Below are positions 1 to 64,000 of a stretch of DNA of 64,000 nucleotides, one piece after another. The notes beneath the pieces are model-generated. The model did no database searches and was not told the origin of the DNA. It saw only the letters and a program-made list of their open reading frames with translations. The translations under genes were made by a program, and so were the position numbers. The DNA is taken from NCBI GenBank assembly GCA_964393405.1, contig CAYMTR010000003.1, forward strand, positions 58,915 through 122,914. The letters run 5' to 3'. The number at the start of each line of letters is the position of its first letter. Position 1 is the stretch's first letter. The stretch comes from an uncultured Prolixibacteraceae bacterium. Its GTDB lineage: Bacteria > Bacteroidota > Bacteroidia > Bacteroidales > Prolixibacteraceae.

Positions 1-67
1 TAAGAGATGAGCTTCTACCTGATTTAAGATCCGGCAAACCAAAATATTATCTTGGAGATACAATCGA

Positions 68-1747
68 ATGAGAAATTTTAATTTGAATAATAGCCTCGAA
101 ATTAGAGTATTGACAATATTAGTGTTGTGCTTCTTTTTTCCAGGATGTAAAGTGACTAAGGAACAGCCGGGTGTGCCGGCAAATTATCAACCTGTTTTCA
201 ATCAGCTGCATAGAGAATATGTTAAAACTCCTTCTTCAAATGGAGCAAAACTTGATACAGTAATGAAAGTATGGTCAAATATTGAAGAAGTTTCAAAGGA
301 AATTAAAGACACATTGTTGATATATAATGAAATGGATTTTGTTGAAGGTAACCTTATTGTTGATGTTGAACTTATCAACGAGAAACCTCCGACAATGGAT
401 ACTTTTCTGATTGTTAAAGCTTATCTTTTCAATCCTGAACTTATTGATGTACTGTTTCCAGTCCTCGACGATTCTTTAAAAGCTGAAATATTGTTGTCAG
501 ATGATTCATTGAAAAATGACGAAATCGCACTAATTAATAATGACTTAGATATTATTTTTAAATCTGACTCTTTGTCATCGGTTGATTCAATACAGGATGT
601 TGCCAATGATTCAACCATTATTGATGTTGAGAATACTTTCAGATTCCTTTCTCGTGAGGAAATTAAAGCTGATTCAACCCGGGACTTGCTCGATATTGAT
701 AACATTTTAAGTGATCTTGAAAAGGAAACTAAATTAAAACTTAACGATTCTATCCTTTTGAGTCAATGTCGTTCAAATTATTTCAATGATTCATCTGTTC
801 TTATTATTACGGATACTGTAGTTAGAGAAGTATTTGATCCTTCTAAAGTTGTTCCCCAATTGCCTTTTGATGCTTTATGCAAGGAGAGTAGTGAGAAGTA
901 TGTTTCGTACGAAAAACTTGAGCACACAGATGTTTTGCATTTTAAGGTTTTTCATAAAAAATTCGAAGATTTATTTATGGATATGGTTATCGTTGAAGGC
1001 GGCGAATTAAAGTTGGGGAACAACGAGTTTGATGAGGATGAAAGACCGGCAACACCCATCGATGTGAGAAGTTTTATGATCAGCAAATATGAGGTTACTA
1101 ATCGTTACTTCATTTTTTTCCTCAATTTCATGGAGTGTGATACTTTAGGTCAGGTTGAAGGTTATTGGATTATAAATCTTGACAGTCCTGACACTAAAAT
1201 TAAATGGGATAAATATTCAAAAAGGTTTTTCGTGATGAAGGGATACGAAGATTATCCTGTTGTTAATGTAACATGGCAGGGGGCTCAGATGTTCTGCAAG
1301 GTGCTAAAAGGAAAACTGCCATCTGAAGCTCAATGGGAATATGCCGCAAAAGGAGGTAAATACGCTATTAGATATTTCACCGGAGTAGATAAAAAGGACT
1401 ATGATTACGAATACCGGTTTGCCGGGAGCAATTTTATGGGGGAATGTGGTTGGTTTGTTGATAACTCTTACGGAAGAACTCATATGGTTGGTATGTTAAA
1501 ACCGAACCAGCTTGGAATTCATGACATGTGTGGCAATGTCTGGGAGTGGTGTTATGATAAATATGATAAGGATTTTTATAAGAAGAACAACGATAGCCAC
1601 GATCCTGAATGGCTTGAAGGACCACCTGTCAGATCCAATAGAGGCGGAAGCTGGAGCAGCGATGCAATCTATTGCAGAATTACAAATCGAAATTATTTAT
1701 CACAGACCGAATGTAACCCTTATTTGGGCTTTAGATTTATGAAATAA
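68..1747 (+). CDS. Lipoprotein with C-terminal SUMF1/formylglycine-generating-enzyme-fold domain (GldJ/GldK-like, probably non-catalytic)
   Basis: 559-aa ORF. N-terminal signal peptide plus lipobox (LCFFFPGC), then an acidic D/S/L-rich middle region. C-terminal half has FGE-family motifs (PVVNVTWQGAQMFC, GNVWEWCYD, RGGSWSS, GFRF). Confidence 0.7.
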   Translation: MRNFNLNNSLEIRVLTILVLCFFFPGCKVTKEQPGVPANYQPVFNQLHREYVKTPSSNGAKLDTVMKVWSNIEEVSKEIKDTLLIYNEMDFVEGNLIVDVELINEKPPTMDTFLIVKAYLFNPELIDVLFPVLDDSLKAEILLSDDSLKNDEIALINNDLDIIFKSDSLSSVDSIQDVANDSTIIDVENTFRFLSREEIKADSTRDLLDIDNILSDLEKETKLKLNDSILLSQCRSNYFNDSSVLIITDTVVREVFDPSKVVPQLPFDALCKESSEKYVSYEKLEHTDVLHFKVFHKKFEDLFMDMVIVEGGELKLGNNEFDEDERPATPIDVRSFMISKYEVTNRYFIFFLNFMECDTLGQVEGYWIINLDSPDTKIKWDKYSKRFFVMKGYEDYPVVNVTWQGAQMFCKVLKGKLPSEAQWEYAAKGGKYAIRYFTGVDKKDYDYEYRFAGSNFMGECGWFVDNSYGRTHMVGMLKPNQLGIHDMCGNVWEWCYDKYDKDFYKKNNDSHDPEWLEGPPVRSNRGGSWSSDAIYCRITNRNYLSQTECNPYLGFRFMK

Positions 1748-1965
1748 ACATTATTGAAAGAAACACAAATCGTAATGAAAATAGGCATTCTGCGAAACAA
1801 CGTATAGAAATGGGGCTTATAAAATGTGTACGTTATAATACAAATTGCAATAACATTAAAAATAACAGATTTTTATTAATGTTATCTACAATTTTAGTTA
1901 ATTTAGATAGTTGAAATTATTACAAGTGTAACTTATATTTGTCGAACAACTAAAAACTAAAAGTC

Positions 1966-2079
1966 ATGTCAAAAGAAAAAAGCATAAAAAAAGAATCGAA
2001 CAAGAAAACACCGGAAAAGAATTTAAAAGAAAAGCGGGCTGCTAAAAAAGCTAAACACGACAGTAAAAGGAATGATTAG
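1966..2079 (+). CDS. Small lysine-rich basic protein (37 aa, MSKEKSIKKESNKKTPEKNLKEKRAAKKAKHDSKRND)
   Basis: ATG-to-TAG ORF below the track threshold. A TATATTTG box (Bacteroides -7-like TAnnTTTG) lies about 25 nt upstream, and a strong hairpin plus T-run follows at 2105..2146. Confidence 0.45.
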   Translation: MSKEKSIKKESNKKTPEKNLKEKRAAKKAKHDSKRND

Positions 2080-2104
2080 CTAATAATAGAAGAATTTGTT
2101 TAAC

Positions 2105-2146
2105 AGGTGTCATAAATCACTTTTATTGTGAAATGACACCTTTTTA
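2105..2146 (+). terminator. Intrinsic terminator after the small lysine-rich ORF
   Basis: AGGTGTCAT (2105-2113) pairs perfectly with ATGACACCT (2133-2141) and is followed by TTTTT. Confidence 0.6.
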
Positions 2147-2156
2147 ATTTTGTGTC

Positions 2157-3227
2157 ATGAAAGAAAAACAATTTGTATTTGGAATTATTGGGGCTGGAAT
2201 GATTGCAGAAAAGCACATTGCGGGACTTCAAAAATCTGGGAACGTTAAAATTAAATGGATAGCCCGTAAGGATGAAGAGAAACTTGCAGATATTTGCAAA
2301 AAATATAATATTCCACATGGTACAACAAATTATCATGATATTTTGAAAGATGAAGAGGTTGATGCTGTAGTGATTACAAGTCCTCCACAAATGCACTTCC
2401 AGATGTTTAAGGATGCAGTCGATTCTAAAAAACATATATTACTTGAAAAACCTGCCGCAATAAAAAAAGGACATTTGATTGAAATGCTAAGGTTGGCAAA
2501 CGAGAATCCCGATTTAATAATCAGTGATTGTTCTTCCAGACATGCTAGATTGCAACCTAAGTTTCTTAAAGTAAAAGAGATTATTGATTCAGGTAAGCTT
2601 GGAGATATTTATTTCATTCATCATAATTCAGTCGCCCGCCAGTCAAGACCGGGAATAGAATATCATCCATCAGCCAAATGGTTTCTGAATAAAGAAATTG
2701 CAGGTGGTGGTGTTTTGTTTGACTGGGGAGTTTATGATTTGTCATTCCATCTTGGAGTGTTGAACGATAAACCTGAATTGTTGGATTTCAAATTGCTTTT
2801 TATGAAAAACGGTCTTGATAAAAAAGATCCAGAAACCAATATTTTTGATGTTGAGGAGCATTTTGCAGTGAGCATGGACATGAGCAATGATCTGAAATAT
2901 TATTGGGAACATGCAACAAATGCTAATATGGAAGCAGAAAATGAAACTCGCATATACGGTACTAAAGGTGGTATTAAGCTGTCTTTCTGTTCTTGGGAGA
3001 AAAACATCATTGAGTTTTTCTATGTTGATGAAGATGGAAAGGGTAAAGCGGTCAAAGAAGTCATTGAGATAGATATGAGTAAGCAGGAAGATAACGATGC
3101 TTTATCCAAGCATTTTGTAAATGTTCTTTTGGGAAAAGAAAAAAATGCAATGCCTCTTTCACTTGCGGCAAAGCACCTTGATATAATATATCGAATTTAT
3201 GATAGCGCTATAGAGTTTAAAGGATAA
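2157..3227 (+). CDS. Gfo/Idh/MocA family NAD(P)-dependent oxidoreductase
   Basis: 356 aa. N-terminal Rossmann motif FGIIGAGMIAEKH, an EKP motif, and length typical of the family. Confidence 0.8.
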   Translation: MKEKQFVFGIIGAGMIAEKHIAGLQKSGNVKIKWIARKDEEKLADICKKYNIPHGTTNYHDILKDEEVDAVVITSPPQMHFQMFKDAVDSKKHILLEKPAAIKKGHLIEMLRLANENPDLIISDCSSRHARLQPKFLKVKEIIDSGKLGDIYFIHHNSVARQSRPGIEYHPSAKWFLNKEIAGGGVLFDWGVYDLSFHLGVLNDKPELLDFKLLFMKNGLDKKDPETNIFDVEEHFAVSMDMSNDLKYYWEHATNANMEAENETRIYGTKGGIKLSFCSWEKNIIEFFYVDEDGKGKAVKEVIEIDMSKQEDNDALSKHFVNVLLGKEKNAMPLSLAAKHLDIIYRIYDSAIEFKG

Positions 3228-3361
3228 AACATTGTATTTACAAATTATACGTACTTTTAAAACATTCGGCCTCCCAATTTGTCTGCATTCTGATTTTTCT
3301 CTGTTCATTTATTGAATAATCTGTCCTAAATTTGACTTCGATCAATTCAATTATTTTATAT

Positions 3362-5107
3362 ATGAGCAAATTAAAATTAACATTGGTTTTAGTTTTTTCA
3401 GGAATTCTTTTCCTGAATTATTCTGCAGCGCAAAATGATATTGTGCAGATAACGGGAAATTATAAAATTCCTGTATGCCCCGAATGGTCGCATAATGCTG
3501 TTTTTTATCAAATTTATCCGCAGACTTATTACGACACAGATGGCGATGGCATTGGAGATTTAAAAGGTATTATTGAAAAAATGGACTATATCAAAAGTCT
3601 TGGTGTTGATGCTATTTGGCTTAATCCCTTTTTCGATTCTCCGTTTCGGGATGCAGGTTACGACATCTCTGATTATTATAAAGTTGCTCCACGTTACGGT
3701 ACAAACGAAGATGCTAAACGTCTTTTTGCTGAAGCACATAAACGAGGAATAAAGGTAATTTTCGATTGGGTAATAAGTTATACTTCAATTGATCATCCTT
3801 GGTTTGTTGAATCAGCAAAGCAAGAGCCAAACAAATATTCCAACTGGTACATTTGGACAAACAATACTTGGGTTAATCCACCTGATGCTTATAAAGATTC
3901 ATTCATTAAAGGTTACAGCAGAAGGAATGGTCAGTTTATGAGAAATTTTTACTGGAGTCAGCCTGCTCTTAACTTTGGTTTTGCTAAACCTGAAGAACCA
4001 TGGATGCTTCCTACTGATCATCCCGATATCAAAGCAATGAAAGAAGAACTTAAAAATGTACTTAGGTTTTGGATGGATATGGGTGCCGATGGTTTCAGAG
4101 CTGATATGGCTGGTGCCTTGGTGAAGAATGCAAACATTACAGGAAATGATCAGTTTTTTAATGCAAGAGATGAAGGTACAAAACAATTCTGGCAGGAAAT
4201 ACGGCAGTTAATGGACAAGGAGTATCCGGGTTCTTTTATGGTTGCTGAATGGTCAGGTCCCAAAGATGCTTTAGACAATGCATTTCACACCGATTTCTTT
4301 CATTGGTTTTGGGGATATAACGATCTTACTCAAAAGGAAAGTTGGAGAATTTTAAATGGATATTCTGAAGGACATAGCTTCTTCGATAAAGAGGGTAAAG
4401 GAAACATCAAAACCTTCCTCGATAGTTATATGGAGCAATATCTTGCAACTAAGGATATTGGTTACATTACAATTCCAATGGGCAACCATGATAACGCAAG
4501 AATCAACGTAAATCGTTCATACAAAGAGCTTGAAATGATTTATGCTTTCGGTCTTACAATGCCGGGTATACCATTTGTTTATTATGGGAACGAAATTGGA
4601 ATGCGCCAGCTTTACAATATGCCAAATGTTGAGGGAGCATATCCTCCACGCTCGGGAAACCGAACTCCAATGCAATGGGCTCAAGGCAAAAATCTTGGAT
4701 TCTCAACCGGCGATCCGTCCAATTTATATTTACCTGTTGATAACGCTCCTGATGCACCAACTGTTGATGTTCAGGAAAAGGATTCAAAATCTTTATTGAA
4801 TAATTTTAGAAAGCTTGTTAATATAAAGGGTAACGAAGTAGCCTTAACTGCGTATGCAGAATTCGTACCTGTTTATGCAAAAGAAAATTCATATCCTTTT
4901 ATATATGCCCGAGCAAGTGGTAATGAGGTTATTCTGTGTGTGTTTAATCCTGCCAATAGGCCGGAAAAGGCTGATTTCAAAATCAACCTCAAGGTCAAAG
5001 GATTTACCTTACTAGCCGGGGACGAATTAAAAATTAAAGCTAAAGGAGAAAATATTTCAGTTGAAGTACCAGCAATTAGTTATGCTTTATATAAACTGAA
5101 ACAATAA
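3362..5107 (+). CDS. Secreted GH13 alpha-amylase-family glycoside hydrolase (alpha-glucosidase/oligo-1,6-glucosidase-like)
   Basis: GH13 conserved regions YQIYPQTYYDTDGDGIGDLKGI, GADGFRADMAG, VAEW and GNHDN. Signal peptide follows the in-frame ATG at 3362; the track start at 3332 is TTG. Confidence 0.85.
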   Translation: MSKLKLTLVLVFSGILFLNYSAAQNDIVQITGNYKIPVCPEWSHNAVFYQIYPQTYYDTDGDGIGDLKGIIEKMDYIKSLGVDAIWLNPFFDSPFRDAGYDISDYYKVAPRYGTNEDAKRLFAEAHKRGIKVIFDWVISYTSIDHPWFVESAKQEPNKYSNWYIWTNNTWVNPPDAYKDSFIKGYSRRNGQFMRNFYWSQPALNFGFAKPEEPWMLPTDHPDIKAMKEELKNVLRFWMDMGADGFRADMAGALVKNANITGNDQFFNARDEGTKQFWQEIRQLMDKEYPGSFMVAEWSGPKDALDNAFHTDFFHWFWGYNDLTQKESWRILNGYSEGHSFFDKEGKGNIKTFLDSYMEQYLATKDIGYITIPMGNHDNARINVNRSYKELEMIYAFGLTMPGIPFVYYGNEIGMRQLYNMPNVEGAYPPRSGNRTPMQWAQGKNLGFSTGDPSNLYLPVDNAPDAPTVDVQEKDSKSLLNNFRKLVNIKGNEVALTAYAEFVPVYAKENSYPFIYARASGNEVILCVFNPANRPEKADFKINLKVKGFTLLAGDELKIKAKGENISVEVPAISYALYKLKQ

Positions 5108-5141
5108 ATGTTTGGAAAGTAAAATCATAGATTTTCTAAAA

Positions 5142-5175
5142 AGGAGGTTGTCTTAAAAAGGCAACCTCTTGTTAT
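5142..5175 (+). terminator. Probable terminator of the GH13 gene
   Basis: GAGGTTG/CAACCTC stem, extendable with G-U pairs. The downstream T-tract is weak. Confidence 0.4.
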
Positions 5176-5183
5176 GTAAATAA

Positions 5184-5225
5184 CTTCAAATCCTATATGA
5201 AATAACTTCATGATAGGATTTGAAG
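5184..5225 (-). terminator. Probable terminator of carB
   Basis: Perfect 13-bp inverted repeat CTTCAAATCCTAT / ATAGGATTTGAAG immediately downstream of the carB stop, with a T-rich flank on the minus strand. Confidence 0.5.
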
Positions 5226-5240
5226 GCTATTTAATAATAG

Positions 5241-8200
5241 TTAATATTCTCCCCAGCTTTTAATAGCTAAATCCTTAACATCATATTTGCAGAAAGCATT
5301 AATGAAAGCACTAGCAACACGTGCATTGGTTATAAGAGGGATATTGTAATCAATTGCTTTTCTTCTGATATAATATCCATTGCTTAACTCGCGAGTTGTA
5401 TGGTCTTTGGGGATATTAATAACTAAATCGAGTTTCTTTTCTCTTATATACTCATTGATGTTTGGTTTGAACTCCTCTTCATCAGGCCAATGTATTAAGT
5501 TACATTTCACATTGTTGTCTCTTAAAAATCTGTATGTACCATCAGTTGCGTATATATTGAACCCCTTTTCGGCAAGAAGTAATGCCGGCTTAAGTAATTC
5601 AACTTTTGATTTAGTTGGTCCCGAGGAGATTAGAATATTCTTTTTTGGGATTCTGTAGCCAACTGAAAGCATCGATTTTAATATTGCTTCATAAAAATTA
5701 TCGCCTAGGCAGGCTACTTCTCCTGTTGAACTCATATCTACTCCTAATACAGGATCGGCATTTAAAAGTCGGTGGAATGAAAATTGAGGTGCTTTGACTC
5801 CAACATATTCCAATTCAAATAACGATTTATCAGGTTTGGAATAAGGCACTCCCAGCATTACTTTTGTTGCAAGTTCAATCATATTGATTTTCATTACTTT
5901 TGATACAAAAGGAAAACTTCTTGAAGCTCTTAGATTACACTCAATTACCTTAATGTCGTTATCCTTAGCTAAGAGCTGCATGTTGAAAGGTCCTGATATT
6001 TCGAGCCCTTTTGCTACTTCACGGGATATCTTTTTTATTCTCCTTATAGTCTCGATATAAAGCTTTTGAGGAGGAAAAACTATAGTTGCATCTCCGGAAT
6101 GAACACCGGCAAATTCAACATGCTCTGAAATAGCGTAGGCAATTATTTCACCTTTATCAGCAACAGCATCAATTTCAATTTCTTTTGCTTGTTCAATGAA
6201 CTCCGAAACAACAACAGGATGTTCTTTTGAAACAATAGATGCTAGGTTTAAAAAATGCTCAAGTTGGTCGCTGTTTGAAACAACATTCATTGCTGCCCCT
6301 GAAAGTACATAAGAAGGGCGAATCAAAACCGGGAACCCTACTTCTTCGATAAATATCTGAATATCTTCAATGGTTGAAAGTTCTTTCCACCTAGGTTGAT
6401 CAACCCCAATAGTGTCAAGTAGTGATGAGAACTTCTTACGGTCTTCTGCATTATCGATTTTCACAGGAGAAGTACCTAAAATGTGTACTCCTTGGTTGAA
6501 AAGCTTCATAGCCAGATTGTTTGGTATCTGCCCACCTGTTGAAACAATAGTACCCCCCGGCTGTTCAAGATCAATTATATCCATTACCCTTTCAAATGAA
6601 AGTTCATCGAAATACAAACGATCGCAGTTGTCGTAGTCAGTACTAACTGTTTCAGGGTTATAGTTAATCATGATTGAACGATAGCCCTCTTTTCTGATAG
6701 TATTTACAGCATTTACACCGCACCAGTCAAATTCAACTGATGATCCTATTCTGTAAGCTCCTGATCCAAGAACAATTACTGATTTATTGTCATGTTGAAA
6801 TTCAATGTCGTGTTCAACTCCATTGTATGTTACATAAAGATAGTTGGTTTGAGCAGGGTATTCTCCAGCTAAAGTATCTATCTGTTTTATAAATGGGGTG
6901 ATACCTCTTTTTTTCCTATATTCTCTAACAGCAAGTTGCCCTGCAAACATACCTGAAATTGTAGGTTTTAGAACCATGCGGGCAATCTGGAAGTCGGAAT
7001 ATCCAATTTTTTTGGATTGAAGAATAATCTCATCAGGAAGGTCTTCTAATTTGTCGTATCTTCTTAAAATACAACGCATTTTGTAGATGCCTTCAAGTTT
7101 TTGAAGGAACCATCTGTCTATTTTAGTTCTTTCGTAAATTTCATCGACGGTATAATCTTTATGAAAAGCTTCAGCAATGGCAAAAATCCTACGGTCAGTA
7201 GGGTTAGTGAGTTCTTCTTCTATTGCATCGATAGTGATTTCTTCTCGGTTACCTACAAATCCATGCATTCCTTGTCCGATCATTCTGAGTCCTTTCTGGA
7301 TGGCTTCTTCAAAATTTCGTCCAATAGCCATAATTTCTCCGACAGACTTCATAGAACTTCCAATTTGTTTTGAAACTCCTACAAATTTACCGAGGTCCCA
7401 GCGCGGTATTTTACAAACAACATAATCAAGTGCCGGTTCAAAACAGGCAGTAGTAACTTTTGTGACTGAGTTTTTAAGTTCATGCAAGCCATAACCCATG
7501 CCAAGTTTGGCAGCTACGAAAGCAAGAGGATAACCAGTTGCTTTTGAAGCAAGAGCTGAAGAACGGCTTAATCTGGCGTTAACTTCAATTACACGGTAGT
7601 CTTCAGAAAAAGGATCAAGGGCAAACTGAACATTACATTCACCTATAACTCCTATCCGACGTATAATTCTGATCGAAAGCTCCCTAAGTTTATTGTATTC
7701 TTTATTTGATAAGGTTTGTGAAGGGGCAACTACAATACTTTCACCGGTATGAATGCCTAATGGATCAAAGTTTTCCATGTTGCAAACTGTTATACAGTTG
7801 TCGTATTGATCCCTTACAACTTCATATTCAACTTCTTTCCATCCTTTTATAGATTCTTCTACAAGAATTTGAGGTGAGTATGAAAATGCGTTTGATGCCC
7901 TAATTTCAAGTTCTTCCATGTTAGAGCAGAATCCTGAGCCTAATCCCCCTAAAGTATACGCAGCACGTATAATTATTGGGAACCCAACAGTCTCGACGGC
8001 CTTTCTGGCTTCGTCCATATTTTTGCATGCGATACTTGCTGGAGTTTTTACATCAATGCTATGTAAAATCTTAGCGAAAATATCCCTGTCTTCAGTGTCA
8101 ATAATTGATTGAACAGGAGTTCCTAAAACTTCAAGGTTGTATTTCTCAAGTACTCCTGATTCGTATAAAGCTACTCCGCAGTTGAGTGCTGTTTGTCCAC

Positions 8201-8474
8201 CAAAAGCAAGTAGAATGCCATCCGGATTTTCTTTTTTGATAACCTCTTCAACAAAAAAAGGAGTGACAGGTAAGAAATATATTTTATCAGCAATCTCTTC
8301 GGAAGTTTGAATAGTTGCTATGTTTGGATTTATCAAGATGGTTTCGATCCCTTCTTCTTTCAAGGCTTTTAATGCTTGGGATCCAGAATAGTCGAATTCT
8401 CCTGCTTCTCCAATTTTAAGTGCACCTGACCCTAAAACTATTGCTTTCTTAATATGTGATTTAAAATTTTTCAT
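5241..8474 (-). CDS. carB: Carbamoyl-phosphate synthase large subunit
   Basis: 1077 aa. Duplicated ATP-grasp halves, N-terminus GSGALKIGEAGEFDYSGSQA, C-terminal MGS-like domain. Lies directly downstream of carA. Confidence 0.97.
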   Translation of the reverse strand: MKNFKSHIKKAIVLGSGALKIGEAGEFDYSGSQALKALKEEGIETILINPNIATIQTSEEIADKIYFLPVTPFFVEEVIKKENPDGILLAFGGQTALNCGVALYESGVLEKYNLEVLGTPVQSIIDTEDRDIFAKILHSIDVKTPASIACKNMDEARKAVETVGFPIIIRAAYTLGGLGSGFCSNMEELEIRASNAFSYSPQILVEESIKGWKEVEYEVVRDQYDNCITVCNMENFDPLGIHTGESIVVAPSQTLSNKEYNKLRELSIRIIRRIGVIGECNVQFALDPFSEDYRVIEVNARLSRSSALASKATGYPLAFVAAKLGMGYGLHELKNSVTKVTTACFEPALDYVVCKIPRWDLGKFVGVSKQIGSSMKSVGEIMAIGRNFEEAIQKGLRMIGQGMHGFVGNREEITIDAIEEELTNPTDRRIFAIAEAFHKDYTVDEIYERTKIDRWFLQKLEGIYKMRCILRRYDKLEDLPDEIILQSKKIGYSDFQIARMVLKPTISGMFAGQLAVREYRKKRGITPFIKQIDTLAGEYPAQTNYLYVTYNGVEHDIEFQHDNKSVIVLGSGAYRIGSSVEFDWCGVNAVNTIRKEGYRSIMINYNPETVSTDYDNCDRLYFDELSFERVMDIIDLEQPGGTIVSTGGQIPNNLAMKLFNQGVHILGTSPVKIDNAEDRKKFSSLLDTIGVDQPRWKELSTIEDIQIFIEEVGFPVLIRPSYVLSGAAMNVVSNSDQLEHFLNLASIVSKEHPVVVSEFIEQAKEIEIDAVADKGEIIAYAISEHVEFAGVHSGDATIVFPPQKLYIETIRRIKKISREVAKGLEISGPFNMQLLAKDNDIKVIECNLRASRSFPFVSKVMKINMIELATKVMLGVPYSKPDKSLFELEYVGVKAPQFSFHRLLNADPVLGVDMSSTGEVACLGDNFYEAILKSMLSVGYRIPKKNILISSGPTKSKVELLKPALLLAEKGFNIYATDGTYRFLRDNNVKCNLIHWPDEEEFKPNINEYIREKKLDLVINIPKDHTTRELSNGYYIRRKAIDYNIPLITNARVASAFINAFCKYDVKDLAIKSWGEY

Positions 8475-8478
8475 TAGT

Positions 8479-9555
8479 TCAAGATTTAGAGATTTTCCTG
8501 ATATTATTTACAAAATCGTCGAAAAGGAATTCGGTATCAACCGGTCCGCTTGATGCTTCAGGATGAAATTGAGCAGAAAAGAAAGGTTTGGTTTTATGTT
8601 TAATCCCTTCGTTTGTATTATCATTAACATTTATGAAGAGTGGTTCCCAATCGTTCGAAATAGTTTCATTGATAATAGCATAGCCATGATTCTGAGATGT
8701 GATGAAACACCTGTTAGTTCCGGCAAGAAGAACAGGTTGATTGTGACTACGGTGCCCATATTTAAGCTTATAGGTTTCAGCACCTGCAGCCCTTGCAAGT
8801 AGCTGATTTCCTAAGCAAATACCCATAATGGGTTTGTTTGCTTTCATTGCTTCTTTTAAGTATTCGACAGTCTTTTCACAAATTGCAGGGTCGCCCGGAC
8901 CGTTTGATAGAAATAAGCCATCGAAATCTTCATTCAGATAGTTGTAATCCCAGGGCACTCTTTTAACTTTTACTCCTCTATCTATGAGACAGCGAATAAT
9001 ATAGTTTTTCACGCCACAATCGACCAAAACAACATTAATATCTCCTTCCCCGTAAGTTATTGTATTATCGCAGCTAACTTTAGCAACTAAATTCTCGAGA
9101 TTTGGATTGTAAAAATCTATTGGATCGTCTTCAAATTCAATTTTTCCAAGAAGCGAACCTTTTTCTCTGAGAACTTTTGTCAAAGCCCTTGTATCTACAT
9201 CGTATAAGCCGGGAATTTCGTTTTCTTTAAACCAATCGGCAAGACTTTTAACAGCATTCCAGTGGCTATATTCGAATGAATAATCCGAAATTATTAAACC
9301 TGAAACCTGTATCTTATCTGATTCAAAGAAATTGTGAATGCCATTTTTTATTGAATCATCCGGTACTCCATAATTACCTATCATAGGGAAAGTAGAAACC
9401 AAGATCTGACCACAATAAGAGGGGTCTGTTAAACTTTCAGGATACCCTACCATAGCAGTATGAAAAACAACTTCTCCTGAAATTGATTTTTCGCAGCCAA
9501 AAGATTTGCCTGTAAATACAGATCCATCTTCCAAAATAAGCTTTACTTTTTTCAA
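8479..9555 (-). CDS. carA: Carbamoyl-phosphate synthase small (glutaminase) subunit; TTG start
   Basis: 358 aa. Motifs GYPESLTDPSY, catalytic GICLGNQLL and HGYAI. The only in-frame canonical start at the conserved N-terminus (MKKVKLILEDG) is TTG. Confidence 0.95.
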   Translation of the reverse strand: MKKVKLILEDGSVFTGKSFGCEKSISGEVVFHTAMVGYPESLTDPSYCGQILVSTFPMIGNYGVPDDSIKNGIHNFFESDKIQVSGLIISDYSFEYSHWNAVKSLADWFKENEIPGLYDVDTRALTKVLREKGSLLGKIEFEDDPIDFYNPNLENLVAKVSCDNTITYGEGDINVVLVDCGVKNYIIRCLIDRGVKVKRVPWDYNYLNEDFDGLFLSNGPGDPAICEKTVEYLKEAMKANKPIMGICLGNQLLARAAGAETYKLKYGHRSHNQPVLLAGTNRCFITSQNHGYAIINETISNDWEPLFINVNDNTNEGIKHKTKPFFSAQFHPEASSGPVDTEFLFDDFVNNIRKISKS

Positions 9556-9577
9556 TGTTATTCTATTTTTTGAATTG

Positions 9578-9646
9578 CTACATAAAAAAAATGCGTTTAT
9601 CTGTTTTAACAGTTAAACGCATTTGCATCTTTTTAAAAACTCCCAT
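9578..9646 (-). promoter_or_regulatory. carAB leader: sense-strand intrinsic terminator (9583..9623) fully spanned by a 22-codon mini-ORF (MGVFKKMQMRLTVKTDKRIFFM)
   Basis: On the minus strand AATGCGTTTA-ACTGT-TAAA-ACAG-A-TAAACGCATT is followed by T8, ending 28 nt before the carA TTG. The ORF starts at ATG 9646 and stops at TAG 9578-9580, just past the T-tract. Confidence 0.6.
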
Positions 9647-9736
9647 TTAAATATCTTCGATCTCACTGGATTTGCTGTTTTAAATTCACGACAAAAATAA
9701 TAAACTTTCTTAAAAATTTATTGCACTATAAATATT

Positions 9737-9775
9737 AATGAATATTTTTGCAATCGTTTTGAATATTTATTCATT
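9737..9775. promoter_or_regulatory. Tandem ARG boxes (ArgR operator) in the carA-argR divergent region
   Basis: Core TGAATATTTATTCA (9760-9773) matches the TGAAT-wwww-ATTCA palindrome perfectly. A second core TGAATATTTTTGCA (9739-9752) starts exactly 21 bp upstream, which is two 18-bp boxes separated by 3 bp. The upstream box overlaps a TATTTTTG -7-like promoter box. Confidence 0.75.
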
Positions 9776-9780
9776 AATAA

Positions 9781-10263
9781 ATGAAAGCTCGTTTACAAAG
9801 ACAGGTTGCTATTAGGAGTGTAATTGGCCAAAACATTGTTACAAGCCAAGAGCAACTACTAATGTTATTAAAACGTAAAGGTTTTGAATTGACACAAGCA
9901 ACATTGTCGAGAGACATAAAAGTGTTAAAAATAGTAAAGTCGCCTGATTCATACGGAAGGTATGTATATACTTTACCCAAAGAACAGAATAACTTAGATT
10001 TGGGTGAATTAAAAGAAGAAAGCAGGTATTTGGCTGATGGCTTCGTTTCGATTGATTTCTCCTCGAATATTGCAGTAATAAGGACAAGGCCGGCTTATGC
10101 AAGCTCAATTGCTTCCCTGATCGACGGAGTTAAGTCTTTTGAAATTTTAGGAACGATAGCCGGTGACGATACAATATTCCTTGTATTAAGAGAAGGAGTT
10201 GAAAGAAAAGATTTAATTTATTTTTTAGAGGAAATAATGCCTAATATAAAGGGTAGGATTTAA
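9781..10263 (+). CDS. argR: Arginine repressor
   Basis: 160 aa. Winged-helix N-terminus (SQEQLLMLLKRKGFELTQATLSRDIKVL) and C-terminal oligomerisation/arginine-binding motif GTIAGDDTIFLV. Confidence 0.93.
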   Translation: MKARLQRQVAIRSVIGQNIVTSQEQLLMLLKRKGFELTQATLSRDIKVLKIVKSPDSYGRYVYTLPKEQNNLDLGELKEESRYLADGFVSIDFSSNIAVIRTRPAYASSIASLIDGVKSFEILGTIAGDDTIFLVLREGVERKDLIYFLEEIMPNIKGRI

Positions 10264-10273
10264 GGAAGAAAGA

Positions 10274-10957
10274 ATGAAAGAAATGGATCAATTAAAGGTT
10301 TTGGTTGCAGATGAGAGCCACATCAAATATGTGGATGAAATAAATGATACAATTCAAAGGGCTTCTATTGAAAGGGGTACAGGTATTGCACGTCGTACTT
10401 TTGAATATATAGCCAACAAGATGAAAGAAGGAAAGGCGATTATCGCTTTGGATGGAGATAAGTTTGCCGGATTTTGTTACATTGAATCGTGGGGGCATCA
10501 TAAATATGTTGCTAATTCAGGGTTGATAGTTGTAAAAGAATACAGAGGTGCAGGTTTGGCAAAAAGTATAAAAAAGAAAGCATTCGAGCTCTCGAGAATG
10601 AAATTTCCTGAATCAAAAATATTTGGCTTGACAACCGGATTGGCAGTAATGAAAATTAACTCAGAACTGGGATACAAGCCTGTTACATTTTCAGAGCTGA
10701 CAGATGATGAGGATTTTTGGAAAGGTTGTCAGAGTTGTGTCAATTATGATATTTTAGTACGAACAGAAAGAACTAAATGTCTTTGTACAGCAATGATTTA
10801 TGATCCAAAATGGGAGAAGAAGGAAGTTGTTGAAGGAAACAAGAAAGAGGATAAAGATGAAAAACTTCTTTCATTCAAACGATGGTTAAAGGGGAGACAA
10901 TCCAAGGGATATGAATCGTCGTTTATGTCAAAATTGAAATTATTTAAGAAACAATAA
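10274..10957 (+). CDS. GNAT-family acyltransferase of the arg operon, with a long Lys/Glu-rich C-terminal tail
   Basis: 227 aa. Acyl-CoA-binding-like segment VVKEYRGAGLAKSIKKKAFE. Positioned between argR and argG as in Bacteroides arg clusters. Confidence 0.75.
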   Translation: MKEMDQLKVLVADESHIKYVDEINDTIQRASIERGTGIARRTFEYIANKMKEGKAIIALDGDKFAGFCYIESWGHHKYVANSGLIVVKEYRGAGLAKSIKKKAFELSRMKFPESKIFGLTTGLAVMKINSELGYKPVTFSELTDDEDFWKGCQSCVNYDILVRTERTKCLCTAMIYDPKWEKKEVVEGNKKEDKDEKLLSFKRWLKGRQSKGYESSFMSKLKLFKKQ

Positions 10958-11273
10958 ATATATAATGGTGCCGCAATTTCCAATGGCTGGTAATTCGCAA
11001 TTTCATAAATCAGTTGTATTGAATGCTTTGCAGTATTTAACGTGTAATTGGTTTTCATTTTAGATGCAGAGCAATACTTCATTGGTATTTGGGTTAGTAA
11101 ATATTTTTCTAAAGCGGCACCATTTTTATATGATTTTTCAATTAACAAAAAACCTAAAAGCATAGTTAAAATTATCTGGAGTGATCATGTTTGTTTATAT
11201 TTGGATTTGTTAATCGTACTCTTATAGATTACTTCGATATTAATGTTCTATTTAGTTATATTTAATAATTGAC

Positions 11274-12476
11274 ATGGAAAACAATAAAGTTGTTTTAGCC
11301 TTTAGTGGCGGGTTGGATACTTCATTTTGTGCAATGTATCTTGCTAAAGAAAAGGGATTGGAAGTCTATACCGCAATAGCTAATACCGGCGGATTCTCAG
11401 AAAAAGATTTAGAATTAATTGAAGAAAAAGCATACAAGCTGGGTGCCAAAAAGCATGTGGCGATTGATGTGACAGACAAATATTATAATCAGAGCATTCG
11501 ATATATGATATTTGGAAATGTTTTAAGGAATAATACATATCCAATATCAGTAAGCTCTGAAAGAATATTTCAGGCTATTGCTATTATTCAGTATGCAAAA
11601 GAGATTGGAGCAGCATATGTTGCTCATGGAAGTACAGGTGCTGGAAACGATCAGGTTAGGTTTGACTTGACATTCGAAGTATTGGCTCCAGAAATTAAAA
11701 TTCTAACACCAACCCGTGACCTTGAATTAACAAGAGAATATGAAATCAATTATTTGAAGACTCATGGTATTGAAGCCGATTTCAAAAAAATGGAATATTC
11801 AATAAATGCAGGTCTTTGGGGAACAAGCATTGGGGGGAAAGAAACTCTTAAATCTGAAAAAACTTTGCCCGAGAATGCTTATCCAAGTCAGCTTGTAGAA
11901 CAGGTTGAAAGGGAAATTTCAATAAGCTTTGAGAAGGGCGAAGTGAGAAAAGTAAACGGAGAAAAATATGCAAATCCGGTCGACGCAATTAAAAAAATCA
12001 ACGAAATAGCATCTCAATATGCTATTGGAAGAGATATGCATATTGGAGATACAATTATAGGTATAAAAGGAAGGGTAGGTTTCGAAGCAGCTGCTCCAAT
12101 GATTATAATAAAAGCTCACCAGATGCTTGAGAAACATACGTTGACCAAATGGCAGCAATATTGGAAAGAACAGCTGGGTAACTGGTACGGGATGTTTTTA
12201 CATGAAGCATTATACCTTGAGCCTGTTATGAGAGATATAGAGAAGTTTCTCGAGAATTCTCAGCAAAATGTTAATGGTGCTGTAATTGTAAAATTGAGAC
12301 CTTACAATTTTCAACTTGTAGGAGTTGATTCACCAAATGATTTAATGAAGTCAGATTTTGGTGAATACGGAGAAATAAATAAAGCGTGGACAGCTGATGA
12401 TGTAAAAGGATTTACTAAAATCTTAGGAACTCAGCTTAAAATATATAACGCAGTTAATAAGAACTTTGAAAGTTAA
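11274..12476 (+). CDS. argG: Argininosuccinate synthase
   Basis: 400 aa. N-terminal ATP-pyrophosphatase motif VVLAFSGGLDTS and overall ArgG architecture. Confidence 0.95.
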   Translation: MENNKVVLAFSGGLDTSFCAMYLAKEKGLEVYTAIANTGGFSEKDLELIEEKAYKLGAKKHVAIDVTDKYYNQSIRYMIFGNVLRNNTYPISVSSERIFQAIAIIQYAKEIGAAYVAHGSTGAGNDQVRFDLTFEVLAPEIKILTPTRDLELTREYEINYLKTHGIEADFKKMEYSINAGLWGTSIGGKETLKSEKTLPENAYPSQLVEQVEREISISFEKGEVRKVNGEKYANPVDAIKKINEIASQYAIGRDMHIGDTIIGIKGRVGFEAAAPMIIIKAHQMLEKHTLTKWQQYWKEQLGNWYGMFLHEALYLEPVMRDIEKFLENSQQNVNGAVIVKLRPYNFQLVGVDSPNDLMKSDFGEYGEINKAWTADDVKGFTKILGTQLKIYNAVNKNFES

Positions 12477-12480
12477 TCAG

Positions 12481-13449
12481 ATGATAAAGGTTGGAATTAT
12501 AGGCGGTGCAGGATATACAGCAGGTGAGCTTTTGAGAATTTTAATAAATCATCCCGAAGCTGAAGTTGCATTTGTTCATAGCACAAGTAATTCAGGAAAT
12601 AAGATCACTGATGTTCACAAAGATCTTCTGGGAGAAACTGACCTTGTTTTCAAAAGTAAATATGAATTTGACGGACTTGACTTAATCTTCTTGTGTTCAG
12701 GACACGGCAAGTCAATTGAGTTTCTTAAAAACTATACCTTGCCGAAAAGCCTTCGTGTGATTGACTTAAGCCACGATTATAGGTTGAAGCGCGAAGGAAA
12801 CAAATTTGTATATGGTCTTCCCGAATTAAACAGAGATCTGATTGCTAATTCGAAATATATTGCCAATCCCGGTTGTTTTGCTACAGGAATAGAATTAGCT
12901 ATACTCCCTTTGGCAGCAATGGGTTTAATTAAGGGAGAAATCCACGTTTCAGCTATGACAGGATCAACTGGCGCTGGACAAAAACCTACTGAGACTTCTC
13001 ATTTCAGCTGGAGGAATAATAATATTTCTGCTTACAAGATTTTTACCCATCAGCACAATGATGAGATAATCCAAAGTTTAAAACAACTTCAGCCCGATTA
13101 TAATATTAACCTTAATTTTATACCTTTGAGAGGCAATTTTAGCAGAGGAATACTAACGACAGCTTACACAGAATTTGAAGGAACCCTTGATGATGCATAT
13201 AGGATTTTTAGAAATTATTATAACTCTCATTGTTTCACTCATGTTGTTGATTATAATCCTGATTTAAAATTGATTGTGAATACCAACAAGTGTATTTTAT
13301 ACCTTGAGAAACATGAGAATAAGTTAGTGGTGATAAGTATTATTGATAATCTCTTAAAAGGTGCTTCAGGGCAAGCTGTTCAAAATATGAACCTGATGTT
13401 CGGCATTGATGAAAAATCAGGACTCAACTTAAAACCAATAGCATTCTAA
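12481..13449 (+). CDS. argC: N-acyl-gamma-glutamyl-phosphate reductase
   Basis: Motifs MIKVGIIGGAGYTAGELLRIL and catalytic-Cys ANPGCFATG. ATG at 12481 is preferred over the TTG at 12466, which overlaps the argG stop. Confidence 0.93.
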   Translation: MIKVGIIGGAGYTAGELLRILINHPEAEVAFVHSTSNSGNKITDVHKDLLGETDLVFKSKYEFDGLDLIFLCSGHGKSIEFLKNYTLPKSLRVIDLSHDYRLKREGNKFVYGLPELNRDLIANSKYIANPGCFATGIELAILPLAAMGLIKGEIHVSAMTGSTGAGQKPTETSHFSWRNNNISAYKIFTHQHNDEIIQSLKQLQPDYNINLNFIPLRGNFSRGILTTAYTEFEGTLDDAYRIFRNYYNSHCFTHVVDYNPDLKLIVNTNKCILYLEKHENKLVVISIIDNLLKGASGQAVQNMNLMFGIDEKSGLNLKPIAF

Positions 13450-13473
13450 CTAATCCAACACACAAAAATAGAT

Positions 13474-14607
13474 ATGGAACTATTTAATGTTTATCCATTA
13501 TTTAATATCGACCTTGTCAAAGGTGAAGGAGTTTACGTGATTGACAGAAATGGTCAAAGATACTTAGATCTTTACGGAGGTCATGCCGTTATTTCAATAG
13601 GACATTCTCACCCTCACTATGTGGCGGCGATTTCTGCACAACTTGAAAAGCTTGGATTTTACTCAAATTCTGTTTTCAATCCTTTGCAAAAAGAGCTAGC
13701 AAAGAAATTAGGGGAATTATCTGGATTTGATAATTACAGTCTGTTCTTATGTAACAGCGGTGCAGAGGCTAACGAAAATGCATTAAAACTAGCTTCTTTT
13801 CATACAGGTAAATCAAAAGTTATTGCCTTCAAGAAGGCTTTTCATGGTAGAACATCTGGAGCTGTTGGTATTACTGATAATTCAAAGATAATTGCACCTA
13901 TTAACGTCAAGAAAGATGTCGTTTTCCTAGAATTAAACGATTTGCAATCTGTAGAGGATCAACTGAAAGGAGGAGACGTTGCTGCCGTAATTATTGAAGG
14001 TATTCAGGGAATAGGCGGAATAAGAGTTCCTGAGAATAGTTTTCTGAGAGGATTACAGGATTTATGTTCAGAGTATAACTCTGTTTTTATTATCGATGAA
14101 ATTCAGTCTGGATATGGAAGAAGCGGTCGTTTCTTTGCTTTTCAACATGCAGATGTTTTCCCTGATATTATTACTGTAGCTAAAGGAATGGGAAATGGAT
14201 TCCCGGTTGGGGGAGTGCTCATAAGTCCAAAATTCAAGGCTGAAAATGGAATGCTAGGTACTACCTTTGGTGGCAATTACTTAGCGTGTGCTGCAAGTAT
14301 AGCCGTGCTGGATGTATTAAAATCACAAAGATTAATATCAAATGCAGAAGAAATTGGAAATTACCTGATTTCTGAACTTAAAAAGATTCCTCAGATTAAA
14401 GAAGTAAGAGGAAGAGGATTGATGATTGGAATTGAGTTTGAAAATGAAATATCTGAGTTGAGGAAAAAACTTTTATTTGAAAAGAAAATATTTACCGGAG
14501 TTTCAGGAACTAATACCATTAGAATATTGCCGCCTCTTAATCTAAGAAAGGAGAATGCGTCATTATTCATTGAAAAACTTAAGGAATCGATAACAGAACT
14601 ATCATAA
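13474..14607 (+). CDS. argD: Acetyl/succinyl-ornithine aminotransferase (class III PLP)
   Basis: 377 aa. Motifs DEIQSGYGRSGRFFAFQH and PLP-lysine TVAKGMGNGFP. Confidence 0.92.
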   Translation: MELFNVYPLFNIDLVKGEGVYVIDRNGQRYLDLYGGHAVISIGHSHPHYVAAISAQLEKLGFYSNSVFNPLQKELAKKLGELSGFDNYSLFLCNSGAEANENALKLASFHTGKSKVIAFKKAFHGRTSGAVGITDNSKIIAPINVKKDVVFLELNDLQSVEDQLKGGDVAAVIIEGIQGIGGIRVPENSFLRGLQDLCSEYNSVFIIDEIQSGYGRSGRFFAFQHADVFPDIITVAKGMGNGFPVGGVLISPKFKAENGMLGTTFGGNYLACAASIAVLDVLKSQRLISNAEEIGNYLISELKKIPQIKEVRGRGLMIGIEFENEISELRKKLLFEKKIFTGVSGTNTIRILPPLNLRKENASLFIEKLKESITELS

Positions 14608-14619
14608 AACTAGTTGAAA

Positions 14620-15423
14620 ATGGAATTTAATAAAATAGCGATTGTTGGAGCCGGTAATCTTGGCTTTTCAATAGTTAAAGGCTTAATCGCTTCAAAGCTT
14701 TATAATAAAGAAAATCTTATTCTTACTGAAAAGAATCCTAAAAGATTGAATTCTCTTGTTGAAGAAGGTTTTAATGCTACGGAAAACAATGTTGAAGCTG
14801 TCAAACAATCTGATTTGATTATGCTTGTTGTTAAACCCTGGCAGATTGAAGAGGTTTTGCTGGATATTAAATCATCCATTGACGAAAAGAGACATGTTCT
14901 TGTATCTTGTGTTACAGGGATTCAATCAAGCCATATTTATAACATCCTTGACTGTAAACCAACTTTATTCAGAGTAATGCCAAACACGGGTGTTGCAATA
15001 CAAGAGTCTATGTCGTGTATCGCATCATTCAATGAAACTAATGAACAAAAGGAAGCTATAAAAAAGATCTTCAGTCAGCTTGGTGAAGTGCTTTTTATCT
15101 CGGAGGAATTAATGCCTGCTGCAACAGCTTTAGCTGGATGCGGAATTGCATTTGCACTACGATTTATTAGAGCTTCAATTCAAGCCGGAGTCGAAATCGG
15201 CTTTAGTGCAGAAGATGCAAAAATCCTGGCTTCTCAAATAACTAAAGGTGCTGCTGAATTAATTTTAAAGAATAATTCACATCCGGAAGCCGAAATTGAT
15301 AAAGTGACTACTCCAAAGGGAATTACTATTACCGGATTGAACGAAATGGAGCATTCGGGATTTAGTTCGTCAATAATTAAAGGAATTATGGCTTCATACA
15401 ATAAGATTGAAAGGAAGGAATAA
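14620..15423 (+). CDS. proC: Pyrroline-5-carboxylate reductase
   Basis: Motifs IAIVGAGNLG and C-terminal TTPKGITITGL. ATG at 14620 is preferred over the TTG at 14614. Starts 13 nt after argD. Confidence 0.9.
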   Translation: MEFNKIAIVGAGNLGFSIVKGLIASKLYNKENLILTEKNPKRLNSLVEEGFNATENNVEAVKQSDLIMLVVKPWQIEEVLLDIKSSIDEKRHVLVSCVTGIQSSHIYNILDCKPTLFRVMPNTGVAIQESMSCIASFNETNEQKEAIKKIFSQLGEVLFISEELMPAATALAGCGIAFALRFIRASIQAGVEIGFSAEDAKILASQITKGAAELILKNNSHPEAEIDKVTTPKGITITGLNEMEHSGFSSSIIKGIMASYNKIERKE

Positions 15424-15515
15424 TCTTTAATTTGTATTTTTAACGACTTCTGAAAGCTTATTTAATAAGGTCTCAGCTCTTTTCTTTTACCAAGAGTTCA
15501 ATTTCTATTATTTAT

Positions 15516-15550
15516 CTTGAAATTATTAGATTCAAGTGTTTATTTTTTTT
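15516..15550 (+). terminator. Weak candidate terminator after proC
   Basis: 6-bp stem CTTGAA/TTCAAG followed by TGTTTATTTTTTTT. Confidence 0.3.
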
Positions 15551-15601
15551 GTTCTTTGAATAAAAATAATGACATTTGTCATGTTTTCATTATCATCATG
15601 A

Positions 15602-16690
15602 ATGAACAATATGAAATTTAAGAGGGTTGCAATTAAAATTGGTAGTAACGTTCTGGCTACTAAAGATGGTTCACTTGATGTTGAAAGAGTGGCACATATA
15701 GTAGAACAGGTTTCTATTTTGCTTAAAAAGAAAGTGGAAGTAATTCTGATTTCTTCAGGTGCTGTTGCTTCAGGTAGGGCTATGTTTCCTGTAGAAAACA
15801 AAATTGATACTGTTTCTGCGCGTCAATTATGGTCAGCAATAGGTCAGGTTAAGTTGATGAACACTTATTCTGGTTTGTTTGGTGAATGTGGCTTACATTG
15901 TGCTCAGGTTCTTACTACTAAAGAAAACTTCAGCGACAGGCGCCATTATCTCAATATGAAAAATTGTATTTCAACCTTATTGGAAAATGGAGTTGTACCA
16001 ATTGTAAACGAAAATGATACTATATCTGTTTCTGAATTGATGTTTACTGATAATGATGAATTGTCAGGATTGATTTCTTCAATGATGAATTGTGAAGCTT
16101 TATTAATTCTTTCAAATGTTGATGGTATATATAACGGAAAACCGGGTGATGAAGGAGTGTCAGTAATACCTGAGATTTCTTCAAGCGACCATTCAATGGC
16201 TGAATTTATTTCGCAACAGAAATCAGGTTTAGGCAGAGGTGGGATGCATACTAAATTCAGTGTTGCAAGAAAGATTGCCGCTGAAGGAATACCAGTTTAT
16301 ATCGCAAATGGGAAAAGGGAAAATATAATTGTTGACATTTTAAAAGGAGAAAATATCGTTTATACTCTCTTCAAGCAAAATGGTAAAAAATTGAAAAGCA
16401 ACAAAAAGTGGCTTGCTCACTCTACTAGTTTTGCCAAAGGGAAAGTGTTTGTAAACGAGGGAGCTAAAGCTGCTTTGTCGAATGTTGGCGCCAATAGTTT
16501 GTTGTTGATAGGAGTAGTTGACATAGAAGGATTTTTCAAACAAGGTGATATTATAAGTATTATTGATGGCGAAGGAAATGTTTTGGGTCTTGGAAAATCT
16601 CAGTATGACTCCGATGATGCTATTAATTTGATTGGGAAAAAAGCTGCAAAACCCCTTATTTATTACGATTACATGTATCTTTATGACTAA
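15602..16690 (+). CDS. proB: Glutamate 5-kinase with C-terminal PUA domain
   Basis: 362 aa. Motif KRVAIKIGSNVL, amino-acid-kinase fold and a PUA-like C-terminus. The start could be ATG 15611. Confidence 0.92.
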   Translation: MNNMKFKRVAIKIGSNVLATKDGSLDVERVAHIVEQVSILLKKKVEVILISSGAVASGRAMFPVENKIDTVSARQLWSAIGQVKLMNTYSGLFGECGLHCAQVLTTKENFSDRRHYLNMKNCISTLLENGVVPIVNENDTISVSELMFTDNDELSGLISSMMNCEALLILSNVDGIYNGKPGDEGVSVIPEISSSDHSMAEFISQQKSGLGRGGMHTKFSVARKIAAEGIPVYIANGKRENIIVDILKGENIVYTLFKQNGKKLKSNKKWLAHSTSFAKGKVFVNEGAKAALSNVGANSLLLIGVVDIEGFFKQGDIISIIDGEGNVLGLGKSQYDSDDAINLIGKKAAKPLIYYDYMYLYD

Positions 16691-16743
16691 ATTTTTATTA
16701 TAGTTTAAGAGCAATATTTGGATTTTAAAACTTACTAAACATT

Positions 16744-17991
16744 ATGGATTGTACTCAAATTTTTGAAAACGTACTGAAAGCAAGCCGTAAATTGAATTTA
16801 CTGGATGGCGAGAAGATAAATGCTATTTTAAATGATTTAGCTGACGCTTCTGAAATTAGTTGTGACTTTATTCTTTCTGAGAATAAAAAGGATTCATCTC
16901 TTATGGATGTTGCTGATCCTAAGTATGACAGATTAAAATTAACTGAAGAAAGAATAAAAGGAATAGCTGAAGATATCAGAAATGTAGCTTCTTTGCCTTC
17001 TCCGCTTGGCAGAAAACTTTCAGAAACAATCCGTCCGAATGGATTAAAAATTACTAGGATATCAGTTCCTTTCGGAGTGATTGGTATTATATACGAAGCC
17101 CGTCCTAATGTAACTTTTGATGTTTTCTCTCTTTGCTTAAAATCGGGAAATGCTTGTGTTCTGAAAGGTGGAAGTGATGCATTTAATTCAAATACCGCAA
17201 TAGTAAGCATAATTCATGATGTGCTAAAAAGATATGATGTTGATGTAAACATTTTAACTTTATTACCTTCTGGAAGGGAAGAAACTGCTCAATTGCTTAA
17301 TGCACGAGGATATGTCGATTTGATTATTCCAAGGGGCAGTCAGAGCCTTATTGATTTTGTAAGAAAAAATGCTTCAATACCGGTGATTGAGACTGGAGCA
17401 GGAATTTGTCATACTTATTTTGATGAATTTGGTGACAAGGTGAAGGGGCGTGATATTGTCAATAACGCCAAAACAAGAAGAGTGAGCGTGTGTAATGCCC
17501 TTGATTGTCTTTTAATTAATAGAAAGCGACTTGATGATCTTTACTTTATTACTGAGCTTTTGAAGAATTCAAATGTGGTAATTTATGCCGACGAATATTC
17601 ATATCCATTTTTAAAGGGCAAATACCCCTCTGATTTGTTGGAACATGCAACAGAAGAGTCGTTTGGTACCGAATTCTTATCTTATAAGATGGCAATCAAA
17701 ACCGTAGATTCTTTTGAAGATGCAATAACCCAGATCAATAATTATGGTTCTAAACACAGTGAAGCTATTATTTCTGAAGACCTTGAAAACGTTAGAGCCT
17801 TCCTTAAAAGGGTTGATGCTTCTTCTGTTTATTCAAATACATCTACAGCATACACTGACGGTGCTCAATTTGGTTTAGGTGCCGAAATCGGCATTTCAAC
17901 GCAAAAATTACATGCCCGGGGGCCCATGGGTCTCGAAGAAATGACATCCTATAAATGGATAATTGAGGGTGATGGTCAAATAAGACCTTAA
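16744..17991 (+). CDS. proA: Glutamate-5-semialdehyde dehydrogenase (gamma-glutamyl phosphate reductase)
   Basis: 415 aa. Motifs [11 protein letters not shown] and catalytic-Cys [10 protein letters not shown]. Confidence 0.93.
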
Positions 17992-18046
17992 TAATATTTT
18001 AATATTCTCCAGAAGCAATTTTTTTAAATATTCAAATTGATTCATT

Positions 18047-18997
18047 ATGAAACATTTTACTTCAGTAAACGATTTGCCTTCCATTAAAGAAGCTTTGGAT
18101 GAAGCATTTATTGTTAAAAAAAATCCTTATGATTTTCAACATCTTGGGAAAAACAAAACCATGATTTTAATGTTCTTTAACTCCAGTTTGAGAACCAGAT
18201 TAAGCACTCAAAAGGCTGCTGAAAATATGGGAATGAAAGTGATGGTTCTTGATGTAAACCTTGGCGCATGGAAGCTTGAAACTGAAAGGGGTGTGATTAT
18301 GGATGGAGATAAAGCAGAACATCTTCTTGAGGCAATACCTGTTATTGGTTCTTATGCAGACATAATTGGAGTTCGATCTTTCGCACAGTTCAACAGTAGG
18401 GACGAGGACTATTCTGAAAATGTTCTTAGCCAGTTTGTTAAATATTCAGGAGTCCCAGTTGTAAGCATGGAAGCGGCAACAAGACATCCTTTGCAAAGTT
18501 TTGCTGATCTTATTACCATGGTTGAGTATAAAAAGGTTGAAAAGCCAAAGGTCGTTTTGACATGGGCACCTCATCCAAGGGCTTTGCCTCAGGCTGTTCC
18601 TAACTCATTTGTTGAATGGATGAAAGCTGCCGATTATGATTTGGTAGTAACACATCCTGAAGGTTATGAACTTGCCTCTGAGTTTATGGGCGATTTAAAG
18701 CCTGAATATGATCAAAATAAAGCTTTTAAAGGTGCAGATTTCATTTATGCAAAGAATTGGGCATCTTATTCCGATTACGGGAAAATTCTATCAAAAGATA
18801 TGAATTGGACAGTATCGGATAGGCAAATGGCTTTGACCAATGATGCTAAATTTATGCATTGCCTCCCTGTAAGGAGAAATATGATTGTTACCGATGATGT
18901 AATTGAAAGTAAAAATTCTATTGTGATTCCTGAGGCAGCAAACAGGGTTGTATCCGCACAAGCAGTTCTAAAAATGATACTTGAAGATTTGAAATAA
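18047..18997 (+). CDS. argF': N-acyl-L-ornithine carbamoyltransferase, Bacteroides ArgF' type (predicted N-succinylornithine-specific)
   Basis: 316 aa. As far as I recall the B. fragilis ArgF' sequence, this ORF is near-collinear with it (FFNSSLRTRLSTQKAA, GAWKLETERGVIMDGDK, EAATRHPLQSFADL, HCLPVRRN). Confidence 0.88.
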   Translation: MKHFTSVNDLPSIKEALDEAFIVKKNPYDFQHLGKNKTMILMFFNSSLRTRLSTQKAAENMGMKVMVLDVNLGAWKLETERGVIMDGDKAEHLLEAIPVIGSYADIIGVRSFAQFNSRDEDYSENVLSQFVKYSGVPVVSMEAATRHPLQSFADLITMVEYKKVEKPKVVLTWAPHPRALPQAVPNSFVEWMKAADYDLVVTHPEGYELASEFMGDLKPEYDQNKAFKGADFIYAKNWASYSDYGKILSKDMNWTVSDRQMALTNDAKFMHCLPVRRNMIVTDDVIESKNSIVIPEAANRVVSAQAVLKMILEDLK

Positions 18998-19030
18998 AAA
19001 AATCCCGAAGTAAACCTTCGGGATTTTTTA
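18998..19030. terminator. Bidirectional terminator between argF' and ilvN
   Basis: ATCCCGAAG-taaac-CTTCGGGAT, flanked by an A-run on the 5' side and a T-run on the 3' side. Confidence 0.8.
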
Positions 19031-19046
19031 TCAGTATAATATTGTT

Positions 19047-19592
19047 TTATGCATCAATAACCTGCAGCATTTCGTCTCTTTCTTTTAGAAATTCTGAAAG
19101 ATGCTCTATCGGTGATCTTGTGATTGCAACCTTTCCTGACCGTACAAACTGTAAGACTTTAAACTCGTTTAATTCTGTGAAGAACTCCTGGGTTTCTTCT
19201 GAATGTCCGGTTTTCTCAATTACAGTATAGTCTTTGGTAATCTCCATTATCCTTGCATTGTGCTTTCTAACTAGCTTTTCAATCTTGTTGCTTACTGTCA
19301 ATGCCTCCGTAGATACTTTGTAAAGCGCTACTTCTTGATAGATAATCTCGTCGTTAGTATGGTAATATGCCTTAAGTACTTCAACTTGTTTTTCAATCTG
19401 ACCTACAATCTTTTTAACCTGCTCCTCGGTCGATTCTACAACAATTGTAAACTTACTGACACCCTTTATTGATGACTCAGAAACAGTCAAACTTTCAATG
19501 TTCACTTTCCTTCTTGTGAAAATTATTGTGATTCTATTGAGTAGTCCAATGTGGTTTTCTGAATATGCTGTTATGTTATATTCTTTTTTCAT
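19047..19592 (-). CDS. ilvN: Acetolactate synthase small (regulatory) subunit
   Basis: 181 aa. N-terminal ACT domain (ITAYSENHIGLLNRITIIFTRRKVNIESLTVSES). Directly downstream of ilvB. Confidence 0.92.
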   Translation of the reverse strand: MKKEYNITAYSENHIGLLNRITIIFTRRKVNIESLTVSESSIKGVSKFTIVVESTEEQVKKIVGQIEKQVEVLKAYYHTNDEIIYQEVALYKVSTEALTVSNKIEKLVRKHNARIMEITKDYTVIEKTGHSEETQEFFTELNEFKVLQFVRSGKVAITRSPIEHLSEFLKERDEMLQVIDA

Positions 19593-19621
19593 CTCTAATT
19601 TATTTTAAAGGTTAATTGAGT

Positions 19622-21325
19622 TTAAGAATTTGGTTTTTCCAATATTATTTCAGAAACACTTGCGCCTGTTGGAACCATTGGAAATACGTTATCTTCTTTA
19701 TCAACAACAACTTCTAAAAGGTATGGACCCTTATGTGAAATCATTTCTTCAATTGCACCTTCAAGTTCTGAGTTGAGTTCAACTTTCTTTGCACTGATAC
19801 CAAAAGCACCTGCAAGTTTTATGAAGTCAGGATTTTTTAGTTCGGTAAACGAATACCTTTTTTCAAAGAAAAGCTCCTGCCATTGTCTTACCATCCCCAG
19901 GAAATGATTATTCAGGATGATTATTTTTACAGGTATATCCTCCTGAGCAATTGTTCCCATCTCCTGCATTGTCATTTGAAATCCTCCATCACCTATGAAT
20001 GCAATGACTGTACGATCCGGCCGACCAATCTGAGCACCAACAGCGGCAGGTAAGCCAAATCCCATTGTGCCAAGTCCTCCGGAAGTAATCATACTTCTTG
20101 TTTTCTTAAATTTGAAATAGCGGGATGCTATCATTTGCTGTTGTCCAACATCGGTTACACATATAGCGTCAGCATCTACTTTTTCTGAAGCTATTCTAAC
20201 AGCTTCTCCCATTGATATTTTACCGTTGTTTCTGTAAATATCTTTCTTTATTACTTTCTCAAATTCAATTTCGTAAGCTTCTTTAAACTCCTGAATCCAT
20301 TCTTTGTGTTCATTCTTGTTTATCAGAGGAAGCAACATCGTCAAAACACTCTTTGCGTCACCTAAAACAGGATATTCGGTTTTAACAATTTTATTGATTT
20401 CTGATGGGTCAACTTCAATGTGCATGATTTTTGCCTGTTTTGCATATGCGCTAAGCTTACCTGTTACCCTGTCGTCAAATCTCATTCCAATTCCAATGAG
20501 TAAATCGCATTCATTTGTCTTGATGTTTGGAGCATAATTGCCATGCATTCCAAGCATTCCTACATTCAGCGGGTGATCTGAAGGCACTGCCGAATTTCCA
20601 AGCATAGTCCACGCTGCTGGTATATCTGCTTTTTCTATCAATGAAATTAGCTCTTTTTCTGCTCCTGATATTATTACTCCGTGTCCAACAAGAATGAAAG
20701 GCTTCTTTGCTTTGTTTATTGCATTTGCAGCTGCTATTACTTGTTTCTCATCTATTGGATAATAGGGAATATAACTTCTGATTTTTGTACACTTCTCATA
20801 AGAAAAATCGAGTTCTGCAAATTGAACGTCTTTAGCTACGTCAATCAATACTGGTCCCGGTCTTCCTGAGCTTGCAATATAGAAAGCTTTTGCCATTACT
20901 TCTGGAATCTCAGAAGCATTGGTAAGCTGATAATTCCATTTTGTAACAGGCATTGACATGCCAACTATATCTGATTCCTGAAAAGCATCTGTGCCTAATA
21001 ATGGAGATGCCACTTGACCTGTGATGCAAACTACAGGAGTTGAATCAATCATAGCATCAGCAATTCCTGTAACCAGATTTGTCGCTCCGGGACCTGATGT
21101 CGCAAAGCATACTCCTGTTCTTCCTGTAACTCTTGCATAACTTTGGGCAGCGTGAATAGCACCCTGTTCATGGCGGGTAAGAATATGACGCAAATTATCG
21201 CGATGATCATATAATGCATCATATATTGGCATAATAGCCCCACCGGGATAACCGAATATTGTTTCAACTCCTTCTTCTAAGAGCGAACGTATTATTGCTT
21301 CTGAACCGTTTATTCTTTCTGACAT
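19622..21325 (-). CDS. ilvB: Acetolactate synthase large subunit (biosynthetic, ThDP-dependent)
   Basis: 567 aa. ThDP motif GDGGFQMTMQEMGT and an N-terminus typical of AHAS. Confidence 0.95.
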   Translation of the reverse strand: MSERINGSEAIIRSLLEEGVETIFGYPGGAIMPIYDALYDHRDNLRHILTRHEQGAIHAAQSYARVTGRTGVCFATSGPGATNLVTGIADAMIDSTPVVCITGQVASPLLGTDAFQESDIVGMSMPVTKWNYQLTNASEIPEVMAKAFYIASSGRPGPVLIDVAKDVQFAELDFSYEKCTKIRSYIPYYPIDEKQVIAAANAINKAKKPFILVGHGVIISGAEKELISLIEKADIPAAWTMLGNSAVPSDHPLNVGMLGMHGNYAPNIKTNECDLLIGIGMRFDDRVTGKLSAYAKQAKIMHIEVDPSEINKIVKTEYPVLGDAKSVLTMLLPLINKNEHKEWIQEFKEAYEIEFEKVIKKDIYRNNGKISMGEAVRIASEKVDADAICVTDVGQQQMIASRYFKFKKTRSMITSGGLGTMGFGLPAAVGAQIGRPDRTVIAFIGDGGFQMTMQEMGTIAQEDIPVKIIILNNHFLGMVRQWQELFFEKRYSFTELKNPDFIKLAGAFGISAKKVELNSELEGAIEEMISHKGPYLLEVVVDKEDNVFPMVPTGASVSEIILEKPNS

Positions 21326-21341
21326 ATTATAAGTATTATTA

Positions 21342-23162
21342 TTAAATTATACGAACAGCACCTTTATCAGATGAACTAACCAAACTTGCGTATGCTTTAA
21401 GTGCTTTGCTTATCTCTCTTTTTCTATTTGGCATGAATGCTTCATTGCCCTTTGCAAGTTCATCTGCTCTTCTCTGTTCTATTTCTTTTTCACTAATTAT
21501 TAAATTGATACTTCTGTTTGGGATATCAATTTCTATCTTGTCTCCATTTCTGACTAGTCCAATCTCACCTCCAGCTGCTGCTTCAGGCGAAACATGGCCT
21601 ATAGATAATCCTGAAGTACCTCCTGAAAATCGTCCGTCTGTAACAAGGGCACAAGCTTTATCAAGTTTTACTGTTTTTATATATGAAGTTGGATAAAGCA
21701 TTTCCTGCATGCCTGGACCTCCCTTTGGACCTTCATATAAAATGAAAACAACATCGCCAGCCTGAACTTCTTCACCAAGAATTCCATTGCATGCATCTTC
21801 CTGTGAATGAAATACTTTTGCTGTTCCCGAGAATTTGTATACAGAGGGATCTACTCCGGCAGTTTTGACGATACAGCCATCTTTGGCAATATTGCCAAAG
21901 AGAACTGCGAGACCTCCTTCTTTATTATATGCGTTATCAATATTCCGGATGCAACCTTTTTCCCTATCTAGGTCTGCTTCCTTAAAATTATTATCCTGAC
22001 TGGCCATTACAAGGTTAAACTTATTACCCGGTGCTGCAAGATATATTTTACGTGCTTTATCAGTTGAACTATTTCTAATTAGATCAAATTTGTCTAAAAC
22101 TTCTCCAATTGTATTTCTGTCTACCCTTAAGGCGCTTCTGTCTAAAAGTCCCGCTCTGTCAAGTTCACCTAAAATTCCCATAATACCTCCGGCTCTGTTA
22201 ACATCTTCCATATGGTATTTTGAACTTGGTGCAACTTTGCATAAATTAGGAACTTTGCGTGAAAGCTGATCTATATCTGCCATTGTAAAATCAACTCCCG
22301 CTTCGTGTGCAATTGCAAGTAAGTGAAGAATTGTATTAGTGCTACCTCCCATACCGATATCTAATGTCATTGCATTCATAAATGCTTTCTTGGAAGCTAT
22401 GGAACGAGGTAAAACTTTATCATTTCCCTTATAATAATACTCTTCAGCATTTTCAACAATCAGGTCGGCTGCTTCCATGAAAAGATCCATCCTGAGTTTG
22501 TGAGTAGCTACAACTGTGCCATTCCCGGGTAGTGCTAATCCAATGGCTTCAGCCAAACTGTTCATGGAGTTTGCAGTAAAAAGTCCTGAGCATGAACCAC
22601 AAGTAGGGCAAGCACCTCTTTCAACTTTTTCTACCAATTCATCAGGTATATTTTTATCGGCACCCATTACCATTGCATCAACGAGGTCATATTTATTTCC
22701 ATCAATTGTGCCTGCTTCCATAGGGCCTCCTGAAACAAAAATTGCAGGAATGTTTAGTCTCATTGCTGCCATCATCATTCCCGGGGTTATCTTGTCACAA
22801 TTAGAAATGCATATCATTGCATCTATTGTATGTGCATTGCACATATACTCAACACTATCAGCAATAAGATCCCTTGATGGTAAGGAATATAACATCCCGT
22901 TATGTCCCATTGCTATCCCATCATCAATAGCTATTGTGTTGAACTCAGCTGCAAAACATCCTTTTTCAGCTATCCTTTTCTTAATTATCTGTCCTATTTC
23001 ATGAAGATGAACATGACCGGGAACCATTTGGGTGAATGAATTCACGACAGCTATTACTGGTCTGTTCATTTGTTCTTCTGTCATCCCGTTTGCTCTCCAT
23101 AAAGCCCGGGCTCCGGCCATTTTTCGGCCTTGGGTACTTGTTGCACTTCTAAGTATTGTCAT
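21342..23162 (-). CDS. ilvD: Dihydroxy-acid dehydratase
   Basis: Motifs [12 protein letters not shown] and [19 protein letters not shown] at 23162 ([12 protein letters not shown]) is preferred over the upstream track start at 23189. Confidence 0.95.
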
Positions 23163-23176
23163 ATCGATTTTTTTAT

Positions 23177-23207
23177 AAAAAAAAACCATCCTCTTTTTGA
23201 GAATGGT
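23177..23207 (-). terminator. ilv attenuator terminator (alternative antiterminator uses 23243..23252)
   Basis: On the minus strand ACCATTCTC-AAAAA-GAGGATGGT (9 bp, one G-U pair) is followed by T9, ending 14 nt before the ilvD ATG. The same ACCATTCTCA segment pairs perfectly (10 bp) with TGAGAATGGT, which includes the leader stop codon. Confidence 0.8.
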
Positions 23208-23249
23208 CTGTTAATATTTTTTTGATTTATTTACATCACTTAACCATTC

Positions 23250-23324
23250 TCACTTCTTAGAAATGACGACCACTACTACTAGTAGTACTACTTCAAGAAT
23301 GGATATGTTCAGTAAATTCTTCAC
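23250..23324 (-). CDS. ilv operon leader peptide MKNLLNISILEVVLLVVVVVISKK (GTG start)
   Basis: 24 codons, 15 of them Val/Leu/Ile, including an uninterrupted run VVLLVVVVVI. An in-frame TAA lies 3 codons upstream of the GTG. The TGA stop is embedded in the antiterminator arm. Confidence 0.7.
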   Translation of the reverse strand: MKNLLNISILEVVLLVVVVVISKK

Positions 23325-23583
23325 TTTATTTTCTTATGAAAGCAAATGTATAAATAAAAATTAAAAATCAAAATCTATCTCTAACTTTGTTAGTTAATTA
23401 ACTTTCATTTATTAATTATTTGTATATATAATTATTGAAATTCATATTTTCAACAATCTAATTCTATTGTTCGACAATTTATTGTTGATCTATTATATGC
23501 CTTTTTGATTTTTATTTTGTAAATTCAACATCATTGAATCTGATTCTAATAATCAAATTTCTCTTACTTTAAAAATTGATAAC

Positions 23584-23820
23584 ATGGAAGAACCTAAAAT
23601 TGCAGCAAAAGCTCCAAAAGCTGTTGAACTTGAACCGGGTAAATACTTTTGGTGTGCATGTGGAGAAAGCAAAAATCAGCCATTCTGTGACGGATCACAT
23701 GCTGGTACAGGTTTTAAACCTATGCCTTTTGAAATTACCGAGAAAAAGACTTATTACCTTTGTCAATGTAAACATTCTGAAAATAAACCATTCTGCGACG
23801 GGACTCACAGAAAACTTTAA
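23584..23820 (+). CDS. CDGSH-type iron-sulfur domain protein (two CDGSH motifs)
   Basis: 78 aa with the motifs CACGESKNQPFCDGSH and CQCKHSENKPFCDGTH. Confidence 0.9.
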   Translation: MEEPKIAAKAPKAVELEPGKYFWCACGESKNQPFCDGSHAGTGFKPMPFEITEKKTYYLCQCKHSENKPFCDGTHRKL

Positions 23821-24704
23821 TCTTTAGTTACTCCTGAGGATCTATTTCCTGCAATTTCATCGAATGCTTTTATGTACGTTGGATATTTGAATTCATATCC
23901 CATTTTTATAAGGTGTTCAGGATAAACATTTACCCCATTTAGTATTATGCATGCGGCATCACCAATTAGTAGTTTTAAAAAGAATGAGGGTATTCTTATA
24001 ATCAAAGAATTTCTGAGTCTTTTGGACATAATTCTTGACATTTCATAATTAGTTATTGAGTCAGGAGCAACTAAGTTGAATAATCCCGAAGTAGATTTAT
24101 TCTGAATGAAAAATTTAAAAATCTCAGAAACATCGTCAATGTGAATAATTGAATTAGGTTGTTTACCATTACCTATTCTTACTACAATCCCAAGTTTTAA
24201 AAAAGGCAATATGGTCTTTATCATTCCTCCATCACGACTCAAAACAACACCCAATCGGGCAATTACTAATCTTACAGCTGGATTTACTAGTTCATCTACT
24301 TCCGCCTCCCATTTCGAAACTACCTCTGCAAGAAAACCACTTCCCTTGGTTGTGTTATATTCACTGTAGATTTTAAATTTATCATTTGGATAAATTCCGG
24401 TTGCAGAAGCTGAGATTAATAATTTTGGAGAGATGTCTTCAGGAAGACTATTTAATATTTGTACTATTTTTCGGGTTGTAATAATCCTACTGTCAAGAAT
24501 TAGCTTTTTATTCGCTGGCGTCCACCGTTTTAATATGGGACTTCCGGATAGATTTATAATCACATCTGATTTGGTAATAATTTCTGTCCAATTCTCAAGG
24601 CTTTCATCTCTTTTCAAAATCAATATTTCAGACGCGAAATCTTTAAAGTTCTTAATTACATTTCGACCAATAAAACCGCTGGCGCCGGTAAAAGCAATTA
24701 TCAT
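23817..24704 (-). CDS. NAD-dependent epimerase/dehydratase, TIGR01777/YfcH-like
   Basis: 295 aa. N-terminal Rossmann motif IAFTGASGFIGRN and a DUF1731-like C-terminus. Its stop overlaps the convergent CDGSH gene stop. Confidence 0.75.
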   Translation of the reverse strand: MIIAFTGASGFIGRNVIKNFKDFASEILILKRDESLENWTEIITKSDVIINLSGSPILKRWTPANKKLILDSRIITTRKIVQILNSLPEDISPKLLISASATGIYPNDKFKIYSEYNTTKGSGFLAEVVSKWEAEVDELVNPAVRLVIARLGVVLSRDGGMIKTILPFLKLGIVVRIGNGKQPNSIIHIDDVSEIFKFFIQNKSTSGLFNLVAPDSITNYEMSRIMSKRLRNSLIIRIPSFFLKLLIGDAACIILNGVNVYPEHLIKMGYEFKYPTYIKAFDEIAGNRSSGVTKD

Positions 24705-24880
24705 ATTTTAAAAATTGGAACAAAAAATTAATATATCAGAGGTAAGTTAAGTGTTTTTCTTATAAAAGCATATATGAAACTTGTTTTATATGGATAATTC
24801 TTATTTTTGACTTCGTTTTTTTAACCCGATGTTAATATTCAACTTTCTTTATTTTTTTTATTAATATAATTTGAAATTTT

Positions 24881-25780
24881 ATGAAACCAACTTTAGTTAT
24901 TCTTGCTGCGGGAATGGGCAGTAGATATGGAGGTCTAAAACAATTAGATGAAATTGGACCTAATGGGGAAGCAATTATCGATTATTCTCTTTTTGATGCC
25001 ATAAGGGCTGGTTTCGGTAAAGTTGTTTTTATTATAAGACACGATTTTGAAGAGGCTTTTAAAGCTAGATTCGACGACAAACTTAAAGGTAAAATTGAAG
25101 TTGAATATGTTTTCCAGGACCTTAATGACCTTCCTGAAGGTTTCAGCGTTCCTGAAGGACGTGAAAAACCTTGGGGCACAGGACATGCAATCAGAGCAGC
25201 ACGAAATGTAGTGAAGACTCCTTTTGCAGCAATAAATGCTGATGACTTTTATGGGAAAGAAGCTTATGAAACTATTGTGAGGTTTCTTAATGAAGTGTCA
25301 AATGAAAACACCTATTCAATGGTTGGCTATCGTATGGATAAAACACTTTCAGAAAATGGAACCGTATCAAGAGGTTTATGTATAAGTGATATTGACAAAA
25401 ATCTTACTGATATTAAGGAATTAACACAGATTTCGCACGTTAATGGAGAAATATTCTATTTTGATGGCGATAAGAAAAACTCCCTTGTTGGATATGAAAC
25501 TGTTTCAATGAATTTCTGGGGTTTTCATCCTTCATTCTTCAACTATATTGAAACAAGTTTCGCAGCATTCTTAAAAGAAAAAGGTTCTGAACTTAAGTCA
25601 GAATTCTATATTCCAACTCCTGTCGACGAATTAATTAAGGAACGCAAGGTTAAAGTCAAAGTTCTTACTTCTGATGCTTCTTGGTTCGGTGTTACTTATC
25701 AGGAAGATAAGCCTGTTGTTAAAGAAAAGTTGAAATCATTAATCGAAAACAAAATTTATCCAATAGATCTTTGGATATAA
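24881..25780 (+). CDS. Sugar-phosphate nucleotidyltransferase family protein
   Basis: 299 aa. N-terminal motif LAAGMGSRYGGLKQL and KPWGTGHAI. Confidence 0.7.
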   Translation: MKPTLVILAAGMGSRYGGLKQLDEIGPNGEAIIDYSLFDAIRAGFGKVVFIIRHDFEEAFKARFDDKLKGKIEVEYVFQDLNDLPEGFSVPEGREKPWGTGHAIRAARNVVKTPFAAINADDFYGKEAYETIVRFLNEVSNENTYSMVGYRMDKTLSENGTVSRGLCISDIDKNLTDIKELTQISHVNGEIFYFDGDKKNSLVGYETVSMNFWGFHPSFFNYIETSFAAFLKEKGSELKSEFYIPTPVDELIKERKVKVKVLTSDASWFGVTYQEDKPVVKEKLKSLIENKIYPIDLWI

Positions 25781-25888
25781 TATTCAAACATCTTATTTTT
25801 TCCGCTTATTAATAACTGTGGATTAAATAAATAGTTCTTTTTTAAAATACTTTTGAACGATAATAAAAATTTATAAATACCAGGTAAA

Positions 25889-27208
25889 ATGAAAGTTTTA
25901 AAATTCGGGGGTACATCAGTCGGGTCGCCTGAAAACATGAGGTCAGTAATGAGTATTATTACTCAAGACAAAGAGCCTAAGATAGTAGTGCTTTCTGCAA
26001 TGTCGGGCACTACAAATTCGTTGGTTGATATAAGTAATAACTTATATGAAGCAAAGAAAGAAGCAGCTAAAGATTTGATAAAGTCGCTTAACGATAAATA
26101 TATCAGTGTTGTTGAAAGTCTTTATAAAACTGGTGCAGGAAAGGCAGAAGGCCACAAAATTGTTCAACGCCATTTCGACCTGTTATATCAGCAAACCGAA
26201 GGTGAATTCTCTTCTATTAAAGAGCAAATAATTCTTGCTCAGGGCGAATTGATTTCTACTGCAATGTTTACTGAACTGCTCAAAGAAAACAATATTAAGA
26301 CTATTTTACTGCCTGCTTTGAATTTCATGAGAATTGATGAAGAAAAACAAGCAGATCTTCAGAAAATTAAAGAACTTATTAAGCCGGTACTTGAAAACGC
26401 CGGTAATCAAGAGATTTACATTACTCAAGGATTTATTTGCAGAAATGCAAATGGCGATATTGATAACCTACAAAGGGGTGGAAGCGACTATTCTGCTTCT
26501 CTTCTTGGTGCTGCCATCAATTCTGAGGAAATTCAGATTTGGACTGATATTGATGGGTTCCACAACAACGATCCACGCTTTGTGGATAAAACACAAAGAA
26601 TCGACAATCTTCTTTTTGTTGAAGCAGCAGAACTGGCTTACTTTGGTGCTAAAATCCTTCACCCACTTACTGTTCTGCCGGCAAAAGATGCTAATATTCC
26701 TGTCCGATTATTAAATACAATGAGCCCATCAGATCCGGGTACTCTTATTTCAAACGATAAAACCATTTCAGGGCTTAAAGCTGTTGCTGCTAAAGATGGC
26801 ATCACTGCAATCAAAATTCGATCATACCGTATGCTTATGGCCTATGGTTTCCTTAGGAAGATATTTGAAATTTTCGAAAAATATAAAACTTCTATTGATG
26901 TGATTACAACTTCCGAAGTCGCAATTTCGCTTACTATTGATAACAATAAAAATATTGATCAGATTATTAAAGAATTAAGCGATATTGGAGAGGTTGATGT
27001 TGACAGAGATCTTTCAATTGTTGTTGTAGTAGGAGATATGGTTTCTGAAGAAAAAGTGTTCTCAAAACAAGTCTTTGAATCTCTTGAAGGAATTCCTGTT
27101 AGGATGATTTCTTATGGTGGCAGTCGCTACAACCTTTCAATTCTAATTGAAACAAAATATAAGAAAGAAACACTCCAGAAGCTGAGTGACAATCTTTTCA
27201 ATAAGTAA
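25889..27208 (+). CDS. lysC: Monofunctional aspartate kinase
   Basis: 439 aa. Motifs MKVLKFGGTSVGS and RGGSDYSA, with C-terminal ACT domains. Confidence 0.9.
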   Translation: MKVLKFGGTSVGSPENMRSVMSIITQDKEPKIVVLSAMSGTTNSLVDISNNLYEAKKEAAKDLIKSLNDKYISVVESLYKTGAGKAEGHKIVQRHFDLLYQQTEGEFSSIKEQIILAQGELISTAMFTELLKENNIKTILLPALNFMRIDEEKQADLQKIKELIKPVLENAGNQEIYITQGFICRNANGDIDNLQRGGSDYSASLLGAAINSEEIQIWTDIDGFHNNDPRFVDKTQRIDNLLFVEAAELAYFGAKILHPLTVLPAKDANIPVRLLNTMSPSDPGTLISNDKTISGLKAVAAKDGITAIKIRSYRMLMAYGFLRKIFEIFEKYKTSIDVITTSEVAISLTIDNNKNIDQIIKELSDIGEVDVDRDLSIVVVVGDMVSEEKVFSKQVFESLEGIPVRMISYGGSRYNLSILIETKYKKETLQKLSDNLFNK

Positions 27209-27219
27209 TCTTCATTTAA

Positions 27220-28860
27220 TCACCAAAATACATCATATAATATCTTTCCTCTTGCATCGTCAGGAGGAAGGATATCTATGAACTTACATATTGTTGGAAC
27301 AATATCTATCAGTTCAACCTGTTGAATTATGTTTCCGTGTTTAACCATTGACCCATAAAAAATAACAGGAGCCATGTTTTGAGTAGAGTAATCTGTTTCA
27401 TTAAACTTATGTACCGGCTGCCAACCCTCTTCAAGCAGAAGTAATACATCGCCTGACCTCTGAACACAATAGCTGTTTTCAAGAATCTTAAACCTTGGAT
27501 TATTGAGATTACCCTTTTCCAGCACCCCAGCCGGAACTGCAGCTTTAACACCTTCAAACTGATTTAAAAATAGTGCAACTTTATCTTGAATCTCTTCTAA
27601 CGATTTTTCTTTATCTTCAATAAGCTTGTGGTTCAGAAAGACTTGTTCTTCGTTGTACATTTGAATCCACTCGGCTACACCATAGGTGGCATTTAGATAA
27701 GCCCTCAAAAGTGCCATTGCTATCTGAGGTGAAAACTCTCCTGCTTTGAAATTAAATTTCTCCTTTAATACATCTGAAGGATAATTACTTGTCGAAGCAG
27801 CTGTTAGGAATACCAGATAATTGTCCTTGCCGAATTTTTTATCTAGAAATGTTAAAAGTGAAGCTATTTCCTGGTCAAGATATAAATAACTATCATGTAT
27901 TTCAACTGAAGAGGGACTGAACCATTTGTTGGCAAAATCCATTGAGGAAAAAGTAATATTCAGTAGGTCGGGAAATTCATCTTCTCCCAGAGTGAAATTG
28001 TCAATCATCTGAACGGCAAAATCCTTTATAAGTCGGTTTCCATAAGGTGTTGCAGGCAGGATCTCATAACACGATTCAAGATTTGAACATAAGTTTGTGA
28101 GATTATAAGGAAAGGTTCTGAATTTTTTGAAGAAACCTTTCTCAAGTGAAAAATCATCAGGAAATCCAGACTTGTAGCTGCCTGAAGGAAGTAATAAATC
28201 CCATTCCTTCTGAAGATACATGTCGGGCATTTTCTTTTCATTAAATAGCCTCACCCATTCAGGGAAAATATTCATGTAATAAGATGAAGTAATAATATTG
28301 CCGTTAGAATTGTCGTACCAAAATGCTCCATCTGCTGCATGTCCGGCACTTAATACTGCAGCATTCGGATTTAAAGCTATTGAATAAACTTTTGATTTGA
28401 AGTTGGTATTTTCTTTCAATGCATCACCAAGAGTGAATGTTTTCAACATATTAGCAGAGACGTTTCCTTTTTTTGAGTCGCTTCCCATTGTAAGATAGAA
28501 ATCATCATTAGTGCAGTGTATCGTCTGTTGCTTCAGATGTTTATACCACTGATCTCCAATTATTCCATGTTCAGATGGATAGGTTCCTGTATATATTGTT
28601 GAAATAACAGTTGACGTTTTGATGTTGTGGATATCAATTATTGCAGTTTTAGCAATTGCACCATTTTCTGCTAGTCGTCTAAAACCGCCCTTTTGATAGG
28701 TGTCCCAAAACTTTGTAATATACTCAGATCTGAAATGATCAATAGTAATTCCTATAACTAATTTAGGCTTGTTTTCGAATAAGGCATATTCCTGCTGGGC
28801 TGATAAACCAAAAGAAATAAGAAGTAATGCAAAGAATGAAAATATATATTTTTTTATCAT
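27220..28860 (-). CDS. Secreted alkaline-phosphatase-superfamily protein (type I phosphodiesterase/nucleotide pyrophosphatase-like)
   Basis: Signal peptide after ATG 28860 (MIKKYIFSFFALLLISFGLSAQQ). Motif TGTYPSEHGIIGDQWY. The track start at 28881 is TTG. Confidence 0.7.
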   Translation of the reverse strand: MIKKYIFSFFALLLISFGLSAQQEYALFENKPKLVIGITIDHFRSEYITKFWDTYQKGGFRRLAENGAIAKTAIIDIHNIKTSTVISTIYTGTYPSEHGIIGDQWYKHLKQQTIHCTNDDFYLTMGSDSKKGNVSANMLKTFTLGDALKENTNFKSKVYSIALNPNAAVLSAGHAADGAFWYDNSNGNIITSSYYMNIFPEWVRLFNEKKMPDMYLQKEWDLLLPSGSYKSGFPDDFSLEKGFFKKFRTFPYNLTNLCSNLESCYEILPATPYGNRLIKDFAVQMIDNFTLGEDEFPDLLNITFSSMDFANKWFSPSSVEIHDSYLYLDQEIASLLTFLDKKFGKDNYLVFLTAASTSNYPSDVLKEKFNFKAGEFSPQIAMALLRAYLNATYGVAEWIQMYNEEQVFLNHKLIEDKEKSLEEIQDKVALFLNQFEGVKAAVPAGVLEKGNLNNPRFKILENSYCVQRSGDVLLLLEEGWQPVHKFNETDYSTQNMAPVIFYGSMVKHGNIIQQVELIDIVPTICKFIDILPPDDARGKILYDVFW

Positions 28861-28994
28861 ATGTCGGTTAATTCTTCTCAAATGTATAAAATTGAATTGT
28901 TAAACAATAATTTGTAATAATCAGTAATCGAAAATTAATATCTAAACTTTAAAAAACGATTAAAAGTGTACTAAAGTTGAAAAATTATTAATGC

Positions 28995-29143
28995 GGCAAC
29001 AGGCACAAAACCTACCACTGTTTACTGAGGTATTTCAATAGGGATTGATACGTACCACATTCGTACCACATTCGTCCTTTCTCCCTTAATAAAGGGAGAA
29101 AGGACGGTTCAGGTAGGTATGAGGTACAGTTTTGCTGTTGTCC
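28995..29143. repeat. GC-rich nested inverted-repeat element (candidate structured RNA or miniature repeat element)
   Basis: Perfect 15-bp hairpin CGTCCTTTCTCCCTT-aata-AAGGGAGAAAGGACG (29073-29106). Preceded by the tandem 11-mer CGTACCACATT x2 (29051-29072). Enclosed by imperfect outer arms 28995-29016 and 29112-29143. Confidence 0.55.
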
Positions 29144-29441
29144 TGATTAATAGTTGAGCCTTACTGATATTGATATTTACGCTATAGAACGATCAATGGG
29201 AAAAGCATATCGCGAAATTTTATCATACTAAATTAAGTTTACAGCTTCTATTTATTTAATAAGAGTTATTATCAGGTCAATAAACATTGAAAAAAGCACT
29301 AATATGGTTGGGAGAAAGGAAATTATTTATATTTTTGCGCCTCTTGATTTGCAGAATCCATGTAAACGATTTTTTACCGGTCGATTGCGCGAATCAGAAG
29401 TAGATAAAAAAAATTAATAAATTAAAAGTAAAGGTAAATTT

Positions 29442-29792
29442 ATGTTGAACCAGTATGAAAGTGTATTCATCGTAACACCTGTATTGTCAGATGCACAATT
29501 TAGGGAAGTGGTGAATAAATTCAACGGATTAGTAACTGCCAATGGTGGTGAAATTCTAAATGATGAAGATTGGGGGCTAAAAAAATTGGCTTACCCAATT
29601 CAGAAAAAAACTACAGGTTTCTATCATCTTGTAGAATTCAAAGCAGAACCATCTTTTATTGAAAAATTAGAAATTGATTTTCGTCGTGATGAACGCATTA
29701 TCCGTTTTCTAACATTCAGATTAGATAAGCATGCTGTTGAATACAGCGAAAAACGTAGAAATAAAGTTAAAGCTAAAGTAGAGGAGAAATAA
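29442..29792 (+). CDS. rpsF: 30S ribosomal protein S6
   Basis: 116 aa, N-terminus [13 protein letters not shown], followed by rpsR and rplI. Confidence 0.97.
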
Positions 29793-29795
29793 GTT

Positions 29796-30065
29796 ATGGC
29801 ATCAAATCAATCAGAAATCAGATACTTAACTCCACCATCGGTTGAGATTAAAAAGAAGAAATATTGCCGTTTCAAAAAGAACGGGATAAAGTTTGTTGAT
29901 TATAAGGATCCTGAGTTCCTTAAGAAATTTCTTAACGAGCAAGGTAAAATTTTACCTCGCAGAATCACAGGTACTTCATTGAAATATCAACGTAAAGTTT
30001 CACAAGCGGTTAAACGTGCTCGTCATATTGCTTTACTGCCTTATGTGACTGACTTAATGAAATAA
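29796..30065 (+). CDS. rpsR: 30S ribosomal protein S18
   Basis: 89 aa. Motifs KKYCRFKK and ILPRRITG. Confidence 0.97.
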
Positions 30066-30080
30066 TAAGGAGGATACGAG

Positions 30081-30527
30081 ATGGAATTAATTCTTAAGCA
30101 AGATGTTCAGCGACTAGGTTCGAAAGATGACATCGTTAATGTGAAAGATGGTTACGGACGTAACTATCTCATTCCTCAGGGTTTTGCTATTGATGCAACA
30201 CCTTCTGCAAGGAAAGTTTTAGCAGAAAATATACGCCAGCGTGCTCATAAAGAAGCAAAACTTAAAGATGAAGCTTTAGCTTTAGCTGAAAAACTTAAAG
30301 GCATTAAAGTTGCAATTGGCGCTAAAACAAGCTCGACAGGCAAAATTTTTGGTTCTGTGAACAATATTCAACTTTCTGAAGCACTAAGTGCTCAAGGTGT
30401 TGAAATTGACCGCAAAAACATTACTATTCCTAAAGATGGAGTTAAAGAAGTTGGAGAACATTCAGCTAAAATTAAACTTCACCGCGAAGTGGTAATTGAA
30501 TTTGCTTTTACTGTTGTTTCAGAATAA
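30081..30527 (+). CDS. rplI: 50S ribosomal protein L9
   Basis: 148 aa. Motif MELILKQDVQRLGSKDDIVNVKDGYGRNYLIPQG. Confidence 0.97.
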   Translation: MELILKQDVQRLGSKDDIVNVKDGYGRNYLIPQGFAIDATPSARKVLAENIRQRAHKEAKLKDEALALAEKLKGIKVAIGAKTSSTGKIFGSVNNIQLSEALSAQGVEIDRKNITIPKDGVKEVGEHSAKIKLHREVVIEFAFTVVSE

Positions 30528-30547
30528 CAAATATTCAATGATATATA

Positions 30548-30579
30548 AAATAGACTGCCGGTAACGACAGTCTATTTTT
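30548..30579. terminator. Terminator after rplI (convergent with the RidA gene)
   Basis: TAGACTG...CAGTCTA stem with inner CG pairs, followed by TTTTT. Confidence 0.7.
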
Positions 30580-31021
30580 ATTTTACAGCAATAGTTTCAA
30601 TTTCAATTAAAGCTCCTTTGGGAAGATCTTTTACGGCAAAAGCAGCCCTGGCAGGTGGATCGACCTGATAATATTTAGCATAGACTTCATTCATAGCAGC
30701 AAAATTCGATATGTCGCTCAAAAGGCAAGTAGACTTGACCACATCTGAGTAACTGTATCCTGCGGCCTCTAAAATAGCTCCAATGTTTTTCATGACTTGT
30801 ACGGTTTGCTCCTTTATACCACCTTCAACAATAATCCCGGTTTTCGGGTCAAGTGGTATCTGACCTGAAATATACAAAGTGTTATTGATTTCAATTGCTT
30901 GACTATAAGGGCCTATAGCAGCCGGTGCATTCTCGGTTTTTATTACTCGTTTCATGTTATCACTGTTTTTCATTGAACAAAAGACAAACAAAATTAGCAG
31001 GAATATAATTAGTTGTTTCAT
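30578..31021 (-). CDS. ridA: RidA/YjgF-family reactive-intermediate deaminase, with a possible 22-aa hydrophobic N-terminal extension
   Basis: Motifs [11 protein letters not shown] and C-terminal IEIETIA. The canonical-length protein would start at ATG 30955 (MKRVIKTEN). The long form adds [16 protein letters not shown]. Confidence 0.85.
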
Positions 31022-31111
31022 GTAATATGTTTTTTTGGAGTTAAATCAAAAAATCAAATTATTTGAAAAGTAGTAAAATATTCTGATTCTTGTAATGTGA
31101 GATTATTTGAA

Positions 31112-33727
31112 TTAATAATTAGGGAAATCAGTACTTCTCTTTTCAATTCTAAGGTCTTTAAGCATGCTTGCGTTAGCTGACAGTGAGAAAGTGTAGTACT
31201 TGCTTACCCCGATTGGACAAAAGTTGAATGACATCGTCCAACAATGCAAATTTCGGGTGACAGTCATTGATGTGTGAGTTATCTTCATTGACTTAAAGTC
31301 AAACCCTGAATTAAATGTTGCTTTCCATTTATCAGTGAACTCAAGGTTGCCATTAAGGCCAATTGATTGTGATATCACGGGCTTACCATCGTAATTAGTA
31401 TAGTTGAAGCTATAATTCATGTTTATTCGCCAGGGCATTGAAAATTTGGAGTAAGAACTACTTTGAACGACTTTAGCTTTTTGGTCGACATCAGTTTCTT
31501 TATTATCTGGAGACTTTAATTTTTTCTCTAAATCACTTGAACTGAAACCGAACCCAAATCCTGTACTGAGGTTAGTTATCCTTCCTAATGAGAAACCTTC
31601 AGGTCTATTCCACATATATTCTTTTGTCTTCCTGCCCCTTTCATCAAGAGCATAAGGATCGAGTATGCCATTTATGTTGAGAACAGTACCAAGAACCTTT
31701 GTACGGGCATTAAGATTAATTACTGAAAGGTTCATTGAGTCAGCTGCGAGGTTGTAACTTCCACTGAAGCTTAGATTATCCAAAATGGGTATCTTTTTGA
31801 ATTTCTCGGTTGAAGTTGTGTCCTTATCATTTAAAACCTTCATTTCGATATTGTTGCTAAGTCCAAAACCAATAGAACCGCTTTCTCCGCGACCTGTAGA
31901 GCTGTATACTCCGTTTTCAAAAATATTGTATTGCGAAAGGTTGCCAATTGAGTCTACCTGAACCCATTTATAAAAACCAAATTTGCTTTGTCCAAAATCA
32001 GGACGATAGCTTAAGCTGATTGTTGGATCCATTTTATGGCGTATAGCAACAATTTTAGACTTGGGGTTTTTCATCTGATAAAAACCATAAATTGTTGTAT
32101 TAGCACCAATACCGGCAGAATATTCATAATTTCTTTTAAAGCCATCCTTTCTATTTTCCTCTATATGGCCGGGAATCCATTTTTCAGTTCCGGTTTCATT
32201 GTCCTGAACTGAGTATCCGTCGATCCAATACTTTTCAAGATAGTCGAAAAACCAACGTTCGCTATAATTTATTGATGGAGTAACATTGATGTATTCGAAG
32301 AGTTTAAATGAGGGTAAGGTTATTGGAATACTGTGACTTACGCCCTTCTTCCATTTAGATAAAGGAGTTGTGAGTAGTTCATATTCTTTTAGCGAAACAT
32401 AGTTTTTTGCAGTCATAGTATAAGAGAAGGAAATGTCTTCCCATGGTTGTTTTTTTCCGATCCTATTCTTCTTTTTAAAAGGTTGTATGCTTCTCATGCT
32501 GATGGTTAAATCAGGCAGAGATATAGAAAGTGTAGAATCTTTAGTGTTTTGGGAAATTCTCATATTTGCTGAAACACTAAAAGGAGTATTAAGAAAATCT
32601 TTTCTTAATGACACGCTAGAATTAGTACTGTTGTTAAGATATTTCTCAACATTTTCAAATTCATTCAGTTTGTCATAACCGCCAACTGAGAAATCAATAT
32701 TTGCAGAAAATTTGAAAGAAGGATTTGATTTTGTGTCTTGCGAATGACTCCAAACGACTTTGAATGCAGGAGATGTTTTTTGGTTGATACCTTTTTCTCC
32801 TGTGACCATGTAGGAGTAATTTAATCCAAAATTACCACCGAATTTATATCTAAGCTTATACCTGGTATTAAAATTGACAGTCCATCTTCCTTTTGAATAA
32901 ATATCGCCAGTGACCTTAACGTCAAAATAATCGGATGCGGCCCAGTAGAATCCTCCTTCTTTCATATAGAACCCATATTCCTTTTCTTCGCCGACTTTAG
33001 GGATTATAATACCAGAGCTGTAAGTAGTGTTGTTGGTTGGGATATAGCCATATGGCAGGAAAGGGACATAAAGAGGAAAATCTTCAATAACTAAATATGA
33101 GAGCCCTGCAATGATAGCTTTTTTGTTAATGATTTTTCCCTTAGTGATATGAAGATAAAAATGGGGATGTTCGGCATCGCAAGTTGAATATTTACCGTCG
33201 ACCATGCAAAATATGTCTTTAGTAACCATTTTGGCTTTTCCTCCACGAACTTTCCCATCTTGTTGTTCAGTTACAACATTTTCAACAAAACCTTTACTGG
33301 TAACGAAGTTATATCTAAGAGAAGAGCAATCAAATTCTTCATCACCCTCTTTAAAATGTGGCATACCCGAAACTGCACCTGTAGAGTCAGTTAAACCTTT
33401 GGCAAAAATTTCTTTAGTAGCAAGATTTACTGAAATAAAATCAGCAGTCAATTCAATAGAACCATATTTTATGTTGGCCTCTTTGTATAAATATACTATC
33501 TGTTGTCCGTTTTCAAAAGAGACAGCGATTGAATCTTTGGCGTCGTAAGAGATTGGAGATTCGAAAATCTGATTATTTTTCTTTACAGAATCGCTTTCAA
33601 TTATCTCTTGAGGCATAGAATTTGCCTTGTTTAAAGAGTCATTGACAGGTATTAAATCTTGACTGTACGACTTACAGAGAATACCTGCTAATAGAAATAG
33701 TGTAAATATGTATTTAAAATAATTCAA
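31112..33727 (-). CDS. Large outer-membrane beta-barrel protein, LptD-like (OstA-like N-terminus); TTG start
   Basis: 871 aa. Signal peptide, then an N-terminal region resembling the OstA/LptD jellyroll, then a long alternating beta-strand pattern with aromatic residues and a C-terminal aromatic residue. Assigned by resemblance only. Confidence 0.55.
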   Translation of the reverse strand: MNYFKYIFTLFLLAGILCKSYSQDLIPVNDSLNKANSMPQEIIESDSVKKNNQIFESPISYDAKDSIAVSFENGQQIVYLYKEANIKYGSIELTADFISVNLATKEIFAKGLTDSTGAVSGMPHFKEGDEEFDCSSLRYNFVTSKGFVENVVTEQQDGKVRGGKAKMVTKDIFCMVDGKYSTCDAEHPHFYLHITKGKIINKKAIIAGLSYLVIEDFPLYVPFLPYGYIPTNNTTYSSGIIIPKVGEEKEYGFYMKEGGFYWAASDYFDVKVTGDIYSKGRWTVNFNTRYKLRYKFGGNFGLNYSYMVTGEKGINQKTSPAFKVVWSHSQDTKSNPSFKFSANIDFSVGGYDKLNEFENVEKYLNNSTNSSVSLRKDFLNTPFSVSANMRISQNTKDSTLSISLPDLTISMRSIQPFKKKNRIGKKQPWEDISFSYTMTAKNYVSLKEYELLTTPLSKWKKGVSHSIPITLPSFKLFEYINVTPSINYSERWFFDYLEKYWIDGYSVQDNETGTEKWIPGHIEENRKDGFKRNYEYSAGIGANTTIYGFYQMKNPKSKIVAIRHKMDPTISLSYRPDFGQSKFGFYKWVQVDSIGNLSQYNIFENGVYSSTGRGESGSIGFGLSNNIEMKVLNDKDTTSTEKFKKIPILDNLSFSGSYNLAADSMNLSVINLNARTKVLGTVLNINGILDPYALDERGRKTKEYMWNRPEGFSLGRITNLSTGFGFGFSSSDLEKKLKSPDNKETDVDQKAKVVQSSSYSKFSMPWRINMNYSFNYTNYDGKPVISQSIGLNGNLEFTDKWKATFNSGFDFKSMKITHTSMTVTRNLHCWTMSFNFCPIGVSKYYTFSLSANASMLKDLRIEKRSTDFPNY

Positions 33728-33893
33728 ATTGAAAATTTAGTGGCTCAAAAATAGTTTAAAAAACTGTTCTGAATATATGAAAAACGAGGTTTTATATAAA
33801 CAGTTGGTTGCAATATTGACAATTTAGATTTTATTTTACAGTATTATTAGATTAACTTTAAACCAGACAGATTATTATTTAAAAAGTTATAAA

Positions 33894-35108
33894 ATGTTTA
33901 GAAAAAGAATTTGCTTATTCACTACTATAATAATGATTCTTGCTTACAGTGCAGCTTATTCACAAAAGGCTGATTATAAGTTTGACAGGGTTGTGATAGA
34001 TGCCGGTCATGGGGGTAAGGATCCGGGTGCCACCTTTGGGGGGATTTTTGAGAAAGATATAGTTTTAGATGTTGCATTGAAGACAGGCGATCTTATAAAA
34101 AAGAGATATCCTGAAGTAAAAGTTATTTATACCAGGGATAAAGACATTTATCTCTCTCCATTTGAACGACCTGTAATAGCGAATAAGCAAAATGCAGATA
34201 TGTTTATATCGATACATGTTAACTCCAGCAAAAAACAAGAGGTGACGGGAGCAGAAACATATTTTTTGGGGATGCATAAGACACAAGAGAATCTTGAAGT
34301 AGCCAAAAAAGAGAACTCGGTAATCTTATTGGATGACGATTATTCAACTAAATATGAAGGATTTGATCCTAATTCAGCAGAATCATATATAATATTTGAA
34401 TTGATGCAAAACGAATATTTGGATCAAAGTAGGACCTTTGCTGAAAAAGTACAAAAACATATTATTTCGAATACCGGGAGGCACGATAGGGGAGTCCGCC
34501 AAGCCGGTTTTATTGTTTTAAAGGCCTTAGCGATGCCCAGTGTTTTAATTGAATTAGGATTTTTAAGCAACAAGGGAGAGAGGAATTATTTGATTGCAGA
34601 AGATTCAAAGAATTTGATGGCACAGTCGATATTCAATGCTTTTTGTGAGTATAAACAACGTTTTGATGATAGAAATTCCGCGGCAGAGAAACCCAAAGAT
34701 AAAAAAGAAGATTCAAAAAAAGTAAAGACTGACGGGACCAATAAAGATACAGTCAAGAAAGAAGTTAAAAAAGAAACGATTGAAAGTAAAAGTGATAATA
34801 AGTCTGATTCAGTAAAAATTGTTGTTTCAGATACAACAATAATTGATGTTGATAAATTAGAGGGGAAATGGTTTGGCGTTCAGATTATGGCTTCAAAAGA
34901 CAGATACTTATCCAGCGATCCTATATTTCAAAACAAAGATTCGATATATTACTTATATGAAAATGGTTTTCATAAGTATTTTTCAGGGCTTAGCAAGAAT
35001 TCAAATACTACTTTAAATAGCAACAGTAAACTAAGGGAAATTTTTACCGGAGCCTTCCCTGTTGCTTTCATAAATGGGAAGAAAGTACCTTTTTCAGAAG
35101 CAAAGTAA
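33894..35108 (+). CDS. N-acetylmuramoyl-L-alanine amidase (Amidase_3) with Lys-rich linker and C-terminal SPOR-like domain
   Basis: 404 aa. Motifs VVIDAGHGGKDPGA, ISIHVNS and VLIELGFLSN. C-terminus WFGVQIMAS...FPVAFINGK. Confidence 0.88.
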   Translation: MFRKRICLFTTIIMILAYSAAYSQKADYKFDRVVIDAGHGGKDPGATFGGIFEKDIVLDVALKTGDLIKKRYPEVKVIYTRDKDIYLSPFERPVIANKQNADMFISIHVNSSKKQEVTGAETYFLGMHKTQENLEVAKKENSVILLDDDYSTKYEGFDPNSAESYIIFELMQNEYLDQSRTFAEKVQKHIISNTGRHDRGVRQAGFIVLKALAMPSVLIELGFLSNKGERNYLIAEDSKNLMAQSIFNAFCEYKQRFDDRNSAAEKPKDKKEDSKKVKTDGTNKDTVKKEVKKETIESKSDNKSDSVKIVVSDTTIIDVDKLEGKWFGVQIMASKDRYLSSDPIFQNKDSIYYLYENGFHKYFSGLSKNSNTTLNSNSKLREIFTGAFPVAFINGKKVPFSEAK

Positions 35109-35591
35109 TTTGGGAATTATGTTATTTTATTTTATAAAACACATAAGCATAGAACTAGTATATATATTTAGATTTCTTTTAGTGTGTAAAAAATTTTTAA
35201 AAAAGAGTTCAAAAGAGTTTTATTTAGACACGATTTTAAAGAGTAGAATTCGATTTTAGATTAGTTTTAATTGTAAAAATATTGTAAAAAAATTATTGCA
35301 TTAATGTTACTAGTTGTAAAAATAACAATCGATTACATTGATTTAGATAGAATTTTTTCAGAATACTTTTTATTGTTGATATTTAGAAGTAAGGGCTAAC
35401 TTTTTTTTCTAAATTATCATAATTTATTTTAGAAATTACGATGATTATTGAACATATTTATTTAGTATATTTAAGACCTTGCATATAAGAAACTTTGAAT
35501 ATAGTTGTTCATTGTAAAAGACTGTAATATAGTTAATTGAGATTTGTTTTTAATTTTAAGAATTTATTTTTTTGAAAAACAAGTATTTATG

Positions 35592-35638
35592 AATTATCTG
35601 AAAAAACAATTAAAAAAAGGTTTTTTTTTCAGATAATT
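35592..35638. repeat. Perfect 15-bp inverted repeat about 80 bp upstream of the dnaA start
   Basis: AATTATCTGAAAAAA (35592-35606) and TTTTTTCAGATAATT (35624-35638), separated by 17 nt. Confidence 0.6.
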
Positions 35639-35716
35639 TTTCACATTTTTGTATTCGTTATAATTAAACGACGCAACCTAAATTTCTAACTTAAATTTTT
35701 TAATAAACCGCCAATA

Positions 35717-37144
35717 ATGCCGAAGAATCACTATCAGATTTGGAATGATTGTCTCTTAATAATTAAAGATAATGTACAACCGACAAGTTTTAGAACTTGG
35801 TTTGAACCAATAAAGCCTCTGAAAATTGCGAATGACATTCTAACAATTCAGGTTCCTAGTCCATTTTTTTATGAGTATTTAGAAGAACAATATATAGATA
35901 TTCTTAGAAAGACTCTGAGAAAGGTTATTGGCAATAATGCAAAGCTTGAGTACAATGTAGTTATGAGCACTACTCAGCAAAAGAGTGGCTCCCTAACTGT
36001 TAATTATCCTGCAAATAATAATTCAAAATTAAATAACAGACCTATTTCATTTCCGTTTGGCGAAAATTCCGGAGTAATTAAGAACCCTTTTATAATCCCG
36101 GGTATTAAAAAACTACATATTGACCCGCAACTTAAAAAAGATAATACTTTCGATAATTTCATAGAAGGAGAATGTAACAGATTAGCTCGTAGTGCAGGTT
36201 ATGCAGTTGCTCAAAATCCGGGAGGGACATCTTTTAATCCTCTGATGATATATGGCGACAGTGGTTTGGGAAAAACTCATTTGGCCCATGCTATTGGAAT
36301 TGAAGTCAAAGAAAGATTTCCTGAGAAAGTAATACTTTACGTAACAGCTAATAAATTTGCATCTCAATATTCAGAAGCTTCAATTTCTAACACAAGAAAT
36401 GATTTTATGCATTTCTATCAAATGATTGATGTGTTAATTATTGATGATGTTCAAGAATTCTCGGGAAAAGAAAAATCCCAGGAAACATTTTTCCATATTT
36501 TCAACCATCTGCACCAATCAGGGAAGCAGTTAATTCTTACTTCAGACAAAGCTCCTACAGAAATAAGCGGAATTCAAGAAAGGCTTCTTTCCAGATTCAA
36601 ATGGGGACTAACTACTGATCTTCAGGTGCCTGATTATGAAACCCGCTTATCTATTTTAAAGAAAAAGACATATAAGGATGGTTTAACGATGCCTGAACAG
36701 GTTCTTGAATATATTGCACAGAATATATACACAAATGTCAGGGAACTTGAAGGAGCTTTAATATCATTACTTGCACAGTCGACCTTGAATAAAAAAGCAA
36801 TAACCAAAGATTTGGCTGTTGAAATGATCAATAAGATTGTGAAGCAAAACAGGCATGAGATTACGATTGATTATATTCAAAAAATAGTTTGTGATTACTT
36901 CAGCTTACCAGTCGATTCTTTACAGTCGAATACAAGAAAAAGGGAAGTTGTTCAGGCCAGGCAGATTGCTATGTTCTTTTCAAAAAGTCTTACAAAATCA
37001 TCACTGGCTTCAATTGGATCACAAATTGGACAAAAAGACCATGCAACAGTTTTACATGCCTGTAAGACAGTAAATAATTTGATAGATACTGACAGACAAT
37101 TTAAAATTGATGTAGAAGAAATAGAAAAAAGGCTGAAGGTGTAA
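35717..37144 (+). CDS. dnaA: Chromosomal replication initiator protein DnaA
   Basis: 475 aa. Walker A GDSGLGKTHL, IIDDVQ, and a C-terminal DNA-binding domain (KDHATVLHA). Confidence 0.97.
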   Translation: MPKNHYQIWNDCLLIIKDNVQPTSFRTWFEPIKPLKIANDILTIQVPSPFFYEYLEEQYIDILRKTLRKVIGNNAKLEYNVVMSTTQQKSGSLTVNYPANNNSKLNNRPISFPFGENSGVIKNPFIIPGIKKLHIDPQLKKDNTFDNFIEGECNRLARSAGYAVAQNPGGTSFNPLMIYGDSGLGKTHLAHAIGIEVKERFPEKVILYVTANKFASQYSEASISNTRNDFMHFYQMIDVLIIDDVQEFSGKEKSQETFFHIFNHLHQSGKQLILTSDKAPTEISGIQERLLSRFKWGLTTDLQVPDYETRLSILKKKTYKDGLTMPEQVLEYIAQNIYTNVRELEGALISLLAQSTLNKKAITKDLAVEMINKIVKQNRHEITIDYIQKIVCDYFSLPVDSLQSNTRKREVVQARQIAMFFSKSLTKSSLASIGSQIGQKDHATVLHACKTVNNLIDTDRQFKIDVEEIEKRLKV

Positions 37145-37186
37145 ATCAAGGCTTAGGCAGGTCAATAGATCTGCTTTTTTTATTGT

Positions 37187-37798
37187 ATGGAAGATAAAGA
37201 AGATGTATACAAAACAATTGAGTTGCCTTCCGAAGGAATTTTCAAGGACAAAGGCAGTAAATTCTTAGCATTTGCTTATCCTGTCAATGACGAACAGTCA
37301 ATAAAATCAATAATCACAACTTTAAAAAAAGAACATTTTAGCGCTCGCCATCATTGTTATGCGTATCGGCTGGGTTATAACGGTGAAATTTTCAGGATGA
37401 ACGATGATGGAGAACCATCAGGTACAGCAGGCAGGCCAATACTCGGGCAGTTATTAAGTAATAACCTGACCAATATTTTAGTTGTAGTTGTCAGATATTT
37501 TGGTGGAACCCTTCTCGGAGTAAGTGGGTTAATAAATGCATATAAGAACGCCACAATTGACGTTATTTCTAATTCAGACGTAGTCAATAAAATCATAAAG
37601 AATAAGTTGCATATTGAATTCGATTATCTTAATCAGAATTCAGTAATGAAGATTATAAAGGATTATCAGCTTGAGATAGAGAAGGCTGATTATGGCATTA
37701 AATGCATGATAGATGTTAATGTCAGACAGGGTGAAACAGAAAGAGTCATTGAGAAGATTTCAAAAATTGAAGGAGTAAGAGTTTTAGATTCATTTTAA
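37187..37798 (+). CDS. yigZ: YigZ/IMPACT-family protein
   Basis: 203 aa. Motifs GSKFLAFAYPV, ARHHCYAYR and DDGEPSGTAGRPIL. Confidence 0.85.
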   Translation: MEDKEDVYKTIELPSEGIFKDKGSKFLAFAYPVNDEQSIKSIITTLKKEHFSARHHCYAYRLGYNGEIFRMNDDGEPSGTAGRPILGQLLSNNLTNILVVVVRYFGGTLLGVSGLINAYKNATIDVISNSDVVNKIIKNKLHIEFDYLNQNSVMKIIKDYQLEIEKADYGIKCMIDVNVRQGETERVIEKISKIEGVRVLDSF

Positions 37799-37925
37799 TT
37801 TAAAAAAATGAAACTGTGATGAATTTTATTGTTAAAAATTTTAACTTTATGCTTTAATGAAACGTTTGAAAAAATATAATTTAAGCTTGGGGTGCTTTAT
37901 AATCGCTGCACAAATAACAAGATTT

Positions 37926-37976
37926 ATGAAATTGCATAAAAGACCAGTAGACTCTCTATTGGTCTTTTTTATATGA
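37926..37976 (+). promoter_or_regulatory. pyrBI leader: intrinsic terminator hairpin (37941..37970) fully spanned by a 16-codon mini-ORF (MKLHKRPVDSLLVFFI)
   Basis: AGACCAGTAGA-ctc-TCTATTGGTCT (11 bp, one G-U pair) followed by T6, 44 nt upstream of the pyrB ATG. The ORF runs ATG 37926 to TGA 37974-37976. Confidence 0.5.
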
Positions 37977-38013
37977 AAATGGTCGATATATATAAGAGTT
38001 AAAAATTTCAAAA

Positions 38014-38925
38014 ATGCAGAAACGAGATTTAATATCTATTACAGACTTTAACAAAGAGGATTACTTAAGGATTATGGAGCTTGCAACCGAGTTCGAAAAT
38101 AATCCTAATCAAGATTTGCTTAAAGGAAAGATTGTTGCGACATTGTTTTTTGAACCTTCAACCAGAACAAGGCTAAGTTTCGAAACAGCAATAAATAGAA
38201 TTGGGGGCAGGGTTATAGGTTTTTCCGATTCATCATCTTCAAGTGTGTCGAAAGGTGAAACTCTTCATGACACGATTAGGATGGTAAGTAATTATGCTGA
38301 TCTAATCGTTATGAGACATCCACTTGAAGGAAGTGCAAGGTATGCCAGTGAGATTTCATCAGTCCCCGTAATAAATGCCGGAGATGGAGCAAATCAGCAT
38401 CCTTCTCAGACATTGCTTGATATGTATTCAATCATGAAAACTCAGGGTCGTCTCGACAATATTAATATTTTCATGGTTGGTGACTTAAAATATGGAAGAA
38501 CAGTACATTCTTTATTAATGGCTTTATCTGAATTTGAAAGCCCGATTTTTAACTTCATTGCACCCCCGGAGTTGAAGATGCCGGTTGAATATAAACGCTT
38601 TCTTCATAGTAAGGGAATAAAATACTATGAACACTCTGAGTTTACTGATATAATTTCAGAAGCCGATATTATATATATGACAAGAGTTCAGAAGGAAAGG
38701 TTTACTGATCCTATTGAATACGAGAAAGTTAAGAATATTTATATTCTGAAGAATAAGATGCTTAAGAATACAAAACCTAATGTTAAGATTCTTCACCCAC
38801 TGCCAAGAGTAAATGAAATTCATACAGATGTAGATTCAAATCCAAAGGCTTATTATTTTACTCAAGCTTTAAATGGAGTATATACGAGGCAGGCTATAAT
38901 TTCACATATCATGGGATTAAAATAA
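38014..38925 (+). CDS. pyrB: Aspartate carbamoyltransferase catalytic subunit
   Basis: 303 aa. Motifs STRTRLSFE and HPLPR. Confidence 0.96.
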
Positions 38926-38936
38926 AATTATAATTT

Positions 38937-39389
38937 ATGAATAAAGCACTACAAGTAAGCGCAATAAAAGAAGGAACTGTCATTGACCATATACCGGCAG
39001 ACAGACTTTTTGATGTAATCAACATCCTTGGATTATTCAATATTCAAGAGATGATTACATTCGGGACTAATCTTGATAGCAAACAACTTGGGAAAAAAGG
39101 AATAATAAAAGTAGCTAACCGTTTTTTTGATGGTGCAGAAATAGATAAAATTGCCCTTGTTGCGCCCCATGCGAAATTAAATACGATTAAGAACTTCGAG
39201 GTTGTAGATAAACGGGTTGTTGAATTGCCTGCAGAGATATATAATATAGTCAAGTGTTTTAATCCAAAATGCATTACTAACGACGAAAAGATTAAGACTA
39301 GGTTTACTGTTGTATCTGAGAATCCTGTTGAGTTAAAATGCAAGTATTGTGAGAAAATTACTTACGAAGATCAAGTGATAATTAAGTGA
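38937..39389 (+). CDS. pyrI: Aspartate carbamoyltransferase regulatory subunit
   Basis: 150 aa. Zn-binding cysteines CFNPKC and CKYC. Directly after pyrB. Confidence 0.95.
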   Translation: MNKALQVSAIKEGTVIDHIPADRLFDVINILGLFNIQEMITFGTNLDSKQLGKKGIIKVANRFFDGAEIDKIALVAPHAKLNTIKNFEVVDKRVVELPAEIYNIVKCFNPKCITNDEKIKTRFTVVSENPVELKCKYCEKITYEDQVIIK

Positions 39390-39850
39390 TGAAGAAGAGA
39401 GATTTAAAGGGAATTATTCACGAAGTTAGAAATGTGTTGTGCTGTTATAATGGCAGAGATGAGATTCTAAGTGAAGTTGCTTTATTGTTGAAAGAAAAGA
39501 TTTCTCATTATAATTGGGTGGGATTTTATATTCTAACGGCTGAAAAGGATATGTTATATCTTGGACCTTTTGCAGGAGAACCGACAATACATACTTCCAT
39601 TCCGGTTGGTAAAGGTATTTGTGGGCAAGTTGCTGTAAATAAGGAGACGATGATAGTACAGGATGTAAATAGTCAGGAGAATTACTTGTCATGTAGTATT
39701 GATGTGAAATCTGAAATAGTAGTTCCGATATTTAAAAATAACAGTTTTATAGCTGAATTAGATATTGATTCTCACACCAAATCTCCATTTACCGATATTG
39801 ATAAAAAGATTCTTGAAGAGATTTGCAAGGAACTTTCAGTAGTATTTTGA
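39389..39850 (+). CDS. GAF-domain protein (free methionine-R-sulfoxide reductase / YebR-like)
   Basis: About 153 aa, single GAF domain with the motif GKGICGQVA. The ATG overlaps the pyrI TGA (ATGA). Confidence 0.75.
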   Translation: MKKRDLKGIIHEVRNVLCCYNGRDEILSEVALLLKEKISHYNWVGFYILTAEKDMLYLGPFAGEPTIHTSIPVGKGICGQVAVNKETMIVQDVNSQENYLSCSIDVKSEIVVPIFKNNSFIAELDIDSHTKSPFTDIDKKILEEICKELSVVF

Positions 39851-39868
39851 AATAAATATACAAACTAA

Positions 39869-40717
39869 ATGATTCTATTAGCTGAAAGCGGATCTACCAA
39901 AACTCAGTGGTGCACTGTGGAAAAGGATAAAATTGATTATCTTGTTAATACGCAGGGCATTAATCCTTTAATGTTGAGTTCTGATGATATTGAAGATATT
40001 ATAAGACCTGTAAGTGCCACTTTAGATGTAAAAAGTATTCAAGCTGTTTATTACTTCGGGGCAGGTTGTTCTTTGGTACAAGCAAAAGAAAAGATTAGAA
40101 AATCAATTTTCAATATTTTTAGATGTAAAGATATTTTTGTTGACACAGATCTTATTGCTGCCTGTCTTGCTCTGGCAGGGAATAAACCTGCAATTATTGG
40201 ATTACTTGGTACCGGTTCAAATTCATGTTTGTGGAGTGGAAACGAAATAGTACAGAAAGTACCCTCGTTAGGCTATATAATAGGTGATGAGGGTGGTGGC
40301 GTTTCAATAGGTAAACAGTTGTTGTCAGACTTTCTGAAAAATCAAATGCCACTTAAGCTTCGGCTTAAATTTCATGATAAATATGATGTGTCTGTAGATA
40401 TTGCATTAGAAAGAATATATCAGATGCCAATGCCTAATAAGTACTTAGCAGGATTTGCACCTTTTGCTGAGATATTTATCGATCATGAATATTGCAAAAG
40501 CATAGTAAGAAGTCAGATTGAAAGTTTTATTACCAGAAATATTCTTCAATATTTAAGATATTCTGAATTTGAAATTATGTTTTGCGGTTCAATAGCTTTT
40601 TCTCATATTGATATTCTCAGGGATGTATGTGAAAGTTATGGATTAAACTTAGGGAAGGTTGTAAAAGAACCGATATGCGATCTGGCGGTATATCTAAAAG
40701 ATAAGGTTATAAATTAA
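39869..40717 (+). CDS. BadF/BadG/BcrA/BcrD-type ATPase (N-acetylglucosamine-kinase-like)
   Basis: 282 aa. Motifs MILLAESGSTKT, GLLGTGSNS and IIGDEGGG. Confidence 0.75.
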   Translation: MILLAESGSTKTQWCTVEKDKIDYLVNTQGINPLMLSSDDIEDIIRPVSATLDVKSIQAVYYFGAGCSLVQAKEKIRKSIFNIFRCKDIFVDTDLIAACLALAGNKPAIIGLLGTGSNSCLWSGNEIVQKVPSLGYIIGDEGGGVSIGKQLLSDFLKNQMPLKLRLKFHDKYDVSVDIALERIYQMPMPNKYLAGFAPFAEIFIDHEYCKSIVRSQIESFITRNILQYLRYSEFEIMFCGSIAFSHIDILRDVCESYGLNLGKVVKEPICDLAVYLKDKVIN

Positions 40718-41277
40718 TTTTTCGAATCAGTATTGCGCCATTCTGAATCTATCTTTTTTATAATATGTTCAGTCATTGGATTTTTCTCTTCTTTGTATTC
40801 AGATTTAAGCGATGCCAGAAAAAAAGTTGCGGTCACATTCCATATTGCTGCTCTAAACCCGTTTCGATATTCTCTCAATAAATCATATGGAGTTTTATCG
40901 AATTCGCGATCTATTAATTTTAAAAGAAGACGACCTTGTCTTGGAGTTAATCCACCAAGTAAATGAAAATACTTTTCTTTCATGTGATTCTCACACCACT
41001 TTAAATATTCTTTTTTTCTATCACCTTCGTATAAATAAGTTTCTGAATTAATTCTGTCGTATTCTTTTCTTATGATTATTAAAAGAGGATACACCTTTCT
41101 TAAATCCTGTTCAAGTATCTTATATTTTTTTTCTTCGTTTTTATTTTTGAATTCGTATTCCTTAATTACTGTAATTTCATCCAATTCAAAAGAGGGTATA
41201 TATTGATTTAATGAGTCCTGAGACTGGGCGATATAAGGAATAAAACTAAGTAGTATTATAAATTTCAACAGTTTCAT
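40714..41277 (-). CDS. Secreted hypothetical protein (possibly DUF4294-like)
   Basis: 187 aa with a signal peptide. The family assignment is from memory and unverified. Confidence 0.5.
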   Translation of the reverse strand: MKLLKFIILLSFIPYIAQSQDSLNQYIPSFELDEITVIKEYEFKNKNEEKKYKILEQDLRKVYPLLIIIRKEYDRINSETYLYEGDRKKEYLKWCENHMKEKYFHLLGGLTPRQGRLLLKLIDREFDKTPYDLLREYRNGFRAAIWNVTATFFLASLKSEYKEEKNPMTEHIIKKIDSEWRNTDSKN

Positions 41278-41348
41278 TTCGGGTTTAAAGATAGCATTTA
41301 TTATATAAAGAGAATCTATTTTTGATTGTGAAGCTTCAGTTTGGATGT

Positions 41349-41509
41349 GACGAACGTCAATATTGTTTACATGAATGGATGAATTTCTTAGACGAACGAT
41401 AATTTAGAATAATTTCAAATTGTAGAAAATTTGTAAAAATTATTTATTTACAAGTCGTTGAGTTAAACATAGTTTCAATTGACGAATGGCTCCAGGGGTG
41501 TGACGAACG
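41349..41509. promoter_or_regulatory. Array of four GACGAA(C/T)G motifs in a divergent intergenic region
   Basis: GACGAACG at 41349, 41391 and 41502; GACGAATG at 41481. Two copies extend to TGTGACGAACG, each followed about 13 nt later by CATGAA-N-GATG. Spacings are 42, 90 and 21 bp. Confidence 0.5.
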
Positions 41510-41618
41510 AGTCTTTTGCTTCCATGAAGTGATGTTTCATGTGATTTTTTTTTTAATTTTATAGTAAATGATTTTTTTATCATTTTCTGGGAGTTTAAAA
41601 AATTAGTGGGTGAGTAAG

Positions 41619-42395
41619 ATGGATAGGCTGATAATCATATTTCTTTTTCTCGTTGCAAGTATGGAAGTATTTGCAAGCGGTAATAATAACGAAATATACA
41701 ATGCTAGTCCGGCAGTTAGGAACACTCTTCAATATGGTTTCGATCAAGTATATTCAACTGAGATAATTGAGCAAGCTAATTTTTCTGATGATTTTAATTT
41801 ACCAAAATTGCGTACATTCTGGAATATCAATAGTGGTGAAATAAATTTCACACTTAACGAAAGGCCCGGCTATTTAAGATTAAAATCTACAAAAGAGAAA
41901 TCAATAGAATCTTTAAAAATTCAGAATACTATTTCACAAAAGATACAGAAAAACATCATTGGGGAAGCCGTGAGCTATATAGATTTATCAAATCTTAACG
42001 AAGGTTCGCTTACGGGCTTATATTTTAAAGAAGAAAAAATTAACTATATAGGAATTAGAGTAATAGGAGGTAAGAACTTTTTAGTTTCAGAGGTTAGCGG
42101 AAAAGAATCAAAAAGGGTTGAGATTACTGATAATGCATTGATGTTGAGGGTGAATATAGATAATTTGGTTTGCTGGTTTGAGTATAGTGTTGATGGATTC
42201 AATTTCAGTGAATTAGGTTCCGGTTTTCAAATCAAGCAGAAGGAAGGAACAGATAATTATGTTGGGATATTTTGTATTAATAGCCAGCAGGAAGGCGGAG
42301 TAGTTGATGTTGACTGGTTCTATTTCAAGCCAACTACTGAAATTTCCACACAATTCGCAGAGACAGGGGGAAAGATAATTAACCCCACTTTATAA
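41619..42395 (+). CDS. Secreted stand-alone concanavalin-A-like (GH43 C-terminal-like) domain protein
   Basis: Signal peptide MDRLIIIFLFLVASMEVFA. The segment LRTFWNINSGEINFTLNERPGYLRLKS resembles the beta-xylosidase C-terminal lectin-like domain. No catalytic domain is present. Confidence 0.55.
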   Translation: MDRLIIIFLFLVASMEVFASGNNNEIYNASPAVRNTLQYGFDQVYSTEIIEQANFSDDFNLPKLRTFWNINSGEINFTLNERPGYLRLKSTKEKSIESLKIQNTISQKIQKNIIGEAVSYIDLSNLNEGSLTGLYFKEEKINYIGIRVIGGKNFLVSEVSGKESKRVEITDNALMLRVNIDNLVCWFEYSVDGFNFSELGSGFQIKQKEGTDNYVGIFCINSQQEGGVVDVDWFYFKPTTEISTQFAETGGKIINPTL

Positions 42396-42416
42396 AAGAG
42401 AGGAATTTTAAAGGGG

Positions 42417-42449
42417 AAGGCTATTCTAGTAGGATAGCCTTTATTTTTT
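42417..42449 (+). terminator. Terminator after the ConA-like gene
   Basis: AAGGCTAT-tctagtagg-ATAGCCTT followed by TATTTTTT. Confidence 0.7.
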
Positions 42450-42525
42450 ATATCCTTTTTTAAATTTGTATTTTTAGGTTTTTTATAATCGCATTTTCAT
42501 AAAAAAGTTTTTAAAATCCTCAAGA

Positions 42526-43410
42526 TTGGAGCTGTTTAAAAATATACCTGTTTATAGTTTGCAGTCGTTTAGCATGCCAGCTAAGAAGAGTCAGCAATTT
42601 CAGGCGGAAATCTTTGATGCAAACCGACATTTTGAAGTAAAATATCCACACAGACATGATTTTTTTGAAGTTCTCTACATTGCTAAAGGCTCAGGATTTC
42701 ATGTGATTGATAATAACAAGTATGATATTAAACCCCCTTGTGTTTTCTTTCTTTCACCGGGACAAGCCCACAAACTTGAATTATCAAAAGATATTGACGG
42801 CTATATTTTTATCTTCAATCCCGAATTCTACCTGATTGATAAATCTAATCAGAACAAGCTGATTGAATTTCCTTTCTTTTATACTATTCTTCAGAATAAT
42901 CCACCCTTGCTATTATATGCATTTGAAAATGTGAAATTTATAGAAGGGCTTTTTTTTAAAGCTGTAAATGAAACTTTAAAGGAAGAAGGGGGATCTGTTG
43001 AATTGATGCGTTCCATTTTAGATCTTATTTTAACTTTCTGCGCTTTATTATATCCTGTCGATTATAGTTTTAAAAATATTGGCAAGAGTCATATGCTAAT
43101 TAAGAAATTCTATCAAATATTGGAAGAAAATTTTTACAAGAACCTCCCGATAAATAAATACGCAGATATGCTGGCAGTCACGCCAAATCATTTGACACAA
43201 ACTTTAAGAATGTTTACCGGACGTACTTCAATTGAAATTGTTAAATCAAAGCAAATTTTAGAGGTTAAGAGATTACTCACACATACAAATTTGAATATAA
43301 GTGAGATTGCCTCTCAAATGAATTTTGCTGATCAATCTTACTTTTCGAAATTTTTTAAAAGAGAAACAGGTTTGTCGCCCCATTCATTCAGGCAAATGAA
43401 TCAGAAATGA
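42526..43410 (+). CDS. AraC-family transcriptional regulator (cupin-like sensor N-terminus plus HTH)
   Basis: 294 aa. C-terminal HTH ISEIASQMNFADQSYFSKFFKRETGLSP. The first start codon is TTG; an alternative ATG is at 42574. Confidence 0.85.
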   Translation: MELFKNIPVYSLQSFSMPAKKSQQFQAEIFDANRHFEVKYPHRHDFFEVLYIAKGSGFHVIDNNKYDIKPPCVFFLSPGQAHKLELSKDIDGYIFIFNPEFYLIDKSNQNKLIEFPFFYTILQNNPPLLLYAFENVKFIEGLFFKAVNETLKEEGGSVELMRSILDLILTFCALLYPVDYSFKNIGKSHMLIKKFYQILEENFYKNLPINKYADMLAVTPNHLTQTLRMFTGRTSIEIVKSKQILEVKRLLTHTNLNISEIASQMNFADQSYFSKFFKRETGLSPHSFRQMNQK

Positions 43411-43678
43411 AACTTTCAAAAGAAGCATTCAATTTTTTAATAATAATTCTTTCCGACACATGAAATTGACATCCTTAATACTATATAGGTTGAATGGCTA
43501 AACTGTTGTATTATAATTGTCTTGTTTTAGTCATGTTTTAGTACTCTTTTTGAAATCTTTGAAAATTACCTAAAATTGCTGTTTTATTACTCTAATATGA
43601 ATGAATAATTTAGTTGCTTTGTATAATCTTTTATAGGCGTGAATTTTAAAATTTAAATAAATCAAAAATTTAAATAGT

Positions 43679-45157
43679 ATGTCAAATTATTTCAATTCAA
43701 TTCCTTTGCGTGTTCAATTAGATCAGCTAGGAAAATGTGATTTCATGGATAACTCTGAATTTTCAAACGGAGTAGATAAATTAAAAGGTAAGAAAATTGT
43801 TATTTTAGGTTGTGGAGCTCAGGGTTTTGCTCAAGGCTTAAATATGAGAGACAGTGGACTCGACATTTCATATGCTTTAAGGAAAATTGAAATTGATGAA
43901 AAACAAATTTCTTATGTAAACGCATCTGAAAATGGATTTAAGGTAGGTACTTTTGAAGAGATTATTCCTACTGCGGATCTCGTTTTGAACCTAACACCAG
44001 ACAAGTATCATACACCTGTTGTAAACGCAGCAATGCCTCTTATGAAGAAGGGATCATGTCTTTCATATTCTCATGGTTTTAACATTGTTGAAGAAGGCAT
44101 TCAGATTCGTCCTGACATTACAGTTATTATGGTTGCACCCAAGTCTCCGGCATCTGAAGTAAGAGCTGAATTTCTTAGAGGTTTTGGAGTTCCTACATTA
44201 ATTGCAGTGCATAGAGAAAATGATCCAAATGGTGACGGACTTGAAATAGCTAAAGCATATTGTGTTGCTACCGGAGGTCATAAAGCAGGTGTTTTACATT
44301 CTTCTTTTGTGGCTGAAGTGAAGTCAGACCTTATGGGAGAACAAACAATACTTTGTGGAGTATTACAGTCAGCTTCATTATTGTGTTTTGATAAAATGAT
44401 TGAAAAAGGTATTAATCCTGAATATGCTTCAAAATTTGTTCAACACGGATGGGAAGTAGTTACAGAAGCTTTAAAGCTTGGTGGTATTACTCATATGATG
44501 GATCGTTTAAGTAATCCAGCAAAAGTAGAATGTTACAAGCTTTCTGATGAACTTAAAAGAATTATGCGTCCTCTTTATGAGAAACATATGGACAACATCA
44601 TGAGTGGTGTTTTCTCTTCGACAATGATGGAAGACTGGAAAGTAGGCGATAAGGATTTACTAAAATGGAGAGCAGCAACAGCAGAAACAGCGTTTGAAAA
44701 AACTCCTGCAGCTGCTACTGAAATAAGTGAACAAGAATACTTTGATAAAGGAACTTTAATGGTTGCTTTTATTAAAGCCGGAGTTGAATTGGCGTTTGAA
44801 GTAATGACTGAAACAGGCATTAAAGCAGAATCAGCTTATTATGAATCACTTCATGAAACACCTCTTATTGCAAATACTATTGCAAGGAAGAAGTTATATG
44901 AAATGAACCGCGTTATTTCAGATACCGCTGAATATGGTTGTTATTTGTTTGATCATGCATGCAGACCATTATTGGCTGATTTCATGAGCAAAATTGATGT
45001 AAATGTTATAGGTAAAAATTATAACGAAGGCAAAGACGGTCATGTTGATAATTTAGAACTTATTGCAATAAATGAAGAAATCCGCTATCATGAAGTAGAA
45101 ATAGTTGGAGCTGAATTGAGAAGTGCAATGGAAGCAATGAAAGCAATTATTAATTAG
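43679..45157 (+). CDS. ilvC: Ketol-acid reductoisomerase, long (class II, E. coli-like) form
   Basis: 492 aa. The N-terminus [23 protein letters not shown]...GCGAQG closely resembles E. coli IlvC. Confidence 0.95.
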
Positions 45158-45175
45158 AACGATATATAAGTATTT

Positions 45176-45209
45176 AAAAAGCCCCATCTACATCAGATGG
45201 GGCTTTTTT
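45176..45209. terminator. Bidirectional terminator between ilvC and miaB
   Basis: AAAAAGCCCCATCT-acatc-AGATGGGGCTTTTT. Confidence 0.85.
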
Positions 45210-45211
45210 AT

Positions 45212-46534
45212 TTAAATTTCCACCCCAATCAATGTGGTTTGAGTACATCTTTCAATCCTTACCTTAACAAAGTCGCCAATTTTTGTATTTTGAGAAGGGA
45301 AAACTACGACCTTGTTTTGTTGAGTCCTGCCATAAAATTCTTCTTTAGATTTCTTTGATAAACCCTCGACCAGAACTTCAAATACTTTACCAATATCTTT
45401 TTTATTGTTTTCAAGAGATATTCTACTTTGCAATTTGATAATTCTTTCGAGCCTTTCAGATTTTATTTCTTCTGGAACATCATCCTTAAGATGTTTAGCA
45501 GCATAGGTTCCGGGTCTTTCAGAATATTTGAACATGAAAGCAGAATCAAATTTGACGATTTCCATAAGAGATAAAGTATCGAGAAAATCTTCTTCTGTTT
45601 CAGAGCTAAATCCGCAAAAAACATCAGTGCTAAGCCCACAGTCAGGTATGATGGTTTTAATTGCTTCAATCCTCTTTAAATACCATTCTCGGTCATATTT
45701 ACGATTCATTAAATTAAGAATTTTTGTGCTTCCTGCTTGAAATGGTAAATGGATATGATTGCAGATATTAGAATGTTCAGAAATTACTTTTAAAAGTTTA
45801 TCCGAGATATCCTTTGGATGCGAAGTTGTAAATCTTATACGCATTTCCGGTCGATTTTCTGCTATCATTTTGAGCAGGTCTGGAAATCTTACATTTTTAC
45901 GGTCGTCAATTTCCCATTTATATGAATTAACATTCTGTCCGAGTAATGTTACTTCCTTATACCCACTTTTGTATAGGTCATTAACCTCATTAAGAATGTC
46001 GTTATAATCACGACTACGTTCTCTTCCTCTTGTATAAGGAACGATGCAATATGTACAGAAATTATTACATCCGCGTGTTATTGAGACAAATCCGGTAACT
46101 GAATTTTTATTTATTCGAGCTGGAATAAGATTGTCGTATGTTTCATTGGTTGTCAGCTCTACGTTTATAGCTTCTTCTCCATTTTTGGCCTTATCGACAA
46201 GATAAGGCAGATCCCTGTATGAATCGGGGCCGGCAACTATGTCTACAACTTTCTTCTCAATTAACTCGTGAGCTAATCTTTCAGCCATACAACCTATCAT
46301 TCCTATTAATAGATTTTTATTTTTCTTTTTATAAGAATTGAAAAGGTTAAGTCTGCCCCATATTCTTTGTTCGGCATTATCTCTTACTGAGCATGTATTT
46401 AGCAATATTATGTCCGCCTCTTTTTCATTTTCTGTTAATTCATAATCAACACTTGATAAAATCGCTGCTACAACCTCACTATCTGCCACATTCATTTGGC
46501 ATCCGTATGTTTCTATATAAAATTTCTTAGTCAT
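45212..46534 (-). CDS. miaB: tRNA-i6A37 methylthiotransferase (radical SAM)
   Basis: 440 aa. N-terminus YIETYGCQMN, radical-SAM motif CNNFCTYC, C-terminal TRAM domain. Confidence 0.92.
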   Translation of the reverse strand: MTKKFYIETYGCQMNVADSEVVAAILSSVDYELTENEKEADIILLNTCSVRDNAEQRIWGRLNLFNSYKKKNKNLLIGMIGCMAERLAHELIEKKVVDIVAGPDSYRDLPYLVDKAKNGEEAINVELTTNETYDNLIPARINKNSVTGFVSITRGCNNFCTYCIVPYTRGRERSRDYNDILNEVNDLYKSGYKEVTLLGQNVNSYKWEIDDRKNVRFPDLLKMIAENRPEMRIRFTTSHPKDISDKLLKVISEHSNICNHIHLPFQAGSTKILNLMNRKYDREWYLKRIEAIKTIIPDCGLSTDVFCGFSSETEEDFLDTLSLMEIVKFDSAFMFKYSERPGTYAAKHLKDDVPEEIKSERLERIIKLQSRISLENNKKDIGKVFEVLVEGLSKKSKEEFYGRTQQNKVVVFPSQNTKIGDFVKVRIERCTQTTLIGVEI

Positions 46535-46667
46535 CTGATTTAAAATTGAGTGGCAAATTTAATTTAGATTTACCAATAAACATTATTCTGATAGAAAACG
46601 TTCATCTTTATAATAAGAATTTCATTTTAATAGTATTCAAAAAATAAGATAAATCTTGCATATGGAC

Positions 46668-46695
46668 AATAAAAAAGGCTCCAAAAGGAGCCTTT
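46668..46695 (-). terminator. Terminator of floA
   Basis: On the minus strand AAAGGCTCC-tttt-GGAGCCTTT followed by TTTAT. Confidence 0.75.
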
Positions 46696-46716
46696 GATTT
46701 TCGTTGGTCATTATAA

Positions 46717-47694
46717 TTATTCCTTCTTCTTGGGTTGATCTCCCGAGATGGAATCTCTCATATTAGTGTCGGATTCAATATTTTTAAATTTCATATAATC
46801 CATTATTCCTAAATTTCCTGAACGGAAAGCTTCCGAAATTGCCAGTGGAATTTGTGCTTCAGCTTCGATTACTTTAGCTCTTGCTTCTTGGGCTTTAGCT
46901 TTCATTTCCTGTTCAACAGCAACAGCCATTGCTCTTCTTTCTTCGGCTTTTGCTTGTGCAATATTCTTATCAGCTTCAGCTTGGTCCATTTGAAGGTAAG
47001 CACCTATGTTTTTACCTATGTCAATATCTGCTATATCAATTGAAAGAATTTCAAACGCTGTTCCAGCGTCAAGTCCTTTTTCTAATACAACTTTTGATAT
47101 TGAATCAGGGTTCTCAAGGACAGATTTATGAGATTGAGAAGATCCAATCGAAGAAACGATGCCTTCACCAACCCTGGCTAAAACAGTTTCTTCTCCAGCA
47201 CCTCCTACAAGTTGTTTGATACTGGCACGAACAGTAACCCGCGCTTTACAAATCAACTGAATTCCATCCTTTGCAACGGCGGATACAGGAGGAGTATTGA
47301 TAACCTTTGGATTAACAGACATTCTTACTGCTTCAAGAACATCCCTACCTGCAAGGTCAATTGCAGTAGCCATCTTGAAAGATAAATCGATATTTGCTTT
47401 TTCAGCAGAAACAAGAGCGTGAACAACATTTTCAACATGCCCACCTGCAAGAAAGTGAGCTTCTAACTCATCTCTTTTTACTGTCGCTAAACCAGCTTTA
47501 TGAGCTTCAATCATTGCCCTGACTATTGTTCCGGGTGGTACTTTTCTGAATCGCATAAGGAACAACTGTAAAAGTGAAATCCTTACACCTGATACTAAAG
47601 CTGAAAACCATATCCCTATTGGAACAAAATAGAGAAGTATGAAAAGCAAAATTATTGCACCGATGATTATCAGCATTGATGTTAATTGAATCAT
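46717..47694 (-). CDS. floA: Flotillin-like protein FloA (SPFH, UPF0365)
   Basis: 325 aa. N-terminal TM segment followed by [21 protein letters not shown], and an Ala/Glu-rich coiled C-terminus. Confidence 0.88.
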
Positions 47695-47700
47695 GATTTA

Positions 47701-48168
47701 TTATTTTAAGGGTTCTATAATTACGTTATTTCCTTCAATCTTTAGAACTTTAATTTTTGTGTGAGGGTCAACAAAAATTCCGTTAGTTCGGACTTCCAAA
47801 GTTATTCCATTTATTTTGGCCTTGCCTGCAGGCGCAAGACGACCGATTGTTTCTCCAATATCTCCCGGTTTAACTAAATCGTCTTCAACGTTTTTCATTT
47901 TACCATCAATATCTGTTTCGAGCATCATAGGCTTAACTGCTTTCCCTTTAAAAATGAAATACAAAAATAAGGGAACAATAATTAAAATAGCTGATAATGT
48001 TATAATTCCAATTAGCGTCCCAAAAAATTTGAAGGCCAAAAAGACACAAATTGAAAAAGATATCAAGCAACCAATACCGGCAATGGATATTCCAGGAATT
48101 AGTAAGAACTCAACTATCAGTAAAATAATTCCTAATAAAAACAGTAATATTAAAGAAATGATTTTCAT
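47701..48168 (-). CDS. nfeD: NfeD-family membrane protein
   Basis: 155 aa. Three TM segments plus a C-terminal OB-fold tail (GRLAPAGKAKINGITLEV). Upstream partner of floA. Confidence 0.8.
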   Translation of the reverse strand: MKIISLILLFLLGIILLIVEFLLIPGISIAGIGCLISFSICVFLAFKFFGTLIGIITLSAILIIVPLFLYFIFKGKAVKPMMLETDIDGKMKNVEDDLVKPGDIGETIGRLAPAGKAKINGITLEVRTNGIFVDPHTKIKVLKIEGNNVIIEPLK

Positions 48169-48209
48169 TTTCTAATAGTTTATAGTGGTATAAAATGTTT
48201 CAGTTTTCA

Positions 48210-49673
48210 TTACTTCATATATTGTTTGGCTTCATTGAATGAAAGCTTTTTTCCATCTTTAAAGATAATAATAAATGCGTCTTTTATGCTTTCTTTTCTA
48301 ACTTGGTCTTGTAGTTTTACAGCATCTTTGAAATTAGTCACTTCGCCAATTGTATAATAAGTTATTTTTTTCTCATCTGTGTAGGTGTCTATTTTCCTTA
48401 GAACAGATAATTTTTTAAACAAATTTTTGGAAGCTGGTGGTAATTCAGTTTTAAAAGCACCGATTTGTATTTTATAAACTACTTCATTTTCCGGTTTTGT
48501 AATAATCTCATCTTCAATAGGAGTTTCAACTGTTAAGTCTTCTTGTTCTAAATTTTTCTCATTAACAATAATCGTTAAGGAGTCAGAAGTCTCTTTATTC
48601 TCAAATTCAAGTTCGGTTTTTTTAGTTTCAAGCGAAACTTGTATTGAGTCATTTTCCTTTTTTATTTTGTTTCTTTCATCAACATGGATAGTCTGCCAAA
48701 AGGAATTTTCAGATTCCCTTGACTTTAGGAATTCATCATCTGTTAATCTTTTTAGATCAAAGATTTCTATTTCAAGACCAAGGACTTGATTTGACAATTG
48801 GTTTTTAATATCAAATGATTCAGCTGACTCATACTTTTTTCTTAATTCATTAGTTTTTTCAACCAATGTTGTCAATTCTTTTGAATATTCCCATCCGTTA
48901 AGAAAATGGGATTTACCTTTTATCGTTCTGAATTGATTAAATTTTAAGTAAACTATCCCGGTTGATATATTAAAGTTAATTATTGAGTCTATCAGCTCTT
49001 GTGGTAAGGTTACAGTATCGAGTTTATTGTCTTTCAACAAAACGATCTTGTCAGAAGAGGTAGATGTGTTTACATTTTCAACGGGGGTGTTTGTTTCAAT
49101 AAAACCGTTAATGGGAGGTGTTGTTTCAGTGATAATTGAATCTGGCAGTTGGGTAGAGCTTATTATTGTATTCGTGTCTTTAGAAACAAGTGAATCTTTT
49201 GGTGTTGTTTCATAAGTTACTTTTTCAAAAGGGTTAATTCTTTTAATCGACAGCTTATGTAATTCCTTTACACCTGAATCCTTAATATCTCTCTTTTTTG
49301 CCTTATTAAGGAACATTTGATAGTATGAATTTGAAAGTTGAAACTGATTTAAGGCATGATAGTTTTTTCCAATAAAGAAATTTATATCTAAAGGTACATC
49401 TCCCTTTGATGCTAATAAAAGAAGCTTTGAATTTTCAATGTTGAATTGTCCTGTTTCAATAAAACATACTCCGAGGTAATATAAAATATTTTTATTGTCA
49501 GGATATTTCTTGTAGGCTTCCTGAAAATAAGGAAGAGCTTCAGTGAAATTTTGAGATTCAAATAATAATATTGCTTTTTCATTTTCATTTTGACCAAATG
49601 AATTTAATGAGATCAAAATGAAAACTAATATAGATAAGAAATTGTTTTTATGTATTATTTTATATTCTGTCAT
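48210..49673 (-). CDS. Secreted TPR-like / SPOR-domain protein
   Basis: 487 aa. Signal peptide, TPR-like N-terminus and a SPOR-like C-terminus (VYKIQIGAFK...IIIFKDGKK). Confidence 0.6.
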   Translation of the reverse strand: MTEYKIIHKNNFLSILVFILISLNSFGQNENEKAILLFESQNFTEALPYFQEAYKKYPDNKNILYYLGVCFIETGQFNIENSKLLLLASKGDVPLDINFFIGKNYHALNQFQLSNSYYQMFLNKAKKRDIKDSGVKELHKLSIKRINPFEKVTYETTPKDSLVSKDTNTIISSTQLPDSIITETTPPINGFIETNTPVENVNTSTSSDKIVLLKDNKLDTVTLPQELIDSIINFNISTGIVYLKFNQFRTIKGKSHFLNGWEYSKELTTLVEKTNELRKKYESAESFDIKNQLSNQVLGLEIEIFDLKRLTDDEFLKSRESENSFWQTIHVDERNKIKKENDSIQVSLETKKTELEFENKETSDSLTIIVNEKNLEQEDLTVETPIEDEIITKPENEVVYKIQIGAFKTELPPASKNLFKKLSVLRKIDTYTDEKKITYYTIGEVTNFKDAVKLQDQVRKESIKDAFIIIFKDGKKLSFNEAKQYMK

Positions 49674-49789
49674 TTAAAGTAGGAAACGATGATTTGTTAA
49701 ATTTAATAAATGTATCCGGCAAAAATAATTTTAAAGTAAGCAATTTGACTAAATTTAATCGATAAATAAATTGTAAAAAAACAAAAACT

Positions 49790-50248
49790 ATGATTATACT
49801 TAAAATTGGTGATTTGGCTCCACAATTTACCGGGGTTAATCAAAATAATGAAGAAATTTCATCATCAGATTTTAGAGGGAAGAAAGTTATTTTATACTTT
49901 TATCCCAAGGATAACACCTCAGGATGTACAGCTGAAGCCTGTAATTTAAATGATAATTATCAATTCTGGATCAACAAAGGTTTTGAAGTGATAGGTGTCA
50001 GTCCTGATAGTAGTGCCTCACACAAAAAGTTTGCTGAAAAATACAATCTAGGGTTTAACCTAATCGCTGACCCTGAAAAAAAGATTCTTGAATCTTATGG
50101 CGTATGGGGTGAGAAGAAAATGTACGGTAAATCTTATATGGGAGTATTAAGAACGACCTTTATAATCGATGAAAAAGGTTTAATAGTAGAAATAATTGAA
50201 AAAGTTGATACAAAAAATCATTCAGATCAAATTTTTAAAACGTTGTAA
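49790..50248 (+). CDS. bcp: Thioredoxin-dependent peroxiredoxin Bcp
   Basis: 152 aa. Peroxidatic motif YFYPKDNTSGCTAEAC. Confidence 0.92.
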   Translation: MIILKIGDLAPQFTGVNQNNEEISSSDFRGKKVILYFYPKDNTSGCTAEACNLNDNYQFWINKGFEVIGVSPDSSASHKKFAEKYNLGFNLIADPEKKILESYGVWGEKKMYGKSYMGVLRTTFIIDEKGLIVEIIEKVDTKNHSDQIFKTL

Positions 50249-50251
50249 ATA

Positions 50252-51280
50252 ATGGAAGAAGAAAAATCAAAAGTCAACAAGGAAAAGTTAAAAGCTCTAC
50301 AACTGACGATGGACAAAATTGACAAGTCGTACGGTAAGGGTTCAATTATGAGAATGGGCGATAAGCCAGTTGAAAATGTTCCTGCTATTTCTTCAGGATC
50401 TATTGGACTAAATATTGCAATGGGGGTTGGTGGATACCCTAAAGGACGAATAATTGAGATCTACGGTCCTGAATCATCAGGTAAAACTACTTTGGCGATT
50501 CATGCAATTGCAGAAGCTCAAAAAGCAGGAGGTATTGCTGCAATTATTGATGCGGAACATGCTTTTGATCCAACATATGCTCATAAGCTTGGCGTTGATA
50601 CCGATGAATTGTTAATATCTCAGCCAGATAACGGTGAGCAAGCTCTTGAAATTGCTGATAATCTTATTCGTTCGGGGGCTATTGATATTATTGTAATTGA
50701 CTCAGTTGCCGCTTTAACTCCAAAAGCTGAAATTGAAGGAGACATGGGTGATTCAAGAATGGGTCTTCAAGCCCGATTGATGTCTCAAGCATTAAGAAAA
50801 TTGACTGCAAATATTAATAAAACTAAAACTTGCTGCATCTTTATCAATCAGCTCAGGGAAAAGATTGGTGTAATGTTTGGTAATCCTGAAACTACTACAG
50901 GAGGAAATGCTCTTAAATTTTATGCTTCAGTTAGGTTAGATATTCGTAAGATAGGCCAGGTTAAAGATGGTGAAGAAGCCTTAGGTAATCATACAAGGGT
51001 TAAAGTAGTTAAAAATAAAGTGGCACCTCCATTCAAAAAAGCTGAATTTGATATAATGTTTGGAGAAGGAATATCAAAGACCGGTGAAATTGTAGACCTC
51101 GGTGTTGAGCTTAATATTATTAAGAAAAGCGGATCATGGTTCAGTTATGGCGAAACTAAACTTGGGCAAGGTAGAGAAGGCGTCAAAAGTTTAATGAAAG
51201 ATAATCCAGAGCTTGCACTGGAACTTGAAAACAAAATAATGGAAGCGTTATCAACGACAGCAATTACTACGGAATCGTAG
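50252..51280 (+). CDS. recA: Recombinase A
   Basis: 342 aa. Walker [10 protein letters not shown] and [28 protein letters not shown]. Confidence 0.98.
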
Positions 51281-51308
51281 TTGATTAATAAAATATTATT
51301 ACTTTACT

Positions 51309-51351
51309 ATCTTTCCGGACAAAACGTTATAATCCGGAAAGATTTTTTTTT
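51309..51351 (+). terminator. Terminator after recA
   Basis: ATCTTTCCGGA-(13-nt loop)-TCCGGAAAGAT followed by T9. Confidence 0.85.
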
Positions 51352-51412
51352 ATTCGTATATATCATTTTCAGATTAAAATTAAAAATTAATTAAAACTAA
51401 TTATTTACTAAA

Positions 51413-53839
51413 ATGAAGGTTCTCAAATTTGGCGGAACTTCAGTAGGAAGTGTTCAAAACTTACTGAAAGTTAAAGAGATTGTTAATAGTCAGAACGATG
51501 ACATAGTAGTTGTTGTTTCAGCCTTTGGAGGTATCACCGATAAGATTCTCTCAATGGCTAAAACCGCTGCTTTAACAAATACCTTCACCGAGAAAGAAAT
51601 AACGGAAGTCACAATCCGCCATATGGACGCTGTTAACTCTTTACTTAAAGGTGAAACCAGAATTAGTGTTAAGAAACAAATTCAGGAAAAGATTGACGAA
51701 TTGAGTGGTCTTATCAGAGGTGTCTCACTTATTGGAGAGTTGACAGATAAAACTCTTGATAGGATTGGAGGATTGGGAGAAATTCTTTCATCTACCATTA
51801 TTGCTCCATTTCTAAATGCAAAATGGTTCAACAGTAGTGAATTAATTAAAACTGATAGTAATTTTGTTAAAGCTTCTGTTGATTTTGATTTATCAAATAA
51901 ACTTATTGGTGAGGCATTTAAGGATTTTAAAGGACTTGCTGTTGTTCCTGGTTTTGTTTCGTCAAATACTAAGGGTGAATTAACAACTTTAGGCCGTGGC
52001 GGATCAGACTATTCAGCAGCTATTTATGCAGCTGCACTTAACGCATCAGCATTAGAAATATGGACAGATGTTGATGGATTTATGACTGCTGATCCCCGTG
52101 TAATAAGCAAAGCTTACACAATAAATTATCTTACTTATTCCGAAGCGATGGAACTATCCCACTTTGGCGCAAAGGTCCTTTTTCCTCCAACAATATTACC
52201 TGTATTCAGAAAAAAGATTCCTGTCTGGATTAAAAATACAACTAAGCCTAAAGAGCCGGGAACATTAATCGGATACGAAAAAAGAAACGGAAGTACTCAG
52301 ATTATTAAAGGGATTTCTTCTATTTCCGATATTTCACTTCTCACTCTACAGGGTGCTGGAATGGTAGGCGTAACAGGTATTTCAATGAGGTTGTTTACTT
52401 CTCTGGCAAAAGAAAATATAAATGTTATTCTGATTTCTCAAGCTTCATCTGAGAATTCAATCTCTATTGCAGTGCATACAAGCTTGTCTGTAAAAGCTGC
52501 AAATGCAATAAACACAGATTTTGAGTTTGAGATTAATAATGGTCTTGTAAATAGGGTTAAAATTGAGGACGATCTTTCTATTGTAGCTATTGTTGGGGAA
52601 AATATGAAAGAAAGTTCCGGAATTGCAGGTAAGTTATTTAATATTATTGGTAAGAATGGAGTTAACGTTAGAGCCATTGCTCAAGGTGCTTCTGAATTGA
52701 ATATTTCATGGGTGGTTAAAACTTCTGATTTAAGGAAGACCTTAAACGTTATTCACGAAGGGTTCTTTCTTACCACTTATAAAGAATTAAATCTTTTTCT
52801 TATTGGCATTGGGACTGTTGGAGGAAACTTAATTCAACAATTGAAGCTGCAACAAGAAAAGCTCTTTATTAATAAAAGATTGAAATTGAAACTGGTAAGC
52901 ATATCTAACAGTAAAAAGATGTTTTTTAACCGAGATGGAATTGATCTTGAAAATTACTTGTCGTTGCTTAAATATTCTGACCTAAAATCTGACTTTAAAG
53001 ATTTTGTAGACATAATGACAAGTATGAATATTTTCAATTCAGTTTTTATTGATTGTACTGCAAATGAGTCTCTGGCTAATTTTTATCAGCAAATTTTAGA
53101 ATCTAATATTTCAATTGTCGCTGCGAACAAGGTTGCTGCTTCATCTGAATTCTTCAAATATAAGTTATTGAAGGAAACAGCTTTGAAAAAAGGAGTTAAA
53201 TTCCACTTTGAAACCAATGTTGGTGCCGGATTACCAATAATTTCGACTATTAAGGATCTTACAAATAGTGGAGATCAAATTTTGAAGATTCAGGCAGTAT
53301 TATCAGGTACTATTAATTACATTTTTAATACTTTAAGTGAGGATATACCCTTCAGTAAGGCTGTTGAAATGTCAAAAAAGGCCGGTTATTCAGAACCTGA
53401 TCCCAGAATAGATTTAAGTGGGAAAGATGTGGTCAGGAAGATTCTAATTCTGGCAAGAGAGGCTGGTTATGAAGTAGAAGAAACTCAAGTCGAGGTAGAG
53501 AACTTTATTCCAGAAGAGTTGTTTAAAGTAAGCATTAACGAGTTTTGGAATAAAATTAAAGATTTAGATTGTAGGTTTGAAGATCTCAGGAAAAGTGCTG
53601 AATCAGAAAATAAGAAATTCAGATTTGTTGCCTCCTACGAAAATGGAAATTCAAAAGTTTCATTACAAGCAGTTGATAGGAATTCTCCTTTTTATGATCT
53701 GGAAGGTAGTAATAATGTAATCCTGTTGACAACTGAAAGATATAATGCTTATCCGATGCAGATAAAAGGATATGGAGCGGGGGCAGATGTAACTGCAGCA
53801 GGTGTTTTTGCTGATATAATTAGAATAGCTAACATTTAA
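51413..53839 (+). CDS. thrA: Bifunctional aspartate kinase / homoserine dehydrogenase I
   Basis: 808 aa. Aspartate-kinase N-terminus (MKVLKFGGTSVGS, GRGGSDYSA), ACT domains, and a homoserine-dehydrogenase C-terminus (GIGTVGG, GAGLPII). Confidence 0.95.
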   Translation: MKVLKFGGTSVGSVQNLLKVKEIVNSQNDDIVVVVSAFGGITDKILSMAKTAALTNTFTEKEITEVTIRHMDAVNSLLKGETRISVKKQIQEKIDELSGLIRGVSLIGELTDKTLDRIGGLGEILSSTIIAPFLNAKWFNSSELIKTDSNFVKASVDFDLSNKLIGEAFKDFKGLAVVPGFVSSNTKGELTTLGRGGSDYSAAIYAAALNASALEIWTDVDGFMTADPRVISKAYTINYLTYSEAMELSHFGAKVLFPPTILPVFRKKIPVWIKNTTKPKEPGTLIGYEKRNGSTQIIKGISSISDISLLTLQGAGMVGVTGISMRLFTSLAKENINVILISQASSENSISIAVHTSLSVKAANAINTDFEFEINNGLVNRVKIEDDLSIVAIVGENMKESSGIAGKLFNIIGKNGVNVRAIAQGASELNISWVVKTSDLRKTLNVIHEGFFLTTYKELNLFLIGIGTVGGNLIQQLKLQQEKLFINKRLKLKLVSISNSKKMFFNRDGIDLENYLSLLKYSDLKSDFKDFVDIMTSMNIFNSVFIDCTANESLANFYQQILESNISIVAANKVAASSEFFKYKLLKETALKKGVKFHFETNVGAGLPIISTIKDLTNSGDQILKIQAVLSGTINYIFNTLSEDIPFSKAVEMSKKAGYSEPDPRIDLSGKDVVRKILILAREAGYEVEETQVEVENFIPEELFKVSINEFWNKIKDLDCRFEDLRKSAESENKKFRFVASYENGNSKVSLQAVDRNSPFYDLEGSNNVILLTTERYNAYPMQIKGYGAGADVTAAGVFADIIRIANI

Positions 53840-53847
53840 TTGATTTT

Positions 53848-54645
53848 ATGAAAAATAATCTTATTTCTAAAAGTTTTTATTTCACATTTCTTTTTGTTCT
53901 CTTTTTTACAAGCTGTACAAAAGATATTGTTGAAGATAAGAAGGATGAAGATTCTCCAATTTTAATTCAAATATCTGTCATTGATGCATTGTTGCAAGGT
54001 ATATACGAAGGAATATTACCTATCGATGAATTGAAGGAGTTAGGAGATATTGGAATTGGCACTTTCGAAAAGTTGAACGGTGAAATGATAATGTATAACG
54101 ACACTATTTACCAAGCTTTGTATTCAGGTGAAGTTGTTATTCCTTCAGGTGATAGTAAAACACCATTCGCTTCTGTTTGTAATTGGGAAACAAATGCAAA
54201 TTTCTCCATTGAACACTTTAATTTTGATTCCTTAAATACTCGCTTCGATGATTTTTTTCCTACATCGAATATCTTTTATGGAATAAAAATAAGCGGAAGG
54301 TTTGAATATATGAAAACAAGGGTGGTTGAGCCAGACAAACCTTTAGGAGAAGCGGCTGAAAATCAGGCTGAATTTGAGTTCAATAATATTGATGGTATTA
54401 TTATTGGATTTTTCTGCCCCGATTATGTAAATGGAATTAATGCAAAAGGTTTTCATTTGCACTTTTTAAGTTCAGACAGAAAGCATGGAGGGCATATTCT
54501 TTCTTTTACAATTGAAAATGCAAATATGGAGATTTGTTATTTATATGACTTCAAACTTATTTTGCCTGAAGAAGGTAGTTTTTTTAATGGCGATTTCAGT
54601 GTTGATAGGGAAGAGGAGCTGGAAGAAGCCGAAGGTGATAATTAA
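53848..54645 (+). CDS. Alpha-acetolactate-decarboxylase-family protein with lipoprotein signal
   Basis: 265 aa. Lipobox FFTSC. Family-like segment ISVIDALLQGIYEGILPIDELKELGDIGIGTFEKLNGEMI, plus FHLHFLS. Confidence 0.7.
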   Translation: MKNNLISKSFYFTFLFVLFFTSCTKDIVEDKKDEDSPILIQISVIDALLQGIYEGILPIDELKELGDIGIGTFEKLNGEMIMYNDTIYQALYSGEVVIPSGDSKTPFASVCNWETNANFSIEHFNFDSLNTRFDDFFPTSNIFYGIKISGRFEYMKTRVVEPDKPLGEAAENQAEFEFNNIDGIIIGFFCPDYVNGINAKGFHLHFLSSDRKHGGHILSFTIENANMEICYLYDFKLILPEEGSFFNGDFSVDREEELEEAEGDN

Positions 54646-54657
54646 TATAGTTTTAAG

Positions 54658-55872
54658 ATGAAATACGTTATTGTTTTAGGTGATGGCATGGCAGATATGC
54701 CTAATGATATTCTGGGCGGAAAAACTCCCTTGATGGCTGCAAATAAGCCACACATTAATGAACTTGCAAAGAAAGGCAAAAGTGGGCTGCTTGTTACTGT
54801 GCCAAATGACATGCCTGCTGGAAGTGAAATTGCAAATATGGGTGTTCTTGGTTATGATGTCCACAAAGTTTATGAGGGGAGGGGAGTTCTTGAAGCTGCA
54901 AGTATGGGGGTTGAGATTGAAGACGGAGACCTTGGATTACGTTGTAACTTAATTTGCATTGAAGACGAAAAAATCAAAAACCATTCATCAGGACACATTT
55001 CTAGTGAAGAAGCGTTACAAATTATTGATACTCTAAATGAGAAGCTAAGTACTTATACGATTCGATTTTACCCCGGTGTTTCTTATCGACATCTTTTAGT
55101 AATTAAAGGAGGAAAGAAACAATTGAACTGTACTCCTCCCCATGATGTTCCTGGAACTTTTTTTAAAGATGTTCTTGTTAAGGCAAATGATTCGGAGTCA
55201 ATGGATACTGCGCTTTTAATAAATGATTTAATCCTAAAATCTCAGGAAATTCTAAAATCTCACCCAATAAATATCAGTAGAATTGAAAAAGGTAAAGATC
55301 CTGCCAACTCTATATGGCCTTGGTCACCTGGATTTAAACCCAAAATGGATACTCTGAGCGAGATGTATGGGATAAAAAAATCAGCTGTAATATCTGCAGT
55401 TGATTTGATACAGGGTATTGGAGTATATGCCGGTATGGATGTAATTAAAGTTGATGGAGCAACAGGTTTGTATGATACAAACTATGAAGGCAAGGCTGCT
55501 GCTGCGATTAATGCATTGAAAGGTGATGTTGATTTTGTATACTTACACATTGAGGCTAGTGACGAGGCCGGACATGAAGGAGATGTACTTCTTAAAACAA
55601 AGACAATCGAATATCTCGATTCAAGGATATTAAAACCAATAATGGATTCGGCTAGAGACTTAAAAGAGCCACTATCAATCGCATTGTTGCCCGATCATCC
55701 AACTCCTTGCATTAAGAGGACTCATACTCACGACCCTGTTCCCTTTATAATATATAGGCCGGGAGAACAAGCTGATGAAGTTGATAGATATGATGAGGAA
55801 AGTGCAAAGAATGGATGTTATGGACTAATATCCGGTAACGATTTTATAAAGCATTTTTTAGGGTTAATTTGA
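54658..55872 (+). CDS. Archaeal-type cofactor-independent phosphoglycerate-mutase (ApgM) family protein; by context the likely non-orthologous homoserine kinase
   Basis: 404 aa. Motifs MKYVIVLGDGMADMP and HIEASDEAGHEGD. Sits in the thrA...thrC cluster, and no thrB is present in the window. Confidence 0.75.
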   Translation: MKYVIVLGDGMADMPNDILGGKTPLMAANKPHINELAKKGKSGLLVTVPNDMPAGSEIANMGVLGYDVHKVYEGRGVLEAASMGVEIEDGDLGLRCNLICIEDEKIKNHSSGHISSEEALQIIDTLNEKLSTYTIRFYPGVSYRHLLVIKGGKKQLNCTPPHDVPGTFFKDVLVKANDSESMDTALLINDLILKSQEILKSHPINISRIEKGKDPANSIWPWSPGFKPKMDTLSEMYGIKKSAVISAVDLIQGIGVYAGMDVIKVDGATGLYDTNYEGKAAAAINALKGDVDFVYLHIEASDEAGHEGDVLLKTKTIEYLDSRILKPIMDSARDLKEPLSIALLPDHPTPCIKRTHTHDPVPFIIYRPGEQADEVDRYDEESAKNGCYGLISGNDFIKHFLGLI

Positions 55873-55880
55873 ACAGAAAA

Positions 55881-58800
55881 TTAATTTAAAATGGGCAGAG
55901 TGAAGTAGAAAGTCGAACCTTTACCTGGTTCGCTTTCTGACCAAATATTTCCACTATTCTTTTCAACAAATTCCTTGCAAAGGTTTAGTCCCAGACCACT
56001 GCCCTTTTCCCCTACAGTTCCATCAATAGATTCCTTGTTTGACAGTCGGAATAAGTTTCTTAGTGTTTTTTCACTCATTCCTATTCCAAAATCTTTTACA
56101 AAAATGGTTAATGTAGAAGCATCTGCTCTTCCTCCAATAATAACAACACCTTCAGGTTTGGAGAATTTAATTGAATTAGAAATAAGATTTCTAAATACTG
56201 TTCTTACAGAACTTGAATCAGCCATTACAAAAGTTCCGTTCTGTAATTCGTTTATTAATACTATTCTTTTATTGGAAGCTTGTTGAAAATGGTTGATTAT
56301 TTCGCTCTGAGCTAAATCATAAATGTTCTGAGGCTCAAAAGTGAAAGTAATTTTATTTATTTGAGACCTTGCCCATAAAAGCAAATCATCAAGTAAATTA
56401 AGAGTAGAATTTGCTGAATTAACACTAGAATCGATTATTTCTTTTTTCTGTTCTTCTGAGAATGAACTAAAATTATCTTTTAAAAGTTCAGTCAATTGAA
56501 CAACTGAACTTACTGGATTTTTAAGGTCATGTGCTATAATGTTGAAAAACTTATTTTTAACATCATTTGCTTTCTCTAGCTCTTCTTTCTGGGCTACAAC
56601 AACTGCAGTTCTTTCCTTGACAATTAATTCAAGTTTTTTCTTTTCCTGTTTGTAGTTGTAATCCTTTAATCGACTGTATATTAGGAGTGTCGCAACAACA
56701 AATGCAATGATTAGGAATCTAAATAAACTTGTTCTCCAAAAAGGAGGAAAAATTGATATATGGAGCTTGGTTAAATTGTCTGTCCATATTCCATGATCAT
56801 TTGAAACCTTTATGAGGAAATCATATTCTCCGGGACTAAGGTTTGAATATGTAACACTGTTTTTATTATATGGTACATTGATCCACTCACTATTTACACC
56901 TTCAAGTTTATATGAAAATTCTCTGTTTGTCTGATTGTTGTAATTCATAGAAGAGAAATCGATAGTAATAAAATTCATGTTGTGACTAAGACTTACAGTG
57001 TCACAATAGCTTATTGTTTTACCATTTAGAATTTTATCACCATTCTCTATTTTCTTCTCAAAAATTCTTAAGTCTGTAATGTTTACTTTATTTATTGCGT
57101 TCTCTTCAACTTCAACTGTTGGGTTCAAGTATTGAACACCCTCTTGACCACCAATAAATATCTTTTTTGTCTCAGAAAGATAGGTTGATGACAAATGTTC
57201 TATACCCGAATTCAGACCATCATATAATGATATTTCAGTGTAGTTTTTAAAATTAACATCTGTTTTAATAACTTTCTGCTCTGTTACTATCCAGATATTG
57301 TTTTGATTGTCTTCGAAGATTGATTTGATGTGAAGCTTATTTAGCCCTATATCGCCCCCAATTTTTTTAAACTTGAGGTTCTCTCTGTCCATTGAGCATA
57401 ACCCATCTTCATTCGTGCTGATTAATATTTGTCCATTACGTAGTTTGGTAATTATATTTACTTGATTACTAAAAAACTTTTCTGTTTTATCGTCAGTGAG
57501 TAAATGTGATCTAAAATCTCCGGATTTAATATTATAACTTATAACTCCATTGTTATATGTAGCCATCCAAAGAATGTCGTCATCATAAAGCAGGTTCAAG
57601 GTTGAAAAATCTCTTTGCCATTTTTCTTTAGCAGGATTATAAATACTGCCATCTTTGTTTATAATTAATAATCCTTGATCCCAGGGAGTTATAAAGATTT
57701 GTGAGTCGTTAGAAGTAATTCCAAACACTGCATAGGAAGATGGAAATTTTGCTTCTGTTTTAATTTTACGCGTTCTTAAGTCAATGCTTTTAAATTCTTC
57801 AGAAAAGGAGCCGTAAAATAGTTTTTGACTAGCCTTGTCCCAGTATAATCTGTATACATATGCTTCAGGTATATCTATTTCTGTAATCTCACTTTTAATA
57901 TCGTTGTAAATAAGTATTTTCCGATTTGAAGTGCCAATTATAATTTCCCCAGGTCTTCCGGGAGAAATTGATAGCACCTGGATTTTGGATAACTCTGAAA
58001 AATTCCCTGTTCCTTTGTGCAAATCGTTGATTATCTTATTTGAATAGTTAATCTGGAAGAATCCTTGATTTGTAGTCCCAACCCATATGTTTTCTCTGTC
58101 AGAAAACAGACAATTTATTTGATTAGACGGAATTTTAAAAATTTCTGAATTGACTTCGTATTTCTCAAGGACTTTCAGTTCAGGAGAAAGGTGGACTATT
58201 TTATTATAATGATCAACAACCCATATGCCTCCATATGAATCCTTTTCAATATTTAATACTATCGGATTATCTAAATATTCATTTGCTTCCCATGTTGAAA
58301 ATTCATCTTTGGAATTAGAGTATTCAAGTACTTTAACTCCCCAAGTACAAAAGAGCATTTTATCATTGTCCCATATCAAAGCATCATTTACACTTGAAAT
58401 AAAATTTCCGGTTTTGTCTTTGTGATAAAACTTTTTTTCCTTTGTAACGACGTTAAACTTAAGCGTTCCACTATATAAAAAGCCTAGCCATAGGTTGTTG
58501 TCCGAATCATAAAATAGCTTTCGTATGTTCCCGTAATTAAGATCTTCGATATTGATAAGATCTTCGAAATTATAATGCTCAAATTTCTTCGTTTCTTTAT
58601 TATAGCTATTAAGCCCACTTTCTGTTCCAATCCATAGTACCCCGTTTAAATCTTCGGCTAAACAAAGAACGTTGTTGGAAGAAATAGAAGTTTCATCCTC
58701 TGGATTATGAAAAAAATGATTAAAATTTCCCGTTTCCGGGTTATAACAATTTAAACCGTTTGAAGTAGCTATCCAAAGCAACCCGCTTTTATCAAATTTT

Positions 58801-59072
58801 AAAGCATTAATAAAATTACTTGATAATGAATTTAAATCGTTTTCATCGTGAAAGAATTGTTTGAAATTGTATCCATCCCATCTGTTAAGCCCTTTAGATG
58901 TAGCAATCCACATAAATCCCTTATTGTCTTTTGATATATCTGTAACGTTAAGAAATGACATACCCATTTGTTCTTTTCTGTCATAAAATACATCAGCAGA
59001 AAACAATTTCAGATTTACTAATACCAGAATCAGTAAAAATAAAAGTTGATATTTATTTTCGTTTTTAATCAT
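55881..59072 (-). CDS. Sensor histidine kinase with periplasmic Reg_prop beta-propeller / Y_Y_Y module (HTCS-like but lacking receiver and HTH domains)
   Basis: 1063 aa. Signal/TM segment, repeated W-rich propeller motifs (LWIATSNGLN-type), a TM segment near residue 780, H-box FNIIAHDLKNP, and HATPase motif GSGLGLNLCKEF. The protein ends right after the ATPase domain. Confidence 0.85.
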   Translation of the reverse strand: MIKNENKYQLLFLLILVLVNLKLFSADVFYDRKEQMGMSFLNVTDISKDNKGFMWIATSKGLNRWDGYNFKQFFHDENDLNSLSSNFINALKFDKSGLLWIATSNGLNCYNPETGNFNHFFHNPEDETSISSNNVLCLAEDLNGVLWIGTESGLNSYNKETKKFEHYNFEDLINIEDLNYGNIRKLFYDSDNNLWLGFLYSGTLKFNVVTKEKKFYHKDKTGNFISSVNDALIWDNDKMLFCTWGVKVLEYSNSKDEFSTWEANEYLDNPIVLNIEKDSYGGIWVVDHYNKIVHLSPELKVLEKYEVNSEIFKIPSNQINCLFSDRENIWVGTTNQGFFQINYSNKIINDLHKGTGNFSELSKIQVLSISPGRPGEIIIGTSNRKILIYNDIKSEITEIDIPEAYVYRLYWDKASQKLFYGSFSEEFKSIDLRTRKIKTEAKFPSSYAVFGITSNDSQIFITPWDQGLLIINKDGSIYNPAKEKWQRDFSTLNLLYDDDILWMATYNNGVISYNIKSGDFRSHLLTDDKTEKFFSNQVNIITKLRNGQILISTNEDGLCSMDRENLKFKKIGGDIGLNKLHIKSIFEDNQNNIWIVTEQKVIKTDVNFKNYTEISLYDGLNSGIEHLSSTYLSETKKIFIGGQEGVQYLNPTVEVEENAINKVNITDLRIFEKKIENGDKILNGKTISYCDTVSLSHNMNFITIDFSSMNYNNQTNREFSYKLEGVNSEWINVPYNKNSVTYSNLSPGEYDFLIKVSNDHGIWTDNLTKLHISIFPPFWRTSLFRFLIIAFVVATLLIYSRLKDYNYKQEKKKLELIVKERTAVVVAQKEELEKANDVKNKFFNIIAHDLKNPVSSVVQLTELLKDNFSSFSEEQKKEIIDSSVNSANSTLNLLDDLLLWARSQINKITFTFEPQNIYDLAQSEIINHFQQASNKRIVLINELQNGTFVMADSSSVRTVFRNLISNSIKFSKPEGVVIIGGRADASTLTIFVKDFGIGMSEKTLRNLFRLSNKESIDGTVGEKGSGLGLNLCKEFVEKNSGNIWSESEPGKGSTFYFTLPILN

Positions 59073-59416
59073 GCTCCCTTTAAATCTTTACTAATTTAAT
59101 TAGATTTTTTTTTAGGGTAGATTTATTTTAGATTAAATGTTTAAAAATTTGTTAGGATATTACAAAACCTAAGTTACACGTAATTTTTTGGCAAGGATTG
59201 ATAGGTATAATTAGTTAAATTTGCAAAACTTTATTTTAAAATTTAATGATAAATATTAGTGGTTTACGATTATAGATTATTTTCGCTTTACAAATTTTTA
59301 TTCATTAAAACGAACATGCTTACTGTTAATTGCAAATAACGATGATTTGTAAATCGGGGTTTCTCTGAATCAGACATGTGGGTTACATACGATAATTAAA
59401 AACAAATTTCTTACTC

Positions 59417-60712
59417 ATGAAATATTACAGTACAAAAAAATCTATTACAGATGTTGATCTTAGACAGGCTGTTACTAAAGGTCTGGCTGATGATAATGGA
59501 TTATTCATGCCCGAAAGGATTGAAAAATTTGATAACACCTTTTTTAAAAACATTGAAGACCTTTCTTTTCAGGAAATTTCATTTAGAGTCGCTCAGAAGT
59601 TTTTTGGTGAAGACATTGAGGAAAATAAGCTTAAAGAAATCGTATATGATACTTTGTCTTTCGATTGTCCTGTCGTTAATGTTCACGATAATATTTTCAG
59701 CTTAGAGCTTTTCCATGGACCAACTCTTGCTTTTAAGGATGTAGGCGCAAGGTTCATGGCAAGGTTACTGGCTTATTTTTTAGGTGAATCAGACCAACTC
59801 GTAAACGTTCTTGTCGCAACATCCGGTGATACTGGTAGCGCTGTGGCTAATGGGTTTTTAGGTGTCCCAGGAATTCATGTCTACGTTTTATATCCTAAAG
59901 GTAAAGTAAGTGCTATTCAGGAATCTCAGTTTACTACTCTGGGACAAAACATTACTGCTATTGAAATTGATGGTACTTTTGACGATTGTCAAAGACTTGT
60001 AAAATCAGCTTTCCTAGATAAAGATTTAAATAAAAAATTGATCCTTACCTCAGCTAACTCAATCAACGTAGCAAGATTCCTGCCTCAAGCGTTTTATTAT
60101 TTTAATGCTTATGCAAGAGTTGAGAATAAAGACAAACAATTAGTTATTTCTGTTCCAAGTGGGAATTTTGGAAATCTGACTGCAGGTTTGTTTGCTAAAA
60201 GGATGGGATTACCCGTTCATAAGTTTATTGCTGCTAATAATGAAAATGACATCGTTTATAATTATCTGAAGGACGGTAAATATAATCCTCGCCCTTCAGT
60301 TCAAACATTAGCTAATGCAATGGATGTTGGTGATCCAAGCAATTTTGTTAGGATTATTGATTTATACAATAATGATTTTAACGAATTAACTAATGACCTT
60401 GTCGGATTTAGATATTCAGATGATCAAATAAGAAGCACAATTAAAAGGGTATTCGACGAATGGAATTATCTTCTTGATCCTCATGGAGCTTGCGGTTATA
60501 TGTCCCTCGAAGAATATCTTGCCAAAGACCAGACAGGTATCTTTCTTGAAACTGCACATCCTGCTAAATTCACAGAGACAGTCGAAGCGATAGTAGGAAA
60601 AGGGAACGTGCCACTGCCCGATAAACTTGCTTTATTTATGAAGGGACATAAGCAAAGCATTGAAATGGACCAAAGTTTCAATAGTTTTAAATCTTTTCTT
60701 ATGAACAGATAA
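59417..60712 (+). CDS. thrC: Threonine synthase
   Basis: 431 aa. PLP-lysine motif FHGPTLAFKDVG and TSGDTGSA. Confidence 0.95.
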   Translation: MKYYSTKKSITDVDLRQAVTKGLADDNGLFMPERIEKFDNTFFKNIEDLSFQEISFRVAQKFFGEDIEENKLKEIVYDTLSFDCPVVNVHDNIFSLELFHGPTLAFKDVGARFMARLLAYFLGESDQLVNVLVATSGDTGSAVANGFLGVPGIHVYVLYPKGKVSAIQESQFTTLGQNITAIEIDGTFDDCQRLVKSAFLDKDLNKKLILTSANSINVARFLPQAFYYFNAYARVENKDKQLVISVPSGNFGNLTAGLFAKRMGLPVHKFIAANNENDIVYNYLKDGKYNPRPSVQTLANAMDVGDPSNFVRIIDLYNNDFNELTNDLVGFRYSDDQIRSTIKRVFDEWNYLLDPHGACGYMSLEEYLAKDQTGIFLETAHPAKFTETVEAIVGKGNVPLPDKLALFMKGHKQSIEMDQSFNSFKSFLMNR

Positions 60713-60716
60713 AACT

Positions 60717-60751
60717 AAAAAAGGCAGTCAAATATTTTGACTGCCTTTTTT
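60717..60751. terminator. Bidirectional terminator between thrC and ppiD
   Basis: AAGGCAGTCAAA-tat-TTTGACTGCCTT (12 bp, perfect), flanked by A- and T-runs. Confidence 0.85.
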
Positions 60752-60774
60752 ATGTTTCTTGAGATTAAACTCGA

Positions 60775-62889
60775 TTAATAGAATTTGGATCTCTTATCAA
60801 CAATCTCTGTATTTTCTTTTATAGTTTCAAAAGCCTGATAGCTGGCCCTATAATTTGAAGTCTGATAAAGGCTTTGTTTTTCTGCTTCAATGTTTCCTGT
60901 GCTTGAACCTGACTTGTTTGTTAATTGGATCATATAAACACCATTTCTGCCAACAATAGGATTCGATAGTTGGTTTACATCTAATGCTGCTACAGCTCCA
61001 TTTACAACAGGTTCGTACCCAATTGCATTTACTGATCCAAATGCAAGACGGAAACCACTGGCTTCTTCTACATTGAGACCTAAAGCAGATGCTGTTGATT
61101 CTATTGAAGAACTTTTTGCAGAACTAAACTTTTCAGCTAATTTTTCTTGTTTCTTCTCTTTTATCACAGCTAATTGAACTGCTGATTTTACTTTTGAATA
61201 TTCCTGAATTCCTGCTTCATCGGCTGATACTAATGCAGAAACAACAAACTTATTCTCGAGTTCAAATACAGGTGAACGATCTACTCCGATAATTAATTCA
61301 CCAACTTCAGCTTCTGTAAATGCAGGACGGATAATTGCTCTTGCAGTACCTATACCGGCTATTGAACGATCGTTTTCTCCTACAGTTATTGTATTGGCTT
61401 TTAAAAGCTGTTGGCTCGCATATTTATTGAACCCATCAAGATCCTGGGCATTAGCAGCAAATTTGCTGGCTTCTGAATAAAGTTTCTGATATGTTGCAGT
61501 ACTTGCAGTTACAGAACGGTCTACAATCGCTAACTGATAATGTTTACTTTTTGTTCCTTGCTCAGTTACTTTTAAAAGATGGAAACCAAACTGAGTTTGC
61601 ACCTTAACAATTTCTCCCTTTTCTGATTCAAACGCTGCTTTATCGAACTCAGGAACCATCATGCCTGGCTTAAACCAACCAAGATCTCCGCCTAGTTCTG
61701 CTGACCCATCCTCTGAATTATCTTTAGCTGCTTGTTCAAATGTTGTTCTGCCGCTTTCAATTTTATTTTTCAAACTGTCAATTGTCGATTCCGCTGCTTT
61801 TAAATTTTCAGCGTTTTGAACCCTGATTAAGATGTGGCTTGCCTTAACTGAATCAGGAAGCATTTTTGAATCATTTAATTTGAACAATTTGTATGTTTCA
61901 CCATCTTTTATTGGTCCGTAGATGTCATTAATAGACGCATATGATACCCATTCTGAGATAGGTGAAGTAATATCTTTAGGTGCCTGAAACTGACCTGAAA
62001 ATCTTGTGTCAGAATTCATGTTGACAAATTGCATATTGTCGCTGGCTCTTTCAAACTCTCCTTTGATATTATTTATCCAGTTTAATGCTTCAGCATCATC
62101 TTCAGGTGAAGGTTTAATGTCGAACACAACATATGAAATTGTCCTTTTAGCCTTCTGCTCATAGATTTCTTTATTTTCTTCGTAGTACTTCTTTAGGTCA
62201 GACTCGGTAATTGAGACTTCTGAATCAGGCATATCAGAAAATTTCTTTTGGATAAATTTCAAGTCAGCAACAATATTCTTTTCAGGAATACTAAGTTTTG
62301 CCTGCAACGAATTTGCATATAAGCTCTTGGCTATAAGATCAGTATATTTAGATAATTTCTTTGTTGTAATTATCTGATTTTCTATGTTTAACCATGATTC
62401 CTTTTGTGGAGCATCAGGATTTTCTTCAATGTATTTTAGAAATTGAATCACGTTAGCTTTATTAACCTGACGTGTTTGTGGGTCTCCAAAGATTTGTGTA
62501 ATGATTGGATGTAGATTTTTCCCCTGAACCATGTCGAAAACTTCTTCTGAAGTAATGTCGATTCCTAAATTTTTGTATATGCCCGACATTATTTTTTCCT
62601 GAACAAGTGCATCCCAAGCCTGATTTAATATCTGCTGATGAGCATCTTCGTCAAGGTTGTTTGTTTGATTGTTTGATTTGTAGATTTTTGCAATTTCATC
62701 ATACTTTGTCTGGAATTCAGTATAATCGACATTCTCGCCATCAATTTTGCCAATTTGCATTTGCTTGCCTCTTAGCATTGAACCTCCAGATTGCAATAAA
62801 TCTCCAAGAATAAAGGCAGCAAGAGCAATAAAAATAACTGCAGCTAGCAGAACCCCTGCTTTGTTTCTTAGTTTTTGTAAAGTTGCCAT
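60775..62889 (-). CDS. ppiD: Periplasmic chaperone / peptidyl-prolyl isomerase PpiD-like
   Basis: 704 aa. N-terminal TM anchor, SurA_N-like region and a parvulin domain (ASHILI, GGDLGWF, GFHLLKV). Confidence 0.85.
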   Translation of the reverse strand: MATLQKLRNKAGVLLAAVIFIALAAFILGDLLQSGGSMLRGKQMQIGKIDGENVDYTEFQTKYDEIAKIYKSNNQTNNLDEDAHQQILNQAWDALVQEKIMSGIYKNLGIDITSEEVFDMVQGKNLHPIITQIFGDPQTRQVNKANVIQFLKYIEENPDAPQKESWLNIENQIITTKKLSKYTDLIAKSLYANSLQAKLSIPEKNIVADLKFIQKKFSDMPDSEVSITESDLKKYYEENKEIYEQKAKRTISYVVFDIKPSPEDDAEALNWINNIKGEFERASDNMQFVNMNSDTRFSGQFQAPKDITSPISEWVSYASINDIYGPIKDGETYKLFKLNDSKMLPDSVKASHILIRVQNAENLKAAESTIDSLKNKIESGRTTFEQAAKDNSEDGSAELGGDLGWFKPGMMVPEFDKAAFESEKGEIVKVQTQFGFHLLKVTEQGTKSKHYQLAIVDRSVTASTATYQKLYSEASKFAANAQDLDGFNKYASQQLLKANTITVGENDRSIAGIGTARAIIRPAFTEAEVGELIIGVDRSPVFELENKFVVSALVSADEAGIQEYSKVKSAVQLAVIKEKKQEKLAEKFSSAKSSSIESTASALGLNVEEASGFRLAFGSVNAIGYEPVVNGAVAALDVNQLSNPIVGRNGVYMIQLTNKSGSSTGNIEAEKQSLYQTSNYRASYQAFETIKENTEIVDKRSKFY

Positions 62890-62984
62890 TTGAATAATGT
62901 TATTTTGCTTTTATTTATTTTTTAAAAATTCAGGCTACGAAGATAATAATTTTACTTTTCTATCCTAACGCAATAAAGATCTGT

Positions 62985-64000
62985 TTAATCAAAATCCAAT
63001 ATTTTCATTAATACTAGCTCTATTTTTGTTTCACTAGCCTTTAATATCCTGAATTCAAAATTATCAATTGTTATTATGGAATTATTTTTAGGAATGTTTT
63101 CATGCTCGTTTATTATCAATCCGGCTAAAGTGTCGTATTCATCATCTTCGGGTAGCCCAAGATGATATTTTTCATTTAAAAATCCAATTTCATGACGTGC
63201 AGAAAATATCCATTCTGTATCATTTACCCTTTTGATAACAAGATCATCCGTATCGTGCTCATCTTCTATCTCACCAAATATTTCTTCAAGTATGTCCTCT
63301 GTTGTTACTAGCCCCGATGTTCCTCCATATTCATCAACCACCACTGCAATCGTTTTGTGTTTTTGAGTGAAAATCTTTAAAAGATTGTTTGCTGTCATTG
63401 TTTCCGGAATTATGGAAATAGGGTTCATTATCGTTTTTAAAGAAGAAGGGTTCTTAAACAATTGTGAAGTATGTATATATCCTATGATATTGTCTATTGA
63501 ATCGTTGTAAATAAGGATTTTTGAAAAGCCTGTATCTATAAACCTGTTTTTTAATTCTTCGATAGTACTTGTATCTTCCATTGCTTCAATCTCAGTTCTG
63601 TGAACCATGCAATCCCTCACTTTAACTTTTGAAAAATCAAGCGCATTCTTAAATAGTTTTATTTCCGTTTCTTCTTCGTAATTGTTTTTTAGAGCAGGCT
63701 TATCAAGCTGATTTATATAATGATCAAGATCAATTCTTGTGAATATTATTTTTTCCGACTCGGGACTAACTTCTTTTCTGAAAATGTATTTTATTATCAA
63801 CATCGACAGGAACATAGAAATCTTAGCAATAGGGTATAGTAAAATGTAAAAAAGAAGTACAGGAAAGGCGAAAAACCTTAATACTGCATTAGCATTTATT
63901 CTAAATAATGTCTTTGGTAAAAACTCGGCTGTAAATAGTATTAACAACGTTGAAATCAATGTCTGAAACAAAAGCACAAGTATATCTGAACTTATAAAAG
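62985..64000 (-). CDS. CNNM/hemolysin-family protein (DUF21-CBS pair-CorC_HlyC), N-terminus beyond the window edge
   Basis: The reading frame stays open to position 64000. It contains the TM tail of a DUF21 domain, two CBS motifs and a C-terminal CorC/HlyC transporter-associated domain. Confidence 0.85.
   Translation of the reverse strand, partial: FISSDILVLLFQTLISTLLILFTAEFLPKTLFRINANAVLRFFAFPVLLFYILLYPIAKISMFLSMLIIKYIFRKEVSPESEKIIFTRIDLDHYINQLDKPALKNNYEEETEIKLFKNALDFSKVKVRDCMVHRTEIEAMEDTSTIEELKNRFIDTGFSKILIYNDSIDNIIGYIHTSQLFKNPSSLKTIMNPISIIPETMTANNLLKIFTQKHKTIAVVVDEYGGTSGLVTTEDILEEIFGEIEDEHDTDDLVIKRVNDTEWIFSARHEIGFLNEKYHLGLPEDDEYDTLAGLIINEHENIPKNNSIITIDNFEFRILKASETKIELVLMKILDFD

Follow-up and report, generated by a model that had tools for sequence, protein, structure and literature searches.

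Arginine and pyrimidine synthesis both draw on carbamoyl phosphate, and the balance between the two is a classic regulatory question; in Escherichia coli, for instance, carAB is under cumulative repression. At pyrBI of E. coli and Salmonella, control is exerted by UTP-sensitive, translation-coupled attenuation, in which a close-following ribosome blocks the terminator stem. Start sites at which an A precedes a run of T give UTP-dependent reiterative transcription at E. coli pyrBI, carAB P1, codBA, and upp. In fungi, the arginine attenuator peptide encoded by the CPA1/arg-2 uORF (a conserved peptide of ~24 residues) acts in translation and, being eukaryotic, offers an analogy only. To our knowledge, Shine-Dalgarno pairing is not used in Bacteroidia.

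For carAB of Pseudomonas aeruginosa, a transcriptional arginine control and an attenuation that responds to pyrimidines, with a leader peptide, have been described (Kwon et al. 1994, in the account given where it is cited, PMC4997734). The P1 promoter of E. coli carA shows UTP-dependent reiterative transcription and no attenuation (PMC6245113; PMC6524683), and the carA motif of Polynucleobacter and other beta-proteobacteria, an extended imperfect hairpin beside the ribosome-binding site, is a riboswitch candidate (PMC8632094). No description of the Bacteroidia carAB element considered here, or of its control, was found in the literature searched or in Rfam. As a compact, sequence-invariant predicted terminator upstream of CPSase genes, the element would provide a directly testable handle on carbamoyl-phosphate control in Bacteroidia, and it could serve as a small natural part for gene control in Bacteroides.

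The carAB leader and its hairpin

The window (the whole stretch of 64,000 nucleotides that was analysed) belongs to Prolixibacteraceae (Marinilabiliales, Bacteroidia) and carries carAB on the minus strand, with the following features in and around the leader:

5241-8474, minus: carB (TIGR01369, 1532 bits)
8479-9555, minus: carA (TIGR01368, 445 bits; match from residue 5, at profile position 2), with a TTG start at 9555-9553
9556-9686, minus: predicted carAB leader RNA of ~130 nt, its limits taken from the promoter box and from the carA TTG
9584-9591, minus: U-tract (T8), ending 28 nt before the carA TTG
9591-9622, minus: predicted carAB leader terminator hairpin of 32 nt, with a 9-bp lower stem, an A.A mismatch, a 4-bp upper stem, and a UAAA loop
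9622-9614, minus: 5' arm AUGCGUUUA, next to the A.A mismatch
9612-9609 and 9604-9601, minus: upper stem, CUGU and ACAG, enclosing the UAAA loop
9599-9591, minus: 3' arm UAAACGCAU
9616-9622, minus: invariant heptamer AUGCGUU at the base of the 5' arm, i.e., AUG, the Arg codon CGU, and U
9578-9622, minus: mini-ORF starting at the AUG of the arm, MRLTVKTDKRIFFM and stop, in the same frame as a longer ORF from 9646
9692-9699, minus: candidate -7 element of the carAB promoter, TATTTTTG (Bacteroidetes consensus TAnnTTTG)
9781-10263, plus: argR, divergent from carA and the sole gene upstream of the carA hairpin

The genes carA, carB, and argR, together with the arg genes downstream of argR, were identified by NCBIfam models above their cut-offs. 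In the window sequence TTG is the first possible in-frame start of carA, and the carA of a relative (L003) also starts with TTG, without any in-frame alternative. This start codon, as well as UUG initiation of E. coli carA, had been claimed by the sequence-only reading that preceded this analysis; both are correct, as E. coli carA uses TTG (PMC6245113).

The hairpin folds with -16 kcal/mol, compared with -4.8 +/- 2.3 kcal/mol for shuffled sequences (z = -4.9; 0/200 shuffles as stable), and the pattern ATGCGTT..CGCATTTTT has a single occurrence in the 64-kb window and none in 100 shuffles. With three G-C pairs in the lower part of the 9 + 4 bp stem and the T8 directly after it, the predicted structure is that of an intrinsic terminator, and the earlier description of a sense-strand hairpin and T8 located 28 nt before the carA start agrees with both the window sequence and the folding. 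The carA hairpin was missed by a standard terminator scan, which has no tolerance for internal mismatches, because of its own mismatch. In a census of all strong intergenic hairpins followed by T6 in the window, ordinary terminators were found 5-30 nt past a co-directional stop codon, and the only exceptions were the leaders of carA, pyrB, and ilvD.

From the promoter consensus, carAB transcription is expected to start near 9686. The window and each of 13 relatives have exactly one copy of TAnnTTTG at 47-103 nt upstream of the hairpin, and this box is invariant in the alignment of carA leaders. Because the conserved box lies upstream of the hairpin, the hairpin would belong to the carAB leader and would have to be transcribed through to reach carAB; the stretch from the U-tract to the carA start (24-33 nt in most relatives) contains no -7 box and is too short for another promoter. 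The view that this is a leader element and not a gene-end terminator is thereby upheld, as no co-directional gene ends upstream and the -7 box is upstream in all relatives. Between the -7 element and the hairpin lie ~65 nt of A/U-rich leader without remarkable features, and in the alignment of the relatives' carA leaders this part showed no sequence conservation across the family and was unalignable.

At the expected start sites, an A followed by TTT(T) was seen in the window (9681-9690) and within the first 12 nt past the -7 box in relatives, and starts of the AATTT, ATTTT, and GTTTTT types occur in many carA/carB leaders and in pyrB leaders. The reiterative transcription hinted at by these T-runs was judged not significant, since the genome is 66% A+T and chance could produce them.

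Distribution of the element and constraint on its stem

A protein-homology scan using one genome per species yielded 68 carA loci. ATGCGTT...CGCATTTTTT was found upstream of carA in 13/13 Marinilabiliales relatives (CarA identity 58-88%) and in 0/55 loci of other groups. Protein homology also yielded three more relatives of L008, the member that diverges most, and these have the element as well; it is present in all 16 Marinilabiliales relatives obtained in this way. The hairpin is thus retained in 16/16 relatives, but the start of the 22-codon ORF from which attenuation had initially been proposed is not. A covariance model of 25 distinct copies scored the window copy at 64.2 bits and gave no additional match in the 556 kb of collected sequence.

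A DNA-pattern scan of metagenomes returned at least 120 stretches, in which the Bacteroidales variants are biased by the pattern used. At least 13 matches have a CPSase gene 29-66 nt downstream on the same strand (carA in at least 3 and carB in at least 10). Among the matches listed, one further match is truncated by a contig end, the element is located 38-66 nt before carB in Bacteroidales contigs, four groups can be told apart by sequence among the carB examples (of which several come from human gut assemblies), and matches away from CPSase genes are mostly ordinary or chance terminators, e.g., upstream of lepA. Each of the four carB groups has its own conserved promoter-like box. As CPSase genes number ~2 per several thousand, the association of the element with them is not due to chance. 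Three carB loci of other lineages, sampled by protein homology and blind to the pattern, had no motif (L197), no terminator (L199), or a different leader terminator (L198), which indicates that the element is not universal.

Several other elements were observed in the collected sequences. A recurrent bidirectional terminator, AAAAAATGCGTTGG..CCAACGCATTTTTT, occurs in gut metagenome contigs (L069, L072, L076, L078, L096, L097, L103, L108, L128, L129, L150, and L188), in several of them upstream of lepA; it has an ATGCGTT/AACGCAT base in common with the carA hairpin and no CPSase association. In Flavobacteriales and other Bacteroidota (L014, L015, L016, L017, and L020), a different conserved element, the inverted repeat TTTTTAGAAA-aacc-TTTCTAAAAA, occupies the 30 nt before the carA ATG and abuts this start codon, with a conserved promoter-like region upstream and without a terminator or AUGCGUU. 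The gene order in L197 is GATase-carA-carB, and a long near-perfect inverted repeat with no T-run, CACCACAGAGGACACAGAG ... CTCTGTGTTCTCTGTGGTG (L197:3395-3480), fills the carA-carB spacer. CPSase leader terminators of other sequence were seen in L198 (3273-3500; AUCCCC..GGGGAU and U8) and L011 (2860-3000; GUCCCCC..GGGGGAU and U7). The latter contig is labelled as a Patescibacteria MAG, yet its CarA is 58% identical to that of the window, and it may have been misbinned or its carA may have been horizontally acquired.

The heptamer AUGCGUU is identical in 25/25 distinct leaders, and since 16 of these were fetched by protein homology, its invariance in that group is not a product of the pattern search. 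The first five pairs of the lower stem are invariant, the sixth and seventh have A or G as the 3' base and always U as the 5' base, and the eighth pair outward covaries (U-A in 16 copies, A-U in 6). The upper stems vary in sequence and length, yet they pair in every relative (-11.8 to -21.2 kcal/mol); as covariance-model realignment left these variable stems out of register, their support is drawn from the individual folds. Six Ts of the U-tract never vary, and nearly all relatives have the full T8. The conserved bases of the element are Watson-Crick paired, with none in loops. The pyrB hairpin of the same family covaries in its lower stem, which argues for an additional sequence constraint on the sense 5' strand at carA; judged by the alignments, the constraint on the sense-strand 5' arm AUGCGUU exceeds the needs of pairing. 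Reading the inverted repeat as a DNA-binding site was rejected in view of the arm spacing (13-26 bp), the covariation of the inner stem, and the strand-asymmetric conservation.

The pyrB and ilvD leaders

The two other leaders singled out by the census comprise the following features:

37842-37849, plus: -7-like box TAACTTTA upstream of pyrB
37857-37976, plus: pyrB leader ORF of 39 codons, MKRLKKYNLSLGCFIIAAQITRFMKLHKRPVDSLLVFFI and stop, which crosses the pyrB leader terminator
37938-37970, plus: predicted pyrB leader terminator, a hairpin and T6 (-16.7 kcal/mol, z = -6.6)
23172-23350, minus: predicted ilvD leader attenuator, upstream of ilvD (true ATG 23162) and ilvB
23350-23343, minus: -7 box of the ilvD leader, TACATTTG
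23324-23250, minus: ilvD leader ORF of 24 codons, VKNLLNISILEVVLLVVVVVISKK and stop, Val/Leu/Ile-rich
23207-23177, minus: ilvD terminator, ACCAUUCUC-aaaaa-GAGGAUGGU and T9

The pyrB leader terminator is located 44 nt before the pyrB ATG and 143 nt past the yigZ stop codon. The hairpin is kept in five relatives (L189-L193), with compensatory changes in the lower stem among relatives much closer than those of the carA set. The leader AUG lies inside a conserved TTTAATGAA, just past a TAnnTTTA/G box, and 5/5 of these relatives have leader ORFs of 27 to ~80 codons, whose ends lie next to, within, or past the hairpin. An ORF running over a terminator had been noted at pyrB from the window alone, and the case is stronger than claimed, with the hairpin and AUG conserved and the ORF ending at, in, or after the hairpin in 6/6 genomes. 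Translational coupling is suggested in L191 and L192, where the leader ORF extends as far as pyrB and meets its start codon in an ATGA overlap or as TAA with ATG immediately after it.

The ilvD leader contains CCAUUCUU, GAGAAUGG, and ACCAUUCUC, which are able to form alternative pairings, and as a whole it folds with z = -5.1; it had no Rfam family match. Having both a regulatory codon run and mutually exclusive pairings, it is a predicted classical leader-peptide attenuator, and its presence in the window would mean that ribosome-coupled attenuation is in use in this organism.

The AUG of the pyrB leader (37857) follows its -7-like box by a few bases, so the mRNA of the leader peptide would be leaderless or almost leaderless. 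The gene order dnaA - yigZ(IMPACT) - pyrB - pyrI - small GAF-domain protein (35717-39850, plus) is kept in L189, L190, and L192. A dnaA terminator lies at 37156-37181, and the chromosomal origin region may be nearby.

Candidate mechanisms of carAB attenuation

The comparative data strongly support the hairpin of the carA leader as an attenuator of carAB. With its conservation across the class Bacteroidia, human gut Bacteroidales included, and an AUG-CGU-U at its base that does not change, it is very probably an on/off switch, so far uncatalogued, for the supply of the arginine and pyrimidine precursor. We infer that termination does occur there, that a ribosome is involved, and that the signal is UTP, Arg-tRNA, or both. 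By analogy with pyrBI, a translation-coupled, UTP-sensitive mechanism is the best-supported, putative model, and we see about an even chance that carAB has a ribosome-coupled attenuator that works without an antiterminator and follows a pyrBI-like logic. Transcription would start near 9686 at a Bacteroidetes-type promoter and the polymerase would then reach a strong intrinsic terminator, with carAB being expressed by read-through only. In constrained folding, pairing of the arm with the upstream leader was no better than in shuffles, and zero in 9/22 leaders, which speaks against an antiterminator. A pairing of an upstream RRCGC with GCGUU in the L008 clade was dismissed as too weak for prediction and absent elsewhere. 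With no competing RNA structure, the decision would be made by something that occupies the single-stranded 5' arm. A ribosome positioned on the AUG-CGU that never changes at the foot of the hairpin would be the most likely occupant; it would either initiate at the AUG of the arm or, in leaders with an in-frame or abutting ORF upstream, come from that ORF. Scarce UTP would slow the polymerase at the eight-U tract and at other U runs, and the ribosome would come first, block the stem, and allow read-through; with plentiful UTP the stem would close and transcription would stop, as in the leaders of E. coli pyrBI and P. aeruginosa carAB. Such a mechanism would show ribosome-coupled attenuation in bacteria that do not use Shine-Dalgarno initiation.

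The 22-codon ORF on which the sequence-only reading had built its attenuator, MGVFKKMQMRLTVKTDKRIFFM and stop (9646-9578), is present in the window, but not even the closest relatives (L001 and L002) share its start at 9646. The ORF that begins at the AUG of the arm overlaps at least the 5' arm in every relative. Among 17 Prolixibacteraceae/Marinilabiliales leaders, it ends 2-52 nt past the U-tract in 12, continues in frame into carA in 2 more, and stops early in L003, L006, and L008. In most Prolixibacteraceae it reads MRL... and passes through the stem; in the L008 clade it reads MRFYC-stop, and in L003 and all Bacteroidales examples among the matches listed it is M-R-stop. Of the carB groups, A and B have a 36-37-codon ORF that ends with ...SSLVMR-stop in frame inside the arm, and at five positions, read from the sequences, they encode the same amino acid through synonymous differences, which argues that this ORF is probably translated. 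In the sequences of groups C and D, an ORF upstream of the arm terminates 12 nt or 1 nt short of its AUG. The terminators of L198 and L011, although unrelated to the carA element, are each entered, as read from the sequences, by an 18-20-codon ORF with its stop in the loop. Together with the pyrBI-like leader and the ilv leader-peptide attenuator in the same window, these ORFs favour a ribosome as the occupant of the arm.

Several observations weigh against the ribosome. The start-context score of the arm AUG is middling (its median falls at the ~82nd percentile of all ATGs, far short of real gene starts), and the second codon is unlike the A-rich type of real genes. In L001 and L002 there is no upstream ORF able to bring a ribosome to the arm AUG, and de novo initiation would have to outrun hairpin folding. 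Past AUG-CGU neither the frame nor the length of the ORF is conserved, each of the three frames being found relative to the 3' arm, and coding alone cannot account for CGU never being CGC, even opposite G. U-rich tracts that could pause the polymerase upstream of the hairpin form long runs in Bacteroidales groups A and B and are missing from several other leaders; the U5 that had been pointed out after the leader AUG of the 22-codon ORF is present (9639-9635) and recurs at the same place in L001, but is no general feature. As to the signal, low UTP at the U-tract might itself raise termination instead of lowering it.

The carA leader resembles that of pyrBI in having a strong predicted intrinsic terminator and a U8-type tract just before a pyrimidine-pathway gene, a short ORF overlapping the terminator (9646 or 9622 to 9578), and no antiterminator. 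It differs from it in that the two have no sequence relationship, the UTP dependence at carA is putative, the U-rich pause tracts are inconsistent among the carA leaders, and the only conserved start lies inside the 5' arm, whereas that of pyrBI is at least ~25 codons upstream. The pyrB leader of the window matches the layout of E. coli pyrBI more closely than the carA leader does. With the carA motif the element shares its position as a conserved RNA element directly upstream of carA (PMC8632094), but the Bacteroidia element is a predicted terminator with a U-tract and matches no Rfam model.

A different occupant of the arm is conceivable, namely a protein that binds single-stranded RNA, or a small RNA, that reads AUGCGUU and prevents or promotes closure of the stem depending on a metabolite. 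Seven fixed 5' bases combined with wobble tolerance on the 3' side are what would be expected of a sequence-specific reader of the unpaired arm, CGU is never swapped for a synonymous codon, and the mediocre initiation context and the lack of an antiterminator fit this as well; that the family has proteins of this kind is indicated by an RRM-domain protein gene near pyrBI in L192. Against this, none of the relatives examined has a candidate regulator linked to the locus, the related CPSase and pyrB leader terminators that lack the heptamer still have an overlapping ORF, as expected of a generic ribosome mechanism, and a small RNA conserved over two orders would be unusual. We consider such a reader unlikely, if worth keeping in mind.

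The preferred ribosome-coupled model also has a tentative extension, which we regard as rather improbable, in which AUG-CGU(-stop) is a minimal two-input sensor and the ribosome is held on it either by low UTP (through the delay at U8) or by uncharged Arg-tRNA. If this were true, one hairpin would compute "carbamoyl phosphate if pyrimidines or arginine are short", an RNA-level counterpart of the cumulative repression of E. coli carAB, shared by Prolixibacteraceae and the Bacteroidales of the human gut.

Arginine could also be the only signal, with a ribosome that has AUG in the P site stalling at the single CGU in the A site when Arg-tRNA is short and masking the arm, to give read-through with no role for UTP. 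An Arg codon follows the AUG in 25/25 leaders, with a stop next in all Bacteroidales examples and L003, and a separate route for arginine would make sense with the ARG boxes located on the promoter of argR and not of carA. One regulatory codon is nevertheless far below what is known from amino-acid attenuators, and the ilv leader of the window has a Val/Leu/Ile run and an antiterminator. Moreover, the ORF crosses the hairpin in most Prolixibacteraceae, where a ribosome would block the stem whether stalled or not, and the perfect T8 would remain unexplained; we find arginine as the sole signal quite unlikely. The trp/his/ilv attenuators have a leader ORF, a terminator, and the ribosome as sensor in common with the carA leader, but the latter has no regulatory codon run; with its single CGU and no 2:3 alternative pairing, a classical amino-acid leader-peptide attenuator was rejected for carA.

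It is very doubtful that the hairpin is an unregulated partial terminator, holding carAB transcription at a constant low level, or that it marks where a stable short RNA derived from the leader ends. Short carA 5' UTR transcripts were reported in P. syringae with no evident leader peptide (PMC4997734), and no sensor domain is visible in the carA leader, but neither function needs a heptamer that is invariant over two orders while the upper stem drifts, and the specific link to CPSase genes would be unexpected.

A PyrR-type attenuator, as brought up in the sequence-only reading, or a metabolite riboswitch upstream of the terminator is highly improbable and largely refuted, for although Rfam searched at a permissive threshold gave weak matches to RF00515 (with an AUC-CAGUGA-GAU mini-hairpin at 9669-9657) and to the trpB motif RF04312, their scores (20.5 bits against a gathering threshold of 54, and 22.5 against 59) are both carried by the terminator part, the loop similar to that of a PyrR binding site (ARUCCAGAGAGGYU) is altered in the closest relatives (L001 and L002), Rfam at gathering threshold gave nothing relevant in the window or in four Bacteroidales loci, and the leader upstream of the hairpin has no conserved sequence, no conserved aptamer, and no alternative pairing.

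As far as the cited account of it goes, carAB of P. aeruginosa is the closest functional precedent for the leader described here, being the same operon and combining a leader ORF and a leader terminator with sites for the arginine repressor close to the promoter. The two belong to different phyla and are likened by description only, and the ARG boxes of the window overlap the divergent argR promoter and not that of carA:

9739-9752 and 9760-9773: two ARG boxes, TGAATATTTTTGCA and TGAATATTTATTCA, read from the sequence, 21 bp centre to centre
9743-9750, plus: candidate -7 box of argR, overlapped by the ARG boxes

The boxes also overlap the expected start site of the argR operon, sit at least 40 bp upstream of the carA -7 box, and are kept in the argR-carA spacers of relatives. 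Arginine control of carAB through ARG boxes had been proposed from the window, and the boxes are indeed there; because they are located on the argR promoter, an arginine input to carA through them is uncertain, i.e., possible but not evident. An arginine/proline cluster starts with argR (9781-18997, plus) and continues with a GNAT-like gene, argG, argC, argD, proC, proB, proA, and N-acetylornithine carbamoyltransferase. The location of the candidate argR -7 box inside an ARG box implies autoregulation of this whole cluster.

Follow-up and report, generated by a model that had tools for sequence, protein, structure and literature searches.

A predicted ribosome-mediated transcription attenuator upstream of ilvD-ilvB-ilvN in a Prolixibacteraceae-like genome

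The DNA immediately upstream of the ilvD-ilvB-ilvN operon, on the minus strand of the 64,000-nucleotide stretch analysed here (the window), very probably encodes a ribosome-mediated (leader-peptide) transcription attenuator of that operon. Direct support comes from a short ORF, four complementary segments, the geometry and energetics of these parts, and their conservation and covariation in relatives; the leader most likely tunes ilvD-ilvB-ilvN transcription to amino-acid supply. For a Prolixibacteraceae-like genome, this means one more mini-ORF that had gone unannotated and a well-supported predicted cis-regulatory element, and it points to one architecture at ilvD in many Bacteroidia families.

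Leader ORF and alternative helices upstream of ilvD

The operon opens with ilvD (dihydroxy-acid dehydratase; 21342-23162, minus strand; NCBIfam NF009103, 1022.6 bits), continues with ilvB (acetolactate synthase large subunit; 19622-21325, minus strand; TIGR00118, 742.6 bits) and ends with ilvN/ilvH (acetolactate synthase small subunit; 19047-19592, minus strand; TIGR00119, 106.9 bits), beyond which lies a convergent neighbour (18047-18997, plus strand). These NCBIfam profile matches bear out the gene identities given in an earlier note on this DNA. Alignment to 80 homologues places the ilvD start at ATG 23162. A second in-frame ATG, at 23189, falls within the stem of the terminator described below, and gene callers that use it may wrongly lengthen ilvD by nine codons.

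Reading of the sequence together with the ORF listing places the leader ORF at 23250-23324 on the minus strand, where GTG (23324-23322) is followed by 23 more codons and a TGA stop (23252-23250); its product is MKNLLNISILEVVLLVVVVVISKK, i.e. (M)KNLLNISILEVVLLVVVVVISKK. Isoleucine, leucine and valine make up 15 of the 24 residues (I3, L5, V7), and ten of them stand in succession in the regulatory run VVLLVVVVVI (codons 12-21; 23262-23291, minus strand). The earlier note had singled out this mini-ORF for its 15 branched-chain codons, ten of them consecutive, and every coordinate matched on re-reading. Across all six frames of the 64-kb window, the ten-codon run is the only Ile/Leu/Val run of at least eight. 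Because the genome is only 34% G+C, codons for these three amino acids are common, and an AT-rich ORF could in principle have fallen beside a terminator by accident. Yet shuffled windows are expected to hold just 0.13 runs of at least ten, and the one observed sits exactly within the 160 nt before ilvD; together with the conservation across 57 units and the covariance-model match presented below, which exclude it, this leaves chance co-occurrence with a virtually negligible probability.

Between the run and ilvD, three segments can pair in two ways. Segment 2 (TGAGAATGGT; 23243-23252, minus strand) is the antiterminator 5' arm and contains the TGA stop codon; segment 3 (ACCATTCTCA; 23198-23207, minus strand) serves both as antiterminator 3' arm and as terminator 5' arm; and segment 4 (GAGGATGGT; 23185-23193, minus strand) is the terminator 3' arm. 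A run of nine T (23177-23185, minus strand) follows, the first of which doubles as the last stem pair, leaving eight after the stem proper. Segments 2 and 3 are perfectly complementary, with 10/10 pairs of the Watson-Crick type, and ACCATTCTC pairs with GAGGATGGT through nine pairs, including one G-U, around an AAAAA loop. The antiterminator and terminator are mutually exclusive, segment 3 being common to both. An intrinsic terminator is thereby located between the leader ORF and ilvD (23209-23177), with a stem of 9-11 bp, four G-C pairs and eight or nine U; an independent scan called the same terminator (23209-23183, 11 pairs), and the T-run ends 14 nt before ATG 23162. Both the perfect 10-bp helix around the stop codon and the alternative, T9-tailed pairing had been proposed before, and each stood up to verification of its pairs or coordinates.

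The short distance between the U-run and the ilvD start codon raises the possibility that the leader acts mainly after transcription, with translation of the ORF or the hairpin modulating translation initiation at ilvD or mRNA stability. Initiation in Bacteroidota probably relies on an A/U-rich stretch free of structure and not on a Shine-Dalgarno sequence, and the conformer could therefore also affect ribosome access to ilvD. We nonetheless judge a mainly post-transcriptional role very unlikely: the 3' element is a canonical intrinsic terminator, its U-run is kept in all relatives although a purely translational switch would have no need of one, and the ilvD start codon lies outside the helix.

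The preferred reading, a transcription attenuator, is accompanied by a candidate promoter. A candidate -7 box, TACATTTG (TAnnTTTG; 23343-23350, minus strand), ends 18 nt before the GTG start, and 18 nt further upstream lies a candidate -33 element, TTTG (23369-23372, minus strand), which would fit the consensus for Bacteroidota primary-sigma promoters. In most first units of relatives, TAnnTTTG precedes the leader start by 14-28 nt; it occurs within 60 nt in 36 of 54 units, against a background of 0.09 per 60 nt. Reading of the sequence between the window leader and ilvD revealed no such box. The 654-nt gap upstream of the leader is partly taken up by a gene for a CDGSH protein on the other strand. 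A separate idea, that a conserved leader ORF reads through the hairpin upstream of pyrB, was not supported.

Folding of the 166-nt leader yields -39.7 kcal/mol, as compared with -23.3 +/- 3.4 for shuffled sequences (z = -4.8), and the A:B duplex of the window reaches -16.6 against -8.0 for shuffles, of which 1/200 was as good. An additional candidate, segment 1 (CCATTCTT; 23295-23302, minus strand), can pair with the stop-codon arm (23251-23244) in an 8-bp duplex of -10.1 kcal/mol, a value equalled by 1/200 codon shuffles (p about 0.005). This pairing is present in the minimum-energy fold of the full, ribosome-free leader and segment 1 is kept in the two closest relatives of the window, loci L001 and L002; the window attenuator may therefore have four segments, as in the classical design, rather than three. 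As a general feature of the family, segment 1 was ruled out, since its pairing reached significance in just 10 of the 57 units found in relatives. The three-segment scheme of the earlier note stands as regards segments 2-4, to which a possible fourth (23302-23295) is added.

Ribosome position and the choice of conformer

To relate ribosome position to folding, we carried out constraint folding with an assumed ribosome footprint of -18 to +12 nt. In this model the antiterminator is blocked with the ribosome at codon 21 and at the stop codon, and is available at codons 4-20, in agreement with the proposal that the antiterminator arm is hidden when a ribosome stands at the stop and stays free when it is on the Val/Leu/Ile run. 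With the A-site at codons 4-16, the ribosome covers segment 1 but not segment 2, and the energies of the two conformers lie no more than about 1.4 kcal/mol apart. Once the A-site has advanced to codons 18-20, segment 1 is exposed again behind the ribosome, and this gives the fold with the terminator an advantage of 2.5-4.5 kcal/mol over the antiterminator fold; for stalls at these codons, termination is predicted by the folding model to be favoured thermodynamically. A nascent transcript that ends before segment 4 folds with the antiterminator, and the ribosome-free equilibrium fold of the whole leader switches conformer with the choice of ends. Given the energetics at codons 18-20 and this dependence on ends, the attenuation model rests on presumed kinetics.

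From these features we infer that the ORF is translated, that ribosomes stall within it, and that the operon responds to amino-acid supply. Transcription would start downstream of the TACATTTG box (23350-23343), within a few nucleotides of it, and a ribosome loading on GTG 23324 would translate the 24 leader codons while following RNA polymerase closely. With an ample supply of charged Val-, Leu- and Ile-tRNAs, this ribosome would reach the TGA and cover segment 2; segment 3 would then pair with segment 4, and the resulting hairpin and U-run would stop transcription 14 nt before ilvD. Should any of the three tRNAs be poorly charged, the ribosome would stall within codons 12-20 and leave segment 2 exposed, a stall early in the run also covering segment 1. 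Segment 2 would pair with segment 3 upon transcription of the latter, before segment 4 exists, preventing the terminator and permitting read-through into ilvD. Where ribosome loading fails, segment 2 may be held by segment 1 (23302-23295), making the terminator the default outcome.

Conservation of the module at Bacteroidota ilvD loci

We compared the window with 80 related ilvD loci. Most carry the same module, in which a promoter box of the Bacteroidota type precedes a mini-ORF rich in Ile/Leu/Val codons, an antiterminator arm is located at the stop codon of this ORF, and an intrinsic terminator follows 20-60 nt before ilvD. All positive loci are labelled Bacteroidota; leader and terminator units were absent from loci labelled Spirochaetes, Desulfobulbaceae or Chitinispirillales. 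In all, the Bacteroidota loci contain 57 units upstream of ilvD, each made up of an Ile/Leu/Val-rich ORF and a terminator; the count is drawn from relatives with common ancestry and hence is not one of independent events. In 57/57 units the antiterminator arm falls wholly or partly within -15 to +12 of the stop codon, as the proposed masking by a terminating ribosome would require, and the final Ile/Leu/Val codon usually lies 3-5 codons ahead of the stop. The comparison of upstream regions that had been suggested as a check shows both the Ile/Leu/Val-rich ORF and the alternative stems to be conserved.

In these units the median energy of the A:B duplex is -17.3 kcal/mol, as compared with -9.1 after dinucleotide shuffling (p <= 0.05 in 49/57 units), and across the 57 units the value of -17.3 obtained with a unit's own arm weakens to -11.7 when the arm is taken from a unit of different terminator. 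The architecture survives replacement of the whole helix, for example by ACCGGAG/CTCCGGT in loci labelled Lentimicrobiaceae. Within the terminator helix, 98.5% of cells are paired and compensatory changes occur at two pairs, with column 70/89 reading UA in 14 sequences, AU in 13, GC in 5 and CG in 1. For the antiterminator helix, 87% of cells are paired as compared with 41-52% when the partner columns are slid, and the corresponding figures on the 61-sequence model alignment are 83% and 43-56%. Internal mismatches appear at two central pairs (22/60 and 28/60 sequences), and covariation within the aligned subset is modest, with double changes at 3 pairs and scores as high in 94/500 shuffles. 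Fixed-column pair counting understates the antiterminator of one class of leaders (MKNISIISLV...), in which the arm has one or two internal mismatches and a 5' extension into CTGAAT/ATTCAG.

A covariance model, R1, was built from 33 relatives, excluding the window, L001 and L002, and describes a family defined here rather than a curated one. Its match at 23177-23261 on the minus strand (model positions 1-77; 52.6 bits, E about 2e-12), in which all 10 antiterminator pairs are formed, is the only significant full-length match in the window. In 638 kb searched, 60 of 61 R1 matches lie immediately upstream of ilvD on the coding strand. Neither R1 nor the unit search found a second unit upstream of the first in the window.

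At the level of the peptide, comparison with L001, the closest relative, is informative. The GTG start of the window leader counts against the attenuator reading, although this locus, which encodes MKNLLNISILDIVLLAVVVVISKR, has ATG at that position. Differences between the two ORFs number 2, 2 and 10 at codon positions 1, 2 and 3, respectively, a pattern expected of translated sequence. Such third-position bias indicates only that leader coding is under selection and says nothing on regulation, and it would also be expected if the mini-ORF made a small hydrophobic membrane peptide with a function of its own and ended in its own terminator, in which case ilvD would have a separate promoter and the complementarity to the stop-codon region would be incidental. 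The peptide is indeed hydrophobic, and its length is close to that of a short transmembrane segment. Several lines of evidence make this account extremely unlikely. The T-run and the ilvD ATG are separated by just 14 nt that lack a TAnnTTTG box, and the unit is tied to ilvD, as the R1 matches attest. Relatives keep the Ile/Leu/Val composition of the leader peptide rather than its sequence, and some carry tandem units with differing peptides; an exact look-up among 15 billion proteins, which include the IlvD and IlvB of the window, did not find the window peptide. In addition, the stop-codon arm co-varies with the terminator arm across classes.

The CC.TTCT core of segment 3 is invariant in 36 aligned relatives, and the wider core CC[A/T]TTCT...GA[A/T]GG presents 12 invariant columns in these 36 sequences, across families. 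In 574 kb of loci its hairpin sequence is confined to regions upstream of ilvD, with a single exception in locus L016, where it lies just past the end of the ilvD coding region. Conservation of this degree is unusual and could mark a sequence-specific binding site, as would be the case were the switch real but set by a trans-acting factor (an RNA-binding protein, uncharged tRNA or small molecule), with the Ile/Leu/Val-rich ORF not serving as sensor. We consider this very unlikely, to the same degree as a mainly post-transcriptional role: the element matches no riboswitch, T-box or protein-binding leader family even at E <= 10, and the ORF and the position of its stop codon relative to the arm, neither of which a trans-acting factor needs, are kept in 57/57 units. 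Three-way pairing and overlap with coding sequence and stop codon can, moreover, slow sequence drift on their own.

A related proposal supplements ribosome-mediated attenuation rather than replacing the leader ORF. The arms CC[A/U]UUCUC and GAGAA[A/U]GG are nearly invariant from Marinilabiliales and Bacteroidales through Flavobacteriales, and the element might represent a phylum-wide, sequence-conserved Bacteroidota RNA family missing from Rfam, built of one to three tandem modules, the arms of which are kept constant by a further partner that recognises their sequence. In the common variant, the CCUUUCU arm is presumably identical to the 3' tail of Bacteroidota 16S rRNA, in which case the stop-codon arm and the terminator 3' arm would be Shine-Dalgarno-like and a contact with the terminating ribosome, or with a protein, could take part in the switch. 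We regard this broader proposal as unlikely.

Comparison with known leader systems

Judged from its sequence, the element is real and conserved, and is of an already known kind. It fits predicted ribosome-coupled attenuation in a phylum where translation initiation mostly does without Shine-Dalgarno sequences, a mode of control already suspected there, such that the conceptual gain is small. Attenuators were reportedly found in Bacteroidetes/Chlorobi by Vitreschak and co-workers in 2004. The supplements of a B. thetaiotaomicron transcriptome paper hold no entry for ilvD or BT_2078. Rfam, Pfam and NCBIfam contain no model for this ilvD leader, so annotation pipelines miss it; our alignments and R1 could seed a curated family. 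Rfam covariance models, including those for the Leu, Thr, His and Trp leaders, Bacteroid-trp and the T-box, gave no match in the whole window at gathering thresholds, and a permissive search around the element returned only chance-level matches (E >= 0.78).

The E. coli ilvL attenuator of ilvXGMEDA, together with ivbL of ilvBN, likewise places a short ORF of branched-chain codons before ilv genes and couples it to an exclusive terminator and antiterminator. E. coli IlvL (NC_000913; MTALLRVISLVVISVVVIIIPPCGAALGRGKA) and the window peptide each have 15 Ile/Leu/Val residues (I5, L4 and V6 in IlvL), so that both leaders would be expected to sense all three amino acids. Unlike ilvL, the window element is shorter (24 codons, with 87 nt from stop codon to ilvD), has a Bacteroidota-type promoter and no Shine-Dalgarno sequence, precedes an operon that begins with ilvD, and shows no detectable homology: the window peptide matched no family at E <= 10, including Pfam PF08046 and NCBIfam NF007744, to which IlvL as positive control scores 61.5 and 81.9 bits, respectively. 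One relative's peptide, MKNISIISLVIVSVVVLLRAE, reaches 10.2 and 14.8 bits with these models, under the cut-offs of 25 and 59, and the E. coli ilvL leader scores 10.3 bits with R1. The "classical enterobacterial ilvL/ivbL logic" previously ascribed to the window is thus common to both systems, but the elements are not homologous.

A compact two-helix layout of the type the earlier note described for the window is found in the ilvB-II uORF motif of Corynebacterium, in which a conserved Ile/Leu/Val-rich uORF is accompanied by an antiterminator (P1) and an intrinsic terminator (P2), and a stalled ribosome should, according to the prediction, promote the antiterminator (Narunsky et al. 2023, PMC10272879; PMC11109978). 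That motif, unlike the window element, belongs to Actinomycetota, precedes an ilvBNC operon, is unrelated in sequence and often has a Shine-Dalgarno sequence. Within Bacteroidota, the Bacteroid-trp leader (RF01692; Weinberg et al. 2010, PMC2864571) acts in cis on an operon for amino-acid biosynthesis. In F. psychrophilum it was mapped ahead of trpE and interpreted as a leader-peptide element for tryptophan (PMC9723704); it concerns another amino acid and another operon, and the window has no match to it at gathering or permissive threshold.

The 5' region of the F. psychrophilum ilvE operon is a separate structured transcribed region that has been read as a leader-peptide attenuator with an Ile-rich peptide, MRKFNIIPSIIIAIVIITTAKGML (Guerin et al. 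2021, PMC9723704, SI D9, Table S7). Since ilv leader attenuation had already been predicted there, the novelty earlier attached to such a leader in Bacteroidota was overstated. The F. psychrophilum operon differs from that of the window in starting with ilvE and in being longer (PMC9723704), and its published sequence shows, by eye, three tandem units where the window has one. By-eye comparison alone also places the window variant, CCATTCTC/GAGGATGG, beside CCTTTCTC/GAGAAAGG in F. psychrophilum, the units of which end in AAGCCTTTCTCATTCACTTGAGAAAGGCTTTTTTTT, near-identical by eye to the Prolixibacteraceae-type terminators described here. The window element and the F. psychrophilum ilv leader (PMC9723704) are, in the same phylum, elements of the same kind.

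The leader and the ilvD operon

Examination of the minus strand across 23000-23600 confirmed, by sequence reading and in the ORF list, the leader ORF that the earlier note had proposed, which runs from a GTG at 23324 to a TGA at 23252-23250 and encodes (M)KNLLNISILEVVLLVVVVVISKK. Ile, Leu and Val make up 15 of its 24 residues, ten of them consecutive (23291-23262). As the note had also claimed, the stop codon falls within segment 2, TGAGAATGGT (23252-23243), the exact reverse complement of segment 3, ACCATTCTCA (23207-23198), with which it can form a perfect 10-bp helix, the antiterminator. The alternative pairing reads as described too: the terminator 3' arm (segment 4), GAGGATGGT (23193-23185), makes nine pairs with ACCATTCTC, one of them G-U, around an AAAAA loop, and its T-run of nine T (23185-23177), the first of which doubles as the last stem pair, ends 14 nt before the ilvD ATG at 23162. 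A consensus scan called the same terminator independently. Across all six frames of the window, a run of at least eight Ile/Leu/Val residues occurs only here; shuffled windows contain 0.13 runs of at least ten per window, and the leader fold is 4.8 standard deviations better than that of shuffles. Because the run is unique and the fold departs so far from shuffles, chance is excluded as the origin of the leader.

The downstream genes are, by NCBIfam, ilvD, ilvB and the acetolactate synthase small subunit gene; since the next gene converges, the operon is ilvD-ilvB-ilvN. The window has a G+C content of 34%, and its closest IlvD relatives in the genome collection (identity up to 88%) come from metagenome-assembled genomes of the Prolixibacteraceae, a family placed in Marinilabiliales, Bacteroidia, Bacteroidota. 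An in-frame ATG at 23187-23189 (minus strand), inside the terminator 3' arm, adds nine codons to the ilvD frame, entered as 21342-23189 in the ORF list; homologue alignments begin at ATG 23162. Gene callers could choose the wrong start (23189), burying the terminator in coding sequence.

Leader units in related loci

We scanned 450 nt upstream of ilvD in each of 80 loci with close IlvD relatives. Most Bacteroidota-labelled loci (labels include Prolixibacteraceae, Draconibacterium, Mariniphaga, Sunxiuqinia, Gaoshiqia, Lentimicrobiaceae, Labilibaculum, Ancylomarina and various Bacteroidales) have an Ile/Leu/Val-rich mini-ORF whose end lies 85-110 nt from ilvD. Such an ORF is absent from the 450 nt scanned in loci labelled Spirochaetes, Desulfobulbaceae, Chitinispirillales and Fibrobacteria. 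The peptides keep their composition, not their sequence (e.g. MKNISIISLVIVSVVVLLRAE, MRLFFTYIIVIVVVLLGKNEKG, MKSAYILLVLVVVVILIV). In L001, the closest relative, an ATG at the position of the window's GTG opens a leader encoding MKNLLNISILDIVLLAVVVVISKR. Counted by first, second and third codon position, this ORF and that of the window have 2, 2 and 10 differences, a pattern as expected if the sequence is translated.

Such an ORF is paired with a terminator in 57 units. For each we searched for duplexes that the 5' arm and loop of the terminator could form with upstream sequence, from 25 nt ahead of the stop codon up to the terminator itself. The best duplex has a median of -17.3 kcal/mol, versus -9.1 for dinucleotide shuffles (p <= 0.05 in 49 of 57 units) and -11.7 with the arm of a unit bearing a different terminator. 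In all 57 units the 5' arm of this duplex begins at a position from -24 to +5 relative to the stop codon, never further into the spacer, which was also searched. This layout is kept despite replacement of all three segments in some classes, as in ACCGGAG / CTCCGGT / GGGGAGC of Lentimicrobiaceae-labelled loci or GGTGAGAATGG / CCGTTCTCACC of others.

In a MAFFT alignment of 36 sequences (A1), scored by fixed-column pair counts, the terminator helix is 98.5% paired, compared with 46-63% when partner columns are slid; RNAalifold predicts it unguided, and two of its pairs show compensatory changes (column 70/89 is UA 14, AU 13, GC 5, CG 1). The antiterminator helix is 87% paired versus 41-52%. The ORF rich in branched-chain codons and the alternative stems that the earlier note proposed are found in relatives, as is covariation in the terminator, with that of the antiterminator being only modest. 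A covariance model (R1), built from an alignment (A2) of 33 relatives that leaves out the window, L001 and L002, matched the window element over its full length (52.6 bits, E about 2e-12) with ten of ten antiterminator pairs formed, and had no comparable match elsewhere in the window. R1 has 61 matches in the 638 kb made up by the window and the 80 loci; 60 of these are directly upstream of ilvD on the strand that encodes it, and the remaining one is weak and on the minus strand.

In many relatives ilvD is preceded by a tandem of two complete leader-peptide-plus-attenuator units with different peptides, the upstream unit usually of CCATTCTC type and the ilvD-proximal one of CCTTTCTC type; the window has a single unit, of CCATTCTC type. 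Tandems appear as two R1 matches in each of nine loci (L007-L011, L024, L027, L029, L030) and as two units each in L063, L071 and L077 by the ORF-plus-terminator scan.

Twelve columns in the arms are invariant among the 36 sequences, spanning families. Within the 574 kb of related loci the hairpin is confined to sequence upstream of ilvD, except for a single match in L016 shortly past the ilvD coding region. The triple pairing constraint and the stop-codon overlap may be sufficient for this conservation; a sequence-specific partner is possible. The Bacteroidota 16S rRNA 3' tail reads ...CCUCCUUUCU-3', and the CCUUUCU 5' arm of CCTTTCTC-type units (e.g. L003, L012, L020) presumably equals this tail. 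In that case both AGAAAGG arms, the one at the stop codon and the 3' one of the terminator, would resemble a Shine-Dalgarno sequence. The variant in the window, CCAUUCU / AGAAUGG (23198-23207), departs from this by one mismatch; no rRNA gene was found in the window.

Bacteroidota promoters are of the TAnnTTTG / TTTG type, which a candidate box, TACATTTG (23350-23343, minus strand), upstream of the leader start, together with a TTTG 18 nt further upstream, fits. In relatives, most first units have a TAnnTTTG box 14-28 nt ahead of the leader start, and the motif falls within 60 nt in 36 of 54 units, compared with 0.09 per 60 nt in the background; units without one are mostly second members of tandems. 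The 654-nt gap between the leader and the next minus-strand gene is occupied in part by an unlisted gene for a 78-residue CDGSH iron-sulfur protein with two CDGSH-type motifs (23584-23820, plus strand; Pfam zf-CDGSH, E = 2e-24). Because this gene lies upstream of the leader on the plus strand, the putative leader promoter sits in a divergent promoter region. The CDGSH gene and the 3' end of a yfcH-like oxidoreductase gene (23817-24704, minus strand) share 4 nt, and the terminator-like hairpin of the latter (23812-23791) sits within the CDGSH gene.

Ribosome position and leader folding

The three segments of the earlier note stand, and a fourth is possible in the window's lineage. Candidate segment 1, CCATTCTT (23302-23295, minus strand; codons 8-10), pairs with segment 2 in an 8-bp duplex of -10.1 kcal/mol that was equalled by one of 200 codon shuffles, and when the whole leader is folded with no ribosome on it, the minimum-energy structure contains this helix together with the terminator. 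In an untranslated leader, segment 1 would hold segment 2 and so produce termination by default, as in trpL. The pairing is kept in L001 and L002; as it is significant in only 10 of 57 units, we rejected it as a family trait.

With a ribosome assumed to cover -18 to +12 nt relative to the start of the A-site codon, an A-site at codon 21 or the stop codon physically blocks the antiterminator, bearing out the proposal that a ribosome at the stop would mask its arm. The companion proposal, that a ribosome on the Val/Leu/Ile run leaves this arm free, fits as well: the segment 2 arm is available at codons 4-20. At codons 18-20 the terminator-containing fold is more stable by 2.5-4.5 kcal/mol because segment 1 is re-exposed behind the ribosome. 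At codons 4-16, where the arm is free and segment 1 covered, the energies of the best antiterminator and terminator folds, whose comparison the note had suggested, differ by at most 1.4 kcal/mol. The minimum-energy structure of a nascent transcript ending before segment 4 contains the antiterminator. Given this fold and the conformers' computed energies, the choice of termination is predicted to be kinetic, with the antiterminator the first to form if segment 2 is free as segment 3 emerges. The element is real and its interpretation as an attenuator supported; the evidence fits ribosome-mediated attenuation, for which we infer start-site use, leader translation, stalling and an amino-acid response.

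Other window features and comparison with known leaders

Elsewhere in the window, a hairpin (37938-37968) and T-run within 37926-37976 (plus strand) lie 46 nt before pyrB (38014-38925, aspartate carbamoyltransferase), and a 16-codon ORF, MKLHKRPVDSLLVFFI, runs through the hairpin, recalling the E. coli pyrBI attenuator. Of the related metagenomic loci whose upstream sequence was long enough, 75 in number, 21 have a hairpin with T-run 25-91 nt before pyrB, many of the 21 having a common CCAA[C/T]AG...CTGTTGG core, and the hairpin may be a pyr-specific element; an ORF runs through it in only 6 of 21 and is not conserved, leaving the leader-ORF idea unsupported. A perfect 32-nt palindromic hairpin without a T-run, GTCCTTTCTCCCTTTATTAAGGGAGAAAGGAC (29074-29105), lies between two divergent genes, one for a PafA-like alkaline phosphatase (27220-28881, minus strand) and the other rpsF (29442-29792, plus strand). 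The 608-nt intergenic region at 35109-35716, before dnaA (35717-37144; TIGR00362, 504.5 bits), is a candidate replication origin.

The logic of the window element appears like that of E. coli ilvL and ivbL, and the earlier note's likening to them holds for this logic but does not extend to family membership. E. coli IlvL (NC_000913) has 15 Ile/Leu/Val among 32 residues, and the window peptide also has 15. Pfam and NCBIfam leader models did not match the window peptide (IlvL control 61.5 and 81.9 bits), the E. coli leader went unrecognised by R1 (10.3 bits), and no Rfam family matched the window element; judged by sequence, it is not a member of the E. coli IlvL family. The L012-type Prolixibacteraceae leader MKNISIISLVIVSVVVLLRAE and E. 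coli IlvL (MTALLRVISLVVISVVVIII..., L081 523-621) align in a common register, ISLV..SVVV, that takes in both serines; with the NCBIfam IlvL model the former reaches E = 0.015 and 14.8 bits, far under cut-off, and the likeness is probably convergence in a three-letter alphabet.

The closest published relative is the leader of the Flavobacterium psychrophilum ilvE operon. Guerin et al. (PMC9723704) describe a structured, transcribed 5' region there and interpret it as attenuation by a leader peptide; they also report that the trpE, pheA and hisG operons of that species probably have leader-peptide elements. The published ilvE units, three by our reading where the window has one, end in AAGCCTTTCTCATTCACTTGAGAAAGGCTTTTTTTT, nearly identical to the Prolixibacteraceae-type terminators of relatives. 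The Corynebacterium ilvB-II uORF has a compact two-helix layout, as in the window element, and Bacteroid-trp (RF01692) is the sole such Bacteroidota leader in Rfam. The window element is not a new mechanism but of a kind already known; the comparison adds evidence for an ilvD-specific leader family, coherent across many Bacteroidia and missing from Rfam, Pfam and NCBIfam, that occurs in single and tandem form and may include a fourth segment in the window's lineage.
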